A DNA stretch of 63,946 nucleotides, filler included. It is 8 parts of 8 records of this genome, joined end to end, with 100 filler letters (N's around TTAATTAATTAA, not from the genome) between each part and the next. Parts side by side here need not be neighbours in the genome. Positions count along the whole stretch, not along the records: positions 24,198 to 30,212 come from SRR7504441_7492; 7 more parts are not named here. One strand, 5' to 3'. The position numbers and the translations under genes were made by a program. How positions within the stretch are numbered: position 1 is the first letter of the stretch; the number at the start of each line of letters is the position of its first letter. Positions 1 to 63,946 of the stretch are shown piece after piece. The notes under the pieces are model-generated. The model ran no database searches and had not been told where the DNA came from. It was given only the letters and a program-made list of their open reading frames with translations.

Positions 1-517
1 GTGCTTGCTTTCAAGACATGGAAAGAATTCCAAAAGGACGCAAAGTCTGTTTCACAAAAGAAGCGCAGGGTATTAGAACGTATTGGTGCTGCGAAGTTGC
101 ACTCCAAAGAGCAGCGTGCATTCCACCAGTACCATACAGCTTTCCTAGAATTTCGAACTCAGAGCAACGAATCTGAAAAATCACATACAATTCAGCAAGA
201 GCTAGACATGATTAAGGTAACCTACCAAATCCGCCTTGTTTCTGCCTCGAGGGATTCTGATATATGCTTACGCTGTGCAGGCTAAAGGAGAATCTGCTGA
301 CGCGCTTTCCATCATTGAAGCTGAGGCCAAGCAAAAGGCTGCCGAAGACAAATTGGAATCTTTAATTGCGGAGTGCACAGCCTTAAAAGAGAAAAACATA
401 GAAATGGAGCAGCAACTAAGATCTCTGACTGCCGAGCCAAGCAGATCCTCTTTTGCCAAACGATTTATGGACATGAAAAAGTCCATTGAAACCCATGCAT
501 CAGGTGAAGCGAATTAG
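1..517 (+). CDS. 3' end of a coiled-coil protein (5' truncated by the window edge); GT-AG intron 217-280
   Basis: ORF 1..285 joins ORF 236..517 in frame through the 64-nt intron gtaacc...gtgcag (MIK|AKG). The protein is E/K/Q-rich and heptad-like, and an AT-rich spacer follows the stop. Confidence 0.65.
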
Positions 518-706
518 CTATGACATTGTGCGTGCTGTAAATACTAATGTAAATACTTAATCATATTTCTAACAAATTCATAAATCTTGTGTCATGAACA
601 GTTTTAATAATTGTATGATTGCACTATGATTGCACATGGTCGTAACATGGTTGTGAGCTGCGACGAATACATGTACGAAGAAAATGCGTTGTACATAGCT
701 AGTTAG

Positions 707-3497
707 CTAGTCAATGTCAGTGATCCTTGGTACGTCCTCTATTGACCGGAATACCTCACGGGCAGTTACATCATCTAACAACGCCTTCCATGGAGTGGAT
801 TGCATGAGACTGTTGGCATTACCGACGATAAGAAGCATCTCCTTGGGCCGTGTAAGTGCCACATTCATCCGCCTGATGTCATCAACAAACCCGATCCCGC
901 CTTGACGGTTGGCCCGCACACACGAGTAGATGACAACGTCCGCTTCTTGGCCCTGGAATGAGTCTACGGTCGCCACCCGGGCCTCGCCAGCCACCCCCCG
1001 CTTGGCAAACAGCGCTCGAATCAAATCCACCTGTCCCTGCCTAAGCCTGCCCGAGGCACCCCCTGACCTGCTGCCTATACGGCGACAGTACCGCGGTGGA
1101 TCCCTGATGTCCCAGCGCTGTCAGCTGTTCAAAGAGCTGCAGCACCGCTTCCGCCTCCGCCTGATTACCCAGCGAAGTGCCGCCACGCTGCTGCTTGCCC
1201 AGCGGCACATCAAAGAACCGGTACCTACCCAGCCACCGGCTCTCTGTTTGTAGCTCGCCCTCCTCCAGCTGAGCCTCATGCGCAGTCTCGCTGAGCCAGT
1301 CGAGAGCGGGCCGACTCTGCAGCTCAGCCGCGTCTCTCAGCATCCCCTGGTAAAAGTAACGGTTTGGGAACTGGCTAATCTCGGGATGCATTCTGTACTG
1401 CACATCCAGCACGCGCACAGGGTGCCCGGTCTGCTGCATCCGCTCGAACAGCGATCTGGCCAGTTTGTGCTCCATCGCACTCTTTGAGAGCACAGTTGGA
1501 GGCAGCTGCTGAGGATCGCCCACCAGCACCACGAGCCGGCAGCCGAGCTGGAGCGGCACCACTGTGGACAGCTCGGAGGCCTGCGCCGCTTCATCCACCA
1601 GCAGTGCTTCAAACGGCCGGCCCGTGTGCAATGTGGCCTTGGCAGCGCTGCTGAGCGTGGTGAAGACCAAGTCCGCCTGGTCCACGAACGATTGCTCTAG
1701 CTGCCTGCTGGCCTGATGTGCCGAAAGCTTCCCCGTCTGGTTCTGGAGCGCCAGCTCTAACCGATGCAGCTCCACTTGCAGCTTGCGCCTGGCCTCAAGT
1801 TGACCAATCGCCAGCCCAGCGTCTAGTTCCTGTCCAGCCATCCCGACAAGCTGGGCCTGCAGAGCATTGAGTCGGCTGCGGCATTGAGCGCGCTGCTCCG
1901 ATAATGCGCGCTGAGGCTGCTGCAGCAACCGCTCGGCCAGCGAGCTGCACTCGACTCGATGCCGCACCTGCTCATCCACCGCCTGCGCCCGTCCGATCCG
2001 TTTAATGTCAGGATTGAACCTCTTGCCTCGCCCGTCTACAAACCCGGCTCGGATCACCCTGCTGAGCAACTCGTCCACCGCAGCGTTGGACGGCGCACAG
2101 ACCAGCACCCGGGGCGGCGGCACGCGCTGGCTGTCTCGGGCCAGTAGATCTGGGCTGAGCTGAGCGACTAGCTTCTCGTGGTGCTGCGAGGCCAGCCCGA
2201 GCTGCAGCTGGTTGAGCACAGCGCAGACGGTGTGTGTCTTGCCTGTGCCCGGCGGGCCCTGCACCAGCACAATCGGCTCGGGACTCGGCCTGTCCCACTC
2301 TTGCCAGACCCGGAGCACCGCCGCCCGCTGCGCCCTGTTGAGCGGTGCCAGCAGCGTAGAGAAAACTATCGGGAGCAGAAGAAACTCCTCGAGCTCCGGC
2401 CGCTCGTAGCACGGCAGCCTGTTCTCAGCCGTCCGTTCGCTCCGGCCGTGGAGCAGGCTGGCCACCACCCGCTGGTCAGCCCCGGAGGCTGGGCCCGTGA
2501 GTGCGATCAGGGCCTCGTGCTCCCTGCTCTCCGTGACCACCGAGCAGCACCGGGCCAGCTGCAGCCTGCTCCCCCGCAGCGCGCAGAGCCGGCGGGCCTC
2601 ACTCATGGTGCCCACCACGCCCACAATGCACGTACCCCTGCTCGATGCCCCGTCGAGCACCAGTCCGTTTAAAGGCTGCTCAGCATTCTCTGCGGGAGCA
2701 CCCTGCGGCTTGCCGGAGGCCGCGAGCCCCTTGAGCTCCTTGGGGTTCATCCGGACGAGCTCGGCCGGTAGCACAGTCCTGTCTGCAAGGTAAGACCGGA
2801 GTTTCGGGCTGTTCTTCAGGTTGCTGATCAGCGAGACTCCCCGGCTCTTGTACTCCTTCAAGTCCGGAGCATACTGGTACAGCTCACGCTCAAGCGCCCG
2901 GGCCGCCCCCTCTGCCCCAAGCGTCTCCCCGAGCTGCCCTCGCATCCGCTCTTGCATCGCGCTCCCCACCCCCCCCGCGCTCCCCCTGGCCGGCTCCGGC
3001 CGAGCAGCCGCGCTCCAGCCGGAAACCTCCACGACGTCGCCGCGTTTGAACCCTGCGCCACGCCCGGCGCTGCGCAGTTCGAGCTCGCACCAGCGCCAAC
3101 TCTCGTCGAGCTCCTTGTAGCTGGCTGCCACCAGCACCAATCCCTCGCGCGGCCCTCGAGCCCCGGACTGCCGCACCGACTGGCAGGCCTCCTCTGCCCC
3201 CCGCTCAGCCGCCGTCGCCCGGGCCGCACCGAGCACGAGAGGTTCAAACACCGCCCGGTAGGTGCCAACCTGCCCCCTCGGCTCAACCCGCCGCGCACCA
3301 CGGCCGTCCACCGAGCTGAAGCTGTCGGGCACCGTCACCAGCGGCGCCGGGCCTCCGCTGTCACGCAGCCGCAGCAGCAGTCCCGGGCCAAACCCTTTGC
3401 CAGGGCCGGCCAGCTTCGGCAGCGGCTGGACCGGCCCGCGGGCGGACCGAGACCGGTTGGTTTTGGGCCGCTTCCGGGCCCGCTGCTCGTCGTTCAT
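707..3497 (-). CDS. Sen1/senataxin-like (UPF1-family SF1) helicase with an inserted TFIIS central-like domain
   Basis: Motifs QGPPGTGKT, VLVCAPSNAAVDEL, DEAAQ, VGDPQQLPPT, QYRMHPEI, TVDSFQGQEADVVI and RRMNVALTR. A 37-nt GT-AG intron (1031-1067) joins PYRQQ|VDLIR. A probable in-frame 42-nt intron (3270-3311) restores FSSVGTYRAVFEPL. Confidence 0.9.
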
Positions 3498-3600
3498 CGC
3501 TACGGCCGCCCAGAGGGCAGGTGTCTTGGACCCGATGGTGCCGTTACTCAGGTAACGGCTCCACCGTCAGGTCCACAAGGGGGTCCTCATCACCATCATC

Positions 3601-4461
3601 ATGGCGGACAGCCCGCCCATTGACCGTCTGAGCGACGACCTGCTGGTGTTCTGCCTGCAGAGCTGCCCTGCCCACGCCCTCGGTCGGCTTGCGGCAACGT
3701 CGGCCCGGCTCGGTCAGCTTGCGCTTTGTCCTGTTGTCTTCCGCGGTCGAGGCCGGCCCGGGCTTAGAAGCCCCGCCCACCTCCACCTGCACGAGACCCT
3801 GGACGCCGAACCGACCAAGATGACCGTCGCCCATTTCCACACCGGCTCGGTCTGTCTAGTCCAGGAGAGTCGGGCCGGGCTCGAGTCCGCGGCGGTGCTG
3901 ATGAAGGCCCACGCCGAGTTGCGCTGCCAGGTTGATGGACACGTCCACCCGGGCGCCCCGGAGCAGGTGGCGGTGGGCTACTCCAGGCGGCGCGCCCGGG
4001 CTGTCGAAAAGGTATTGGTGCAGTGCGGCGTCTGCCCGGAGCGGATCGAGATCACCGGCTGGGGCAAGCGGATCGCCGAGGCCGAGGACTGGGGCTTCTC
4101 GCCGGAGTTCTCCCGGGCCGAGCTCACGTATACGCTGAATGGTCTCACCTTCCCGCCTCGGCGAGCGTTGTGCCTGGTTTTGCCGGAGCCGTCGGATACA
4201 GAGGATGACATGGATGAGACCGGTTCGGACTCTGAAGATGAGGGGCACTACCCCTTGCAAGTGAATTGGACCATACAGCTCTCCCAGATCCAGCAGGTGC
4301 TGGTGGCTCATGCGCAGCAAGTGCTCGGCCAGCTGCAAAACGATACTGATGACCTTGACGATGACTCGGATACATCCGATGATGAATCCGATAGTGATGA
4401 AGAAGAGAGTGAAGATGACAGTGAAGATGACGACAACGTCGAGAGTATGGAGGAGGCCTAG
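3601..4461 (+). CDS. F-box-like + OmpA C-terminal-like domain protein with an acidic tail
   Basis: N-terminus IDRLSDDLLVFCLQSCPAHALGRLAATSARL fits the F-box pattern. The middle HFHTGSVCL...QVDGH...YSRRRARAVEKVLVQCGVCPERIEITGWG fits the OmpA/MotB/Pal pattern. The C-terminus is D/E-rich. Confidence 0.75.
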   Translation: MADSPPIDRLSDDLLVFCLQSCPAHALGRLAATSARLGQLALCPVVFRGRGRPGLRSPAHLHLHETLDAEPTKMTVAHFHTGSVCLVQESRAGLESAAVLMKAHAELRCQVDGHVHPGAPEQVAVGYSRRRARAVEKVLVQCGVCPERIEITGWGKRIAEAEDWGFSPEFSRAELTYTLNGLTFPPRRALCLVLPEPSDTEDDMDETGSDSEDEGHYPLQVNWTIQLSQIQQVLVAHAQQVLGQLQNDTDDLDDDSDTSDDESDSDEEESEDDSEDDDNVESMEEA

Positions 4462-4691
4462 ACTAAGAGAGCTGGCTAAGTAAACGAGGGCAAACACTCT
4501 AATCAAAGTAGGGTCCAGGGCTATACAACAGTCATTGCAGTACTTGATACCGATGAAGGCGCTTCTGAAAATGTGACTCGGAGGGTTGGTTTGAGAGGGA
4601 ATGGCTCGAATCGGAGCACGTGTTGCACTCAAGTCGAGCTGCGATGGGGGTGTGAGCTCTGCCGGGGAGTAAGTCTCAGGCCTGCGAGGCG

Positions 4692-6623
4692 ATGGACGGG
4701 CCGGCTGGGGCGTACATCTCGTCGCTGTGCGAGGCACTGGACACGGCGGAGGCCGCCGCTGGGGAGCTACTCCGCAACTTCCAGCCGGGTGCCCTTTCGC
4801 TCGGCCCTGCCAATCCCGCCGGTCGTGCACCGTCGGTCGGGGTGCACGAACGGCTGGATAGGCTGCGTCCCGTGAACGAGCGGCCAGGCGCTGTCCGCGG
4901 GTCCGATCGGCTGCGGGTGGCCAACAGGGAGCTGGAAGCTGTGCTGGATCAGACCGCCAGCGCCCGGCAGCAGTGCTCGAGCGAGATCCAGGCCCTGGAG
5001 CTGGTGCAGGAGGCACGGCGGCAGCTCGAGCCGCGGGCCGCACCGGCGGGCGGGTCTGATCAGACCGACCGGGCGCGGGAAGCGGCGGTCAAGCAGGCGC
5101 GGAGGGATCGGTTGGAGTTGGAGGAGCAGCTGGGCAAGGCTCAGATGGCGGCGATCAGGGAGCGGAACCGGCTGACAGAGGTGGTGTCCCGGATGAGCGC
5201 CGACGACGACCAGCGGCGGTTGCGGCTGGCAGATTTCCGGAGCGGCGGCGCTCTGGGGCTTTTGGAGGCTGCGCGCGACTCGAGCAGGCTGCCTGCCCAG
5301 GCCGAGTCGTCTCCTGAAAAGGATGGGGCAGCCAAAGCCATCATGAAAGCAGCCCAACAGCTCGACGAGGCTGCCCAGGCGGCGGTGGCTTCGCTGACTG
5401 CTGTTGGCTGCCCGGATGCGCCGGGGGGCAATGTTGCGGCGGCTCAGTGTGACGATGCGCTGCTCGAGCAAACCCGGGCCAAGCTAGGGGCCGAGGTGGT
5501 GGCCTGGAAGAGCCGGGCTGAGGCGCTGCAGGCCCAGCTGACTGCACAGGTGGAGGCTGGGCCGCCGCTCGAAGCACGAGCCCAGAGGCTCGAGGCTCTG
5601 CTTCAGACTGAACGAGACAAAGTGCAGCAGCTGACTGGCCAGATGAGCCAGCTGGACCGGCAGCTGGCGGACGACGTGGCAAACTGGCGCGCAAAGTTCG
5701 AGGCGCTTGCCCAGTCGACGGATGAGGCTGAGCGACAGAAGGCAGCGGCCAGCAGACGGGCAGATGAGTTGCAGGCTGAGCTGTCTCTGCACAGGGCGCA
5801 GGCGCAGGCGGACAGAGAGCAAGCGCAAGCCACCACGGGGGCTGTGCAGCAGCACGCAGCGGCAGAGATCTGTCAGCTGAGGGCGGAGCTGGACAGGCGG
5901 CAGGGAATGCCACCAATGCTCGGGCCGTCAGGGGAGCTGCACATGGAGCTTTGCAAGTGGAAGGAGAGAGCGCTCAATGCGGAGGACATCGCGATGGAGG
6001 AGTCGAGGCAGAAGCTGCTGGCCCAGGAGGAAGTTGGCCGGCTACACAAGGAAGTGCTCCGTTGGAAGTCGCTTGCCGAGTCTGGAAGCACCCTGGAGGC
6101 GCCTGGGGCGGCCAGTCAGCCAGAGGCTCCTCTTGTGACCTATGGCACGACTGAGATCGGAGGCAGGCTAGCAAAGCTGGCCAGTAGCTGCCACGAGTGG
6201 CGCTGCAGGGCAATCGACGCGGAGGGCCAGATCCGGGGCTCCGTGCAGGACAGGGTGAACCAAGTGTCGAGCCAGGCAGATCCAACCACGCTCGATCAGG
6301 CAGCGTCGGCTGAAGAGCAAGCGCAGGCCGCTAGTGTGCACGGGGATGGCTCGGGTACAATGAAGCATAATCAGAAGCTCATCGCGAGTCTGGGCGCGCG
6401 GGCGGCGGCCGCCGAGCATGAGTCGGCGCTGCTGCGTCAGGAGCTGGCCAAATCGCTGTTGGATGCAGCCGAGCAGACACTCAAGCCTAAGTCAGCCTCG
6501 AGCCAGGAGACCCAAGAGGGCACCAAGGTGGGGCTGGTGCAGAGTCAGCTCGAGGGTGTGGTGAGCAAGGAGACTCAAGAAAGCATTAAGAACATGCTCG
6601 CTCGCCACGCCAAGAGTGTGTGA
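4692..6623 (+). CDS. Long coiled-coil protein of unknown function
   Basis: 643-aa A/E/Q/R-rich ORF with recurring W(K/R)x(R/K)A motifs, flanked by AT-rich spacers. It may hide small in-frame introns. Confidence 0.7.
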   Translation: MDGPAGAYISSLCEALDTAEAAAGELLRNFQPGALSLGPANPAGRAPSVGVHERLDRLRPVNERPGAVRGSDRLRVANRELEAVLDQTASARQQCSSEIQALELVQEARRQLEPRAAPAGGSDQTDRAREAAVKQARRDRLELEEQLGKAQMAAIRERNRLTEVVSRMSADDDQRRLRLADFRSGGALGLLEAARDSSRLPAQAESSPEKDGAAKAIMKAAQQLDEAAQAAVASLTAVGCPDAPGGNVAAAQCDDALLEQTRAKLGAEVVAWKSRAEALQAQLTAQVEAGPPLEARAQRLEALLQTERDKVQQLTGQMSQLDRQLADDVANWRAKFEALAQSTDEAERQKAAASRRADELQAELSLHRAQAQADREQAQATTGAVQQHAAAEICQLRAELDRRQGMPPMLGPSGELHMELCKWKERALNAEDIAMEESRQKLLAQEEVGRLHKEVLRWKSLAESGSTLEAPGAASQPEAPLVTYGTTEIGGRLAKLASSCHEWRCRAIDAEGQIRGSVQDRVNQVSSQADPTTLDQAASAEEQAQAASVHGDGSGTMKHNQKLIASLGARAAAAEHESALLRQELAKSLLDAAEQTLKPKSASSQETQEGTKVGLVQSQLEGVVSKETQESIKNMLARHAKSV

Positions 6624-7224
6624 GCGGCCATGCGCCCCGATTCGCACCTTTGGATACTGACATGGGGACGACTACGTCATGTACTAGTCATGAATGTACG
6701 CTTCTACGTAGTACGCTTTAAAAGTACGCTTCTGACACGCTGACACTGCCGCGCAGAGTGGTTGTCGCTCGGATTGTGTAGCTTTTTGCACGTGAATTGA
6801 TACAAAACTTTTGGTATTTTATTTGTGTGAATTGCATATTACTCGATACAATGTCATAACTAGTACTTACATGTACCGTACCTATAGCCATAATCATACG
6901 CGTCCTGAGGACTACCCCACAACCTATCACCTATGCCACAACCAGCGGGAGCCGCGCACAGGCATGGGCAGGCCGTACCCGGACATGCACGCCTCGTGTC
7001 CCGAGAGCGGCTGCCCCACGAGGACCGCATGGCCGGCTAGGCGGCTACACGGCAGTCAACGGCTCGAGCCCATCCCGGTGATCCGGCATTTATTTATTAT
7101 TAATAGTTCAGGCACGATGTCAGTCAGACATTTTCGCGGATTCCTTTTTCGGAGGGAAGCGCTTGTCTGGGATGGCTCCAGGGGTGGAACGGTGACACGG
7201 GGGTTGCGTAGGATAAAACGGGGG

Positions 7225-8324
7225 ATGAGCGGTTTGGGTCGGCCTCTGTCCAGCATTCTGGCGGCTCTCTCTGCAATACTAGCAGCTGCCGCTGCAGTTC
7301 CCCGCGACTGGCAAATGGCTACGGACGGTCTAACCATTAACAACGAGACATCAGGGCGCTACTCTAATCCACCAGCAATCGATTCGCTTTTGGCCGGAGA
7401 GGTAGTGTCGCCAGTAACTGGAGGAAGTCCTTTGTACACTCCACTTCCTTACACAGGTGCCGACCCAGAGGGTGACCAGCAGTGGGAATGGCTCGCGGAA
7501 GATGTGTAAGCGATCCTCGCTGTCTATCCGTCTCACGGCCGTGCAGGTGGATCTGTGAGGAGATGAAGATGCGCTACGATTTCATGAACACACCTGCTCT
7601 GGATCTCCTGTTTGACAAGAAGCGGCCGTCCCCGCGCTTCGGTTCAGGCTCAACGTTTGCATTTACGGATATCTATTTCACGCCTGAGACCTCGGCTACA
7701 AGCTGCAACTTGTATGGCTGTGAAACCACAATCTCCAATCCAGTCATGGGCTGGGAGCCTGTGACCAACAGAACATATTCCCGGCTTGTCAACATAGACC
7801 GCCGAAACATGCAGCGCATTGCGCCATACGGTGATCCCACACCTGCTTGTATCTGGGGTTCGGTGACCTGGCAAGAAGAGTTCATTAAGCCAGTCTACGG
7901 TGGTTTTGAGTACTCAGCTCCTCCAGGCTGTCGGCCACAGATTGTGATGGTTGGAGGGTTTGACGTCAACGAGGCCTACATGAACGACGTGTGGTTTTAT
8001 GACATTTGGAACAACAGCTGGAGCACCCCAACAGTGGCTCCGCACAACTATACACTTGGTGCTCGTCCAACTTATCCATACCCTCGAAAGTTTCCTTCCG
8101 TCAACATTTATCGGGATGATGGCACCGTGCATCCCTTTGGCGAAATGGATGCGCGTGTAGGGACTTTTGACAGTAATTGGGAGGGACAAGGAATGTGGAA
8201 ATTCTTTTCTCAGCCAACAGACCTCGATAACATCCCACCTGCCGGAAGACACCAAAGCCATGGAGAGATAGTTGGAGTGACAATGTTTGAGCTCTTTGAA
8301 GCCTATGTGCCCAGATTTCAATGA
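7225..8324 (+). CDS. Secreted kelch-repeat-like protein (3' end uncertain)
   Basis: Signal-like MSGLGRPLSSILAALSAILAAAAA. A 41-nt GT-AG intron (7506-7546) joins EDV|WICEE. Kelch-like motifs RPSPRFGS, IVMVGGFD...MNDVWFYDIWNNSWS, YPYPRK and PPAGRHQSH. Confidence 0.65.
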
Positions 8325-8577
8325 ATTCAATGCTCAAGAGCTTTGGGACTTCCCCTTTGCCGTCGAAGTCAATAGATGCTGGCAGCAAGTGATGCATGCC
8401 ACACATTGCTTGCAAGAGCATGTATTAGCGCATTGCGCCTTCAAGGAATCAGAGGACTAGAGTAGACTATACGTAGACTAGAGCAAAGTCAATTAATTGA
8501 CCCAATTATAGATGGGTGCGATCTAGGGAGAGTATTTAAAATTGCTTAGAACTGACTGAAAATCATGAGCACATACC

Positions 8578-9810
8578 GCGCATCTTCAGCACACTAGTTG
8601 CTGCGAGAGCGTCATGATCACTTGGAGGATTGTCCATCTTTGCCTCAAATTGCTCTCGGATGGTCAACAAATCCGCTGGTGGTTTGTGCCGACCACGCTC
8701 CTGACCTTGAGCGGGTGCGAGCAAATCTGCACAAGGTCAAATGCAGCGCAAAGCCCGCACTGACCGAGGGAGTTTTGTGGCAGTTGAGTTCCCCGTTGCA
8801 GATCGAGCTGTGCCCTCACTATCTCAACAAGCCCCAGAATGCGCTGGACTGGCTCCCCCTGTAACTTCCTACGCCAATGGACAGTCAGCTCAGACGCAAA
8901 AGGGCATGGCACCCGGCTAGCCCACACGCTGAATGAACTACTCCTCGCAGCTCCTTCTCTATCAGTCCAATACCCAGTGCCTGCGTGACCACCTGCAGGA
9001 TTCGTGGCGATACCCAACAGCCAGAACTCACTTTTTCGGCTTCCAGGCTGGCCAGATCTGAAGCCTGCTCAGCGACCACCACGGTTTGATGCAGCTGTGC
9101 GGTAAGCCGTTCATGCTGTGATTGAAACTGTTGGTTCTGCACCACCAGCCAATTAATAAGTTGGCAGCATCAGCGCAGGCCTGGGATTCTGATCGCTGAG
9201 ACTGCAGTAGGAGATCTTGCCTGCACCCACCGATACATCAGCATCAGCGCGAGCTCAGCCCAGGCGCACGTGAGCCCATCTATACACACGGCCAATGTCG
9301 CCCTTGCTGTGGAGGCCCTCGCTGCACCAAGCACTTAAGTTCGTTTGCACGACAGTTCCCACCGAGCTCTGCCCGCAGCCCAGTCTCCCTGCTTTCAATT
9401 CGCCACCGCCCGACACAACGCCCAATCCGCCGCGCTGTCCAGCCGCTGATCATCTGCACCCCCAAGTCACGCTGCTGCCCTTGCTGAGACGGCATGGCAG
9501 TTAAATGCTCCCGGACCGCCTGAAATGCTGCAAGAGCTGCCCCGCGCCGAATCGCTCGCGACTCCTGCACCAGCCGCGAGATCTGACGGCGGTCGGAAGC
9601 TTGATGACTCCGCGCCTGACAGGACAGTGCGACCTGTTACTGAAGCAGGGCCACCTCGCGGAGCTCTTGCAGCAGCTGTCGCTTTTCTCCGGTGAATTGA
9701 GATCGGACGGCAACCAGATGCTGCCTGGCTTCTTCCAGCTGCCGCAGCTGCGGGGCGACGAAGCCTCGCTGGGGAAGACCGTGGGGTAAATCGCCTAGCC
9801 ACCCCTGCAT
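8578..9810 (-). CDS. Multi-exon coiled-coil protein, boundaries approximate
   Basis: Helical segments (QLRQLEEARQHL...LLQELRE, VQESRAIRRGAALAAFQ, QHERLTAQLHQTVVVAEQASDLASLEAEK) are separated by ~40-nt intron-like stretches. Confidence 0.45.
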
Positions 9811-9978
9811 GCAAGCAAGAAAGGATGTTTTACGAGCATGGGCGTAATAAGCTTACGCTCTGGCTATACTCTGGCTCGGTATACGCTCGCCGGACGGCAT
9901 GTGCACATAAACAAGACGGTTAAGCGTACGAAATGAATTGAACTCACAGTGCTCAGGATCAATTAGCGGTTCGTCTCT

Positions 9979-10372
9979 TCAATGATTAGTCTCTTGATCT
10001 TGAACAAACTCGAAGAATGCCGCCTGCCCGGCAGCAGACATGGTCACGGAGGTCTCCCGAGCTTGCATAGTCTCATTGACTCCGAATCCCCTGCCGGGTC
10101 GTTCATATGGGGTGGCGAGCCCCATCATCCCGCCCGCGGACGGAACGAACGCATGGGGCGGCTGCTGCTGTGGTTGCTGCTGTGGTTGCATGCCCGCTAC
10201 CATACTTCCATACCGACTGCACAAAAGCGTGCTCAGTGGGAGCGCTACGAGGGGCAACCGCTTCAGCTCTTGGCGCTCGCTCGTCGAGTTTTTGAGCACC
10301 CCATCGAAGATGGCCGGCATCCTGCCCACCTCGGGGTACGGCTGGCCGACCAACTCGATCGCAACCGGATTC
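9979..10372 (-). CDS. 3' fragment of an unknown Q/P-rich protein (cut by contig end)
   Basis: Open frame from the contig edge with a QPQQQPQQQP tract; probable in-frame 42-nt intron at 10217-10258. Confidence 0.45.
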
Positions 10373-10472
10373 NNNNNNNNNNNNNNNNNNNNNNNNNNNN
10401 NNNNNNNNNNNNNNNNTTAATTAATTAANNNNNNNNNNNNNNNNNNNNNNNNNNNNNNNNNNNNNNNNNNNN
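10373..10472. other. Artificial contig linker (N44-TTAATTAATTAA-N44)
   Basis: Exactly 100 nt with a six-frame stop cassette, repeated identically 7 times in the window. Confidence 0.99.
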
Positions 10473-11041
10473 GCTGCCAGCCATTCGGCGGGGCGGGTGG
10501 GCGCGGGCTGCTATCGTGGCGCACTGACAATCCTCGATGGCTACCGAATTCTGCCAATCTGTCGTCTGTATCGCAGGCAGCCTTCCTAAGCCATCAACCT
10601 CCGACGTGAACCATGCCTCTGATGCTGTGAGTCTTTGAATTTGCATACTGAATGACTCTAGAACTCTGTAGCTATAGACTCACTTCAGTTGCATGCATGG
10701 GTGATTGGGTGTTTCTGCTACAATGTTCTCGTATTCTGTTAGTATTCTGTTAGTACGTATTCTGTAGAACTCGGGTTGTTTGCTAATTGCTATGGGTTTC
10801 GAATTCTATGCCTTTCTATGGTTTTATGGAATCGCCATAGAACACTATAGAACTATTATGGGTTTCTATGGCATGATTATGGCGCCGGCAGCACCCACTC
10901 GGCTAGCATTCACGGCATTCATAGCACCCAGTCATTGCCCAGTCACCCCGGCCATTGTGGCCATTGCAAGTGGTTCACCATGGGCGGCCGCGTCATTCCA
11001 GAAATCAACGGCAGTCGCCAGCTGCAGTCCTCCTCTCACAC

Positions 11042-12398
11042 ATGGCAATCAGAGGGACCTGCGGCTGGGCGCTCGCGTTGGCGCTGCTTCTGGCGGCCCG
11101 CACGGGGGCAGCCTACGAGATGTCGGTCACCTCCGAGCAGCACGGGCCGGTGGCTACCACCCAGGTGGTTGTCGACATGCAGCACGCCGACCTGGAGCAG
11201 GCTCGCCAGGTGCGCCTGTGCCACGCCGTGCCGGGCTGATAGAGGGGGGCAGACGCTCGGACCGATGATGGCCGAGATCAGGAACATGGCGCACGAGATG
11301 GATCAGATGTTTGGGCACGCCCCGCTTGACCTGGACTCGCTGCTTCGGAACCCGCTTCAGAACATCCAGGCCATGGAGAAAGCTCTGGTCGGGCACGTCA
11401 GGCCTCCAGTGATGCCGCGCCCCGAGGCGAACCCGCACACCGTGCTGCTCCAACACCTGCGCTCGCACCGACATGACCCGAAGGTGGCAGTGGCGGCGGC
11501 TTGCCACTGCCTGCTCCACAAGTGCATTCAGCAAGCCGCCGCCGACCCGGCCTGGAGGACGCGGGTGGATAGAGGCGGGGGGTACCTCTGGCCGGGCGCG
11601 TACAAGTGTGTGCTCGAGAACTATGCCCACGCCTCGCCCAAGTGACATCCGGCCGGCCACTGCAGCTGACAGTGCGTCGTCTGCAGGTGCCAACATGTTC
11701 TGAAGGCGACCAAGATGGCGTTGAACGGCGGCAAGAAGGCAGGCCCGGACCGTAACGGATGCTGGGACAAACCTACTGGGCTTTGGTGCCCCACTGGCGA
11801 TGGCCGTTGGGAATTGAAGAAGCCTGCGGCTGGCGTCGACCCAAGGCTCTACAAGAAGCCGACTGTCGAACCGACCACAGCGCCGACCAAGCCAGCCCCG
11901 CAAATCGGCGACCTCAAGGGCGAGGCTACGCCGGGCTACCTGACCGGAGACGTCGAAGCCCCCAAGGGGACCAAAGACATGGGAGGCTGGGTGGCACGTG
12001 TCTACACCTCAGAGCAGCAGGCCAGGCTGGGAGTGGACGAATTTGGTGAGCCAGCCAAGCCGACGCAAGCTGTAGCCAGGCCCAAGAAGCGCGTCGCGGA
12101 CATGGCCGGCGTGATCAAGCGTCCACAGCTGGCAATGCCTCGCCAACAAGCACAGCTGGCAACGTCTGCGCCAACGAGCGAACCAACTGATATCAGTCAC
12201 CGCCTGTACGCAGCTGTCAATGGGCAACCGGAGCTGTCGATGGCAATTGGGGCGCTCCTGCTGGTGATGGCCATGGCCTGTCTGTGCTGCCTGTGCTCCA
12301 GCCGACGGGCCAGCCAGCTCGAGTCCACCTATTCTGAGCTGCGCGAGTCTCAGGACAAGTTGGAGCTTGAGAGATTCCCGGCATCCGACCAGTTGTGA
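11042..12398 (+). CDS. Single-pass (type I) membrane protein of unknown function
   Basis: Signal peptide MAIRGTCGWALALALLLAARTGA. GT-AG introns 11210-11252 (43 nt) and 11642-11686 (45 nt) link three ORFs in frame. C-terminal TM MAIGALLLVMAMACLCCLC. Confidence 0.75.
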
Positions 12399-12819
12399 CA
12401 ACCTTTAGAGTGATAGGCACCCGAGATCATACTTGGAATACGCGCCAGCCGCTTTGTAACATAATGCGCGAATAGTTTGCAAGCAGGAACAACATTTTAG
12501 GGGTTTTGTGTGGGAACAACGCAACGTTCGTATTAGGATCAAACACGGATAGATAATAATTACATGTAACTGATTGCTTGTCAGTATACAAATTATCATG
12601 TAATCATATGAATCGATGTGATCCGTTGACATTCCTAAGATAAGCTTCGGACAGTAAATTATACCTTAGCACTTGACTCAAGTCAGATGTGCGGGCCTCC
12701 CCTTGCCCCGGTCCAAGTCGCACGCATGTCTATGATAATATTGGTCCTGTACCAACCTCACTCAGGCCTGCAGGCCAGCATGCCGCACCTGGCTCTTGGC
12801 ATCGAACCCGTACCCAGGA

Positions 12820-15083
12820 CTAACTGGCCGAGGACTAGAGGTGGCCTCATGCCGTGGCGTAATTGGGCCAGATCTGCACCAAGCAGTGGGCCGCAGGCTC
12901 ACAAGTTGCGGCTGGCTCGGGCCACTACTACTGTGCTACTCCAGTACAACTGATGGACTCGTAGTACCGGCGCGAGCTCGGATGGCTGCTGTCATGCGCT
13001 GAGTCGAAGGAAGTCTCGTGCTCCTCCTCGACCTGCCCTGGCTAGACCGGCTAGTCTATCACGAGTGCACACCATCCGGTGGATCTCGTCCGTAAACGTC
13101 TCGTGGCTGGTGAACAGCACCTGAAGACTGGCTCAGGCGGGGCTTGTTAGCAGCGGGGCACGGGGTCGTCAAAGCTGAGATCGTCCTCGTCCAGCAACTC
13201 GTCGTCCGGTTTGAATCTGTAGACTCCGATCCCACACACCACCACCACCAGCCCTATGACTTGAACCCCAGTGAACTGAACCTAACCAACCGAGATTGGC
13301 CCAGACTTGATGGCGGCAGAGGGTACCGTGCACAGGCCTATGGCGGTGTAGATGCTGCTAGTTGAGATCAGCGAGACCACCGGGATGATCGCCGCCAGTG
13401 CTACAAAATACAAGACCTGGCCCGCACCGGTCAGCTGCTACAGTGTATGTTGGCGACCGCTGTATTCTCAGATATGACCCAAAGCATAAGTACATTGAAG
13501 CAAACGCACACAGTGATGTACAGCCACACCGAGACCGGGGCCCACTGCAGCCCGCAGTCCATCGCCGCGATCTGCTCCGGGGTGGCAGCGGGGCACACCC
13601 CGGAGTCCAAGTCAGCACACTGCTTGTTGCAGCCGACCCCTGCGATGGCGCGGTCAGCGCAGGTCAGGTGAGGCTCGGACCGGACATGGCGCACTTAAGC
13701 CCGTCCATCATGTTAGTCCCCAGCCCATCCAAGCTGAGTTGATTGGCGGTCACCATGTAGCTTATGGGACAAAGCATCAGACCTGCCACCGGCCCAGCTC
13801 CGAACGATACACTCGAGCTCTCACCGAGCACTAATTGGAATCCTGCCACAAAAGCATTGACCAGGTGCATATCCACCGGGTGCGTCGGGTGCGAGAGCAC
13901 GTGCTCCTTGAGACAGATGCTCAACGACATTGGGATGCACGAGAGCACGAACGCGAGGCTCCACCACCCGTTCGAGTGATCGTGTGTCGGGTGGCTCGGA
14001 TTCGAAGGACTCTGGTCGTGAGAGTCCACCTGAGAGCGGCCGTGAGCGGTATGAACCGCAAGCTGGCCACCTGCCAGATCACCATCCCGATCCCTCCGAT
14101 TATGAGCGCAGCGCCCGCTAAGTGACTCCAGCTGTACATGTGCCGCAGGAAGAATCGTGAGAGGAACATAGTGACTGGAATGTTGCCTGACTAGGGTGAG
14201 CCACCGACCGGCCAGCTGCGGCACCCTGCTGCAGCAGATTCCGTAGCGGGGCCGTCACCTCCCGGCTGGCTAGGATGGCGGTGTCTGCACACAGAGTGTC
14301 GGGAGGCCAGAGGCTCGCAACTCACAGAGAGCGAGCGTGTCGCATATCGCCATGATCGAAATGTTGCCCAGGAACCACCTGCGATTCTCCTGCTGCCGGA
14401 TCAGACCAGCCAGCGCCCAGCCCGCACCGACACTGCCTGCCGAAAATGTGAGTTGACCTCATAGTAGCCTCTGCTGTGCTGGATCGCCACAACCAGCCCG
14501 AAAAACACCGAGCCCACCGCTACCACCATCACGTTCAGCACAGTGCTGCCCGTCCAGGTCGGCCCGGCCCGCCAGGGGGTGGATACAGGTAGTTGACCAT
14601 GTACTTTTTGCCATTGAGTGAGTAGTCGATGGTTTCCACAGTCCCACAAAAGATGAACGCCACCAGCACAGCCACCGACTGCACCCCCGGACTGAGCGGG
14701 CCGGGCAAGGCGGCGGCCGCGGGCTGGCGCTGCGGCGGGCACCTTCAGGCTGTCCTTGCGACACAGCTCGCGCGCGGTTGTCCACCACGAGGTTTCCTCG
14801 TAGTCTGGTACAGCCTCCGGTCAGTCGATCCAGCCGGCCACGCAGCGCCCAAATGGCCAGTACAGGCCAGCCGGCCGGCCATCCAGTGCGTGTGAGTGCA
14901 GGGGGCAGGCCGCTACGCAATCCCGAAGCGCGAGCCCAGAGCGGCGCCCGAACCGGCGGCGAGCAACAAGGGGCGAGAGGGGCGACCTCGGTTGAACTTT
15001 GCGCGGTACTCATCGGGCAGCGGGCTGGTTGGGGCGTACTCCACGAAAGACGCCGAGCCACCGGTGCTCGGCTCGGCCCACAT
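12820..15083 (-). CDS. CRT-like (chloroquine-resistance-transporter/CLT, DMT superfamily) transporter; ends approximate
   Basis: Spliced segments LLQQGNIPVTMFLSRFFLRHMYSWSHLAGAALIIGGI, SCIPMSLSICLKEHVL, VNAFVAGFQLVLG, GLKC, LYITVCVCFNVLMLWVI and GLVVVVCGIGVYRF follow the CRT-family layout; many ~40-nt introns. Confidence 0.75.
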
Positions 15084-15179
15084 CGGGCAGCGCGCACTGC
15101 TGCCAAGGTTGCGCCCGTCTGCCAAGTGGCGCGTGCTTCGAGCGTCAACGGACATTTGAGCCAGCCGGGGGCACCTCGA

Positions 15180-16451
15180 ATGCGAAGCCGGCCCACTCAG
15201 TCGGTGAAGAAGAAGAAGGGAGGGTCCACCGCGGAGCGGCGGAGCAGCGACATGGCCGGGACCGGCCGCTACAGCAAGCTTGTGGCCGTAGCTCTCGTCG
15301 GGCTGGCCACCACGCTGCTGCTATTTACGCTCCGACCTCGGTCCGGCTCGCCTGCCCCGACGCCCAGCCCGGCCCCGACTGGCGAGGCCGAGCCGTTGGT
15401 GTGGGAGCCCAGGATCATCCGTGAGTACCCGCACCGCACCGACGCCTTCACTCAGGCGGGCCGCCGGACGGGGCCGGGCCGAGCCGGGCGCAGGGCCTAT
15501 TGTTCCACCCGGACGGGGACCTGGTCGAGAGCCTGGGCATGTACCGCCGGACCGAGGTCCGCCGGGTCGACCTGCAGACCGGTGTTCCGACCCACCGGAC
15601 GGTGAGCCGGCCGGGCCACCCGCGAATCTCACAGATGGGCAGCACGCGCCGGACAAATCGTTCGGGGAGGGCCTGGTGCTGTGGCAGGGCCGGCTGCTGC
15701 AGCTCGACTGGCGCAAGTCGACCGGTGCCGGGCGGCGGGGCCCAGCTCAGCTCGGGCAGGGTTTGTGTACAACAGCAGCTCGCTCGAAAAGATCGGCACG
15801 CTTGAGCATCCTTACCGGTCGGTCGCGTGAGCACCGGCCGGTCTGACTGTGCGCGCAGTGACGGGTGGGGATTCACCAACGGTCCGCGCCCCGGCACGCT
15901 AGTGATGACAGACAATGGACACGATCTGCTGTTCGTCCAGCCTCGCGTGGCTGCTGACGGCCAGAAAGTAGTGCTCTCAGAGGTCGCACGAGGCTGCGGC
16001 TTGGGGGTGAGCCTTTCAGTGCAGGTGCGGCGTCAGTCTGTGCGGGATGGGCGGGCGCTGGTGACCATGTTGAATGAGCTCGAGCTAGTCGAAGGCCAGG
16101 CAAGCAAGCCCGGGAGGCTCAGCTCACACGGTTTGGCAGGTCTGGGCCAACTTGTTTGGTATGGATTGCATAGCTCAGATCTCACCGGAAGACGGGCGGG
16201 TGCGCGGCTGGCTGATGCTGGCCGGGCTGCTCAAGGAGAAGGTCAAGGACCCAGGCAACGACGTGCTCAACGGGATCGCCTACCTAGCCAGCAAGCCCGG
16301 CCGGCTGTTCGTCACAGGCAAGGAGTGGCCAAAGCTGTTCGAAATAGAGCTGGTCCCGTCGCGGGTGTCGGTGGCCGCCGCACGTCAGGCTTGTATCCCC
16401 AAGAGGAATATTTTCACTGGATGGACGCTACCGAAGAATTCTTTACCCTGA
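15180..16451 (+). CDS. Glutaminyl-peptide cyclotransferase, plant/bacterial beta-propeller type, with N-terminal membrane anchor
   Basis: After removing introns 15456-15493 (GC-AG), 15602-15642, 15725-15759, 15818-15858, 15983-16024 and 16100-16139 (GC-AG), the motifs are YPH..AFTQGL, FGEGL, DGWG, LNELE, VWAN, DVLNGIAY and LFVTGKEWPKLFEI. Confidence 0.92.
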
Positions 16452-16620
16452 AGGCAATTAGTACTGTAAGCTTACACTTGTTACACTATACCAGTTTACA
16501 CCTAGTTTACACCGCAATTTGCCGGGTTTTAAAATTGCATTGAACCACAATATTTTTTACTACGTGTACAATCATGCTTGTGTCCGTCGGCTACCACGCG
16601 CTACGAGTACGTAAACCGCA

Positions 16621-17031
16621 CTAGTCCGCTAAGCTAAGGTCTACAAACAACGGCTTTGTGCTGCCAAGATCCGTGCTACAGCTCACCTTGATTGCCGGGA
16701 GCTTCACCTTAGGCGGGTCGGGTCGGGGCTTGGCCCGCCCGTTGATCGGCTCCTGCGGCCCGTTGTATTGCTTGTCTCCGAATTCGCTCAACATGCTCAC
16801 TGATGGAACGTAGAGCCTACCCGGCCTCCCAGGCTGCAGGCTCGACGCGTACCGCTCCCCAACAGACGGTGTAGTCACACTCCGGTGGGCCGGCTTGGCT
16901 CCGGGCCGCTCGAGCATCCGCTTCGCCCTCTTGTGCAGTGTTTCTACCCTCTTCTTCACTGTGACCACTCGCCGGATTTCCCGCTCCCTTTCCTCTGCCT
17001 CGTATAATAATAAGCTCTCCTAAAAAGCATA
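16621..17031 (-). CDS. 3' fragment of an unknown basic protein (cut by contig end)
   Basis: ORF 16621..16968 converges on the AT-rich spacer downstream of the cyclase gene. Confidence 0.4.
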
Positions 17032-17131
17032 NNNNNNNNNNNNNNNNNNNNNNNNNNNNNNNNNNNNNNNNNNNNTTAATTAATTAANNNNNNNNNNNNN
17101 NNNNNNNNNNNNNNNNNNNNNNNNNNNNNNN
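17032..17131. other. Artificial contig linker
   Basis: N44-TTAATTAATTAA-N44. Confidence 0.99.
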
Positions 17132-17404
17132 CCGTGACCCTCTGCCGCCAGCGTGTGCCACTCGCGCCTACCAACCCAGCCGACACGCCGCCATAATCGA
17201 CTCGGAGAATCTCATCCCAGTTGCAGCCTACCGGTACTAAGACTCTAGCTGCATCTAGGTCCCTATTATCAAGTACCTGGTACGTGTAATCAGCTTGAGT
17301 TCAGCTGCCGTTGTCGAGGCAGCTGCATACTTGTATTGTGGAAACATCCATGGCCGGATCCCTGTGATCTGCTGGCGGCTTGATCTCTCTCGCGCCGGAC
17401 TAGG

Positions 17405-20400
17405 ATGGCGAGCAGCCCGGGCCAACAAAGCACGCCGATCAGCGCGCAGCACCGGGTGACCCCTCGGACCGCCCCCAACCAGCCCGGCTCAGGCCTTGTG
17501 CGGATGGCTGAACGGCCGGTTGCGGGAGGCTGGACTGGCGCTGATTGGGTACGAGAGCCTGGCCGAGGACATGGCCGACAGCACCGGGCTGATCCAGTTG
17601 CTCGAGGCGCTCGCCGCACGCCCGATTGAGGTGTGGCCTGGCCGCTCAGGCGGGGCGAGCTCGGGCTGCCAGGGGGTCCATCGGCGCCCGAGCAGCCCGA
17701 TGCAGATTCAGGCGAACCTCTCGATCCTCTGGAGCATCATGACCGAACGCGACGGGATCGATCTGGGCGAGGCGACAACGCTCTGTAAGCGCCAGCCGGC
17801 TGGCCCCGTCTGATGGAGGCCGGCAGCTATCAGCCAAGGGGTTGCCAAGTCGGTGTTGGCTCTGATCTGGAGGTCCACCCCCTAGGCGGCCCTCTGCTGA
17901 GTGCGCAGCACAGGCTATTTGTCGCATATGAGCTCGGCGAGCGCGCTTCGGCCGGCGCTTCGAGCTCTGGAGGTGGCCTGCCTGGGGCACAGCCCAGAGA
18001 GGCCGGCTGGGGTAGGCGAGATTGAGCTGCTCGAGTGGGTGAAGTCGCGTACAAGCCCGCTGACAGGCGGGCGTGACGTGACCAACTTCTCGTCCGAGTG
18101 CCTGCCGCCCCCCTGGCTACAGTCATGACCTTGTGTGGCAGCTGGAGCGATGGCGTGCTGCTGCATGCGCTGTGGCTGAGTGCCTTCCCAGACCGACCGT
18201 GTGCTGCAAACGCCGCCGTCGCCTTAGTCAAGTACAGCATGACGCAGCTCGGGTCTGAGCCGCTGCTGGTGCCCCAAGTTCTGTGGACTGATGACTTGCT
18301 AACCCCGCAGCCGGACAAGAAAGCGCTAATGCCGTATGTTGCTGCCATCAGGAGGCGGATTACGCAACTAGAGCTGGCCAGTACACTGCAGGCCGTGGCC
18401 GAGCATGACGAAGGCGTAGCTGCCCTACTGGAGGCTGAGAAATCGTACGAATCTGGGATCGAGGCACTAGAGACAGTCAATTGTCAAGTGAGTGAGATGA
18501 TTCGGCCTCGGAGCTGGTTCCTCAGGCCCTCGCTACCAGCGCTCTTGCCAAACTTGGGTCATCCGACTATCTGTCACTGGGCACAGCGTAAGCTCCAGAC
18601 TGACAGCAGCGACGCTGGGCTGGCTCTGATCAAGACAGAGGCAAAGCAGCTGCTTCGTGTGGCCAATGCTCAATATGACTGGGTCCGATCTCTGTTTGGG
18701 GAGGCCCAGCGTATCTGTGATGCCGCTAGGCCTGAGCTCCAGCAGGCAGAGTTGGTGCGGAGCGTGCTAGCAAAGCTCGCACTGTGCAGGGAGAAAGCTA
18801 GCCTGGCTGTTCAGGCCAAAGATGGGTTATGGCCGGAGCTAGAACGCAGGTTGGACCAGATGTTCGACGCGCATAGGCAGGGGAAGGATGCCCCAAGTTG
18901 GTTGAATCCGGCCTGGCTTAACCAGACAGCAACATCCTCGTTTGAAGCAAAGTGGAAGCTGATGGGGAAGCGCAAGGGTGTGCACGAGCAGCCTGCTACT
19001 ACTGGGAATGAGGAACTGTTACAGGGATCAAATCCGGACGAGCATGGCGCTGAACCAGTAATGGAGGACACCGCTGAAGCATGGCAAAAACGGATAGCAC
19101 AGGCAGAGGCCACCCATGAAACTGAACTGGGTGATACGGTGCGCCGGCTTGAGGGTCAGGCAAATGCTCGGCTAGATGAGGTCAACAGGCTACGAGCGCG
19201 GCTACTTGCTGGCCAATCGGAGGCACACAAGGAGCCACCGGCTGGCTTGGAGTGGATAGTACAGGCTCACCATGGCGAGCTCAACTTGGACTTTGAAGAG
19301 CCAGAGGACAAAACGGGGGCCTGGTACAAGAAAATGCATGAGAACGACCTATTTGTGTTCCATCCCCTGCTGCTCCACTGTACATACAACGGACTCCAGC
19401 AAATGGATAACACACTCGGGCTATCATGGTGCCGATTCAGCTTCACTTCAGATTACATTCCAAATAAGGAGATGCCAGCAGAGCTCCTGGTGCCTATACG
19501 GTGCCATGCAATGTGGGGCGGTGCTGGGACTGAGCAAGCCAATGAGCAACTTGAAGGGGTACTGGACCTGCAGCAGGGCTCAATGGTGCTCAATCGAGTG
19601 GGAAGCACTGACCGATATGGTGGCTGGATCCCAGAAGGCAAGGGCTACAAGATATCACTCTCGCCTGATGGCACTAACTTTGTCGGCATAGCATACGGCG
19701 CATCCGGGGAGCCACAAACCATATATGCCAGTACCACAGATCTCACTCATACCTATGAAGCAATGGATAGTGGCAAGCCCATGCCTCGTCCAGGAGCTGT
19801 AGATGCCTGCGGAATGCCATTTGCGCGCGCGGTGTTGCCACGCTGTTCACTAAGCAATCGCACCTTCCACATTGATGTTGGCTGGGAGAATGGGCTGCTG
19901 GTGGAAAAGTCTGTTGCTGGACCAGCTGAAAGAAGCTCTGCGCCCTGGGCTGTGGCAATGCTCGGTTGCAACGAGACAAACAGAGGCTAACGACAGCTCG
20001 GCGCTGACAGACTGGGACTGGCCATCTTGGAGCAAATACACTTGTACGCAGAGCTTTATCGGGGATCTGGCGGCAAACACATCGGCAATGAAAATAAAAG
20101 TGACGGCAAAGAATGACGAGCACGGTCTGCTCTTCTCTTTTGCGCCAAAGATCGATGGAGCCAGCTACTTTGACATGTGTCTATCGCAGGACTTGACAGA
20201 ATGTGTGCTCTTTACCCCTGGGGACAACTCGCGTGTGGAATGCATTCGTGCCCATTGCATGCATCAACGATCGGTTGAGCTCTCGCCATTTGGACTCCAG
20301 GGGGGCTCGACTGCTCCTGGGGCTGTGGACGGCAGCTCCCCGTGCTTTGATTGCAGGGAAGATACAATAACAGCCCATCAAGGCAACCCAGCAGGCAGCG

Positions 20401-21168
20401 CTCGGCTCAGAGCCACTGGTTTCCTCACTTGGGATTTCCATGTTGATAGCGTGTGCACCGAGCTTCAGCTGCGGGTAGCAACGGCTACAGGAGGAGAACA
20501 AGTAGAGCTTCGACTTGGTGGCAGGGACGGGCGGGTGATTGCATCAGGCACACTTGTGCCTACACTTGCGGGCAATCCGGTCGCGCCGCGAGCTCGAACT
20601 TGAGCTGCCAGTATTGCAGCAGGCAGTAGACGATCAGGATGAGGTGATGGAGGCCACACTCTGGTATAAGCTGGAGCGGATGTCGCACTCAATGGAAGTT
20701 CTCATGGAGGATCGGGAAGTCACAGCAGAGGGACTGAGGATGGAGTGCGAGCAACTGAACGAGGAGGCCACAAGTGTGGCAAAGAGAGCCGCACAGCTTG
20801 CCTTGAAGAAGAGTAAGGTGGAGACCGAGGACAAGGCCCGCAAGGCCGCTGCAATGGCTATGGAGAAGATCACTCGGGAGAACGAGAAGCGACTCTTGTT
20901 GGAGCCACTTTCTGACGATGACGCCGAGAGCTACCAATCCGCGAAGCCATCTGTCATGCTGTTCCACAAAGGTCATCCGGTCTACACAAAGATCAATGTG
21001 ACTTCACCAGATGATGTTAGGGGCGAACTTAGCCCTTTTGTACAAACGGTAAAGCAATATCATGCAGAGCCAATTGAGCAAATCCGAGAAAAGGCGCTCT
21101 ACTCCCAACAAGTGCATGGATTGGATGCAAAGGATTCTATCAAGCACAAATTTGAGGAGCTAAAGTAG
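17405..21168 (+). CDS. Tandem calponin-homology (actinin/filamin-type ABD) protein with coiled coils and a CBM6-like segment
   Basis: Spliced N-terminus ALCGWLNGRL...LAEDMADSTGLIQLLEAL...SVLALIWRLF...ELLEWVKSRT...VTNFSSDWSDGVLLHAL...PDKKALMPYVA gives CH1-CH2. Introns 19965-20010 and 20580-20619 join ORFs 18098, 19872 and 20539 in frame. Confidence 0.8.
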
Positions 21169-21472
21169 CCGATTCACGTCACCATGGCCTGCACCCATTA
21201 ACTGTGGCAAAATATGATGCAGTCGATTCCTAGCTAGGGCACTGGCCGCCCCAAACCTTGTAAATACGGTTGGAACCATGCAAAGTTAGAATACGTACGA
21301 TCAAAAGCCTGCCGCTGATGTAAATACAAGGACGAGTCTATCCTAAGTAATGTATAGATATCCTAAGTCTATCTAAAGCCCGCTGTTTATTGAAACTTGT
21401 ACAGTAAGTTGTGGTTCCACGCTCCAATTGTAATTGCGTCCAGTCACTGCGTATTTTCAATATTTCCTAGAC

Positions 21473-23431
21473 CTAATCTTGAAGCGGCTCTTGAGGTGGC
21501 GCTTGAGGTGGCTCGTCCAGAGGGACTTGTGGCACGTCTTCGGCTGCAGCTGGTGCCTGTGCTGCTTGCGGCGCTGCAGGCGGCGCCTGTGCTGCTTGTG
21601 GCGTCTCTACGACTGGGGCTGGCTGTTGGCCGAACATGTGGCAGACAAGCTTGGTGGCCATCACGATCACTAGTAAAGTGGACACCAGAGTAATTGCAAA
21701 GTCAATCGCATAGTCTTCATGCTCCAGCTGGACCCAAACGTGCTGCAGATTGTCGAGGTAAAACCCATACACCGGCAGCGACCACAGCGCAAGCGTGGCT
21801 GGAACGTAAGCCCTCGACTGAGTGTCGGCGGCCATATCGTAGTAACGCTTTGCTAGGTGGAGGTCTTGCGGCAGGCCTTGACCGATCTGGTGCAGGTAGC
21901 CCATGTTGAACATAGCTTGCGGGTTCTTGAGCTCGGCCGCTGTCCGGTAGTGCGCGGCCGCCTTGGCGTGGTCCACTTCGCCGTGGTATCCAAAGTAATA
22001 GTAGTCGCCCAGCCGGAGCTCAGCATGCACGTTGGCCTGCTGGGCGGCCCGGCGATACCATCCCATTGCCCGCTGCTGCCGAGCCGACGTGTTCGTTTCG
22101 GGCGGGAGCGAATCAGCAAGCTCATCCAGGATATGCGCAGCGTTCGATTGGGCGATCTCGAACCCTAGCTCGCCCGCCAGCTCAAACATTGAGAGCGCAC
22201 GCATGGTGTTGCCCTTGTTGAGCTGGGAGGTGGCGTTGGCCAGGATGCTTGCCCAAGGCCCTCGCTCAGCAACCCCCTTGAGGATTTGCACAGCCACAGG
22301 ACACGAGCGCGGGGTGCCCAGTCCGTTGTGGTGCATCAGCCCCAGGTTGTACAGGGCCACCATGTGCCCCTGCTGCGCCGCCAGAGTGAAGAACTGAACC
22401 GCTTTCGTGTGGTCCCTCTTGACACCGAGTCCTCCGATTTGCATCGCCCCAAGGTTGAATTGGCCCTCCGGGTTGCCAGCCTCGGCCGCCTGGGTGAAAT
22501 AGGCGAGGGCGTTGGCGTAGTTTTGGCTGACAGCGATTCCGTACATGTAGAGGTAGCCAAGCCCGTTCTTTGCGGCAGCGTTTCCGAGCGCTGCGCCCTT
22601 CTTGAACCAAGTCAGCGCCGTGGCGTTGTCCTGTGCGATCCCCATGCCCTGCGCGTACATGTGCCCGAGATTGCTCATGGCCGCCCCGTCGCCGGCCTCC
22701 GCAGCCATCATGAAATACTTGTGCGCTTGAGTGTAGTCCCGTGCAATCCCGCGTGCCCCATAGTAGTACAGCTGGCCGAGTGTGGACTGCGCGTTTGGGT
22801 CTCCGCTGTTGGCCGCCTGCTCGTAGTACATCAGCACGTCTTCATTCTCTCCTATGGTCTGGCCGTTGCCATCAGCTGCATCGCTCAGCCTCTTCTTCTC
22901 GATGAATGGCGCCTGGCCATTCTGGGCAGAAGCCACCGCCTTGTCGGCCACCCTGGTGTAGTACGAGATGGCGTCGTGGCAGCTGTGCTGCACCCCTATC
23001 CCGTGCAGATGCCTGTACCCTAGCACCATCTCGGCCCGGGTGCTACTCGCCAGCGCCGCAAAGTGCGTGTGAAGCACCGCCGCCGCCTCGTCCGGCTGCT
23101 GGTCCGGCAGACCGCGCGAGTACATGACCCCGAGCAGCAGCTGGGCCTCCGGGTCCCCCTGGTCGGCAGCCATCTGCAAGTGGGGCAAGGCGGCCTCCGG
23201 GCTGGGCTGATCCTCGGCTTCGCCCAGCCAGATCATCTCGCCCAAGGTTGCCATCGCTGGCACGTGCCCGAGCTCGGCCGCGCTGCGCATCTTGTCCAAC
23301 CCGCTGACAGGGTCGGCCGGCTCACTCCCCGACCCGAGGCGCAGCGCGCAAGCCTGATGGTAGAGCTGCTCGGCGGCCGGCTCGGCGGCGAGGAGGCTCT
23401 GGACCAACCCGGCGGCCAGGAGGAGCCACAT
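21473..23431 (-). CDS. SEL1L: SEL1L/Hrd3 ERAD component (Sel1-repeat type I membrane protein), intronless
   Basis: Signal MWLLLAAGLVQSLLA. Many Sel1 repeats with family-specific segments MVLGYRHLHGIGVQHSCHDAISYY, KGVAERGPW, GFEIAQSNAAHIL and QDLHLAKRYYDMA. C-terminal TM. Confidence 0.93.
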   Translation of the reverse strand: MWLLLAAGLVQSLLAAEPAAEQLYHQACALRLGSGSEPADPVSGLDKMRSAAELGHVPAMATLGEMIWLGEAEDQPSPEAALPHLQMAADQGDPEAQLLLGVMYSRGLPDQQPDEAAAVLHTHFAALASSTRAEMVLGYRHLHGIGVQHSCHDAISYYTRVADKAVASAQNGQAPFIEKKRLSDAADGNGQTIGENEDVLMYYEQAANSGDPNAQSTLGQLYYYGARGIARDYTQAHKYFMMAAEAGDGAAMSNLGHMYAQGMGIAQDNATALTWFKKGAALGNAAAKNGLGYLYMYGIAVSQNYANALAYFTQAAEAGNPEGQFNLGAMQIGGLGVKRDHTKAVQFFTLAAQQGHMVALYNLGLMHHNGLGTPRSCPVAVQILKGVAERGPWASILANATSQLNKGNTMRALSMFELAGELGFEIAQSNAAHILDELADSLPPETNTSARQQRAMGWYRRAAQQANVHAELRLGDYYYFGYHGEVDHAKAAAHYRTAAELKNPQAMFNMGYLHQIGQGLPQDLHLAKRYYDMAADTQSRAYVPATLALWSLPVYGFYLDNLQHVWVQLEHEDYAIDFAITLVSTLLVIVMATKLVCHMFGQQPAPVVETPQAAQAPPAAPQAAQAPAAAEDVPQVPLDEPPQAPPQEPLQD

Positions 23432-23735
23432 CGTCGATGCTGCGGCCTCTTGCAAGGGCGGCAGACGAGCAAGGGCGCGAGCGCGTTGGGGGCAGCGACT
23501 GGACCACTCCTTCAGCTGTGGGCTTGGAGCGATGACGCGGTAGCACGACCACCAACGGAATTCAACGGAAAGATGGCCATCCATCACCTTGGGAGCCAGT
23601 GAGGAGAGCAAAGAGCAGTGGTGAGATTGTTGCGCGTGGTGCGTTGCGCCCCCGCCCTGCTGTTTGGCCCAGCGCCTGCCAGTGCCTGCGTAGACCAGGC
23701 CGTGCCGCGACGGTTAGTCGGCCCGGGGCAGGTCC

Positions 23736-24066
23736 ATGGGTAACAACAACAAGCCGCAGCGGGGAGACAAGGAGGCCCCGCGCGAGCAGGAGGAGCAAGC
23801 CCGGCCGAGCGCGACCACCGCCACACCCAAGGACCCGGAGCCAGCGCTCGTGCCCACAAAGTTTGTCTGGCGGTATGGCGGCAGCGAAGTGCTGCTCACG
23901 GGTGGGCCGGGCCCCCGGGCCGGGCGAGCCGGGGCTAGGGAGTTTCTCTAACTGGCGAGAGAGCGTGGTGCTCAAGCCGTCGGAAGAGGGGGACGAGAAG
24001 TGCACAACCCTCAGTCTGGCGCCGGGGGCGTACGAATATAAGTTCATCGTGGACAATCAGTGGCGG
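23736..24066 (+). CDS. PRKAB: AMPK/SNF1 beta subunit, N-terminal part (CBM48 glycogen-binding domain); truncated by contig end
   Basis: MGN start (myristoylation-like). VPTKFVWRYGGSEVLLTG|SFSNW...LAPGAYEYKFIVDNQWR via a 37-nt intron at 23902-23938. Confidence 0.8.
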
Positions 24067-24097
24067 TGGGCGGGGGGGGGGGGGGGGGCGGGGGGGG

Positions 24098-24197
24098 NNN
24101 NNNNNNNNNNNNNNNNNNNNNNNNNNNNNNNNNNNNNNNNNTTAATTAATTAANNNNNNNNNNNNNNNNNNNNNNNNNNNNNNNNNNNNNNNNNNNN
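24098..24197. other. Artificial contig linker
   Basis: N44-TTAATTAATTAA-N44. Confidence 0.99.
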
Positions 24198-24299
24198 CAT
24201 TGCAACTGGTATAGGGTAAGTATTGTTTGTCAATCAGTTCCTCGAGATTGAGGTGATCATGATTTCAAGACTAGTGATTGACCACTAAAATAGGCGAGT

Positions 24300-27200
24300 C
24301 TAGTTGTGCGCTTGCTTTCGACTTCTGGCAGAGCGTCGTACATTCGGAGTTTTGATCCTTGAGACTGCGCCCGAAGTTCTAGGTGTTTTTGATTTGTGTT
24401 TGCCAGCTGAACTGTCGACCGACGGCTGCTCAACTACTGGACATGTGTCAACCTCCATTGTCAAAGTGGTGTCAATCACGTTTGAGATGTCTCCACCGCC
24501 AAGGCTCTTCCTGAGGACATTATCGCCACTAAGGCTCTTCCTCAATTTGCGCGGGCTCTCAGCGATGCACTCTTGGCTCTCCTGGCTGGACCGGAGCTCT
24601 GGTTGAGCGTCAGCGGGCTTGCATTCTCGCATTGGGCGCACCCGCTTCGCACTGGCTCTTGGGCTTTGTGCAACTGTCTTGTTCTCGTCTGGTCTGTTCT
24701 CTTTGGCTGATTCCGGCTTGGTTTGCTTGCGCCCCGCTTTGGACGGCGTACTGCCTGGTCGCCTGGCGCTCACCTTTGTGGACTTGCCGACCTTCTTGAG
24801 GTCCAGCGTCAATCGGTCAGTGTCCTCTGTCTCGAGTGCGTCTTTGTAGGCGAGCCCGTCGTACAGGAAGCTCCTCTGGTGCTCAAGCTCCCAGTTCTCT
24901 ATCTCTTGGCGCAGGAGCACCAGAAGCCTAGGATACCGCTTGGTGAACTGCTTTCGGAACTTTTCTTCTTCAAGGAAATTAAGCGAACTGCCCTTGAAAC
25001 GCCCCGCACTGTTCTCTGCGGCCTCTTCAAAAGTGCGTGCCTTGTTGAGCAGTGCTTCGCGCTCGTTGATGAGCTTGAGGAGAGACTCAAGAGACTTCTT
25101 AAAGGTTTCCATCTCAGTAACTTGAGCCTCCAGGAGCTCACTCCTCTTGAGGATGCAGTCGCACTCATCCACAGTCATGAAGAACATTTCTAGCGCGTCC
25201 ATTGTGCTGTGAGTCTCCTTGTACAGTTGGCTAAGCGCCTCACGCACCGGCTTCTCGCGCTCAACCAGCACGTCCCTCAGCAACTGGAGCTTGGTCTCAC
25301 AAGCCTGCGAGTCGCAGATTCGCAGTGAGCTGTGAGCCGAGATGAAGCTCTCGGCCCCGCTCTCAATTTCAAGCTCCGCAAGCTGATTGCTCAGCGCGCC
25401 TTCGCTCATTGCCTCGGATGCATTTTCGCCAATCCCAAACAGCTTCTGCACTGCTGACCAGGTGGCTGTGAGCCGAGCATGCAGCTTGGCCACCTCCTCC
25501 TCTCTGGCGGCTCGGATCATCGCCACGTCAGCCAGCTTGGTTTCGAGAGTCTGGACGGCTGCGTCCCCCAACCCAAGCACTTGGGCATCGTGCGTGGCGA
25601 TTGCGTTGTCGATTGGGTCTCCGCATGTTCTGTTATGGCCGACAGACTCCCAATCCTGTCTGATCCGAGTCATGAGCTCCCGGATCTGCGCGCTCCTCTC
25701 AGCCACCCTCTGGTTCAGCTGCTCAGCCTCCTGCTCCAGCTGCTCCAGCATGGCTTCGGTCATCCGGCTCTCCTGCGCCAATCGCTGGTCGGACAGCTGC
25801 TCGGCCTCGTCGGTTAGCTCGAGCTTTGTGAGTGCCGCCACTTGCAGCTCGACCAGCTGCTCGGCGCGGTTGGTCCGCTCTGTCAGCATGCCCTTGAGCC
25901 GCTCAGTCAGCTCGCCGAGCTGCCTCTGCATTCCGAGCAGCCCAGACTCTCGTGCTGACGCGAGCGAGGATTCGACGTCTCCGAGCTGATCAGCCACCGC
26001 CTGGGCTTCAGCCTCGAGCTCCGCACACAGCGGCTCCAGCTCGTGGCATTGCTGCTCGCGCGCCTGCTTGAGTTCTTCGATCACTGGCATGGCCAGCTTT
26101 TGGACAGCGGCACAGTCCACAAGCTGCTGCGCTCTAGAAAGCCCGAGACGCACCCAGATCGCCTGCAGCTCGCCGAGCGCGCTGTGCATCTCCGGGCACA
26201 CGTCGCTCTCAGGCAGAGCCAGATGTCCCGATGGCCCGTCTTCCACTGCAGCTTCAGGTGGCCCCTGCATGAGCACAGCCGGCGGTTCAGTCCGAGCCGC
26301 AGCATCTGCCCGGCCAAGATCAGCCAGCTCCAGCACCGGGCGGGACCGTCGGCTCTGGATGCACTGGTGGCCAGCTGCTGCGCGAGCTCGGTCCTGCGGC
26401 CAGTCAGATCAGCGCCTGGTCGAGCGTGCCTCTGCTGCTCTGCACTCTCGTACTGCTCCCTCAGCCCCGCGAGCGAGCCCTCCAGCTCTCGCATCCGGCC
26501 ACTCGCGTCCTGCGCCGCCTGCGCCCGGATCATCGGGCTGGCTCGGGGCCAGCTAGCCTGGACTGCCTCGTCCCGCTCGGCCCGGAGCTTGGCCACAAAC
26601 TCGGACGAGTCGGTCCAGCACGGCTTGAGCTCGGCCTGAAGCTCGGCCACCCGGCTCACCAGCTGGCTGTTCTCCCGTTTGATCCTGGCCAGCAGACCCT
26701 CGTTCGGGTCGTGATTGATCTTGGGCTTGTTCCGGATGTTCCGGGCCCTGCCATGGGTCTGTGAGCAGCCGGTGTTGCCCCAGCGAGCACCTGCACGCAT
26801 ACTCGAGTGTCGAGCGGGTCTCGGCTCGGTCAGCAGGCTCGGCCGACACGCAGGCTATGAGCACTGTGCGTGAGTTGCCCCCGAGCGAGTCCTTCAGCCC
26901 GGTCAGTCCCCCGGCTTGGGGTGGTCACCTGTAGGATCCTGGTGAGCTTCGAGTCCCGGTACGGCACGTGCGGCGCTCCCTCGACCAGCGCCAGGATCAC
27001 CTAGCGACCGGTTGCCCAGCCGGGGCCGCCCAAAGCACCTTGCCAATCACGAGCAGCCCAGAGTTGATGGTGATGGCCTCGCCCTTGGCTGAGCCGGTCG
27101 CCCCGGATCGCTCGAGCCTTTCGGAGCCGGCCAGGTCCACGCAGTGGAACTTTGAGACCTTGAACTCGTCGCTGTCGAGCGAGCGCTGCTCCATGGTGAT

Positions 27201-27955
27201 GGTCATGATCGCGTGCGACCGGCTCGAGTGCAGGTTCATCGCAGTGGAGGCGGTGGTCCGCTCGGCCATCCCGCGCTCTAGGCAGCCGTGCAGCCCGGCC
27301 GCATCGTGGATGAAAGTCTCGCGCGCCCCTTGCAGCTGGAGCTGTCCAGTGGCCACCTCCTCCACCACCTTGACCTCCTTCCCGCTGCTGTCGAGCAAGT
27401 CGCTGCCCCGAGCTCGCCAGCCCCACCGGCCGGCTCACCGGATCTTCTCGTTGTGGATCTCGACGAACGACACTCTGAGCACGTACTCTGACCGATCGCT
27501 GGTGGCCGCGATCCGAGCGAAGATGTCGTTGATGGCTAGAGGGATCATACCGCCATTGGCCGCCCACTGGCCGCCGGTGCCCATGGTGTACGTCTTGCCG
27601 GACCCAGTCTGGCCGTACGCCAGCACCGTGGCGTTGTACCCTTCGAACCATGACTCGACCAGCGGCTCGACGCACTGCTCGTACAGCACAACTTGGCCGA
27701 TCTCGGGCTCGAACGCTTGGTCGAAGGTGCCCTGCCACTCGCGGGGGCACTTGAGGCACGGCTCCAGCACAACTTGGGCCTTGTCGTTCTCCGCCGGCCG
27801 GCAGTGGAGCCCCGCGTTCTTCCTGCCGTCCTGCGGCGGGCGAACCTGCCGCTCGGAGTCACCCGGCCGGGCAGAGCCACCGGTCCCACCCGGACAGCCA
27901 CTTGGATGTTGTCGCAGTCGCCGGGCCGTTTCGACTGACCCAGATTGTCCGCCAT
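24300..27955 (-). CDS. Kinesin (kinesin-4-like) motor fused to a MAP65/Ase1/PRC1 domain
   Basis: Motor motifs [70 protein letters not shown] and YACRARNIRNKP (introns include 27846-27889, 27403-27438, 26748-26790). A 41-nt GT-AG intron (26306-26346) leads into ORF 24300..26336, which has LGELQAIWVRLG and GRFKG...FLEEEKFRK...PRL...L..EIENWE.EHQRSFLYDG plus a basic S/K/R/P tail. Confidence 0.85.
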
Positions 27956-28021
27956 TTTCACAAACGAATTTCTGAAAAATCAAGACGGTTTCAGTGCCTC
28001 CGGAGCCCAGGCGCAGACGCG

Positions 28022-28711
28022 ATGGATCGGCTGCCCGCGGACGCGCTGCAGGGGGTGCTCGGTCGGCTATTGCCGCGGGAGCTGATCAGAGCGGCCGGGG
28101 TCAGCCTGCACTGGCGCCGGCTCAGTCGCGCCACCGCTGATCGGCTGCTGGGCCGGCTGCCGGTGCTGGCGCCGGAGCTGTATCCTGTGGGGCCTTTCGA
28201 CGGGCGGAGCGCCACGGTCCGGCTGCAGCTCTACCGGGAGGCCGAGGCCCGGGCGGCCAGAGCGGCCTCGAACGGGCCCGGGATCGGATGGTGGACAGAG
28301 GAGCTACGCGGGTGCGTGCAGGGGCTCCAGGGGCTGCCGATCCGGGTGTGGGGCCCGATCGGTGTGGAGATCGAGCTGCTGGGCGACTCGTTCTGCCGGG
28401 CGATGGCGCTCCAAATGGTGGGCAAGCGGATGCTCCAGGGGTTCGTGGTCCGGGCCGGGCGGCAGCTCGAGCAGCTGGTGCAGCTCCGGGCAAAGTTCCC
28501 GCTGTATCTAGTGCCCGAACCGGACGATCAGGAGGACTTCGCCAGCCAACGGCCGCTGCTCAAGCCGGATCGCGGCTGCTGCTTCGCCGACTCGGTGTTT
28601 GGGAGCACCGCTCGCGACGTGATGTATGCTCTCAACTCGCACCGGAGTCTGTATCAAAAGGTCATCACAGTGCCGAATGCCGATACAGTCGCGCTAAGCT
28701 TGAACGTCTGA
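28022..28711 (+). CDS. F-box protein with a C-terminal segment resembling an SMC5/6 hinge
   Basis: MDRLPADALQGVLGRLLPRELIRAAGVSLHWRRL is an F-box pattern; downstream VWGPIGVEIEL...MVGKRMLQGFVV. Confidence 0.7.
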   Translation: MDRLPADALQGVLGRLLPRELIRAAGVSLHWRRLSRATADRLLGRLPVLAPELYPVGPFDGRSATVRLQLYREAEARAARAASNGPGIGWWTEELRGCVQGLQGLPIRVWGPIGVEIELLGDSFCRAMALQMVGKRMLQGFVVRAGRQLEQLVQLRAKFPLYLVPEPDDQEDFASQRPLLKPDRGCCFADSVFGSTARDVMYALNSHRSLYQKVITVPNADTVALSLNV

Positions 28712-28894
28712 CACATCCATAACGCATCAAATCTCCAGGCGTGGCGCCAGTTGGAGCGGCGCGTCACGCACAAAGTCACACAAACAGCATGAATGTACGG
28801 AAAAACATAAAACATACGTACGTGCACGTAGTAATATTGAGTGACAACCGCACGTACGTAGTGTATCTAGTACTGTATGCGCATAGACGCCGTA

Positions 28895-29756
28895 TCACGC
28901 ATTGTAATGACCTAGTATAATTTCATAGCGTGCTAATGTTACTCGTGAATTAGATGTTAAAACATTGAAGCGGCCTCGGACCAACTCCGTTGCAAGCCCC
29001 ACTGCACAGCTCAGTTGATCGGCTGCTTCACCACGGTTGTGGTCAAAGGGCCGTACTCCACCGTGCCATTCTGCCCGAGGCTCGCCCGGCGGCAGCGGGC
29101 TGTTCACCACGAACTTGGCGCCTCTGGCCCACTCGTGATCTGGCGGGCCGGGCACTGGGGCGATCGGGTAGGCCGGGACTTCGTACATGCACATCCCGTA
29201 GAACGCTGGGTTGCCACACCGGAGCGGCGCTGCCGGCCGGCTAGTGTCCCGGTTGGCCTGCGGCTCGGGTGGGCCGGGCCGGTGGCTGGGACGTACGTGG
29301 GCGCCGTGCGCTCTGAAGCCATCGTAGTAGGCCCGGTGGTCGACCACCTGAGACCGGTCGGCCCGAGCGGCGGGAGTTTGGCACCTGGGAGAACCCGGTC
29401 GAGCGGTTGGTCGGGGCGTCGTAGTGGGTGCCGGCCACCCGATCCACGTCCATCCCGCGGTATGGGTACCCGAACCCGAACTGGTTGTCCGGGGTGTACC
29501 GCGGGTGCGACGGCCCGTGGTACGGGTACCCGTGGAACGCGTGCGGCACCGGGGTGGCGTTGGGGTCCGGGTTGCCTGCGGGGCCATCGGCCTGCCCAGC
29601 AGCGAGCGTTCACCGGGGCCGCGGTACAGGGCGTGCTTCAATGGCTCAGCGCGGGCATCGAAGACGGCGGCATGGATGGTGGCCTCCTGGCCGGGGCTGA
29701 GCCTAGGCCCCGGCTCGGCCGCTTGCCTTGGGGCCAGGGGAAGGCAGCAGCGACAT
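28895..29756 (-). CDS. Small P/G/Y/H-rich protein of unknown function
   Basis: MSLLPSPGPK|EATIHAAVFD via GC-AG intron 29687-29726; further short introns link HAFHGYPYHGPSHPRY and HEWARGAKF segments. Confidence 0.55.
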
Positions 29757-29829
29757 CGAACCTGAAGTAACGGTCGCGACAAGCGTTGTGGCTGGTTGTG
29801 GCAGTGGCTGAAGACACGGTGCCAGGACC

Positions 29830-30212
29830 ATGAGCTCCATCGGCAGCCCCAAGATCGTGGCCCGGCGGTCGCCGCACGGGGTGGCCGGCGGGCGGGGTTG
29901 CGGCTGACGGGGCTGCAGGGCACCGCCGGGCAGGAGGCTATCCAGGTGCTCGACTCGCTGATGGCCGCCCAGGGCACCTCGCTCGAACAGATCTTCGCAC
30001 AGTTTGACGCGGACGACAACGGTGTGAGCGGGCCGGCCGGTGTGTGAGCGGGTGGAGGGATTTTGTTCTTCACCGAGTTCATCGAAGGGATGGAGCCGCT
30101 CGGGGCGTCCCCGGAGCAGTGCCAGGCGCTCTGGGACGCGATCGACACCGAGCGGCAAGGCAGCGTGCCGTACGGATCCTTCTACAAGATCCTGAGCGTG
30201 CTCACCAAGGTG
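29830..30212 (+). CDS. EF-hand protein, 5' part (cut by contig end)
   Basis: Introns 29881-29918 and 30022-30057 give IFAQFDADDNGILFFTEF and LWDAIDTERQGSVPYGSF, two EF-hand-like loops. Confidence 0.75.
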
Positions 30213-30312
30213 NNNNNNNNNNNNNNNNNNNNNNNNNNNNNNNNNNNNNNNNNNNNTTAATTAATTAANNNNNNNNNNNNNNNNNNNNNNNNNNNNNNNN
30301 NNNNNNNNNNNN
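30213..30312. other. Artificial contig linker
   Basis: N44-TTAATTAATTAA-N44. Confidence 0.99.
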
Positions 30313-30457
30313 GTCACCAACGGAAGGTCCATCTCAGCGGCCACCTGACAGCAGGTTGGTGTGCCAGCTGGGCGTTGCGGGTCGGATGGTTGGGGCCCCT
30401 GTAGCAGCCGGCCAGCCTGTAGAGCGGGCAGCTGGGTGAGCCAGAGGACTGGGCCGG

Positions 30458-33400
30458 ATGTTCGAGCGATTCCTGCTCAGTTTCCTCGAGCGCTGCCTCG
30501 GACGGTACGTGGACGTCCAAGGGCTTGACAGCAAGACCCTCGAGGTATCGGTATGGAAGGGCACGCTCGAGCTCGAAAACTTGCTCCTCCGGCCGCGCGC
30601 CCTGGTCTATGCCTTCGGGATCCCGTTCGAGGTCGCCCCTCCTCGCCCCCCGGCGCACCAGTGGGCCGCAGGTGCGCGGATCGATCGGAGTGCTCCAGCT
30701 GCACGTGCCCTGGAAGAGCCTGGGTAAGAAGCCGTTGGAGCTCAGGTGGGCCGTCGCCGGGCGCTGGCCTGAGCCGGCCGGGCAGACTCCGTGAGCTGGA
30801 GCTGGTGCTCTGCCCGACCTCGGTGAGCCCGGAGGAGCACGCTGAGTATGAGATGCGGATCAAGAGCAACCAGCTCGACCAGATAGAGCAGCAGGCATCC
30901 TCCACCCCGGCACTCGGCCGTAGCACCAGGCAGAGCCCGGGCTGGCAGGCACGGACCCAAGCCAACGCTGCGGCGGCCGAGGCCGAAGCCGCCGGGCTGC
31001 AGGCAAGCTCAGCAGACCGGGCTGGCGCTGAGCGCAGGTGGCAGGAGCGGCTGCTGGCCCGGTGCTTGGACTCTCTGGAAGTATCTGTGGAGCAGGTGCG
31101 AGTGAGGCTCGAATGGGACCAGCCGCGATTCTCTCTGGGGCTCACGATGGCGCGACTGACTGCCCAGACTACCAACGACCAGTGGGAGCCCACCTTTGTG
31201 GAGCCGGACGGCCCGAGGGTATTCAAACTGCTCAGGGTGACTGAGCTCGCGCTGTTTGTCAAGCCATCGCCCAGTGTGGTAGCCAGTTGCGCCCCTCACT
31301 AGGCCAACCAGCGGGCGGTAGGTGTGCGACGCTGGGTTGCTCCAGTGCCCCCTCTCTGTCACTGCGCGGGCCATGCTCAATCGGTCAGCGCCACTGGCTA
31401 AGCTCCGCATCACTGTGGGTGCAGCTCTGTCGGCAGTGTGCGGTACTCTGTAGAAGTCAAGCCGGACACCCACTTATCGCTGGTGCTATCGCTCAACCAG
31501 CTCAAGCGGCTAGTCACGGTGAGTCTAACTACGGCCGGCCTGTGAGGAGTTGTGTTAGGTCCGGGACTTCCTGCTCACAACCCAGCTGGCCCGGCCATTC
31601 TGCAAGAGCAAGCCGCAGCCCGGGCCCAAGCTGGCCCGCCGCCGCTGGAAGTGGGCAATCAAGTGCGTTCTGCAGCAGGTGCCGAGCTGCCGGCAGCCGC
31701 CCGAGCCCAGTCAGGTGAGTGCGCGCACTATCTGCTGGAAGACCCTCCAGCTCCGCCGAGTTGCCCGTGAGGAATACATACGACTGTACCGCAAGGCTGG
31801 CCCAGGCCGTCCCCCAGCTGAGCTGAGTTGTGCAGACGGCGGCTGTACCGTGGATCCCGCCGGCCGAGCGTGAGCTGTCGATGCTCGAGCAGCGAAAGTT
31901 TGAGAACATTGAGCGAGATCTCAGCCTGAATGACGTGATACTGTTCCGGAAGCTAGCCATCCGGACAGTTGAGATGGAGCGCTCCAGGTAATCGGCAGCA
32001 GCAGCGTGTAGATGAGAAGCGGTGGCAGGTTTGAAGAGATCGAATCGAACCGCAAGTGGTACAACCGAGCCCTTGGCACCTCGAGCAAGAAGCACGCGGC
32101 TGCAATGGAGCTCAACAGGGTCGAGCAGGCCGCGCTACAGGAGTGGGTTGCCGAATTTGTGGAGGAGGCCGAGACTACTGTGGCGCGCAACTCGATGGCA
32201 ATCACTCTGTCGATGCCTGCAGTGCAGACTGATCCTGGGTTGGAGCCGTGCTCGTGTAGCTTCCAGGTGGCTGAGCACAGCACCTAGCAGGCCAGCCCAG
32301 GACCACAGGTGCGGACTCAGCACGCTGTGGCGAGTTCAGTTCTGGCATCGATCCATCTGGGCACAGGTTCAGCCGCTGGCTGCTCGACTGTGAGTCGGTT
32401 TGCAGTGGCGGGCTCGATCCTCTACGGTAACGATGGCGCATGGGAGCTCGTGTTTGGCTGCTCCAGGCGTGTGGAAGCCCTGGGCTGGAATTGACCGTCG
32501 GCATTGCAGTGCATGGATGCTGGACTTGCGGAGTGAGAGCACCGAACCGGTCAAGGCATAATCGAACCCCATCAAGTCAACTAAACCTGGCTGCAGGTGA
32601 TGTCATGTGCACCAACCAGTGTCAACCAGCCCAACTCCATCAGGCTGACCTGCAGATTGGGTGCTGTCTCTGCGGTGCGAGTGCGCTTGGGAGGGTGCTG
32701 ACTGGCACTTTGTAGCCTGGACAGGCCCAGGCAAGTTCGATTAACGTCACTGTACACTCCCCAATTCGAGTCGTTATAGATTTGTCGCTGATGCGAGAGC
32801 TCGAGCAGTTCCGGCCCCAGCCTCCCCCTCTAGCATTAGACTTTGGGCGGCCCCAGGACTACGACTTGGTCGACACAGAAGGACCTGCATCAGAGCTCCA
32901 TGTGAGCATCGAGCAGTTGCTGATGGTTGTAAAGTCCAAAAGCGACGATGAGTTAAGCACGATCATCCAGCTCGACCAGCTGTCTGCAGGTGCTGCCAGC
33001 GCTGCAGCACCTGAAGACAGCTGGCCAGGCTCGAATCAGCTCACTCAAGAGGAACAAGAGGAGGTATTTGGGAAGTGCGCAATGCGACAGCATGCCACAG
33101 AGTATCGCCAACAGTATACAGCAGAGGTTGGTTTGGTCTTGCTTAATTTGGGCAACGTGTGTTGACAGGTAGGTTCTGCGTCGCTCATCACCGTTAGAGG
33201 CGAACACAGTGGCTCGGTGATCGAGCCCTTGGGCATCACTGCTCACTTGGCTCTGCTCAAGAACCGGATGTGGCAGGCAGACCAATTTTAGCTATCTGGA
33301 CTGTGATTGACCCGATGCTCTTGTCAGTGTCGAATCGCGGTCTCTGAGGATCGACCAGTGAGCATACAGCTGCAGACCTTCGACCAAGTCAGCGCCCTGG

Positions 33401-36400
33401 TGCCTATGATTAGGCCAATCTGGAACAGCTGGTCGCTAGGTGCCGTTGCTTTCTATGGGGCTCATGCTCGAAGATCCTGAGCTTGAGAAGCAGCCAGCGC
33501 CAAGGCCACAAAATATTGCATTAGAGGTCAGCCCTGTGTCTGGTCTCGGTTTTGACCGGGTTACAGCTTATTGTGCCGGAGATCAAGGCAGCTCTGCATA
33601 ACAGTGCCACAGCACAACCTGCCGTACAACTGTCTTTCAGCGGGTTTGCCATGACACAGACGCCGGACAGCTGGCGGCGCGACGCGCCTAACAGTTCCTT
33701 AATCCGTCTGTCGATGCAATCTGTCAGCCTGGTGGCTGTAGTATTTGGTTCCACTGTCTGATACAGGGACAGGTGCCGCCAGATTCGGGCACGTTGCTTC
33801 ATATCAGCAGGCGGCCTGGCGAAGTATACGCTCTTGAGGTGGAGGCGCGCGTGCTGGATATGCATACGAGCGCCAAAGCACGCGTGGGCGAGACTAGGAT
33901 AGGCTGGCAGCCAGGCGCTGTGACCCACCTTTCTGAGACACTGCGAGGTTGGATGGACACGCTGACGCCAGCTGCTGAGTCTCTTGTGGCAATCACGCCG
34001 CGCATGCAAAGCATTCCGGATGCTGCCGAGCCGCAGCGCCCCAGAAGGACAATGGACGTAGAAGTAGAAGGATTTGAGGCGAGCACTCAGCTGTTCTCGC
34101 TGGTGGTACCACAGCAGCTCAGCTTTACTGGGCACATGGTGGTGCTAGAAGTAAGCCACATGAGTTTGCAGCCCTGACTTTCATCCAGGCGAGTATAAGG
34201 CTTGATGCAGATGCGAACATGACCTGCCACATGGCAATTGGAGAGGGCAGGCACAGCGTAGGCCGGCTAGAGCTGAAATCGGTGGTTTGCAGCAAGTTTG
34301 ACACAGCTCATGGAAACGAGCTGTTCCACATGGGGCCAGACGGCGTGACGCACATGCGCTACATGCTCGCAAGGTGCGCTCAGGCTAATATGCGAGTCTA
34401 TAACCTAGCCTTGGCAGCAATGCAGTGCAAGTGTCCATCTCTCGAATGCACCTGACGTTCCAGCACAGCGAGTTGAAAGTGTTTCAGGCGATTGCTGCAA
34501 CATGTCCTGGAATGAGGCTGGACAGGACTATCTCCTCGAGGATTCGTTTCTGTATGCTACAAAGGCTGCCTGGCCGCCGTCAAATGGGGCGGATTCCAAC
34601 CCTGAGGTCTTGATTTGTGTTGTCCTAGACTATCGTCTCCACCTCGGTGTCGATTGGTGTCGAGTCGACTGCATGGGGTAGAGGGGTGCGTCACAGGCGT
34701 GAATGTGTGTTGCTACCTGTTGTCGAGTGTGTCGACATATGTCGATGAGTGTCGACAACTGTCGTAGAATGCAGAACTACCTTTTCTTCAGAGAATAAGT
34801 GCCGGGGTGAAGGTGACGATTTCTGTCGACTCCAGTGTGGCAATGCTCAAGCACTTTGATGACCCTCAGGTAAGCTCAAGTGCGACGTTCCTTGAGAAAG
34901 CGCTGGCTGACAGGCGCTCCGCATGCATGTGCACCATGCTTCTGCATCCAACTACGCACCAGATGGCTGGCAGTTGCAGGTGAATTTGCCAGCATTGCTA
35001 TCCTTGCCGACTTGCCATACTTACCTAGAGTAGTTACCTAGGGTGACTATGGCAATGATTGGGCAACGCACATACACCAGACCCCTTCCTGTGTTTATGA
35101 TCAATCTGCTATAACCAATGCGCACAGGAGGAAGCGAGGCGCATCAAGCTACCACCCACTCACTTTCATCATTACTACTGCCAATTCAGGGCAGACTTTG
35201 ATCTGGTGTGCTGGGAGCATGGTACGGGTGCGCCACAGCCTGTGCCCAGCGAAGATGTGGGCAGGGACTGTGCCCCAAGGGGCTTGGCTCGTAGAGCCAA
35301 GCAGCTGCGGGGAAGCAAGTCAGGCAGACTTTGAGCGCAGTGCTGAGCAGGCAGCGACCATGGCCGAACAGAGCGAGGGGGGAGGAGCCACGGATCACGA
35401 AGATGCAGAGCTGGTGGCGGGACAAGTCGAGGAGGAGGCAGGAGCTGCCCCGATGGGCAAAGAGACAGCTCAAGAAAACTCTGCTCCGAGTGACGAGGCG
35501 GCTAGTGTAGATACCTCATGTGCCCTGGAGGGAGCATCTGACCATGAGGAGGCAGCCGTCGAGGCGCCTGTGGACGACTTCATGGTGGATGCTCTGTGCG
35601 TGGATGCATCTGGCTGGGTGATTGTATCCAACCAGCCATACGGGAAGGACAGCAGGCGGACTTCGGAGGCACTGTTGAGAGATGGGCTTCCAAACACACT
35701 GATTCAGGGGCATTTCGTAGATTTCAAGGTCCTGGCTACAGTTCCGGACTTGCAAGCTACAGCCGAGATCATGCTCCGCATGCTCAAGGACGACAGCAGC
35801 GAAGATACCTTCATGCTTGGAGCAAAGATATGGCTGAGTGATGCCACGTGCTGGATTCCACGGAGCATCGAGCGCACTCGTGTGACCGAGACAGACTTTG
35901 TGATTTCGTTGGTCAATGGGTTTATTGAGTTTAACTCAAAGTCTAACAGCCTTGACGATGGGCAGCCTGAGAGTAAGATGACAGTTCTACTGCACCAGAT
36001 GAGTGCACATGCCTGTGTTGCACCAGATCTGGAAATTCCACGGCTTGCTGTCTGGCAAGAGCCAAAGGTGGACATGTCAACCCGGTCCAGGAAGCGTTTT
36101 GATGCTGAAACTCCAATGATGAAAGTGGAATACAAGCTGCTTGGCGATCATACAGCTGATATGGTCTGCACTCTGAGCCAGAGTAACATCGGCTCGCTTC
36201 CTCCAGATGTAACAATGCGGTGTATCAAATTGGTGGGCCGGTGTGCACAGCATGTGCTCAAGCAAGATCTGGCCCAGAGCCCAAATCGGCAGTTCTCCTA
36301 TCAACTCTGCCTCAATCGAGTCCAAGTGCATCTGCCAGCTCACGCCGAGGGACCGCTGGACTATGCATCATATGCAGTGATAGAGGTGGGTACTGGCCAG

Positions 36401-39400
36401 TTGGGTCTAATCTATGGTCGAAACCAGAACGAGCTGGGTGATGATGAGGCTAACGTATTTAGTCAGTTGCCCCGAAGTATTGATGTGAGGCTGCAAGAGG
36501 TGGTCTGCTCGCTGATTGATCCAGGCTTGGACAGTACTATGCAGCGGTACTGCCTTGGACACCCAAACCCTGCCTCGCTGGTGTGGCGGGTGAGCTTTTC
36601 GCCATGCATTGAGGTGCCATAGCCCTGACCTGGATTTTCCTAGACCATTGTCTCCGCCTAGAAATTAGTTAGTGCCAAGTCGACTGCACTTTTGGGGGGT
36701 AAGCACGTAATCCCGGTTTACCATGGGTGGGGCGTTCGGCCTGGGTGTGAAATAATTTGCATATGCAATCTATTGCCAAGCGTGTCCCTGAGTGTGCTGA
36801 CAAGTGCCGGCCAACTATCGTAGACTGTTGTACAGTGTCGACAGCTGTCGTCGAGTGCTGAATTGTATGTGCACAGAAACCCGGAGTGTGGAGCTGCCAC
36901 AACTCGATCCAAATGATCCAGTGTATGGCCACAATCGACGCTGAGCTGCTGCGGAGTCTCAAAACGCTCTGGTACGAGATCACTCAGTACAGCATGGCCA
37001 ATGCCCGGCCGGATTCGGTGACGCCAAACCTGGATCTCACATTCCACCTCAGCTGCTGGCAATCAGGAGTGGTCCTTCAGCGACGGTTCGAGAGCGAGTT
37101 GCTGCCAATGGCCCAGTTCCGCTCTGATGAGGCAGTGATCCAAGCTTTCTATGCAGGAGACCGGAATTCTGCAGCTGTAGAGGTGGTACTGGGGCTCGAA
37201 GTGTCAGTGTTTGACACCGACAATGGGTTGTATTTGCCCGTGCTCCATCAGTGCACAATGGAGCTTAATTTGTCCCAGAAGCTTTCCGAGCGGGCTATCA
37301 AACTGCATTTGCTATCTTCACCGGTGCTTGTGACTCTCCAGGTGCCACTGCTGCGACATCTGAATAAATCGTGGGTGCCTGATGTGGTGGAGGACATGAA
37401 GAACATGCGGATGTACACTGGTATGATGTCGCCTCACGAGAAAGAGCTCGCAGAGGATTACACTGTACGCAATTTGCTACCTGTGGACCTCGAGATCCAA
37501 GTGGGTGATGCAGAGCTGGTGGCGGTGGCTACAGAAGGTCGTGCATCTATCCCAGCCGGATCGAAGATCCGGGTACGGCTATCTGGACTGGACTTGTCGG
37601 GGATGGAGTCGTGGAGCCACGAGATTTCACCGGAAGATAGCTGCTTTGTGAGTGAGGACATGACTGCTTGCAACACGTTTAGGCTTGACTGCACTGGGGC
37701 CTCGATGTTAATGGCTTGGTCGGCAGCACGAAACGGTATGGAGCTGTTGATATGGACTCAGTACGCCATTAGAAACCTGTCGTTCCTGGAGCTGGCAGTA
37801 CACTGGCCTGGATTTGGCCAGGGCAAGAGCCTTCCAATGGACGGACTCACTCTGGTTTGTGTGGACACCGAAGAGGATAGCGAGCAGGACCAGCAGCTGA
37901 GTGTGTCCCTGTTACAGGATGTGGCGTCGCCTGACTTGGCAACCGAGCTCCCCAAAGGTGCTTTGAGATATTCAGCGTTACAGGCCTGCTCTTCGCTTGT
38001 GCTCCAGGGCAGTACATGCTGCTTTGGGCTGAGTGCAACTGTGCATAAGGGGGACGGCGAGTGTTGGAGGACAACATTCATTACCTTTGATCCAAAGTAC
38101 ACACTCATTAACGCCAGTGATAAGGCGCTTCACATACTTTATGAAGGGCAGAGCGAGCTTCCAGGGGAAGATCAGATCCATGTCACAGTGCAGCCGGGCC
38201 AGAGCGAGCCACTATGGCTCCCAGCTGATGTGGTTGCTCCGCGTGCCAGGGCACGGCTATCAGACGAGTACGAATGGTCAAACACGTTTTTGTTGGACAG
38301 CGTAGGAGAGCACTATCTGCGGAGCCGGAAGGTGGGCAGCCTTCTTCCAGTGGTGCTTGGAGTCCAAGTGCTAGTGGCTGGCGGGCTCAAGGCCACATTT
38401 GAGGCGGAGGGTTTGTTGACACCATTCCAGATCCGGAACAAGTCGCAATACACACTGCGATACTGCCAGAACGGGTGCGCCCAGGGCGAGGAGATGGACA
38501 TCCTACCGCCCCGAACCACAGTGCCATACACCTGGGAAAATCCAGAGCAGCACCCAGAGCTGCTGGTCATGATAGACGCAGTGCATGGATGCAAGCTGAC
38601 TCAGGCACTGGTCACTCTGGATTCAATCCAAGGTCCTGTGGAGAGCCACGACGGCCGGGTTACCTCAGCTGCAGTCGAGCAGCCCTTCCTCTTTGTCGTC
38701 CTGGAGGATAGCCTAAAAATCGAGCATGTAATCCACCTGTCGGTTCACTCGCGTGCGGATGGTTGCAATGTGCTGGTCTGTTGGGAGCTCACGCCCTCAC
38801 CAGACACCCAGATGGTTGTGGTTCGAGAAGTTGAGGAGCTATGGGAGAACCAGCGCAGAGTATCACCATGGGACGACTACTCACACAAGAAGCTGATGCC
38901 GAGCGACCGAGGCCAGTACTCGGATTGCGATGGCAAACCGTCCTCGTTCGAGCAGCTGGATGCATCAATCGAAGATGGGTGGACCTGGGAGGACAGCTCA
39001 TGGACCGCTAGTGAAGAATATCAGTATGCCTTCAACTGGCATGATCATCACAAGAAGTGGCATACTAGCTCATCACTAAGGATGTTTGTCCGCCGCCGGC
39101 TGTGGAGGCGGGCGCGGGTGCAGGCATTGCTCCCCCCTTCAGTGTTCGAGCAAGTTGAAGATTTCAGACCGCCTGATCCAGAGCTGTGGTCTGGGTCCGT
39201 CAGAGTGGGTACTGAGGGGTGGGCACTCCCAATATTGACGAACGGGGCACTTGGGGAAGCCGAGGAGGGCGACGAAGAGCAAGAGACTATACAAATGCAG
39301 TGCTTTTCGTCGCCTCTATCTGAATTGGACATGGTGGAGGCATCTGAAGGGTCTTTTGAGTTTTCATTGCGGATTGTATTAGTCTGCTTCTCATTGGTCA

Positions 39401-41830
39401 GCGTAACTGGTGATCCTCTCGCGACTCTGTCACTTGGTGGAGTCGACTCTTACTTCTCTCGTATCAAGAATACCAACAAGGCCAAAGATGAGGCATGGAA
39501 TGTGAATGTGACTATCGACACAGTTCAGATAGATGACGACCACGATAATGACGCCAGATTTCCGATTGTACTATCTCTAGAACATTTCACAGGCAAGCCG
39601 TTGCTCCAGGTGGTCTGTTCTGGCCGACTGCATTCTGGGGCGATGGCAGAGCTCCCATTCGTCTCAATGCTGATCCAACCACTTCAAGTCAATCTCGATG
39701 AGTGCCTTGCCATGCAGCTGCTCGAATTATGGAACTTCCTTGCACTTGAAGTCCCTAGTTCCCCAAGCGGTGTTCTCCGATGTCGCGTCGGCCGGATGCT
39801 GCTTCAACCCGTGCGGATTATTCTGAGCTTCCGCCGAGCTCCCAGAGCCGACTTCGTCTCTAAGGCCTCCATGCGCGCCAGCTTTGGGTACGCGTTTGCC
39901 AACGTGAGTGAGAGCCCGCTCAATTTTGACGCCTTGCACATGGAGGATGTGACGCTCACCAGTCCCGTGCTGGTGCAGCTTGTCACAGACCACTACTCAG
40001 GGCTACTTAGGCAGCAGCTGGCTCGTTTGTTTGGGGCCTCAGATGTACTCGGCAACCCCATAGGCGTAGCACAGTCATTCAAGCGTGGGGTCACCTCGTT
40101 TATGTATGAGCCGTCGCACGGCGTTTCTCACAATAGGACAGTAGTGGCCCTCCAGCGGGCGGGTGCAGTGGGTGGTGGCGTGCTTAAAGGCACAGTAGTC
40201 GGTTCGATGGGATTTGCTAACGCAATTACTGCTACACTAAGTAAGAGTTTTGCTGTGCTCTCATTTGACGACAAATTTGTGGAGACTCAGAGCCGCGAGC
40301 AGAGGTCCCACTACGGCGCCGTAAAGAGTCTCCGCAGGCCAGTGGGAGCGGCATTTGGCTATGGGCTGAAGTCGCTGGGCAAAGGAGTATTAGAAGGCCT
40401 GGCTGGAATCGTAGTTCAGCCTGTGCAGGGAGCCCAGAAGGAAGGAATCAAAGGGTTTGCCAAGGGCGTTGGTAAGGGCATCGCAGGAGTAGTGGCCAAG
40501 CCTGTTTCAGGGGCAATTGATGTGGCTGCCGGCTCAATATGTGAGGTTGGTGGACTTGTTGAGCGGATCGGCGCCAAGCAAGCCCCTGTATTTCGAGGTT
40601 GCACCATCAGGAAGATCGAGGCCTCTCAGCGCTCCGAGCATAGGAAGACCCTACTGCGACCGATTGCTGAGCTTATCTTGGCCTACGACCGCGACGATCT
40701 CAACAAGCTACCTGATGGGTTTGTGCCAGTCAAGGTCAGAGGCCAGTCGGAGCCGGCACTGCTGCGATCCTGGCAGCGGGACGGCGAGGCGCTCACAATC
40801 CATGCTCGATATGGCACGCCGCATGACAGCACTTGCTACAGTGTCATCACGCTTCTTCAGTGCGACAAGCACGATGAGTTGTTAGACGACGGGCATGGCT
40901 TTTCCATCCTATCCAAGACAATCAATGGAAGGAAGGCTGTCTTTCGCGGGCCAGGCAGGTCGCGCTGGATGCTGGCAGTGAGATCGCCGATGCGGGGCAC
41001 GATCATGGACGAGAATATCATTGTGCACCTCGAGTGCTGCACAAAGCGCGACCACTCGGCAGTAGCACCCACAACAAGCTCGATCTGCACAGCTGGCCCG
41101 CTCTGCTCAAATGAGCACGACGACATGATCAGGCAGCAGTTGTACCTGGCCTGCTGCACTCGGCGGCCATTGTTCGATCCACTGTTTGGCGACAGCGCTG
41201 TGGCTGCACTCGAGCAGCGTCTTAGTGCAAGTTACATCAGCCTGCCCATTACATCGCTATGTGTGATCCACGGAGATAGCGAAGCTCCACCCGAGGGGTT
41301 CACGCCCATCTGGCGGACTTGGGGAGCTGGAGATGCCCGCCTGGGTTGGGGCAGCACCCCAATGTATATATGCGCGCATCGGGGCGGCGGGGAGCCACCA
41401 ATCACGGAGGTGGTGGTCGGTTGCACGCTCTCAGAATCGCTTGAAGGCTACGAGATGATTGAGCGCACCCCTAGTGGGCTATCTGCAGATCTCGATGGCC
41501 GTTCCCTGTTTGTGGGAGTCTGTCGGGACCCAGCACACGGGGCGCCTATCACTGATGTGCAGGTGTCAGATTGGGCTCAATGGAAAGCTAACGGGGGCTG
41601 GAAACAGGTGGTCCGGACTTGTGGATATGTCGCGTTTGGGTCGAAATATAGGTGTGCAGATGGTTAGCCTATTGCTGAGCTGTTGTTGCAGTATGAATGA
41701 CGAGATGTGCAACTTAGATTATGAAATAGTGCGAGTGACGCCCTCTGGCCAATATAGCGCAAAAGCAAACGGGAAAGACAGCAAGTTCATTTGCTTCTTA
41801 CGAATGCCTAGCGCTCACCTAGACCGGTAA
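30458..41830 (+). CDS. VPS13: VPS13-family bridge-like lipid transfer protein with a DysF insert and C-terminal MABP-like repeats
   Basis: Chorein N-terminus MFERFLLSFLERCLGRYV...VSVWKGTLELENL...GSIGVLQLHVPWKSL. VAB repeat PFQIRNKSQYTLRYCQ...PYTWENP. C-terminal ASDVLGNPIG and GIVVQPVQGAQKEGIKGFAKGVGKGIAGVVAKPVSG. Many short introns; the last exon ends at 41830. Confidence 0.9.
34623..34765. repeat. Dispersed repeat copy A inside the long VPS13 intron 34607-34767
   Basis: The first 51 nt match 36638-36688 at 38/51 positions without gaps. The end GTGTCGACAACTGTCGT matches the copy B end; rich in TGTCGA. Confidence 0.65.
36638..36851. repeat. Dispersed repeat copy B inside the long VPS13 intron 36590-36876
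   Basis: Shares both ends with 34623-34765 (TCCTAGAC...AGTCGACTGCA; GTGTCGACAGCTGTCGT). Confidence 0.65.
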
Positions 41831-42052
41831 TCAAATAAACAACGGACTGATCGTAGCAGACTGATAGCAAACAGAGTGCACACAGAGTGCTATGTTCGAT
41901 GCTTATAAGACAACGAAAATGTGGCTTCAAAGACAACGAAATGATAAGTGTAGTATAGCAATCATTCGCAAAGACTACATGTATAATCATAAGTTAATCA
42001 TAAGTCATGTACTTTGATGAAGTACAAGTCTCGCATGAATTCGGATACGAGG

Positions 42053-42152
42053 NNNNNNNNNNNNNNNNNNNNNNNNNNNNNNNNNNNNNNNNNNNNTTAA
42101 TTAATTAANNNNNNNNNNNNNNNNNNNNNNNNNNNNNNNNNNNNNNNNNNNN
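42053..42152. other. Artificial contig linker
   Basis: N44-TTAATTAATTAA-N44. Confidence 0.99.
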
Positions 42153-42384
42153 CACTACGAGGGCGAGGCGGGTGCCGAGCGGATGGTTCGCACCGAGTCA
42201 TCCGATGGCACCGTGATACACTGCGAGGGCGAGGCGGGTGCCGAGCGGAGGGTTCGCACCGAGTCATCCAATGGCACCAGCGGAGGGTTCGCTTCGAGTC
42301 ACCCGAGGGCACCGTGACGCTACAGTGACGCTCTATGAGGGCGAGAAGGGTGAGCACAGCAGTCAGTTGGCAGTGTTGCAGTGA
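42153..42384 (+). pseudogene. Degenerate 66-nt (22-aa) coding tandem repeat, HYEGEAGAERMVRTESSDGTVI type, frameshifted
   Basis: Copies at 42153-42218 and 42219-42278. The third copy lacks its first part (frameshift), and a GTGACGCT duplication precedes a final LYEGEKGE unit. Confidence 0.6.
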
Positions 42385-42653
42385 TGTGCAGTGCGGGAAT
42401 GAAAAATATGGATAAGCAAAAAAGGTGAAAGACGGCCTGATCACAAGACCAAGGTACGCCCAAGGCATCGAGCCTTGTGCGCTTGTGCACAAGACTCTGG
42501 ACAGAATCTCGCAGCCCCGGCGGCGCTTCGTTAGTTCATTGTATGTTACATCGATGAGTACGTAAACTCGGTACTCGTATAAGGACTTGTAAGAGCATTA
42601 TTAGTTCATGAGATGAGCTAAATTAATTGTAGCTCTCGAGCGATCATTACCCA

Positions 42654-44520
42654 CTACTGCTGTGAGCAGCCACCGGCGAGCTCACTATCCATCTCAAACT
42701 CGTGTGCCGCCTCCTCACAGCCTTTGGGCTTGTCACCCTTCTTGTTGCGCACCTCTGGGTCCGCCCCGGCGTGCTGGCAGAGCCCAACAAAAATCTTGGT
42801 GTTGTGAAATACCTGCATCGGCCAGCTCAGCCGTTGCTCCGGCAAGCACAACCTGTCCGGATTCCGGGTCCTCCCAGTGAGTGTAGTGGAGCGGTGTGTT
42901 GCCGTTGTCGTCCCGAAGGTTGACACCAGCCCCAGCCTGCTGCCGTGTCTATGCCCGGCCCAGCCCCGGCTGGCACCTGCACCAGTAGCCGGCTTATCTT
43001 GGCTGCGCCGTACTTGGCTGCAAGCATCAGCGGCGTGGTCCCGTCCTGCCCTGCACTCGGAACAGCAGCAAGAGCGCAGCACCTTGTCTCGCGCGTCAAC
43101 CACGCTCTGCTTGGTGCCAGCATTGGCGATCCGAAGCATCTCTAGAACCTGCACCGGCTCAACGGCATGTCTACTCACCAGTCGCCACCTTGCCAGCAAC
43201 ATCAGTCATTTTGGCTTTGGCACACAGATGCAGCACATTAGAGCCATCAGGATCTCTCACACGCAGCACGTGTGTTGTGTCCGGCAGCACCGTGCAGGTC
43301 ACATCGGCCTGCTGCATTGCGGCCACTGCAGTGCCCGCGTCCACAGTAGCCCGGGCTCGCAGCAGCGCCGAGCAACTCTGCTGATGGCCTGGCCCGCCGG
43401 ATCAGCCACACCCAAGCAGCCCACGCACCCCGCCGCGTTGCCAACAACAGCGCACTCTCGCCGCCTGCACCCCCAGGGCTCGGGCTTGGACCCGACCAGT
43501 GGCACCTGCATCCAGCTGGTTGACCGCAGCCCCGTGCTCGAGCAACAGAGGGACAGCCTCCCAGAACTTCTTAGTAATGCAAGTGTGCAGTGCAAAGTCG
43601 CCGGTCGCTGGATCCTTGAGCTGCGCGTTGGCCTTGGCATTCAGCACCAGCTGGAGCACCGTCTCGGATTTGCCTTGCAGCGTCTCAAACACGATCCCCG
43701 TAGGCAGCTGAGCCCTGTTGCCCAGCAGGTACCGGACACACTGGTCGTGACCCTTGGACGCTGCCAACTGGAGCGCCGTCCGGCCGACCTGCCGCTAGAG
43801 TGGGCCCGGCAGCCGGTCGAGGCCGCACCAGGTCCCTCCGGAGGCATTCTCCGGTGACTAGCACGTCAACACCCTCGCTCACCTCGCCCCCAGCCACCAG
43901 CCGCTGCAGCAGCTCCAGGTCGCCCCGCTTGGCCCCGTCCAGCAGCTGCAGCCGCGGGTCCCGAGCCAGCTCCTCCCGCTGCCGCTGGGCGATCGGAGTC
44001 TTCGGGCTCTTCGGACTGGCCACCGCCCGCCGAGGAGCCCGCGCGGCGCTGTAGCCGATCCCAGCCGACCCGCGGGCAGCTCGCCGCTCGGTCCGGCCAG
44101 GCCCGCGCACCTCGATCTCGAGGCACTCAAACATCTCAGCCGCGTCGCTGCCGGCACACCGGTCAGCGAGTCGGCCGGCGGGGCGGCGTACGCGAACATG
44201 CCGAACGGCTGCCGGTCGTCCAGCCTGTTGCTCTCCCAACTGAGGTATTCCTGCGGCCCAAGCTGGAACAGCGCCCGAGCCTCGCCCATGGTCATGCCGG
44301 CCGGCAGCTTGCCGGAGGCTTTGACCCGTCCATCGTACCAGAACACGGTCTGCACGCCAGGCTGGTCCGACACCGGCGGCTTCTGCATCCGCCGGGCCGG
44401 CACCCTCTGCTGGCCGGGCTTGGGCCGGTTCTGCTGGGCCCAGCGGACATAGTCGTCGTTCATCCCGTCCGACTCGTCCGACTCCGACTCCGACTCCACC
44501 ACACGAGGCCGACGTCTCAT
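42654..44520 (-). CDS. Ankyrin-repeat protein
   Basis: LLDGAKRGDLELLQRLV, GRTALQLAASKGHDQCVRYLL, GDFALHTCI...LLEHGAAVNQ, DGTTPLMLAAKYG and AGADPEVRNKKG, spread over several short-intron exons. Confidence 0.8.
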
Positions 44521-44642
44521 CTTGCACCGGCGCTCGAGTGACCGCGCCAACAAAAACGGCAGCAGGACGGTGGCCGTTGGAGCTCGACGGCGGTGGCCGG
44601 GGAGCATCGTCCACCGTCCTCTACCAGCCTCGCCGTTGGACA

Positions 44643-46268
44643 ATGCGGGTGCTCCTTCTCTGTGCCACCGCAGCAGCGGCCACCGCCTTAGCCGCCCCGC
44701 CCGCGCCGCACTACGATTACACCCTCGACTGCGACGCCTTCTCGCCGCACGTCAAGGGTGATACCTGCAACCAGTACGGCGACCCCGACGCCTGGGCGCG
44801 CATCGTCCACCGTCCTCTCCCTGACTTCTACCAGGACCAAAAGTTCGGCGTCTTCATCCACTGGGGCGTCTACTCGGTCCCCAGCTACGGCAGCGAGTGG
44901 TTCTGGCACAACTACCAGTGCTCCGGCGACGGGGCCGGCTCTGTCAAGCAGTTCGCCGACAAGAATTTCCCGGGAATCGGCTCCGACTACCCCGAGTACG
45001 CCAAGCTGTTCCGCGCAGAGCTCTACGACGCGACCGCGTGGGTTGCCGCCATCAAGGGCGCCGGTGCACAATATGTCCTGCCAGTCGCTAAGCACCACGA
45101 TGGGTTTTGCATGTGGGACGCCAGGGAGACGTCCCCGCAGTGGAACGCCGTCGAGGTGGGGCCGCAGCGGGACGTGCTCACCGAGCTCTACAACGCCTCG
45201 GTGAAAGCCGGCCTGGACTTTGGGATCTACTACAGCCAGGGCGAGTGGTTTGACAGCAATTTCGTCGCCGACGCCAAGTCGGGCTTCCGGAACAAAACAT
45301 TCATCGAGGCCAAGGTTAAGCCGCAGCGGCTGGACCTGGTGCATCGTTTCCCCAAGGCAATGATCTGGCACACTGACGGCGGCTGGATGGCGCCCGACGC
45401 ATACTGGGACAACCTTGACTGGCTCACGTACTTGGTCAACGACTCGCCCCTGGCCGCCCGGGTGGTGTCGTGCAACTCGATGGGTGTCGGCTGCTGCTCG
45501 AGCGACGCCAACGCCAAGTCGGGGGTTAGCCCGGCCCAGCAGGACAAGTGCTGGGAGATCGGGGACGCCCCCAGCGGCGGCGACCGGACCACGGCGGGCT
45601 CGGTGACGGGCCACTTTTACACCAACCAGATGACGATCCAGCGGGGCAGCTGGAGTTGGGACCGCAAGGAGGACAAGATGCAAGACTTTTTTAGCGCGAG
45701 CGAGCTGATCTGGACGCTGGTGAGCACGACGGCCTGGAATGGCACGCTGATCATGAACATCGGACCGGAGGCGGACGGGCGCATCCCTCCGATCTTTCTC
45801 GACCGCTTCCAGCGCATCGGCGAGTGGCTCGCCGTCAATGGGGAGGCCATCTACGGTTCGCGCGTGTGGGAGAGTGCGCTACCCGACGGGTCGGAGGGGG
45901 CGACTGGCCCGGGGTTCCAAAACGCGTCACACGCGACGTATTACACAAGAGGGACGGCCAACAGCGGGTGCCAGTTCCGGGACGTGCCAATGGGGTGCGG
46001 GGACGACAGCAACAAGGAGGGGGCGGTGTACGCGATTTTCTTGGAATACCCGACGAATGCTGCCGACGCTGGCGGCAAGGTGGTGCTGCATCTGGACATT
46101 CCGGTGGGCGTCGCCGGACAGACCACGGTGGCGCTGCTCGGGCACGACGGGGCCGTCTCGTGGCGGGCGGGTCCGGGGGGCAATGGCGTCGACGTGCTAC
46201 TGCCGGCCGCACCGCCGCCCGGGTCAGGCCACGCGTGGACGCTCCGGTTCGTGGGGCTCGGAAATTAG
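44643..46268 (+). CDS. Secreted GH29 alpha-L-fucosidase-like enzyme, intronless
   Basis: Signal MRVLLLCATAAAATALA; motifs KFGVFIHWGVYSVP, EWFW, AGAQYVLPVAKHHDGFCMW, GIYYS, LIMNIGPEADGRIP and IGEWLAVNGEAIYGSR. Confidence 0.92.
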   Translation: MRVLLLCATAAAATALAAPPAPHYDYTLDCDAFSPHVKGDTCNQYGDPDAWARIVHRPLPDFYQDQKFGVFIHWGVYSVPSYGSEWFWHNYQCSGDGAGSVKQFADKNFPGIGSDYPEYAKLFRAELYDATAWVAAIKGAGAQYVLPVAKHHDGFCMWDARETSPQWNAVEVGPQRDVLTELYNASVKAGLDFGIYYSQGEWFDSNFVADAKSGFRNKTFIEAKVKPQRLDLVHRFPKAMIWHTDGGWMAPDAYWDNLDWLTYLVNDSPLAARVVSCNSMGVGCCSSDANAKSGVSPAQQDKCWEIGDAPSGGDRTTAGSVTGHFYTNQMTIQRGSWSWDRKEDKMQDFFSASELIWTLVSTTAWNGTLIMNIGPEADGRIPPIFLDRFQRIGEWLAVNGEAIYGSRVWESALPDGSEGATGPGFQNASHATYYTRGTANSGCQFRDVPMGCGDDSNKEGAVYAIFLEYPTNAADAGGKVVLHLDIPVGVAGQTTVALLGHDGAVSWRAGPGGNGVDVLLPAAPPPGSGHAWTLRFVGLGN

Positions 46269-46561
46269 ACAGTAGAGCTCTAGGGAGAGAGAGATTATCT
46301 ATCATTTAGTAGTTACAACACCAAGTTAGATCCCAAGCTTTTAAGCCGCACCCGGCCGAGCGTTGCAGCGACCCTCGTCGTCTCTAACGTTGTCTAATGT
46401 GCGCTCAGACCCCGCCTGGGCCGCCGGGCCAAGCTGGGGCCTGGGCGCTGGCTGGGGGCATAACGCATAACGGCCAAAGCTGATATCAGCACGCCCGCCT
46501 AACGCTGTCACTGTAGGTTGCAGTGCGCCCGAACCCCAGTGCACCTGTCGCGCCAGCACCG

Positions 46562-49444
46562 ATGGGAGTGTGCAGCGTGCTATACCCGGGCTACCCGTGC
46601 CCACCCGCCCCGCACTTCTGGTGCGTCATCACCCGAGCGCTCCGCGTTGTCGGCGGGGTGCTGACATGCATCGCGATCTTCGACATCTACACCGAATCGA
46701 ACGAGTGGTTCTTCACCGGCTACCTGGGCCCGTACGTCGCCGCGCTCATGTCCGGTATGGGGAGCACCGATGTCGGCAGCACCTTCGCGGGCAGCTGGAT
46801 CACCTGCGCAGGAGGGATCCTGGGGGCGACCGTCTCGACCCTGCTGGCGTACGGTTTCATGCGAGGGGACAATCACACCTATCGCGTGGCCGCCCCTTTC
46901 CTGGTGTTCGCTGTGTCGTTCCTGTGTAGGATGCACCTGCCTGCCGAGCAGGCCATGATTCCTATGTTCTTGTTCTTCATCGGGTTTGTGACCCCGATAC
47001 GGAGCCCCACCTACCGGGACGACTGGGCGCCATCCAAACTATGGCTAGAGATTGTGATCTGCTGCGTGGTGTCCATACTGATCCAGCTGCTGCCGTTGCC
47101 GTACTCGAATCCTAACCGCCCGCGCATCTTGCCGGAGCCTGCTAGTGCTGTGCTCAAGTCCTGGCCGCTGCTGCGGAAGGCACGCCTGCTGTCAGCATCA
47201 CTGCTGCTGTGCCTGACCGAGGGCGCGGCGACTCCAGGGAAGCCGGACACGGTGCGTGCTCAGCTGGGTAGAATTAGCACTACTCATAGAATAATCTGAA
47301 GCTTGCAGTGAGAGTCGGGCCAGGTGCCTGCAGAGATGATGTTCAATGAGCTCAAGGCCATTGTGGGCCAACTGAAGGCCTTGCTGCTCGGTGTCGAGCC
47401 AGATGTTCATTCGGTTCTGACAGACTTATCTTGCAGGTGCCGCGGTTGAGCTAAAGCTCGGCTGCTGTGGGGATGCCAGATCTGAACTCGAGTCCGGAGT
47501 GACGAAGCTTGCAGCCGAGTTGGCTCCATTGCAGTTGCTGGTGGTCTCAACGGTTGACGTGGAGTTTGATGAAAACGAAGTGGACCTCACTACGGCAGTG
47601 CGGCAACTCGGCAAGATGTTGGAGCAAACTGTGAATCCAAAACCTGATCTGGTTGCGCCGACGTCAGAAGAGCTCTCAGCGTGCGGTGCAGAGCTCACTG
47701 CATGCTTTAAGCGCTCCACCGATGCCATTCTGAAGTCACCCGAATTCTCCGATCAAGTGTCGCCGGTGACGCGGCGCGCCAGTTTCATTGCCGCCCTGCT
47801 GCATTTGGTAGATACAATAGCTCATGTAAAGCCGCCTGCACCACCACGAGGAGCTTGCGACGCGTTGGCTCTCATGATGGGGCTGACGCTGATGCCCTGC
47901 GCTGCTTTTTGGCCAACCCCTGTAGCTTATCTATCCAGAATCTGCTGCGACTGGCCTCGCATCAAGGCGGCTCTCAAGTTTGCACTCGGGATGGCGGTTG
48001 CCACTCTGTGGCAGTCAGTTGACGTTCTCTTTGATCGTTCGTCAGGTTATGGCGAATGGGTGGGCTATGCAATAATGTCCTGCTCATTGAGTGATTACGG
48101 AATAGGATGGCTCAAGTGCCAAAACAGATTAGTGGGCACTTTCTTAGCTGCTACGTTGTCTTTGTTCTTTACCAATGTGGCCAATGGCCAGGATGAGAAT
48201 GGGCAGCTACCTAATCCCAACGACTGGGCAGTGGTCTTTGTTCTGATGCTCTTTGTATTCTTCTGCGCTATAGCCATACAATCGATGAGCAAGGAGAGGG
48301 GCTATATCCCTCTCTGCGCCGTCATGGTAGCGATCTACCTGACATACAGTGGCTACGCTCATGACGCTGCTAGTTCTTATATTGTGAATCGAATTTGTTT
48401 GACAATGTATATCCTCCTGGATGGCGTGAGCCTCAGTGCGTGTGGTGCAGGTACGGTGTTATGCTCTACATTGTAATCGAGATGGTCATCCTGCCGGACT
48501 CTCCACGCTATTTGCTTGAAGATCGCGTGGTGGAGTACTTGCCAATGATATGCCCTGCACTCACCTCCGTCTCAGAGGCCATCCACAGCGCTGGAACAGA
48601 CGATTACGAGCAGGCAGTCAAACAGCTCCAGCAGAGTGTAGCTGCGTGCTGTGCTTCCTCGCAGAAATCTCGAGCGCTCTTGGTCGGAGCTGCTGCTGAG
48701 CCCAATTTTGGTCTTCGTGCCGACTTTGCAGAGAGTGATTATACTATGTTGATAACTGAGCAGGTGAAAGCCTGACATCAGTAGCCATCATGACTGTGCT
48801 TGCTGAACAGGAAAATATATCTCTTATCTTACAACTGATTCCTGCACGAATTGAGGCAATGGCAGAGTATCTTGACAACTCATTGGCAAAGAAGCTGCTG
48901 CCTTCATTGGTTCAAGATAGCCTTGAACATGTCTCGCTCTGCTCTCAGCGTTGGTCCGAGCTGTTTGAGCAGTACCATCAGAGGTAGCTCAACTAGTTGC
49001 CCCACAGCTAATCTCGATGACTGCGGCAGGGCACTAGCCGATGATAGCGCTCATAGCTCAGTGGAGCTGCGAGCAACTACAGCAAAGACAGCATTCCAGC
49101 TCCTTGTCCCTTTCAGGGAGTGTGCAGCGTTTGCAGCCACGGTTGATGACAAGTGGGTGCAATTTTGGATCGAGAACGCGACCTCCCAACTGAAGGAAGT
49201 CAATGTGGTGATGCTTTTTAATGCGGCATCCCTTACCCTTCTCCTGAAGCACATCCATCTGAGATTGTCACTGATGGTCCCTGTTCTGCGGCGTCTTGTG
49301 GCCAGGACACCAATGTTTGAAGAATCGACTGCACTAAGCAATCAGCATGCCGATGCGGCAATGAAACCGCCAAACACGCAAGCCCCTCTTCAGAAAACAG
49401 CAACTCCTGGCAGTGATGGCTATGATACAAATGAGCAGTTATGA
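46562..49444 (+). CDS. FUSC/ALMT/ArAE-superfamily duplicated multi-pass membrane transporter
   Basis: Two TM bundles, each followed by helical regions; RIKAALKFALGMAVA...EWVGYAI...GWLKCQNRLVGTFLAA and IVNRICLT. Short introns link ORFs 46523, 47499, 48395, 48790 and 48851. Confidence 0.7.
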
Positions 49445-49770
49445 ATCTCTGCGCACTACTGTACTTCCACACCACTAGCTCCCCGGTGGACACTGACTAA
49501 TTATTGACTCCGCCTTTTGGATGCAAGCTTGCAATTGCAAACAGCCCAAACTGTGTAGGTATTCGAGACAAAACTATAGTTAAAGAGAATTTTCTTAGTT
49601 GCTAAGTCATTCTAAGTTATTCTAAGCAAATCAATGATTGTTGATCCGAGCTATTGATCCTTCGCCGGGTACAACACACCGCACACTCCCGTGCTCCTCG
49701 TCCTCGGCCGGCGCCAAGCGATGAAAATCATGGAATCGTGGAATGCTAGTGGAGTGCCGTCGCGGAGGTC

Positions 49771-49803
49771 ACGAGGTCTCAACGAGGTCTCAACGAGGTC
49801 TCA
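49771..49803. repeat. Perfect 11-bp tandem repeat (ACGAGGTCTCA x3) in an intergenic region
   Basis: Directly visible at 49771, 49782 and 49793. Confidence 0.85.
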
Positions 49804-50021
49804 TAGAGAGTTTCGATGAGGTGTCGCAGACGGAGCATACATGTGACGGAGCATCAATGCATCTGACTAGACAGACTACTGTACGTACGAGTACTGGTAA
49901 TCTACTAGTAATCTACTACCCAACGCTATCCAATTAGAGCTCTTTTGCGCGAATAAAATGGTGCAGTACAGCTGTACACATTAATTTTAGTACTAGTATC
50001 TAATTTAGCCACTCGTTGTGA

Positions 50022-53000
50022 TCACTCGTCCATTTCAATCAATGTTGATTGATTGATTGACTCTTCCATTTCTTGTTCTTTGGCAAGTTGGATGAAGACT
50101 TGCTCCAATGTGGTTTGGCAGAGGGCGTACTGTTCAATGCCTTGCTTTGCTTTGTTCTTTTCCAGAGTCTCAAACATCTGTGGCAACGAGTTGCCTTCAC
50201 TGGGGATCGAATACCTGATAATGAGCAGGTTGAGATCGATTTGCTGTGCTCCCCAGCCGAGGGCGTCGATAAACTCCGACACCGAGGCGATCCGGCCCTC
50301 CCGCACTCTCAACTCAAGGGAATAGCTGCTTCCAAACTTGGTCTTTAGCTGCTGCACTGTGCCCAACGCTCTAATCCGGCCGGCAACCATGATGCACATT
50401 CGAGAAGAAAGCGCTTCGGCCTCCTCCATTGCATGAGTTGTTAACACCACCGACCTCAGTCCGTTACCCCGTGCGGTGATGCTACGACAGGCACTGATCA
50501 ATTTCCAAAGGAATCTGCGTGCTACGGGATCCATCCCTGTGCTAGGCTCGTCCAAAAGCACCACGCCTGGTCCCGCAAGCAGAGCCAATGCGGTCGAGAG
50601 CTTGCGCTTGTTGCCACCCGAGTAACCACCACATCGACGATCAGCAAATTCTTCCAAGCCGATGCGACGAATCACTGCTTGCACAACCTCCGGTATATCA
50701 CTCTGAGCTACGCCCTTGAGAGTAGCAAAGAGCTCAAGATGCTCTCGTGCAGTGAGTAGGCTCAGCAGTGAATCGAATTGCGGGCAGTAGCCTAGACTTT
50801 TGTTGACCAACTCACGATCAGTCGTGGTATCAAGGCCATCGACCAGCAAACTCCCACTCGTTGCTGCTTGCTCGCCAGCCAAACATTTAAGTATGCTTGT
50901 CTTTCCTGCACCGTTGACACCAAGCAGGCCAAAACATTCTCCAGGCATGACTCCGAGGGTTAGATTCTTCACTGCGACCTTGGGAGGCTCCCGCTTACAG
51001 CGTTTCTTGCGATCACCATGGTAGGCTTTGCAAACATCTTCCAACTTAATACGATACGTGCCCTGACCAGACTTGATCTCAGCCTCGTGTTCGATCACCT
51101 CCTCAACTGTGAACCCATCAGAAAGGTCAGTATCCACGACGGGCTCGCCACAACAACCCTTGCCAGTGAGAGCACATCTTTCACACACAATCAAGAGCAC
51201 CCACAATATCACTGCATTTGCCGATAGCAGAATAATTGCCGCTCCAGCGCAATCCCATCTAAAGATGCTCATCGAGCTGTTCTGATATATTGCGGCTTCA
51301 GTCATAACATTACCAATCCCGTGGGGCAGTCCAAAAACAGGTCCAAAGACAACATAGAAGACAGTCTCGAGGATCTTCAGGGTGGAACCATAGCCCCCAT
51401 TTGAAACAGCAAAGAAAGGAGCTTGAAGCGCAGCTGAACCAAGAGAGCAGATCAAACGTGCAGTGCCATCAGCAGTTGCAGCGTCGTCCATCACATAACT
51501 AAAGAGCAGGATGAGCTCAATGTAGCTGAGTCCACCAATCAAAAGGATGAGCACCACAGCCAGAAAAGCTGTATGGTTGCTGGTAATCGAGTCCACACCG
51601 AAGATATAGAGACAGACAACAAAGAGTCCTGCAAGTGTGAGATACATCATAAAGTCAAAGAGTAGAATGTGTCCCCAATAGACCGTTGGCGAAATGCCGC
51701 AAGCCATGATCTGGTGCTTGACACCTGTGGTCCGCTCTTTGATCGGGAACGTGACACTCTTGGCTGCTGCCATGCCGAAAGCCACAGCCACGATGGTAAC
51801 GAGCAGGATTGAGCGTATAGCAGCATACCGTATAAGCGCATCAGAAGCAAGGGGGAATGGATAGTTATTGAGAACTATGCTCTGGTTCAACGCGGCCTCA
51901 TCAGCAGCGTTCACTATGGCAGGTACCATATTGACAGCTGTAGAGTTGTACAAGTACAGGCTCGGATCCCCCGAAACAGCTGCTGTGTAGAAGGGCACAC
52001 CTCCATTGAAGTTTTGTGCCAGAGAATTGGCCAGCGCATACACTGGTGCTTGCAAACCAATGGATGTATTCGCTGAATGGCAATTGGCTGCAACCTCAGC
52101 AGCACTCACCACACCTGTCTTAAGAAACCCATAGCCTACTGGATCTTTCTCACAGCTGAATGCCGCTACAGATGCATTTGCAGCGTCACTGCAGTGTATC
52201 ATGCTGTTCTGACAAAGCCCAACGTCCTGCTGGTCTCCATTGACAGGCATTTGCAGTTGACCAAACATCCCTAGACTGATTTGACGAGAGTGGACACTTG
52301 GTGCGAAAGTGACAGTATGATAAAGGACAAATCCAAGAACCACGTAGAGGACAGGCATGAAATAGGTTCGGAATAACTCTGACAATTCGCGTTTAGCATA
52401 CGCCATTCGCTTCCGAAACAGGGCCTTGAACTGCACATATGGGCTGATGTCAGAAACCCGCACCTCGCAAAATCGCTTGAGGTCTGTAGCTTCGCTCTCA
52501 GACTTATCGTGGTCAGTCTCACTATTGATCGTGGTCGCATCAGTATCACCAATCATCTGCCCTTCGGCTACTTTGAGAAAAACCTCTTCAAGCGTGGTTG
52601 ACGACAGTCCGTAATCTTCAATGCATGTGCTCTTCATTTCATCGAGGGCTCGCAACAGCTCTGGGAATTTGGCACTTTCCTCGCGTGGAAGCTGATAGCT
52701 GAGCTCTGTGCCTGCAGAGCTGAGCTTCTTTGAACCTGAAATCTTGGCTTCAATAGTCTCCATCACTGACTGTGATCCATCTTGGTCGAGCACAGTAGTG
52801 GTGAGCGTGTATCCCAGACCAAATTGATCCTTTAGAAACAGAGATGTTCCACAAACTTTGAGTTTACCCCCAACCATGATCGCGATACGGTCGCCCAGTA
52901 CATCGGCTTCATCCATGAAATGAGTAGTAAGAATCAAAACCTTGCCGTGCTTGTGGCCCTGCAGAATGTCCCAAGTGTGATGGCGAGCCTCCGGATCCAT

Positions 53001-55261
53001 GCCTGAGGTCGGCTCATCTAGAAATACTAGCTCTGAGCCAGCAATAAGTGCCATCCCAAGACAGACGCGCCGTTTCCAGCCACCAGACAACTTTTTCACA
53101 CGCTGCTCACTGAACTCGCCCAGCTGTAACAATTCAATCCAGTGCGCTGCCTCAAAACTGCAAGCCTCCAAGGGGGTCCCCTTGACCCCTGCATAAAGTT
53201 GGAGAGTTTCGCGCACAGTGAGGTCTTTGTGCAAAATGTCATGTTGCGGGCAGAATCCGATCGATTCCCTGAATTCGTCCATCCTCAGAGTAGAGAGCCC
53301 CTTGTAAGTTGCACCACCGCATGTCGGCTGGATGAGCCCAGTTAGCATCGAGATGGCCGTAGTCTTCCCTGCACCGTTGTGTCCCAGAAGGGCAGTGATC
53401 TGGCTTTCAAGCATCGTGAGGCACAGGTTGTGTACTGCAATAACAGGCTCATGCTGTCCAGCCACCCGGAACTCCTTACGCAGATGGCTCACTTTGAGTG
53501 CAGGCATGGTCAAAGCCTCTTGTGGGAGCGGTTCCTCGATTGTTTCATCAGGCTCAATATCATTGAGCAACCCGGACAGTTCAATCAATTCAGGTGAGTC
53601 CACTTCAAAGTTCTCAGAGCCATCACGGGCACACCAGTATTCTCGCGTGAACAGAAAGCCTGGCGAAAGCTGGGTGCCATACTCTTGAGGCATCACCTGC
53701 CAGCCAATGAGAATCGGATGGCTGGATTCCGACCTTGTCTGCATACCAAGCCAGGAATGTATAGAGCGCGAAATCAAATGCAACCATGCCAAGGAGCCCT
53801 CCAAGGTGCAGCCCATCATCAGTTGGCCAGCCGGTGTTCCACAGGTGCTGGCTCCCCCCAGAGAGCTCCACAGTGCCGAGGATGTTCCACATGTAGCCTG
53901 CAAAGATACAATCAGATGCAGCTGTACAGCTATGGCAGACCAAAGATCATCGGAGGAAAGAGGCATACGAGAGCCTGCCCGATCGCGGCGGTGAGCTTGT
54001 CCAGTGCGATGAAAACCAAGAAAGGCAGAATGTATGCAAAGATGACAGCAGTCGTAGCCATGGTGGCAGTCTGAAACAAGGACAGGGTAGCAGTTGTGAA
54101 TACAATCCCGAGCACCCCCCATAGCCAGGTCAGCCCGACAAGGACTCCATAGCCAGAGTACTCAAACCAAGACCGCGTCATCAGCCCGACTGCCAAGGCG
54201 TATATCCCGACTTGCACCACGTAGAGCACAATGTATGCCATGTAAAACACCCAGGGCTTGCACCCCATGATCCCTAGCAGCTCCTTGCGCTTCTCTTCCT
54301 TATCAGACGCCACCTGCCTCGCGAACATGGCTAGCGCAAAGCCCATCCCTTCCACAAGCGAGAGCGCAGGTCCTGTGCCGGTCGCCTGTGCGGTCGGCCG
54401 GTTGTGATCGCAGTTTGAGTAGCAGAACACTTGGGCGAGCCTGTGGTCGACCTCGCTCTCTGGGGTTGGGAATTGGCTCACCCTCGGCGGCCGGTCGGAG
54501 CACGACGCCGGCAGGCTCCGACCCGGCTCCACCATCGCAGCCAGTTCGCACGAGACTGCGTGCTGCAGCGCCAGAAAGCCAGACTGCACCCAATCCTGGC
54601 CCTGATCGGCTGTCGGGATCTGGGCATCCAGCGCCATCAGCTCGGTTGCGCTATTGCTGAAATCGCCGTAGTCGTTCGGGAACCGGAGCGTGAAGCCTAT
54701 TCCCGCGGGATCTGCTCGATCGAGCAGCACCCCCGCCCACACCTCGTCTGTTCGGGCCGCGTAAGCCGTGTCGAGGTCGTCCACCACCGCCTCGGCGCAG
54801 CTCTGGTTGTGCACCGCCGACTGGTTGTGAGCCGCGGCGACGATCCGTGCAGTGACCCGCTCGCAGAGCTCCTTGGCCTCCGGCTGAAGCGACGGACTGT
54901 CCCGGCTCCTTGGCCTCCGGCTGGAGTACAGGAGGCGCCCGGTGCGCGCCGCCGTTTGCGCGATCGACTCCAGCGGGCGTGCGTTCGTCATCCAGAAGGC
55001 GCCCAAGGAGGCATCGTAGAGACTGTCGGGGTACATGAACTGGACGGGGGTATGCTCGGTGGTGCCGGTCTGGGACAAGACCTGCGAGGAGACTAGCACC
55101 ACGGGGAGTACCACCTCGAGCAGGATCAGCCGCGGGTTGCGCCGCTTGATCGTCAGGTTTTTGCGGATCAGCAGTCGGAACTGGGCCCAGGTCGAGACCG
55201 GATGGGCCTCCCCCTGCTCGGGCAGCAGCGGACGGAAGCCTGGGCCCCCGCCCGAGTTCAT
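50022..55261 (-). CDS. ABCA: Full-size ABCA-subfamily lipid exporter
   Basis: N-terminal QFRLLIRKNLTIKRR. NBD1 LLGHNGAGKTT/LSGGWKRR/LDEPTSGMDP/TTHFMDEAD. NBD2 LLGVNGAGKT/YSGGNKRKLS/LDEPSTGMDP/TTHAMEEAE. Introns 53898-53940 and 53697-53733. Confidence 0.95.
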
Positions 55262-55354
55262 GGCGACGGATGGAGCTATGACGCGTGGAGATCTGCAGAC
55301 CGATCTGCAACTGAACTCTTGCTGTCTGCAAGCTCGAGCCCGCCACCTGCACCG

Positions 55355-56869
55355 ATGGCCTCATCAGACGAGGGCCGGCTCAGCCTGGCCGGGCCTGTCC
55401 GGGTGCTGGCCCCGATGGTACGCCTGGGCACGCTACCGCTCCGTCTGCTCGCAGTTCGGCACGGGGCCTCCGCGGTGTTCAGCGAGGAGATCATCGCCCG
55501 CAAGCTGGCCGGCTGCGTGCGCCGGTGCGACCCCCGGCTGGGCACCGTCGACTTTGTGCCGAGCGGTTCCCCAGACACTGGCGGGGCTGTGTTCCGGACG
55601 CACAGCCAGGAGCGCCATCGTGTGGTGCTGCAGCTGGGCGCAGCAGACCCTGAAACCGCGGTGGAGGCGGCCGTGCTGGCGGCCGGCGACGTGGCTGGCG
55701 TGGACCTGAACATGGGCTGCCCCAAGCACGCCGCCGTGGAGGGCGGGATGGGCGTGGCTCTCCTCCGCCGGCCCGAGCGGGCTCTCGAGATCGTGCGGGC
55801 GCTCCGCGCTGGGCTACCGGCGGCGGTGCACCTCTCGTGCAAGATCCGTCTGCTCGACTCGGCAGCGGCCACGCTGGAGGTGTGCCGGCGGCTGGCCTCG
55901 GCCGGGGCTGAAGCAATCTCGGTGCACTGCCGAGGCCCCGACGAGCCAGCCACTGCCGAGCCGCGCTGGTGTGAGCTGGCGCCGGTGGTGGCTGGGCTGA
56001 GCCCAGTGCCAGTGCTTGCCAACGGGGGGATTATGGGCGTGGAGCAGCGGGAGCTCGCCAGCCAGCAGAGCGGCTGTGCGGGGGTGATGATCGGGAGGGG
56101 AGCGCTCCGGCATATCGACATCTTCAATGCGACACAGCCACTGGAGCCCGGGCCGGCCAGCCTGAGTCAGCAACTTGAGCAATATTCAGACATAGCGGTC
56201 GAGCTGGAGAACCCGTGGCTCAACAGTCGGTTTGTGCTCCAGTGGATGCTTCATGAGGCTGGCGTGCTCGCAGTCGACCCTCGTGCTCTGAGCCTCGAGC
56301 GAGCCAGCAGCCTCGAGGCAGTGGCTGCAGCTGTCGGCCGGCAAGCGCACTTTGATCTCGCGCCTCGTGGGGTGCCTCGGCCGGCCACCCACCACTATGG
56401 CAACTCGCGGCAGTACTTCAGGACAATCGGTGCTGCATACTTTGAGCCAGCCAGGCTAGTGATACCCAAAACAAACGCCATGTTTGCCCGGATGGTGGCC
56501 AGCCGGCGGCAGATGGCTGAGAGCCGGCCGAAGCGGCGGAAGAAGGAGCAGCCCGCGGCGCGGCGGCAGCTGGCCGAGCTGCTCAAGAGGCACCGGATGG
56601 CGGCGCCTCGGTACGAGCTGGCTGAGCAGGCGGAGGCTGAGCAGCGAGTGCTGGGCTACTTTGCAAAGGGTTTCAAGATGAGCGTGCATGTTAATGGAAA
56701 GAGTTTTGAGTGCAGCAAGTTTGCACGGTCCAAGGAGCTGGCCGGCGACCGAGCAGCAGGGAGCGCGTTTGAGTACTTTTCAGCATTGCTTGAGCCGGAA
56801 GGAGTCGCCGTGGCACAAGACATAAAAGCAGATGATCTGAGCAATGCGCGCGTTGATGATCATGACTAA
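55355..56869 (+). CDS. DUS2: tRNA-dihydrouridine synthase DUS2-like with a C-terminal dsRNA-binding domain
   Basis: LAPMVRLGTLPLRLLA, VVLQLG, DLNMGCPK, SCKIR, VLANGG and GVMIGRGA; dsRBD-like ARRQLAELL...PRYE...FKMSVHVNGKSF...SKELA. Confidence 0.9.
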   Translation: MASSDEGRLSLAGPVRVLAPMVRLGTLPLRLLAVRHGASAVFSEEIIARKLAGCVRRCDPRLGTVDFVPSGSPDTGGAVFRTHSQERHRVVLQLGAADPETAVEAAVLAAGDVAGVDLNMGCPKHAAVEGGMGVALLRRPERALEIVRALRAGLPAAVHLSCKIRLLDSAAATLEVCRRLASAGAEAISVHCRGPDEPATAEPRWCELAPVVAGLSPVPVLANGGIMGVEQRELASQQSGCAGVMIGRGALRHIDIFNATQPLEPGPASLSQQLEQYSDIAVELENPWLNSRFVLQWMLHEAGVLAVDPRALSLERASSLEAVAAAVGRQAHFDLAPRGVPRPATHHYGNSRQYFRTIGAAYFEPARLVIPKTNAMFARMVASRRQMAESRPKRRKKEQPAARRQLAELLKRHRMAAPRYELAEQAEAEQRVLGYFAKGFKMSVHVNGKSFECSKFARSKELAGDRAAGSAFEYFSALLEPEGVAVAQDIKADDLSNARVDDHD

Positions 56870-56983
56870 ATCTATCATGATGTCACATTACTTTATCATA
56901 CAATGAAATAATCACTGGAAATTATATTGAAACTACAATTCATGTGTAATACACGGAAGGTTCCGTATCTTGAAACTACATGT

Positions 56984-57083
56984 NNNNNNNNNNNNNNNNN
57001 NNNNNNNNNNNNNNNNNNNNNNNNNNNTTAATTAATTAANNNNNNNNNNNNNNNNNNNNNNNNNNNNNNNNNNNNNNNNNNNN
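56984..57083. other. Artificial contig linker
   Basis: N44-TTAATTAATTAA-N44. Confidence 0.99.
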
Positions 57084-57232
57084 GTGGGGAGAGAAATCGC
57101 AGGGAACCAGAAGGCCGATCCGTCGCTCCGGCTCGCGTTGGATGAGCCGACCAACACCGGTGTGCCGAACTCGACTTTCCAGGCGCCTGTGGGCACAGCA
57201 AGAGCCAGCAAACTGAGCCAGTACCGGTACAT
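57084..57232 (-). CDS. 5' fragment of a secreted protein (cut by contig end)
   Basis: MYRYWLSLLALAVPTGAWKVEFGTPVLVG... is a signal-peptide-like start, divergent from the gene at 57308. Confidence 0.5.
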
Positions 57233-57307
57233 TGCCGAGCCACCGAGCAGATCCAACCGAACGGACAGCCAACCGAATTCCTTTTCCGGCGCACCCCTCT
57301 GTGACAC

Positions 57308-58834
57308 ATGGCGCGGGTGTGCTTGCGATTGCTGGTGCTCGTGGTGCTCATTGCTGCGGCCGGGGCCGACCGACGACGGCGGCGGCGGAAGGGGGACTCG
57401 TGCGGCTGGGACCACGTGGACCGGTGCTACCCTTCCACCGGCGCCTGCCTGCGCCTCCCGTGCACCTGCTGCAACTATCGGGCCGAGGAGTGGGCGGCTG
57501 GCCAGTGCCACAACTCCAACGGCCAGGCTACAGCATGCGTCGTCTGCTGCGATGACCCTAGTGGCACGGCGGACCCACCGCCCCCGATGCCTGATCAAGG
57601 TGAGGCTGGTGCTGGCAGGACTGAGCGGGTGGGCAGGGGTTGGGTTCGACGGGTCGTACATCGTGGCCTGGTCAGTAGCCCAGGATCTGCTTCGCCACGG
57701 ACCCAGCCCTATCTGTGGCGTGCACCGACACCCGTCAGACATGAGCGTAGCGAAGGAAGCTGGCAGCGTTGTGTTTAGAGAATATGTCTTCAATGGTCGC
57801 ATCTCAACTGGTTGCCGAGACGCCTGTAACCACGGTGTCGGCATCGACCTCGGGAGTCATTATGCTGGGAGGTGCAACCCACGGTTTGTTGACCACGCCG
57901 ACAGCTATGCCCGCACCTTCCTCTGGTCTCCTGCTGCGCAGACTGTGGAGCTTAGGCTCGGCTCCGATGATGGCATCATTGTTTGGGTGAACGGCGAGGA
58001 GGTGTTTGATGATGTGAGCAACTGCCGCTGTTACCAAGAGGACCAGTACCGCGTGAACATTACGTTGAATCAGGGGTCAAACATGTTGCTTCTCAAGGCA
58101 TCCTGCAGCTGAATGCCTCTGGTGGCTGACCTGCTGCCTGCAGATTGGGGAGAATGACGGGCACTTTGGGTTTGTGCCACAAATCGTGGGTGCAATTGGC
58201 AACACCAGTATTTCAATGTTTGACAATTCAAACGGCACTGTTGCTGGTGTTGCAACCTTTAGCTCCCTTGCATTGTGCGTACCTCCTGGTTCATTTAAAC
58301 TACGCTTCGCGTCTGATGGTTTCATATATGACCATGCATCGAATATCACAGTTACCGCAGCTGCTCAACCACCTCGACAATCTTCTTCGCCAACAGGCAC
58401 ACCCACCACAGCAGTGACAACAACGCCAGTGAAATGGATCTTGGGTGATGGTCTTTACTCTGGTAGCTGCCGCAAAATTTGTCGCAAAGTTGGCTCCTGG
58501 TGCGTTCCATCGGCTCTTGAACCAGCTGCAAAGTATGGCAAGCATTTTGGCAGCTGCGGAATCAGATCCGAGCGGCAACGGGCTGCTTCGATTGTTTGCA
58601 GCAGCTGCTGCTGCTCTTGGGATTGACCTACCACCTTTGTCGCTACTTGATGACAGCAGCAACTTCATTGGTCCAACTCCCACACCCAGTTCAACGCATG
58701 CAAGCAGAAGTGTTCAATTCGCACAAGCAAAATTCGGACAGTGCTCCTTCGACAGCCGATGCGCATGCGCCCGAAGAAGACGTGCGCGGACGGAGTCGCT
58801 CCGAAGAGAAATGGGCAAAATACGCAAAAGGTGA
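57308..58834 (+). CDS. Secreted Cys-rich protein with a GSDDG beta-sandwich (PA14/galactose-binding-like) domain
   Basis: Signal peptide. Introns 57600-57636 (GT-AG), 58098-58143 (GC-AG) and probably 58538-58601. Motif YARTFLWSP...LRLGSDDGIIVWVNGEEV...LNQGSNMLLLK|IGENDGHFGF. Confidence 0.75.
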
Positions 58835-59080
58835 GACGAATTTCGACTCGCCAATGTAATTGTTAATATGCAAGACTGGTCTCAACTTGTTCATTGAACT
58901 AAATGTCTCTCGCGAGTCAGATTCGTCAATATCATGTCATTAACTGAATGAAACTCGTCAAAATTGTTTAATTGTTCACGTAATGTCGTACATGTAATCA
59001 CCAGGGTCCGCGCGGGGCCTATAATTATTAGGCCTACATGGCAACTAACAATTGGGTCGGGGGGTTCAAACGACTTAAAC

Positions 59081-60178
59081 CTACAGTTCGTTACACCGCG
59101 CACGAAGCCTTTGCAACGGAGTAGACGCTTTGCCATCTCCGGTCTCAGCATGCTCTCCTTTGAGAAAATCATTGCCGTTGTTCCTTTTGCTCTTGCACGA
59201 GAAATCTTCCAACCATCGCTCCAGTTCCGACGCGGACTGAGCTGCCATACAGACGTCGACGGCAGTCTTTAATTGTCTCAGTGCGCCATCACCAAACTCT
59301 TGCGTAATCTTGAGCGCCATCACCTCCAATTCGTGCTGCAGCCGCAGCCGGGCCTTGCGCTCTCGATCCAGCTCTGCTTCGACTTCCCCGAGCCTGCGAG
59401 CCCGAGACTCCTGCCCAGCCCTCTCTCTCGCAATGTCAGCACTGGCTGTGACGGCCAGCGCCTGCTCGGCCCTCTCCCGAGTACGCCGTAGCTGTTCCCT
59501 GTACTCTGCTTTACATCGATGCTCGTTGCTCTCCTGTCTCAATTGCTCTGCACTCGCCTGCACACGCTTCTCCAGTTCTGTGTTCTGCCCTCGCAGCTCG
59601 CCCTGCTCCTCCAGCGACCGGCTCTTCTCGGCCTGCTCGCTAGCCAGCCGTTGATCCAGCATCGCCACCGTCGTCTGCAGCCCACTCAGTTGCCCATCCA
59701 GCTCCCAGGCCCGTCGCTCCGCCTCTGCCCTGCTCTCCTCGCTCGCGGCTAGCTGCTCCCGCGCAGACCGCTCTCCCGCCTGTGCCGCCTCCAGCTCCCG
59801 CTTCAGCCCAAGCATATCCAGCTGCAGCCTCGCATGTTCTGCCCCCAGCCCCGCAAGCTGGCCGCGGGCCTCCGCTTCGCCCGCCCGCCGGCTCTCCAGC
59901 TGCTCCTCCATACCGGTCAGCTCCGCCCGGTTCAGCGCCTCTCCCCGGGAAATCGCTTCGTCCAGCTCCGCTTCGATCCGCTCCCGCTCAGCGGCCTCAA
60001 ACCCAGCCGCTCTCCGCAGCTCCGCGAGCTCAGCGCTCACTGCAGCCAGCCGGTCGGCGCAGTCGCAGCAGCCGGCCGCCGGCGACCGCGGTCGCTGCGC
60101 CAGGGCCGTATGCCGCTCCCGGAGTAGCGCCAGCTCGGCTCGTAGCCGGTCGGCCTCCTGCTCGCCTTCGGACGACAT
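59081..60178 (-). CDS. Coiled-coil protein of unknown function
   Basis: 365-aa E/R/A/L-rich heptad ORF with an ATG start, ending at an AT-rich spacer. Confidence 0.7.
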   Translation of the reverse strand: MSSEGEQEADRLRAELALLRERHTALAQRPRSPAAGCCDCADRLAAVSAELAELRRAAGFEAAERERIEAELDEAISRGEALNRAELTGMEEQLESRRAGEAEARGQLAGLGAEHARLQLDMLGLKRELEAAQAGERSAREQLAASEESRAEAERRAWELDGQLSGLQTTVAMLDQRLASEQAEKSRSLEEQGELRGQNTELEKRVQASAEQLRQESNEHRCKAEYREQLRRTRERAEQALAVTASADIARERAGQESRARRLGEVEAELDRERKARLRLQHELEVMALKITQEFGDGALRQLKTAVDVCMAAQSASELERWLEDFSCKSKRNNGNDFLKGEHAETGDGKASTPLQRLRARCNEL

Positions 60179-60268
60179 CGCCTCCCGTGTGGCGCTGGAC
60201 GAGTGCGTCTGCTGATGCCTGATGGCAACCTCGGCTCAAGTCCGTTGAGACTTCTGTTCTGCCACAAA

Positions 60269-60616
60269 ATGGCCGCGTGCAGGGTCCTGTTGGCGCTGGC
60301 GGCGTGGGCGCTGCTGCGACCGTGCGGGGGCTTCCCATTCCGGGACGATCCCGCGTACAAGGGGAGCAACTGCACACAGCTGGTGCTGGATTGGGGCTGC
60401 GACTCCCCGTGGCCTGTCTATCCCGGGAGGGCCGCCGTGCGCACCCTCTGTCCGGAGACGTGTCGGCTGTGGGGCCGCCTGGGCGGTGCGCCGAGCCGGG
60501 CGGAGCTGCCAGGTGACAAACATCTAGTGCGCAGCAACTGCACCTCTAGTCGCAGCATACCCGTGCCTACCGCACCAGCTCCTCCTTCGCCACCCGGTGT
60601 TGTCATAACAGACATC
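60269..60616 (+). CDS. 5' fragment of a secreted Cys-motif protein (cut by contig end)
   Basis: Signal MAACRVLLALAAWALLRPCGG; C..GC..CPETC motif. Confidence 0.55.
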
Positions 60617-60716
60617 NNNNNNNNNNNNNNNNNNNNNNNNNNNNNNNNNNNNNNNNNNNNTTAATTAATTAANNNNNNNNNNNNNNNNNNNNNNNNNNNN
60701 NNNNNNNNNNNNNNNN
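60617..60716. other. Artificial contig linker
   Basis: N44-TTAATTAATTAA-N44. Confidence 0.99.
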
Positions 60717-62366
60717 GGTCTCCGGGGCCGCAACTGGGCCAGCTAGCCGGCTAAGTCGGCGGGAGCATGCCGTTGCTCGACGGGCTTGCCGGGAGCGCGG
60801 CCGACCCCAACTGTGCGCCTTGCCCGGGCCGGCTGACGGTTGGGGGCCAGATGTGGACGGCGAGATCCTGTGGACGGCCAGCACCGCCGGATGGTACGCG
60901 GTGCAGCAGTCGTACCCGGCCGACCATACCGTGTTCGAGCCGTGCCCCCCGGTCCCGGCCGGTTCGCTCCGGGTGCCCGGGATCCCGGCCTCGGCTGAGC
61001 GGGGGGGCAGCTGGTGCAGGTGGAGGGCGCCTTGCTGCTGCTGATGGACCACCAGATGATCTGCCCGCTCCAGCCGGGCGCCCCGTTCCTCCGGCTCTCC
61101 CAGGCCAAGTATCTCTTCCCCTGGCGGGCCGACAACGCCGGCGAGTTCGTCGGAGTCAGTTTCGACCCGACGCACGAGCCGCCGCTCGCCGAGCTTCAGC
61201 TCGAGCACTTGATCACCGCCGCCGTCGAGCCGGCCCAGCCGTCGGCCGCCATGCTCGGCGAGATGGTCACCGCGCTCTCGCGACCTGCCGAGCCGCCGCT
61301 GCCCGAGCCGTGGCAAGTGCGGGTGATCGGAACTGGCCAGCGCGTCTACCTGAACACCGAGCAGCCGGCCTGCAGCTGGACCCCCCCGGGCCAGCCGGAG
61401 CCCGAGCCGAGCCCGGAGCCCGATCCCGAGGAGGCTGGGATGGCCGCCTGCCGGCTGTGTCAGCAGCTGCAGGCAGTTGCGGCCGGTGAGCTTGAGCCAG
61501 AGGCGAGGGTGCTGCTCTACCGGTTGGCCGGCCGGACCCTGATGGAATGCCTGGAGCGGCACCCGGGCCAGATGGACCGGATGCAGTCGGCGCTTGCCCA
61601 GTGCAAGCGGCAAGTCGAGGCGAGCAACGAGTTGGTGAGCACACCAGACCAGTCGGCTGAGCCGGAGCTGCCGGGCATACGCGCGTGGGGCAACCCCGAG
61701 GGCCGGCTCGAGCGGTGGGCCGGGGCGGCGGCGGCCGGGCTGCGCTGGGGGGCGCCTAAGGTGAAGCGAGCTGGGATCTGGTTCGGGCAGATGGCCAGGC
61801 AGCTCAATCAGCAGGCACTCGAGCACCTGAGCGACTACGGGCAGCACGACCAGATCCAAACCCCAACCGGGCTCCTAATCCTGTCAGATAAGCGGCTACG
61901 GCTGTCGCGCAAGCTGCTGGCCCGGGCGGTCGAGGCGGCACACAGGCTGAGCGGCCCGGAGGCAGACCAGCCTGAGCTGATCTCCAGACTAGCTGGGGCC
62001 AGCCAGGCGCTTGCCAAATTCGAAGGGTTCGGAGGCCAAGACGGCTGGCCCGAGTGCAAGCAAATGCAGGTCGGTCAGATGGTCGGAGCTGCGCACGAGA
62101 TGGCCGCGGAGCCGGAGCAGCCTGAGGAGCCGACCGCAACGCTGGCTGAGAGGATTGGGCAGTCTGCCAAGGCCGTGACCGAAGCCGGCCAGTCGGCCGC
62201 GCAGGGAGCGCTCGAGACCTTCGAGATGCTCTGCTCCGAGTGGCAAGCTGGGCTCGAGGGACCGGCCTCAGAGCAGAGAGACATCCTGCCGTCGCCCCCG
62301 ATCAGCCCGCTCTCGCCGGCAACCGCTCCAGATTCAGCCGACTTGAACGATGCAACGGATGTATGA
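60717..62366 (+). CDS. WW-domain protein, 5' truncated; weak resemblance to spartin/senescence-domain proteins
   Basis: PLPEPWQVRVIGTGQRVYLNTEQPACSWTPP fits the WW pattern; 450-aa final exon. Confidence 0.6.
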
Positions 62367-62573
62367 TTATTATGATTTAGCCACCGAGGCTGGACTTCAG
62401 GAAGTCCACTGACGGCAGGCAACGCGCTTAGGCGCTGAAACCGCTAAATACCGCACAAGTTTACAATAGAAAAATGTATAAAGTTGTGGCTCTTATTATT
62501 AATCGGCTAATACGAGTATGACGTAAAGATAAATGAATAAAATGAGAAACGGTCATGAGCACTACAAGAGCAC

Positions 62574-63946
62574 TCAGTTAAAGCCTCCGCACTCGGCCCC
62601 GGCTGTCGAGGCTTCGTCGTAGTACTTGAACCACCAAATGTTGGATGGGCTCGCAAAGAGCTTGACGACTGAAATTGTGATTGCGGACAGGAGCATATTT
62701 ATCACGCTCAGCTTGTATGGCTGCCGGTAAAACACACTCAGGAACTCATAAAGGATCGGAATCAGCGGCTTGAAGAAGCGCTTGATATACCTGCAAGTCA
62801 TCAGGGATCAGCTGTTGCGGTGCAAACTTGCTGCGTACCAGACATACACAGCCATGAAAAAAATCAACCAGACCATGATGAAGCTGACATATATAATTGC
62901 CCTGATATAGTCTCCATTCGCCCACCCCCAACCATCCTGTGTCCAGATTACTCATGATGCAAGGCACACTTGTGGGCTCGCCTGCGAGTTCTCGTCGTAA
63001 GGGAAGTTCCTCTTGTTGAGGCCCCAGCGAAGCGCTGGAGTGACCAGCAGGAACACTAGATAGCCAGAGATGAGCGAGAGCATCTTGATCAGGTCGTAGT
63101 GCACTTTGGTCCGCCTGTACTCGGCATGGGCGGTTGAGCTGCCCCGGCCGTTTGGATTGTAGTCGTTGGGATGGGGCCAACAAAGAACATTGTTCCTTTT
63201 GCTCTCAAAGCATCCCATCAGAACTGGCTCATATATCTTCTTGACCCAGCACCTAATTCGGGATTCGCTGTGGCTTAAAGTGAATAGCTCACCGAAACCT
63301 GAACCAGATGTACGACTGATGCATGACGGCTACACCAATCGTGGAGATCGGCACGAGCGAGGCCGTAATAAATGCTTTGAAATTGACCCCAAACTCGGGA
63401 GAAACGAAGGCAGTAATCATAGAATAATACCTGGAGCACAGGCTAAGCAACTCTGCTGAGCCTGGTAAGCTCCCCACCCATAAACGGTCGCAAACGCCAA
63501 GATAAAGTTCATGTCCTTGTGCATGCAATCGCATATGTGCTGCATTGCCACCCGATAGAAATTGATGAACACCATGTAAAAGAAATTGAGCAGAGCCTCT
63601 CCATTGCTTGTCGTCCATGTTTGGATCAAGTAGAGGTACAGCGCTGCTAGCAGGTAGTACCTGTCTCGTCCGTTAGTTAGAAATAAACACACAGGTACAT
63701 GAACTCAACCACTATATACTTGCAGAACGCCACCAGTCTCTCCTGTTGCGCCTCAGTCGGCTCAGTCGCATTTTTCTCAGGGTCCAGCTTGTAGCACAGC
63801 ACTGCCCGTCGGTTCAGCAATGTATACACCACGTTGACGAGTGTGCCCAGCAGCCGAGTGAACAGCCCCCAGAATGGCACCCTGCCGCCCATCAGCCACA
63901 CCCCGCCCGGGCACTCACGTCGACTTGTGTGCTCCGTATATCAAAA
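62574..63946 (-). CDS. 3' part of a multi-pass membrane protein of unknown family
   Basis: Hydrophobic exons (ORFs 63677, 63417, 63289, 62952, 62574) join in frame through ~40-nt introns; stop at 62574. Confidence 0.7.

What the first reader, a model, noticed from the sequence alone, without database searches (positions are those of the whole stretch)
2730..2957. TFIIS central (TFIIS-M) domain inserted into a Sen1/senataxin-type helicase
Seen: QERMRGQLGETL...ARALERELYQYAPDLKEYKSRGVSLISNLKNSPKLRSYLADRTVLPAELVRMNPKEL matches the TFIIS domain II pattern (IE..LF....Y..K.RSL..NLK..N..LR..L..G.I.P..L..M...EL). It lies in frame between GFKRGDVVEVS and LNGLVL, apparently in a loop of the helicase 1B barrel. 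The helicase lacks the long Sen1 N-terminal domain. Known: this domain docks on RNA polymerase II in TFIIS, Bye1, PHF3 and DIDO, and Sen1/SETX terminates Pol II transcription and resolves R-loops. Inference: a termination helicase with a built-in polymerase anchor, which could be useful in a genome with very short spacers.
Basis: partly seen in the sequence, partly recalled or inferred. Interest (0 to 1): 0.75.

Follow-up and report, generated by a model that had tools for sequence, protein, structure and literature searches.

The report
Sen1-type helicase carrying a TFIIS-like domain
A marine microbial eukaryote encodes a Sen1/senataxin-type RNA helicase that has the RNA-polymerase-II-docking domain of TFIIS spliced into its beta-barrel; no relative examined has this combination, and it suggests, but does not prove, a helicase with its own polymerase anchor.

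Summary
Window 2730-2957 (minus strand) encodes aa 181-256 of an 818-codon open frame. Pfam TFIIS_M matches it above the curated cut-off: 41.6 bits alone, 37.2 in the whole protein, cut-off 29.2. The best solved-structure matches are the PHF3 TFIIS-like domain and TFIIS.

The host protein is a Sen1/SETX-type SF1B helicase with all core motifs and no SEN1_N domain. The alignment, an AlphaFold model and a structure search place the ~80-aa domain, with two flexible linkers, between strands 3 and 4 of the Sen1-type beta-barrel. The best structural match is yeast Sen1, Z 8.4.

The combination looks unique so far. TFIIS_M was absent from all 150 best relatives and from 120 of 120 listed word-search hits. 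A 2025 review of TFIIS-middle-domain architectures does not mention helicases.

Not shown:
- Transcription of the segment; no RNA run was found.
- The fold of the insert; model confidence there is low.
- Conservation in any orthologue.
- Binding to Pol II.

Verdict: a real new variant of a known kind, of moderate interest.

The parts
1068..3497 (-). Exon 1 of the helicase gene (aa 1-810; ATG at 3497)
   Evidence: ORF 1041-3497. Exon end set at ...SPYRQQ| by frame and by alignment to relatives.
1031..1067 (-). Putative 37-nt GT..AG mini-intron holding an in-frame TAG. Alternative reading: a 1-nt indel in this stretch.
   Evidence: Removing it joins ...PYRQQ to VDLIRALF... in frame, without a gap relative to homologues. 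A 151-nt metagenome contig covers 991-1141 with 0 differences. A similar 43-nt GT..AG break lies in the ABCA gene at 53898-53940. Not confirmed by RNA.
707..1030 (-). Exon 2 (107 aa plus stop): rest of RecA2 with motifs V and VI (TVDSFQG, RRMNVALTR)
   Evidence: Pfam AAA_12, profile 123-194 of 195, E 6.8e-26; motif positions.
3432..3497 (-). Basic N-terminal tail (aa 1-22, RARKRPKTNRSRSAR), possibly a nuclear localisation signal
   Evidence: Sequence only. The function is inferred.
3168..3281 (-). Long N-terminal stalk helix (aa 73-110)
   Evidence: AF2 model helix 18-55, block pLDDT mostly 83-90, falling to about 63-66 at the two ends. Aligns with the F.PL.LEEAR helix of relatives.
3018..3146 (-). 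First half of the 1B beta-barrel, strands 1-3 (aa ~118-160, ending ...GDVVEVSG)
   Evidence: AF2 strands at aa 120-129, 135-143 and 154-160; block pLDDT 63-82 over these strands, highest (78-82) for the second and third. VIA-align to the yeast Sen1 barrel. Alignment A1.
2961..3017 (-). N-side linker (aa 161-179, WSAAARPEPARGSAGGVGS), rich in Gly, Ala and Pro
   Evidence: Sequence; pLDDT below 50.
2724..2960 (-). TFIIS-like domain (aa ~180-258); the Pfam-matched core is aa 195-256 = window 2730-2915
   Evidence: Pfam PF07500, 37.2 and 41.6 bits against a cut-off of 29.2. PDB hits PHF3 and TFIIS. Predicted helices at aa 180-189, 195-209, 213-217, 231-238 and 252-259, at low pLDDT. 14 K/R against 10 D/E.
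2673..2723 (-). C-side linker (aa 259-275, AASGKPQGAPAENAEQP)
   Evidence: Sequence; pLDDT 26-34.
2496..2672 (-). Second half of the 1B barrel and its closing helix (aa 276-334; strands aa 289-295 and 311-319)
   Evidence: AF2 pLDDT 66-90. VIA-align model range 1-285 against Sen1 1143-1304. Conserved RE..AL motif.
1482..2342 (-). RecA1 with prong (Pfam AAA_11, aa 386-672): Walker A GPPGTGKT at aa 414, CAPSNAAVDE 467, DEAAQ 635, GDPQQLPP 660
   Evidence: Pfam E 3.6e-60; motif positions.
1068..1463 (-). First part of RecA2 (Pfam AAA_12, aa 679-810; QYRMHP at aa 700)
   Evidence: Pfam E 4.2e-25, profile 1-123 of 195.

Best explanation
The gene at 707-3497 (minus strand) encodes a ~917-aa nuclear helicase of the Sen1/senataxin (Upf1-like SF1B) family. 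It has intact ATPase and helicase motifs and no long Sen1 N-terminal domain. Its 1B beta-barrel has acquired a complete-looking TFIIS-like domain (TLD, the domain II of TFIIS) of about 80 residues, hung on two flexible linkers of about 17-19 residues between barrel strands 3 and 4. Shown here: the in-frame architecture, the significant TLD homology, the barrel location, and the absence of the insert from every relative examined. Inferred: the TLD docks on the Rpb1 jaw/funnel site of RNA polymerase II, as in TFIIS, Bye1 and PHF3. That would tether the 5'-3' RNA/DNA translocase to transcribing polymerases and exclude TFIIS from them. A paused or backtracked polymerase at a gene end would then be removed, or its R-loop unwound, and not restarted. 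In a genome with ~100-230 bp spacers this would limit read-through into neighbouring genes. In Bye1 a TLD alone binds Pol II too weakly, so the helicase's grip on RNA or DNA would serve as the second anchor.
For: - Architecture: one open frame of 818 codons with uniform coding GC3.
- TLD homology: Pfam TFIIS_M above the gathering score. The best PDB sequence hits are the PHF3 TLD and TFIIS.
- Host family: SETX 2.8e-57 and Sen1 1e-49 are the best PDB matches. Named relatives are 'Helicase SEN1', 'MAGATAMA 3' and 'senataxin'. Motifs I, Ia, II, III, IV, V and VI are present.
- Location: barrel strands flank the insert at pLDDT mostly 63-90 in the AF2 model. VIA-align gives yeast Sen1 8ram_O Z 8.4, rmsd 3.5, 152 residues aligned, model 1-285 against chain 1143-1304. 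C. thermophilum SETX scores Z 7.7 and 7.4. Relatives carry a short or unrelated variable loop at the same place.
- TLD function elsewhere: it binds the Pol II jaw and competes with TFIIS (PMC10111866 and PMC12139180, passages). The TLD+SPOC BORDER proteins protect closely spaced genes (PMC6761125, passages).
- The barrel is already Sen1's polymerase-docking module in yeast (PMC11832416, passages).
- Charge: the TLD helix-3 region (aa 212-240) has 7 K/R against 3 D/E. The RPB1 jaw surface is acidic (PMC12440807, passages).
- Precedent: RECQL5 is a helicase anchored on the jaw at the TFIIS site.
Against: - No orthologue shares the insert, so there is no evidence of purifying selection on it. It was absent from 150 of 150 best relatives. 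Searches with the N-terminal or TLD region found nothing.
- The HMM covers only positions 30-95 of 114.
- In the helix-3 motif Y-K-S-R-G-V-S, the position that is Arg in PHF3, TCEA1 and K. pastoris TFIIS is Val (alignments). That this Arg belongs to the jaw-binding patch is recalled, not tested.
- The TLD part of the model has pLDDT 26-58, so its fold is unverified.
- The jaw and the Rpb3 / RNA-exit site used by yeast Sen1 lie on opposite faces of Pol II (recalled geometry). A jaw-tethered helicase therefore could not pull exiting RNA of the same polymerase in the yeast manner.
- In Bye1 the TLD alone is not sufficient for Pol II association (PMC10111866, passage).
Confidence: 0.5

Rival explanations
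1. The insert descends from a TFIIS-like domain but no longer binds Pol II. It acts as a regulatory or partner-binding module in the 1B barrel. It might tune RNA grip and processivity or recruit another protein, in the way insertions and loops in domain 1B regulate other Upf1-like helicases.
For: The loop between barrel strands 3 and 4 is a hotspot for length variation. P0019 and P0020 carry unrelated ~60-70-aa inserts there, with no Pfam family. One conserved basic position of helix 3 is Val. The HMM match is partial. Sen1's barrel contacts RNA (PMC11832416, passage). A PDB entry title, 6ej5, names a regulatory element in UPF1 (listing only).
Against: The conserved core signature of the TLD is kept (YK.R..SLI.NLK, LR, P..LV.M...EL) and scores above Pfam's curated threshold. 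The long flexible linkers suit a tethered docking domain better than a rigid regulatory plug.
Confidence: 0.27
2. The insert is a recent, lineage-private acquisition with no function, or the locus is an assembly chimera or pseudogene. The domain architecture would then not exist as an expressed protein.
For: The case is a singleton: there is no orthologue with the insert. The gene carries a frame break at 1031-1067 that must be a 37-nt intron or an indel.
Against: The insert is exactly in frame, with the same GC3 as its flanks. It sits in a surface loop that tolerates inserts. All helicase motifs are intact. No flanking repeats or second TLD copy suggest a mobile insertion. The frame break is reproduced letter for letter in a metagenome contig, and a similar 43-nt GT..AG break occurs in the ABCA gene, which fits genuine mini-introns.
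Confidence: 0.13
3. The TFIIS_M match is a chance resemblance of an unrelated helical segment.
For: Single-sequence PDB matches are weak (E 0.0028 to 1.2). NCBIfam TFSII reaches only E 0.077. The Atlas feature search gave no usable hit. The fold is not verified.
Against: Pfam E 1.9e-10, 12 bits above the curated cut-off. All 3 PDB hits at or below E 1.2 are TFIIS_M domains, out of 4 hits at E<=10; the fourth, an Fe-hydrogenase subunit at E 1.5, is unrelated. The independent TFSII model hits the same domain II positions.
Confidence: 0.03

Closest known systems
Sen1 / senataxin (SETX) and plant MAGATAMA 3: Upf1-like SF1B helicases
   Same: AAA_11 + AAA_12 core with all motifs. Best sequence matches are SETX and Sen1. 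The stalk plus beta-barrel superposes best on yeast Sen1 and C. thermophilum SETX. Relatives are named senataxin, SEN1 or MAA3.
   Different: No SEN1_N domain, and the Pfam SEN1_barrel model does not match. A ~115-aa insertion (TLD plus linkers) splits the barrel. None of the 150 best relatives has TFIIS_M.
TFIIS domain II and the TFIIS-like domains of Bye1, PHF3, DIDO, SPOCD1, PPS and plant BORDER proteins
   Same: Pfam TFIIS_M homology above threshold, with the conserved YK.R..SLI.NLK ... P..LV.M...EL core. A Pol II jaw-binding role is expected by homology (PMC10111866 and PMC12139180, passages).
   Different: No TFIIS_N, TFIIS_C zinc ribbon, PHD or SPOC domain. The domain is an internal insertion in an enzyme, not a module of a scaffold protein. 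It has a two-residue deletion after NLK and a Val at one conserved Arg position. The 2025 review of TFS2M architectures has no occurrence of 'helicase', 'Sen1' or 'AAA' (term search of its text).
RECQL5 (SF2 DNA helicase with IRI/KIX module)
   Same: Works-like analogue. It is a helicase anchored on the RPB1 jaw at a site overlapping TFIIS, and it inhibits TFIIS-dependent restart and brakes Pol II (PMC12440807, passages).
   Different: Not homologous. The KIX fold and brake helix lie in a C-terminal extension, the motor is SF2, and it acts on downstream DNA. No termination role is described in the passages read.
Bacterial RNAP-tethered SF1 helicases (UvrD/PcrA C-terminal Tudor)
   Same: The general logic of an SF1 helicase with a built-in polymerase-docking domain. 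This is recalled knowledge.
   Different: Different domain, different polymerase site, and bacteria.

Membership tests
Sen1/SETX-type Upf1-like SF1B helicase | AAA_11 + AAA_12 core with motifs I, Ia, II, III, IV, V and VI | tested here: met
   Pfam AAA_11 3.6e-60; AAA_12 4.2e-25 (exon 1) and 6.8e-26 (exon 2). GPPGTGKT, CAPSNAAVDE, DEAAQ, GDPQQLPP, QYRMHP, TVDSFQG and RRMNVALTR located.
Sen1/SETX-type Upf1-like SF1B helicase | Closer to Sen1/SETX than to Upf1, IGHMBP2, DNA2 or Aquarius | tested here: met
   PDB phmmer: SETX 2.8e-57, Sen1 1e-49, Upf1/Nam7 ~5e-31, DNA2 and IGHMBP2 ~4e-17, Aquarius 4e-6. No phylogeny was built.
Sen1/SETX-type Upf1-like SF1B helicase | Stalk plus beta-barrel (1B) accessory module of Sen1 type | tested here: inconclusive
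   VIA-align best hits are Sen1 at Z 8.4 and SETX at Z 7.7 and 7.4, over 146-152 residues. Z about 8 is borderline by the tool's own note. Foldseek gave no hit at E<=0.001. Pfam SEN1_barrel does not match at E<=1.
Sen1/SETX-type Upf1-like SF1B helicase | Long SEN1_N N-terminal domain (full-length fungal and animal Sen1/SETX) | tested here: not met
   No SEN1_N match, and only ~55 aa precede the helicase domain. The divergent neighbour gene starts 104 nt upstream. The 45 closest relatives scanned also show no SEN1_N, and 41 of the 46 lack it.
Sen1/SETX-type Upf1-like SF1B helicase | 5'-3' RNA/DNA unwinding and Pol II termination activity | not testable with these tools
   Needs biochemistry.
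TFIIS_M / TFIIS-like domain (PF07500) | Match to the family HMM above the curated gathering score | tested here: met
   37.2 bits in the protein and 41.6 bits alone, against 29.2.
TFIIS_M / TFIIS-like domain (PF07500) | Complete domain (helical bundle, ~110 positions) | tested here: inconclusive
   The HMM covers positions 30-95 of 114. A further helix is predicted upstream at aa 180-189. Model pLDDT is 26-58 there, so no fold search was meaningful.
TFIIS_M / TFIIS-like domain (PF07500) | Binds the Rpb1 jaw/funnel of Pol II | not testable with these tools
   No Rpb1 of this organism is available: no genome is held. No complex job was run.
TFIIS proper / Bye1-PHF3-DIDO (TLD-SPOC) families | TFIIS_C zinc ribbon, or a SPOC (with or without PHD) domain, beside the TLD | tested here: not met
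   No such Pfam family at E<=1 in P0001 or in exon 2. The protein shares only the domain and is not a member of those families.

The most novel reading that the evidence does not exclude
The helicase rides on the front (jaw) of an elongating Pol II, not behind it at the RNA exit. From there a Sen1-type 5'-3' translocase could act in trans on whatever the polymerase runs into in a genome with ~100-200 bp spacers. That could be the nascent RNA or R-loop of a polymerase stalled ahead, or of a convergent one. This would be a 'cow-catcher' mode of termination and collision clearance, distinct from the Rpb3-docked RNA-pulling mechanism of yeast Sen1. It would also keep TFIIS off the carrier polymerase.
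Probability: 0.12. Interest if true: 0.85.

Novelty: new variant of a known kind. Interest (0 to 1): 0.52.

Why it matters
How Sen1/senataxin finds and engages Pol II differs between lineages and is only partly understood. In yeast the beta-barrel itself docks on Rpb3, and human SETX appears not to use that surface (PMC11832416, passages). Here evolution placed a different, well-characterised Pol II-docking domain into that same barrel. If the protein is expressed and the domain binds Pol II, it is a ready-made test case of three questions. Does tethering a termination helicase to the jaw promote or change termination? Does excluding TFIIS contribute? How do very compact eukaryotic genomes prevent read-through? 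It would also add a sixth, enzymatic, architecture to the TFIIS-middle-domain superfamily. The claim rests on one sequence from an unidentified marine eukaryote, so its weight is limited until an orthologue or a transcript is found.

Tried and rejected
- RNA evidence: the look-up of sequencing runs listed 10 runs, all DNA metagenomes holding small shares; no RNA holder was listed.
- Read laying on 4 runs: contigs cover parts of 627-2367 and 3187-3221. None covers 2368-3095, so the TLD DNA has no independent confirmation. This is low depth, not evidence of absence.
- Relatives sharing the N-terminal or TLD region:
  - The search for homologous proteins, region aa 60-400, near lengths: none.
  - The same tool with the TLD segment, longer lengths: none at E<=0.01.
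  - The search for related loci in metagenome contigs with aa 56-400: 229 pattern matches, 0 confirmed.
  - phmmer of aa 166-275 against the 150 best relatives: nothing better than E 0.18.
- ESM Atlas: aa 1-420 gave only generic AAA_11 / SMUBP-2 1B clusters below 0.9. aa 175-262 gave no usable hit.
- Single-sequence AF2 of the whole protein: mean pLDDT 38.8, unusable.
- Alignment A2 (sub-region against full-length homologues) was misaligned by MAFFT and discarded. A3, with P0001 added as a guide row, replaced it.
- Foldseek against PDB: no hit at E<=0.001.
- Complex prediction was not run, because no Rpb1 of this organism or any eukaryotic reference was available.
- No whole genome is held. 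Rfam: 0 matches in the window.
- No flanking direct or inverted repeats of note around the insert. No second TLD-like frame in the window.
- PMC2686710 mentions a 'TFIIS central domain' in RIG-I-like helicases. On reading the passages this is the TFIIS-C zinc ribbon at E 0.5-8.6, so it is irrelevant.
- The search of earlier findings: nothing on this genome or sequence.
Full report
**What is in the sequence**

The minus strand of window 1041-3497 is one open frame of 818 codons (P0001). A second frame, 707-1030, follows it and encodes the missing end of the helicase (AAA_12 profile 123-194 of 195, E 6.8e-26). The two frames join without a gap relative to homologues (...LSPYRQQ | VDLIRALF...) if the 37 nt at 1031-1067 are removed. 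That stretch starts GT, ends AG and contains a TAG. A 1-nt indel in the same stretch would also join them.

Two results favour a real mini-intron. A 151-nt contig from a marine plankton metagenome covers 991-1141 with no difference. A similar 43-nt GT..AG interruption joins the two frames of the ABCA transporter gene at 53898-53940. The spliced product would be 917 aa. The window belongs to a compact eukaryotic genome, with genes for MAP65, VPS13, ABCA, Dus and fucosidase. No whole genome is held.

**The observation**

The evidence for TFIIS_M homology is:
- Pfam TFIIS_M (PF07500) matches aa 195-256 at 37.2 bits (E 4.2e-9) in the whole protein, and at 41.6 bits (E 1.9e-10) when the 76-aa segment is scanned alone. 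The curated cut-off is 29.2 bits, and profile positions 30-95 of 114 are covered.
- A single-sequence search of all PDB chains with aa 150-282 returned 4 hits at E<=10. The three best are TFIIS-middle domains: PHF3 2dme (0.0028), K. pastoris TFIIS 5xon_U (0.019) and TCEA1 3ndq (1.2). The fourth, an Fe-hydrogenase subunit at E 1.5, is unrelated.
- NCBIfam's TFSII model touches the same residues at its domain II positions, but weakly (E 0.077).
- Third-position GC stays at 0.76-0.84 through the segment while second-position GC drops, which is the signature of real coding sequence.

**The host protein**

AAA_11 (aa 386-672, 3.6e-60) and AAA_12 make a Upf1-like SF1B core, and all motifs are intact. 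The best solved relatives are C. thermophilum SETX (2.8e-57) and yeast Sen1 (1e-49). Upf1 (~1e-30), DNA2 and IGHMBP2 (~1e-17) lie well behind.

An exhaustive HMMER scan of 1.84 billion representatives found 16,900 relatives, the best at only 44% identity and aligned over the core alone. The nearest are metagenome proteins of 760-1100 aa, called 'senataxin' where a source names them. The word-indexed search adds plant 'Helicase SEN1' and 'MAGATAMA 3'. P0001 has no SEN1_N domain. Only ~55 residues, including a basic KRPK-type tail, precede the helicase domain. A divergent neighbour gene starts 104 nt upstream.

**Where the insert sits**

In a 16-sequence alignment the relatives share three elements: the N-terminal F.PL.LEEAR helix, three barrel strands, and a later block W...G..vT..RE..AL. 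P0001's TLD falls in the length-variable loop after the strand GDVVEVSG. The same loop is short in proteins that match Pfam SEN1_barrel (P0114). In P0019 and P0020 it holds unrelated 60-70-aa inserts.

An AlphaFold2 model of aa 56-400 was built with a 52-row alignment (A3). Mean pLDDT is 63.2, and the elements run in this order:
- a stalk helix at aa 73-110 (block pLDDT mostly 83-90, lower at its ends);
- strands at aa 120-129, 135-143 and 154-160 (block pLDDT 63-82);
- a helical stretch at aa 161-288 of low confidence (pLDDT 26-58);
- strands at aa 289-295 and 311-319, and helices, at pLDDT 66-90.

An all-against-all structural search (48,161 chains) ranked yeast Sen1 from the Pol II pre-termination complex first: Z 8.4, rmsd 3.5 Å, 152 residues aligned, model 1-285 onto chain 1143-1304. 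C. thermophilum SETX came next at Z 7.7 and 7.4, ahead of generic barrels at Z<=6.9. So 285 model residues span 162 Sen1 residues, which means a ~120-residue insertion inside the Sen1-type barrel.

Foldseek gave the same families on top, but none at E<=0.001. By the tool's own note Z~8 is borderline, so I rate the barrel assignment as well supported by three concordant lines, not as proven.

**Anatomy of the insert**

The insert has three parts:
- an N-side linker, aa 161-179 (WSAAARPEPARGSAGGVGS);
- the TLD, aa ~180-258, with five or six predicted helices;
- a C-side linker, aa 259-275 (AASGKPQGAPAENAEQP).

The TLD keeps the family's core signature (YK.R..SLI.NLK, LR, P..LV.M...EL). It has a two-residue deletion after NLK, and a Val where PHF3, TCEA1 and K. 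pastoris TFIIS have Arg. The helix-3 region is basic, with 7 K/R against 3 D/E. There is no TFIIS_C, SPOC or PHD domain.

**How unusual it is**

TFIIS_M was found in none of the 150 best relatives:
- 0 of 45 at E<=1e-4;
- 0 of 46 at E<=1e-5;
- 0 of 24, 0 of 24 and 0 of 11 at E<=1e-3.

It also appears in none of the precomputed Pfam lists of the 120 listed hits, out of 395, of the word-indexed search. Searches seeded with the N-terminal or TLD region found nothing.

In print, four full-text searches turned up no TFIIS-middle-domain helicase in the listings, and I opened only the most relevant papers. The search terms were: TFIIS + Sen1 + helicase + 'central domain'; TFIIS_M + helicase; Bye1 / TFIIS-like domain / jaw / Rpb1 (at least three of the four terms); and PF07500 / TFS2M / 'TFIIS central domain' / 'TFIIS domain II'. 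A 2025 review of TFS2M architectures lists five TFS2M-bearing proteins and contains no occurrence of 'helicase', 'Sen1', 'senataxin' or 'AAA' (PMC12139180; term search and passages). I could not query InterPro architectures, so rare unannotated cases may exist.

**Mechanism**

Established knowledge, from passages read:
- The TLD is the Pol II-binding domain of TFIIS. In Bye1 and PHF3 it occupies the same Rpb1 jaw site and competes with TFIIS.
- In Bye1 the TLD alone does not suffice for association with Pol II.
- Plant TLD+SPOC BORDER proteins promote 3' pausing and protect closely spaced tandem genes.
- Yeast Sen1 docks through its beta-barrel on Rpb3 near the RNA exit and pulls the transcript.
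- RECQL5 is a helicase anchored on the jaw at the TFIIS site.

My best reading (confidence 0.5) is that this protein is a Sen1-type translocase tethered to Pol II through its TLD. The helicase's nucleic-acid grip would supply the second anchor, and TFIIS would be excluded. That would bias paused polymerases at gene ends toward removal, which is useful where spacers are ~100-230 bp.

There is a caveat. The jaw and Rpb3 lie on opposite faces of Pol II (recalled geometry, not computed here), and the linkers are only ~17-19 residues. The yeast-type pulling geometry and jaw docking therefore probably cannot coexist on one polymerase. The helicase may instead act from the front of its carrier, or in trans on a neighbouring polymerase; this is the novel case (probability 0.12).

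Rival explanations:
- a repurposed or regulatory insert that no longer binds Pol II (0.27);
- a private, functionless or artefactual insertion (0.13);
- chance similarity (0.03).

A conceptual parallel noted earlier in this scan is a bacterial Upf1-like helicase with a PcrA-type RNAP-binding Tudor domain (e1-2691257). I did not check it, and part of it later fell.

**Verdict**

This is a real, in-frame, so far unique fusion of two well-known modules at a mechanistically suggestive place, so it counts as a new variant of a known kind. It rests on a single sequence. There is no transcript, no orthologue, no verified fold for the insert and no binding test.

Noticed in passing
window 1031-1067 (-) and 53898-53940 (-): Two very short GT..AG interruptions (37 and 43 nt), each with an in-frame stop, restore the reading frames of the helicase and of the ABCA transporter. 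The genome appears to have mini-introns of ~40 nt. No RNA confirmation.
   Followed up: partly
window 3601-4461 (+): The divergent neighbour, starting 104 nt from the helicase ATG, encodes a 286-aa protein with a bacterial-type OmpA-family domain (Pfam E 5.5e-9) followed by a long Asp/Glu/Ser-rich acidic tail. This is an odd combination for a eukaryotic nuclear gene.
   Followed up: no
whole window: GC content alternates between ~0.49-0.58 and ~0.64-0.69 in 2-kb bins. In the helicase gene GC3 is 0.62-0.94. The high-GC blocks probably mark coding regions with very GC-rich third positions.
   Followed up: no
alignment A1, loop between barrel strands 3 and 4 of relatives P0019 and P0020: Other short senataxin-like helicases from metagenomes carry unrelated 60-70-aa inserts, with no Pfam family, in the same barrel loop. 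The loop seems to be a general insertion hotspot in this subfamily.
   Followed up: partly
protein P0032 (3467 aa, relative): A giant relative combines two Upf1-like helicase cores with bromodomains (Pfam Bromodomain E 4.8e-16). It is another chromatin- or transcription-linked accessory domain on this helicase family.
   Followed up: no
window 4692-6623 (+): A 643-aa Ala/Glu/Gln-rich ORF that looks like a coiled coil, with no Pfam family.
   Followed up: no

Follow-up and report, generated by a model that had tools for sequence, protein, structure and literature searches.

A predicted gene joining a kinesin-4-like motor and a MAP65/Ase1/PRC1 crosslinker in one polypeptide

In the textbook view, antiparallel microtubule overlaps are marked in anaphase, and their length is set, by PRC1 together with kinesin-4, a pair present as PRC1-KIF4A (Xklp1) in animals and as MAP65 with kinesin-4 in plants. 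Kinesin-5 (Eg5/Klp61F), in turn, is a bipolar tetramer, which crosslinks via the motors found at both of its ends. In animals, PRC1 residues 1-168 are the non-covalent docking site for the tails of KIF4A and CENP-E (PMC10620760).

Here we describe a locus at which the two families of the first pair would be joined in one protein of a marine microbial eukaryote, found in a window (the whole stretch of DNA analysed, 63,946 nucleotides) that consists of 8 contigs joined via N44-TTAATTAATTAA-N44 linkers. As in PRC1-KIF4A, the C-terminal side of the motor adjoins that end of the crosslinker which holds the N-terminal dimerisation region and the rod, the crosslinker likewise has a microtubule-binding domain of the spectrin-like kind and a basic S/T-P tail, and antiparallel overlaps would be the expected site. 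Unlike that pair, the predicted product is one polypeptide with a fixed 1:1 stoichiometry, hence its binding could not be switched at anaphase through partner recruitment. Compared with KIF4, the kinesin stalk is short, only about 108 residues, and neither a KIF4 tail nor the PF25764 domain was detected. As with kinesin-5, one gene product would both crosslink antiparallel microtubules and move on them, but it would crosslink through a passive dimer of the MAP65 parts, in which the motors sit centrally. The same architecture, with the same lengths and linker, is displayed by a protein of another organism, P0002.

Gene layout and domain content

The locus very probably holds one 8-exon gene, whose product begins with an intact motor of the kinesin-4 type and continues through a short coiled coil and ~40 residues of flexible linker to a complete MAP65/Ase1/PRC1 crosslinker (Table 1). 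A first-pass annotation of this DNA had described a kinesin motor followed by a MAP65/PRC1 reading frame with N-terminal helices, rod, binding motif and basic S/T-P tail, connected through a 41-nt GT-AG intron and with no AT-rich spacer in between. These elements are borne out: the motifs it quoted are all in place on the minus strand, the 41-nt stretch exists (26346-26306) and its excision joins the kinesin frame to the MAP65 ORF stop-free, and the Pfam models it had named as a check, PF00225 and PF03999, both match predicted exons. The kinesin and MAP65 domains adjoin on one strand, spacer-free and with the motor intact; GC content is undiminished over the join (0.64-0.71 throughout 26000-26600) and falls to 0.46 at the 3' end of the gene (24200-24499), as it also does between two neighbouring ORFs (28700-28999).

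The host contig is small (24198-30212 of the window). All spliced models have a length that is a multiple of 3 and a single stop at the end. Removing the 41-nt stretch alone at the junction yields 3417 nt and 1138 aa, in a stop-free frame running from kinesin to MAP65, and the product comes to ~1125 aa because an extra 39-nt GC-AG intron (26557-26519) was found and also taken out. Without junction splicing, the kinesin frame reaches a stop at 26081. The C-terminus of the model matches the ends of the proteins P0001, P0005 and P0006.

Table 1. Coordinates of the predicted kinesin-MAP65 gene and its parts, as positions in the window
Feature	Position	Strand	Remarks
Coding region	24300..27955	minus	ATG 27955-27953, stop TAG 24302-24300, 8 exons
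Exons	27955-27890, 27845-27439, 27402-27039, 27000-26929, 26891-26791, 26747-26558, 26518-26347, 26305-24300	minus	
Kinesin motor domain and neck	26712..27906	minus	exons 1-5 and start of exon 6; neck ..ARNIRNKPKINHDPNEG..
Coiled-coil stalk after neck	26347..26711	minus	about 108 residues without intron 6
Acidic, proline-rich linker, stalk to MAP65	26184..26305	minus	~40 residues; aligns with P0002 linker
MAP65/Ase1/PRC1 module	24705..26183	minus	N-terminal dimerisation helices (..LGELQAIWVRLG..), rod, spectrin-like microtubule-binding domain
Microtubule-binding (spectrin-fold) domain core	24810..25034	minus	RFKG..LEEEKFRK..YPRL..W..FLYDG
Basic disordered tail	24303..24800	minus	S/T-P sites (TP.K, SPR, ESPRK); conserved end ..SRIKTP..RRS..
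Intron 1	27846..27889	minus	44 nt, GT-AG; restores ..VAVRVRP..; agrees with P0002
Intron 2	27403..27438	minus	36 nt, GT-AG; in-frame TGA after donor
Intron 3	27001..27038	minus	38 nt, GT-AG; kinesin profile continuous 263 to 266
Intron 4	26892..26928	minus	37 nt, GT-AG; CTGAC near 3' end
Intron 5	26748..26790	minus	43 nt, GT-AG; splits ..EYACR|ARNIRNK..
Intron 6	26519..26557	minus	39 nt, GC-AG, in frame
Predicted junction intron	26306..26346	minus	41 nt, GT-AG; CTGAT 17 nt before AG; kinesin-to-MAP65 frame shift

Concerning the crosslinker half, Pfam MAP65_ASE1 (PF03999) matches with 72.5 bits (cut-off 26.9) over profile positions 2-463 of 477 and residues 41-533 of the translation of 24303-26303 (minus strand), and a comparison by hhalign with 15 stand-alone MAP65 proteins reaches probability 100 (E 2.7e-48, residues 34-507). 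With phmmer, the spectrin core (residues 424-498) finds the PRC1 chains 5kmg_P (E 1.2e-04) and 3nrx_A (E 1.4e-04). PRC1 chains also occupy ranks 1-4 in a Foldseek search with a low-confidence structure model (best E 3.7e-04), with TM-scores by target of 0.59-0.62 and an rmsd of 3.2-4.1 A to 3nry, 5kmg and 3nrx. Since the mean pLDDT of the whole module model is 57.4, as against 68-88 for the spectrin-fold part, only the PRC1 matches were used, and these with caution. The linker, in which model residues 1-35 have pLDDT <50, shares ..EP..MQ.. and a Cys with P0002.

The tail (residues 502-667) also shows pLDDT <50; T519-P520, K522, S547-P548-R549, KRVR and P584 are invariant in all six of the six aligned sequences. 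Putative CDK-type TP.K, SPR and SPRK sites, likewise invariant in the six, in a basic disordered tail beside the binding domain are a further trait of MAP65 membership. Two copies of P0002 residues 385-720, modelled as a putative dimer, scored 0.56 (best control 0.02), with an interface at P0002 518-573 and 603-608, which corresponds to the MAP65 N-terminal helices. Of proteins with structures solved as pairs, 21 of 30 attain the mark applied, and of those solved as single chains 0 of 23; three runs share at least 45% of contacts, with a partner pLDDT of 66. The score expresses a model's confidence and, as the PRC1 dimer has already been solved, may simply reproduce that known structure.

Affinity of the motor

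The Pfam Kinesin profile (PF00225) is matched by exons 2-5 at positions 36-138, 140-263, 266-289 and 290-321 of 327, in order, with exon E-values from 1e-30 to 1.8e-06, all above or near cut-off; the same profile gives 330.8 bits on P0002. GQTGSGKT (P-loop), SSRSH (switch I) and DLAGSE (switch II) are intact in the translated motor. The stalk aligns with P0002 residues about 395-490, and Pfam gives one weak coiled-coil-type match for it.

A kinesin-4-like motor, as named by the first-pass annotation, is suggested by the best hits only. The best solved structure for the P0002 motor is KIF4, with 260.5 bits, which kinesin-5 and kinesin-2 structures trail narrowly (247.5 and 245.3 bits, respectively), and all 26 family-specific names in the best 120 matches listed are KIF4, KIN-4A, KIF21 or '4/21/27', with zero from any other group (hand count). 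The non-motor regions depart from the usual kinesin-4 type: the stalk is far shorter than that of KIF4, and PF25764, present in 105 of the 119 other listed matches (hand count), is absent from the precomputed Pfam list of P0002. These two traits, together with the narrow bit-score margin and the long branch (1.27) carrying the window protein and P0002 in a quick motor tree, are what speaks for a reading in which the fusion is real and the motor belongs to another or an orphan kinesin family, the KIF4-PRC1 parallel then being an analogy only. We hold this to be unlikely, given the family names and the best solved relative, and the tree (42 rows, a kinesin-4 set plus a single kinesin-3 sequence as outgroup) also argues against it, in that it places the clade inside the kinesin-4 set, with weak backbone support.

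The junction: introns, transcripts and relatives

Relatives and RNA contigs bear on several of the introns. P0002 reads ..NEKIRDLLDS.. continuously where intron 2 falls; an RNA-library contig of run X3 (27180-27438) retains this intron, and must thus be unspliced RNA or DNA. At the position of intron 5, the genomic ORF of a relative (P0295) reads through an intron. Intron 6 was missed by the first-pass annotation: record 22 of RNA run X4 skips the 39 nt, with a joint that is ambiguous by 5 nt and fits GC..AG borders once the cut is moved by 2, and in the alignment with P0002 the same stretch is an exact 13-residue gap. It is retained in contig 9 of run X2 (of kind 'DNA?', guessed), and the RNA contig spliced here versus the DNA-run contig that keeps the 39 nt is a sign of transcription.

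The junction intron itself is of typical size, as had been claimed (41 nt versus 36-44 nt for the other six), and shares with the other introns of the gene the CTGAT..CAG 3' end, while its donor GTCCCG departs from GTG.., with which the remaining five GT donors begin. It should be noted that a frame-joining intron is easily found by chance here, since 41 stop-free GT/GC..AG pairs of 25-80 nt join the frames between 26470 and 26200, among which 8 use a GT donor. Of these 41 candidates the 41-nt intron looks best, and the exact junction is a prediction. Another candidate, a 36-nt GC-AG intron at 26429-26394 (in frame, with a CTGAT..CAG end), was left out of the model because the alignment with P0002 becomes neither better nor worse and it lies outside read coverage. 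Third-position GC fails to separate the reading frames, since the MAP65 frame, being rich in Glu/Ala/Gln/Leu, places G or C at first codon positions.

Matches to the gene occur in 20 sequencing runs, each with only 5-11% of its sampled words, and four of the runs were compared with it, namely X1, X3 and X4 (RNA) and X2 ('DNA?'). Exact-match RNA-library contigs fall in both parts (X1 at 24419-24792 and 25396-25622, X3 at 27180-27438); the reads and contigs of X1-X4 leave a gap at 25842-26389, with the junction intron inside it, hence its status as predicted. Short contig pieces at 27580-27622 and 26928-26980 continue into unlike sequence and were rejected as coverage of the gene; they probably stem from other organisms, whose kinesins share these conserved motifs.

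The join is carried mainly by P0002; among 1.84 billion representatives, no other close relative turned up. This 1119-aa protein derives from a EukProt Trinity transcript, assembled de novo, in which a single open frame covers both PF00225 and PF03999, in the order kinesin-linker-MAP65 as in the window gene. With the spliced model it shares 618 of 1055 aligned positions (59%), in an alignment that is continuous through junction, stalk and linker; identity is 77% over 326 columns in the motor and 55% in the MAP65 part. Residues at both of its ends are presumably adapter-derived, so its tail is incomplete. Adjacency, common strand, the architecture of P0002 and the linker alignment together support the claim that a single gene encodes kinesin plus MAP65.

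A scan of metagenomes for related loci returned one 1024-nt tail fragment (L001) and no junction, and no span from motor end to MAP65 was found among the 107 short proteins listed; P0294 is a more distant fragment with motor end plus coil. P0001 is a 655-aa MAP65-only protein of another relative, which may be a mere ORF call, since its start is inside the module and its source is a metagenome contig. A Met at 26268, shortly before the MAP65 module and conserved in P0002, could be the start of a separate or additional MAP65-only product.

This Met and P0001, the coverage gap, the 41 chance candidates and the very compact genome, in which only 66 nt separate the divergent start codons at 27955 and 28022, would all suit two packed or overlapping genes, the kinesin ending at 26081 or polyadenylated nearby and the MAP65 starting at ATG 26268 or 26189, in which case the fusion would be an artefact of intron choice and P0002 a read-through or mis-joined Trinity contig. 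We regard such an arrangement as quite improbable: the unspliced kinesin tail would consist of 88 Arg/Cys/Trp-rich codons, lying in another frame over the conserved N-terminus of MAP65 up to 26081, neither a GC drop nor a spacer separates the parts, P0002 is open through stalk, linker and MAP65 with a linker that aligns with the one of the window, and in oomycete genomes of three genera (see below) a kinesin with MAP65 is, independently, annotated as a single protein. An assembly chimera near 26.3 kb of kinesin and MAP65 genes from different loci or organisms is scarcely credible, for although the assembly used is metagenome-like and fragmented into small contigs and the compared DNA contigs leave 25842-26389 unspanned, P0002, from another data set, has its domains in identical order around a homologous linker, neither composition nor intron style changes over the join, and both parts are similarly distant from P0002.

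Proposed working and oomycete counterparts

Taking the single fused gene as the preferred reading, we infer from the two families that its product would be a single-chain motile antiparallel crosslinker. As in PRC1, the MAP65 N-terminal helices would pair into an antiparallel homodimer of two-fold symmetry, whose two spectrin-like domains and basic tails would bind two antiparallel microtubules, and neck and coil would tether the two motor heads to the middle of the crosslinker, which is where the KIF4A and CENP-E tails dock on animal PRC1. With motors so placed, the fusion protein should behave as a permanent 1:1 PRC1-KIF4 complex, which would walk to plus ends within antiparallel overlaps and gather at them, and by sliding or braking microtubules would limit overlap length in the anaphase spindle. 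The S/T-P sites just after the microtubule-binding domain, at the place of the CDK1 sites of PRC1, may provide cell-cycle control instead of a regulated partner binding. With motor recruitment beyond regulation, timing in such a fusion would have to be controlled in some other way, and the protein would offer a ready-made one-protein system, of fixed 1:1 stoichiometry, for overlap-length control in vitro.

The first-pass annotation had been careful not to exclude database precedents, and rightly so, since the combination also occurs in P0002 and in three oomycete kinesins. The latter belong to three genera and measure 1574-1696 aa: P0117 of Phytophthora ramorum (1696 aa, with one cluster member named 'Chromosome-associated kinesin KIF4B'), P0091 of Lagenidium giganteum (1676 aa) and P0078 of Pythium oligandrum (1574 aa). 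Like the window gene, they present an N-terminal motor and then a full MAP65 module, which is cryptic in that Pfam makes no MAP65 call in them even at E up to 10; Pfam-based architecture surveys thus miss these cases. By hhalign the oomycete module is recognised with probability 99.0 (E 7e-18, 433 columns, P0117 residues about 1035-1628), and a ..LLEEE.FRK..YP.L..W.. motif is common to the oomycete and window-type modules. They differ in a stalk of ~570 residues between motor and MAP65, versus about 108 in the window protein, and their motors are 33% identical to P0002, with large insertions.

The combination of kinesin and MAP65 in one protein is therefore already in databases, and no description of such a fusion was found in the literature searched. 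MAP65, Ase1 and PRC1 are nowhere mentioned in the main text of Wickstead et al. 2010 (PMC2867816), and a Phytophthora microtubule preprint says only that oomycetes conserve MAP65.

As a tentative and somewhat doubtful proposal, kinesin-4::MAP65 proteins could be an undescribed class of single-chain motor-crosslinkers that arose at least twice, with a short stalk in a marine protist clade and with a long one in oomycetes, replacing the two-protein PRC1-KIF4 as the overlap-length device. If true, this would be natural evidence for an ancient, functionally obligatory PRC1-kinesin-4 partnership. The covalent fusion in the marine protist clade, together with the cryptic oomycete form, would amount to Rosetta-stone evidence that this partnership is old and widespread beyond animals and plants. 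In the quick motor tree, the oomycete fusions and the window clade are not sister groups; by the AU test, a single fused clade is not rejected (p = 0.30). An unattributed fragment, P0081, also combines a kinesin with the MAP65 module.

Domain architecture and gene model

The probable fusion gene at 24300-27955 (-) combines a kinesin motor with a complete MAP65-type crosslinker. Reading from ATG 27955 (-), the Pfam Kinesin profile (327 positions) is matched exon by exon in order (36-138, 140-263, 266-289 and 290-321), and the P-loop and both switch motifs (I and II) are intact in the motor translation. The neck is followed by a short coiled coil and then by one 2-kb exon, 26305-24300 (-), which matches MAP65_ASE1 over profile positions 2-463 of 477 with 72.5 bits (cut-off 26.9). 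Both domains proposed in the first-pass annotation are thus recovered by Pfam models, and all the motifs it quoted are found in the translation. Profile comparison with an alignment of stand-alone MAP65 proteins (n=15, hand-picked from the MAP65-search matches) matched residues 34-507 with probability 100 and E 2.7e-48. The microtubule-binding core shows sequence similarity (E about 1e-04) to the spectrin domain of PRC1, whose structure is solved; in a low-confidence model of the MAP65 part (mean pLDDT 57.4) the core reaches TM-scores by target of 0.59-0.62 to 3nry, 5kmg and 3nrx, and a fold search with this same low-confidence model places full PRC1 chains at ranks 1-4.

The C-terminal 166 residues are basic and predicted to be disordered, with S/T-P sites that are the same in all 6 relatives aligned. 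Within this tail (24303-24800, minus strand) the blocks ..ESPRKLRKSL..RKSLGG.DI.NV.. and terminal ..SRIKTP..RRS.. are shared by the window protein and its relatives P0001, P0005, P0006 and P0174, and the window protein, P0001, P0006 and P0174 contain a KEN triplet that is absent from P0005 and from P0002, a transcript-derived EukProt protein. These blocks and the KEN triplet may be degradation or localisation signals.

Introns in the motor region measure 44, 36, 38, 37 and 43 nt and are GT-AG in all five cases; the seven of the whole gene span 36-44 nt, one being GC-AG, with CTGAC, CTGAT or CTCAC lying 10-17 nt upstream of the AG. The 41-nt GT-AG intron 26346-26306 of the first-pass gene model is present and joins the kinesin and MAP65 frames. 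The intron set of that model has to be amended. In a contig from RNA run X4 the 39 nt at 26517-26555 are missing (5 nt of play), a 2-nt shift of the cut turns the missing stretch into a GC-AG intron, 26557-26519, and the 13 residues lost with it correspond to an exact gap in the alignment with P0002; a contig from X2, a run of guessed kind 'DNA?', retains the 39 nt. With this intron removed, the product has ~1125 aa. The X4 contig is the only direct indication that RNA of the gene is spliced. RNA libraries, which can contain DNA, gave exact-match contigs for the motor (X3) and for the MAP65 part (X1, X4); that of the oligo-dT library X3, 27180-27438, keeps intron 2 unspliced and is either pre-mRNA or library-carried DNA.

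Probable continuity of the motor and MAP65 parts

Kinesin and MAP65 very probably form one gene. The 41-nt intron alone is weak evidence, because 41 GT/GC..AG pairs of 25-80 nt within 26470-26200 (GT donor in 8) would join the frames too, and none of the X1-X4 reads or contigs lies over 25842-26389, the stretch holding the predicted junction. The case rests on four observations. First, there is no spacer, as the first-pass annotation had stated: GC across the join stays at 0.64-0.71, and falls to 0.46 at the gene 3' end (24200-24499) and between two neighbouring ORFs (28700-28999). Second, the unspliced kinesin frame runs for 88 extra Arg/Cys/Trp-rich codons to 26081, overlying the conserved MAP65 N-terminus out of frame. 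Third, the matches listed from 1.84 billion representative proteins searched include a single close relative, P0002 (a 1119-aa prediction from a Trinity transcript), which carries Kinesin and MAP65_ASE1 in a single open frame. Of 1055 positions aligned between it and the spliced model, 618 are identical, and the alignment is unbroken across stalk, junction and linker. Fourth, oomycete genomes have comparable single-protein annotations. The conserved Met 26268 could also start a protein made of the MAP65 part alone, either as an additional isoform or, with lower probability, as the sole form.

P0002 residues 1-23 and about 1075-1119 carry ..DVYKRQ.. and ..VSYTHL.., which presumably represent translated sequencing-adapter sequence. 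Its true N-terminus is probably the Met preceding ..DGSHRSS.., and its tail is incomplete at the C-terminal end.

Oomycete fusions and the kinesin family

A search with the MAP65 part gave 193 matches at E up to 1e-3, with the best 150 listed; 14 of these 150, picked for length or for a match far from the N-terminus, were Pfam-scanned. In 4 of the 14, Pfam recognises an N-terminal kinesin and no MAP65, with E allowed up to 10: P0078 (Pythium oligandrum, 1574 aa), P0091 (Lagenidium giganteum, 1676 aa), P0117 (Phytophthora ramorum, 1696 aa; one member of its cluster bears the name 'Chromosome-associated kinesin KIF4B') and P0081, a fragment of 1030 aa. An alignment of the tails of these four matches that of the stand-alone MAP65 proteins over 433 columns with probability 99.0 and E 7e-18, which gives the fusion database precedents in a second lineage. 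The first-pass caution about such precedents was well placed, kinesin and MAP65 being annotated there as a single protein. In P0117 the match takes in about residues 1035-1628, with the N-terminal helices at one end and the spectrin domain at the other, and the last ~600 residues of P0117, P0091 and P0078 constitute a full MAP65 module. Since Pfam misses this module, the oomycete annotation carries no MAP65 label, and these fusions are hidden from domain-architecture surveys. Their stalk has ~570 residues, in contrast to the short coiled coil of the window gene. P0002 and the oomycete sequences are already public; a full-text literature search, which extended to texts other than the supplementary architecture tables of PMC2867816, returned no description of a kinesin-MAP65 fusion. 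A natural fusion of this textbook pair is neat and useful, not a new principle.

The motor is best described as kinesin-4-like. Among solved structures, the P0002 motor scores highest with KIF4 (260.5 bits), followed by kinesin-5 (247.5), KIF7 (246.5) and kinesin-2 (245.3). In the database search (7985 matches scored at E up to 1e-30), the best 120 include 26 family-specific names by hand count, all KIF4, KIN-4A, KIF21, Klp31E or '4/21/27', and none from outside the kinesin-4 group. A quick motor tree (42 rows: 35 hand-chosen from 119 matches, two others including one kinesin-3, P0002, three oomycete proteins and the window) places the window and P0002 as sisters on a long branch within a set that cannot test family membership. 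The stalk is far shorter than that of KIF4, and PF25764, carried by 105 of the 119 other matches listed, is not in P0002. The 'kinesin-4-like' label of the first-pass annotation therefore holds, as a resemblance and not as proven membership. The same tree does not join the window/P0002 and oomycete groups, but a single clade for both is not rejected by the AU test (p = 0.30); the fusion may have one origin or two.

In P0244 (Achlya hypogyna, 1336 aa) a LUC7 N-terminal domain (E 5.8e-75) immediately precedes a kinesin motor. Annotation has probably run two adjacent genes together here, a case that illustrates why predicted oomycete fusions need transcript support.

Proposed mode of action and genomic setting

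Passages of PMC10620760 describe MAP65/PRC1 as antiparallel homodimers with N-termini meeting at the centre, and the animal motors KIF4A and CENP-E as docking with their C-terminal tails on PRC1 residues 1-168. Here the kinesin C-terminal end is instead covalently joined to that same end of the crosslinker, and the product is therefore expected to work like a PRC1-KIF4 complex that never comes apart. Two copies of P0002 residues 385-720 are predicted to pair at 518-573 and 603-608, in the MAP65 N-terminal helices (score 0.56 versus 0.02 for the best control; partner pLDDT 66; at least 45% of contacts shared by three runs), a score that may reflect likeness to the solved PRC1 dimer only; of proteins solved as pairs, 21 of 30 reach the tool's mark, and of those solved as single chains, 0 of 23 do. 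The fusion protein would be a passive antiparallel crosslinker with two plus-end-directed heads mounted at its middle, would concentrate at overlap plus ends, and could there slide, brake or cap microtubules. An invariant TP.K site ~20 residues past the binding domain, in the same place as the PRC1 CDK1 sites T470 and T481 (PMC10620760), may supply cell-cycle control of the kind that animals achieve by regulating recruitment.

The fusion gene sits on the minus strand of contig 24198-30212. Seven linkers divide the window into eight small unrelated contigs, so neighbourhood across a linker is meaningless; long ORFs of the remaining contigs are ordinary eukaryotic genes. The genome is very compact. 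A divergent neighbour starts 66 nt from the kinesin ATG, and its first residues give a weak F-box-like match (E 1e-04; 22.4 bits, below the cut-off of 24.3). A long C run, in minus-strand reading, ends the neighbouring contig beside the linker and is probably an assembly-end artefact.

Linkers, neighbouring genes and other features of the window
Feature	Position	Strand	Basis
N44-TTAATTAATTAA-N44 linkers	10373-10472, 17032-17131, 24098-24197, 30213-30312, 42053-42152, 56984-57083, 60617-60716		
AAA_11/AAA_12 helicase with TFIIS_M domain	1041-3566	-	Pfam
Sel1-repeat protein	21473-23713	-	Pfam
C run	24060-24097		
Divergent neighbour gene	28022-28711	+	
VPS13 piece	36862-41667	+	Pfam
alpha-L-fucosidase	44325-46268	+	Pfam
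ABCA-type transporter	50022-54161	-	Pfam
Dihydrouridine synthase	55097-56869	+	Pfam
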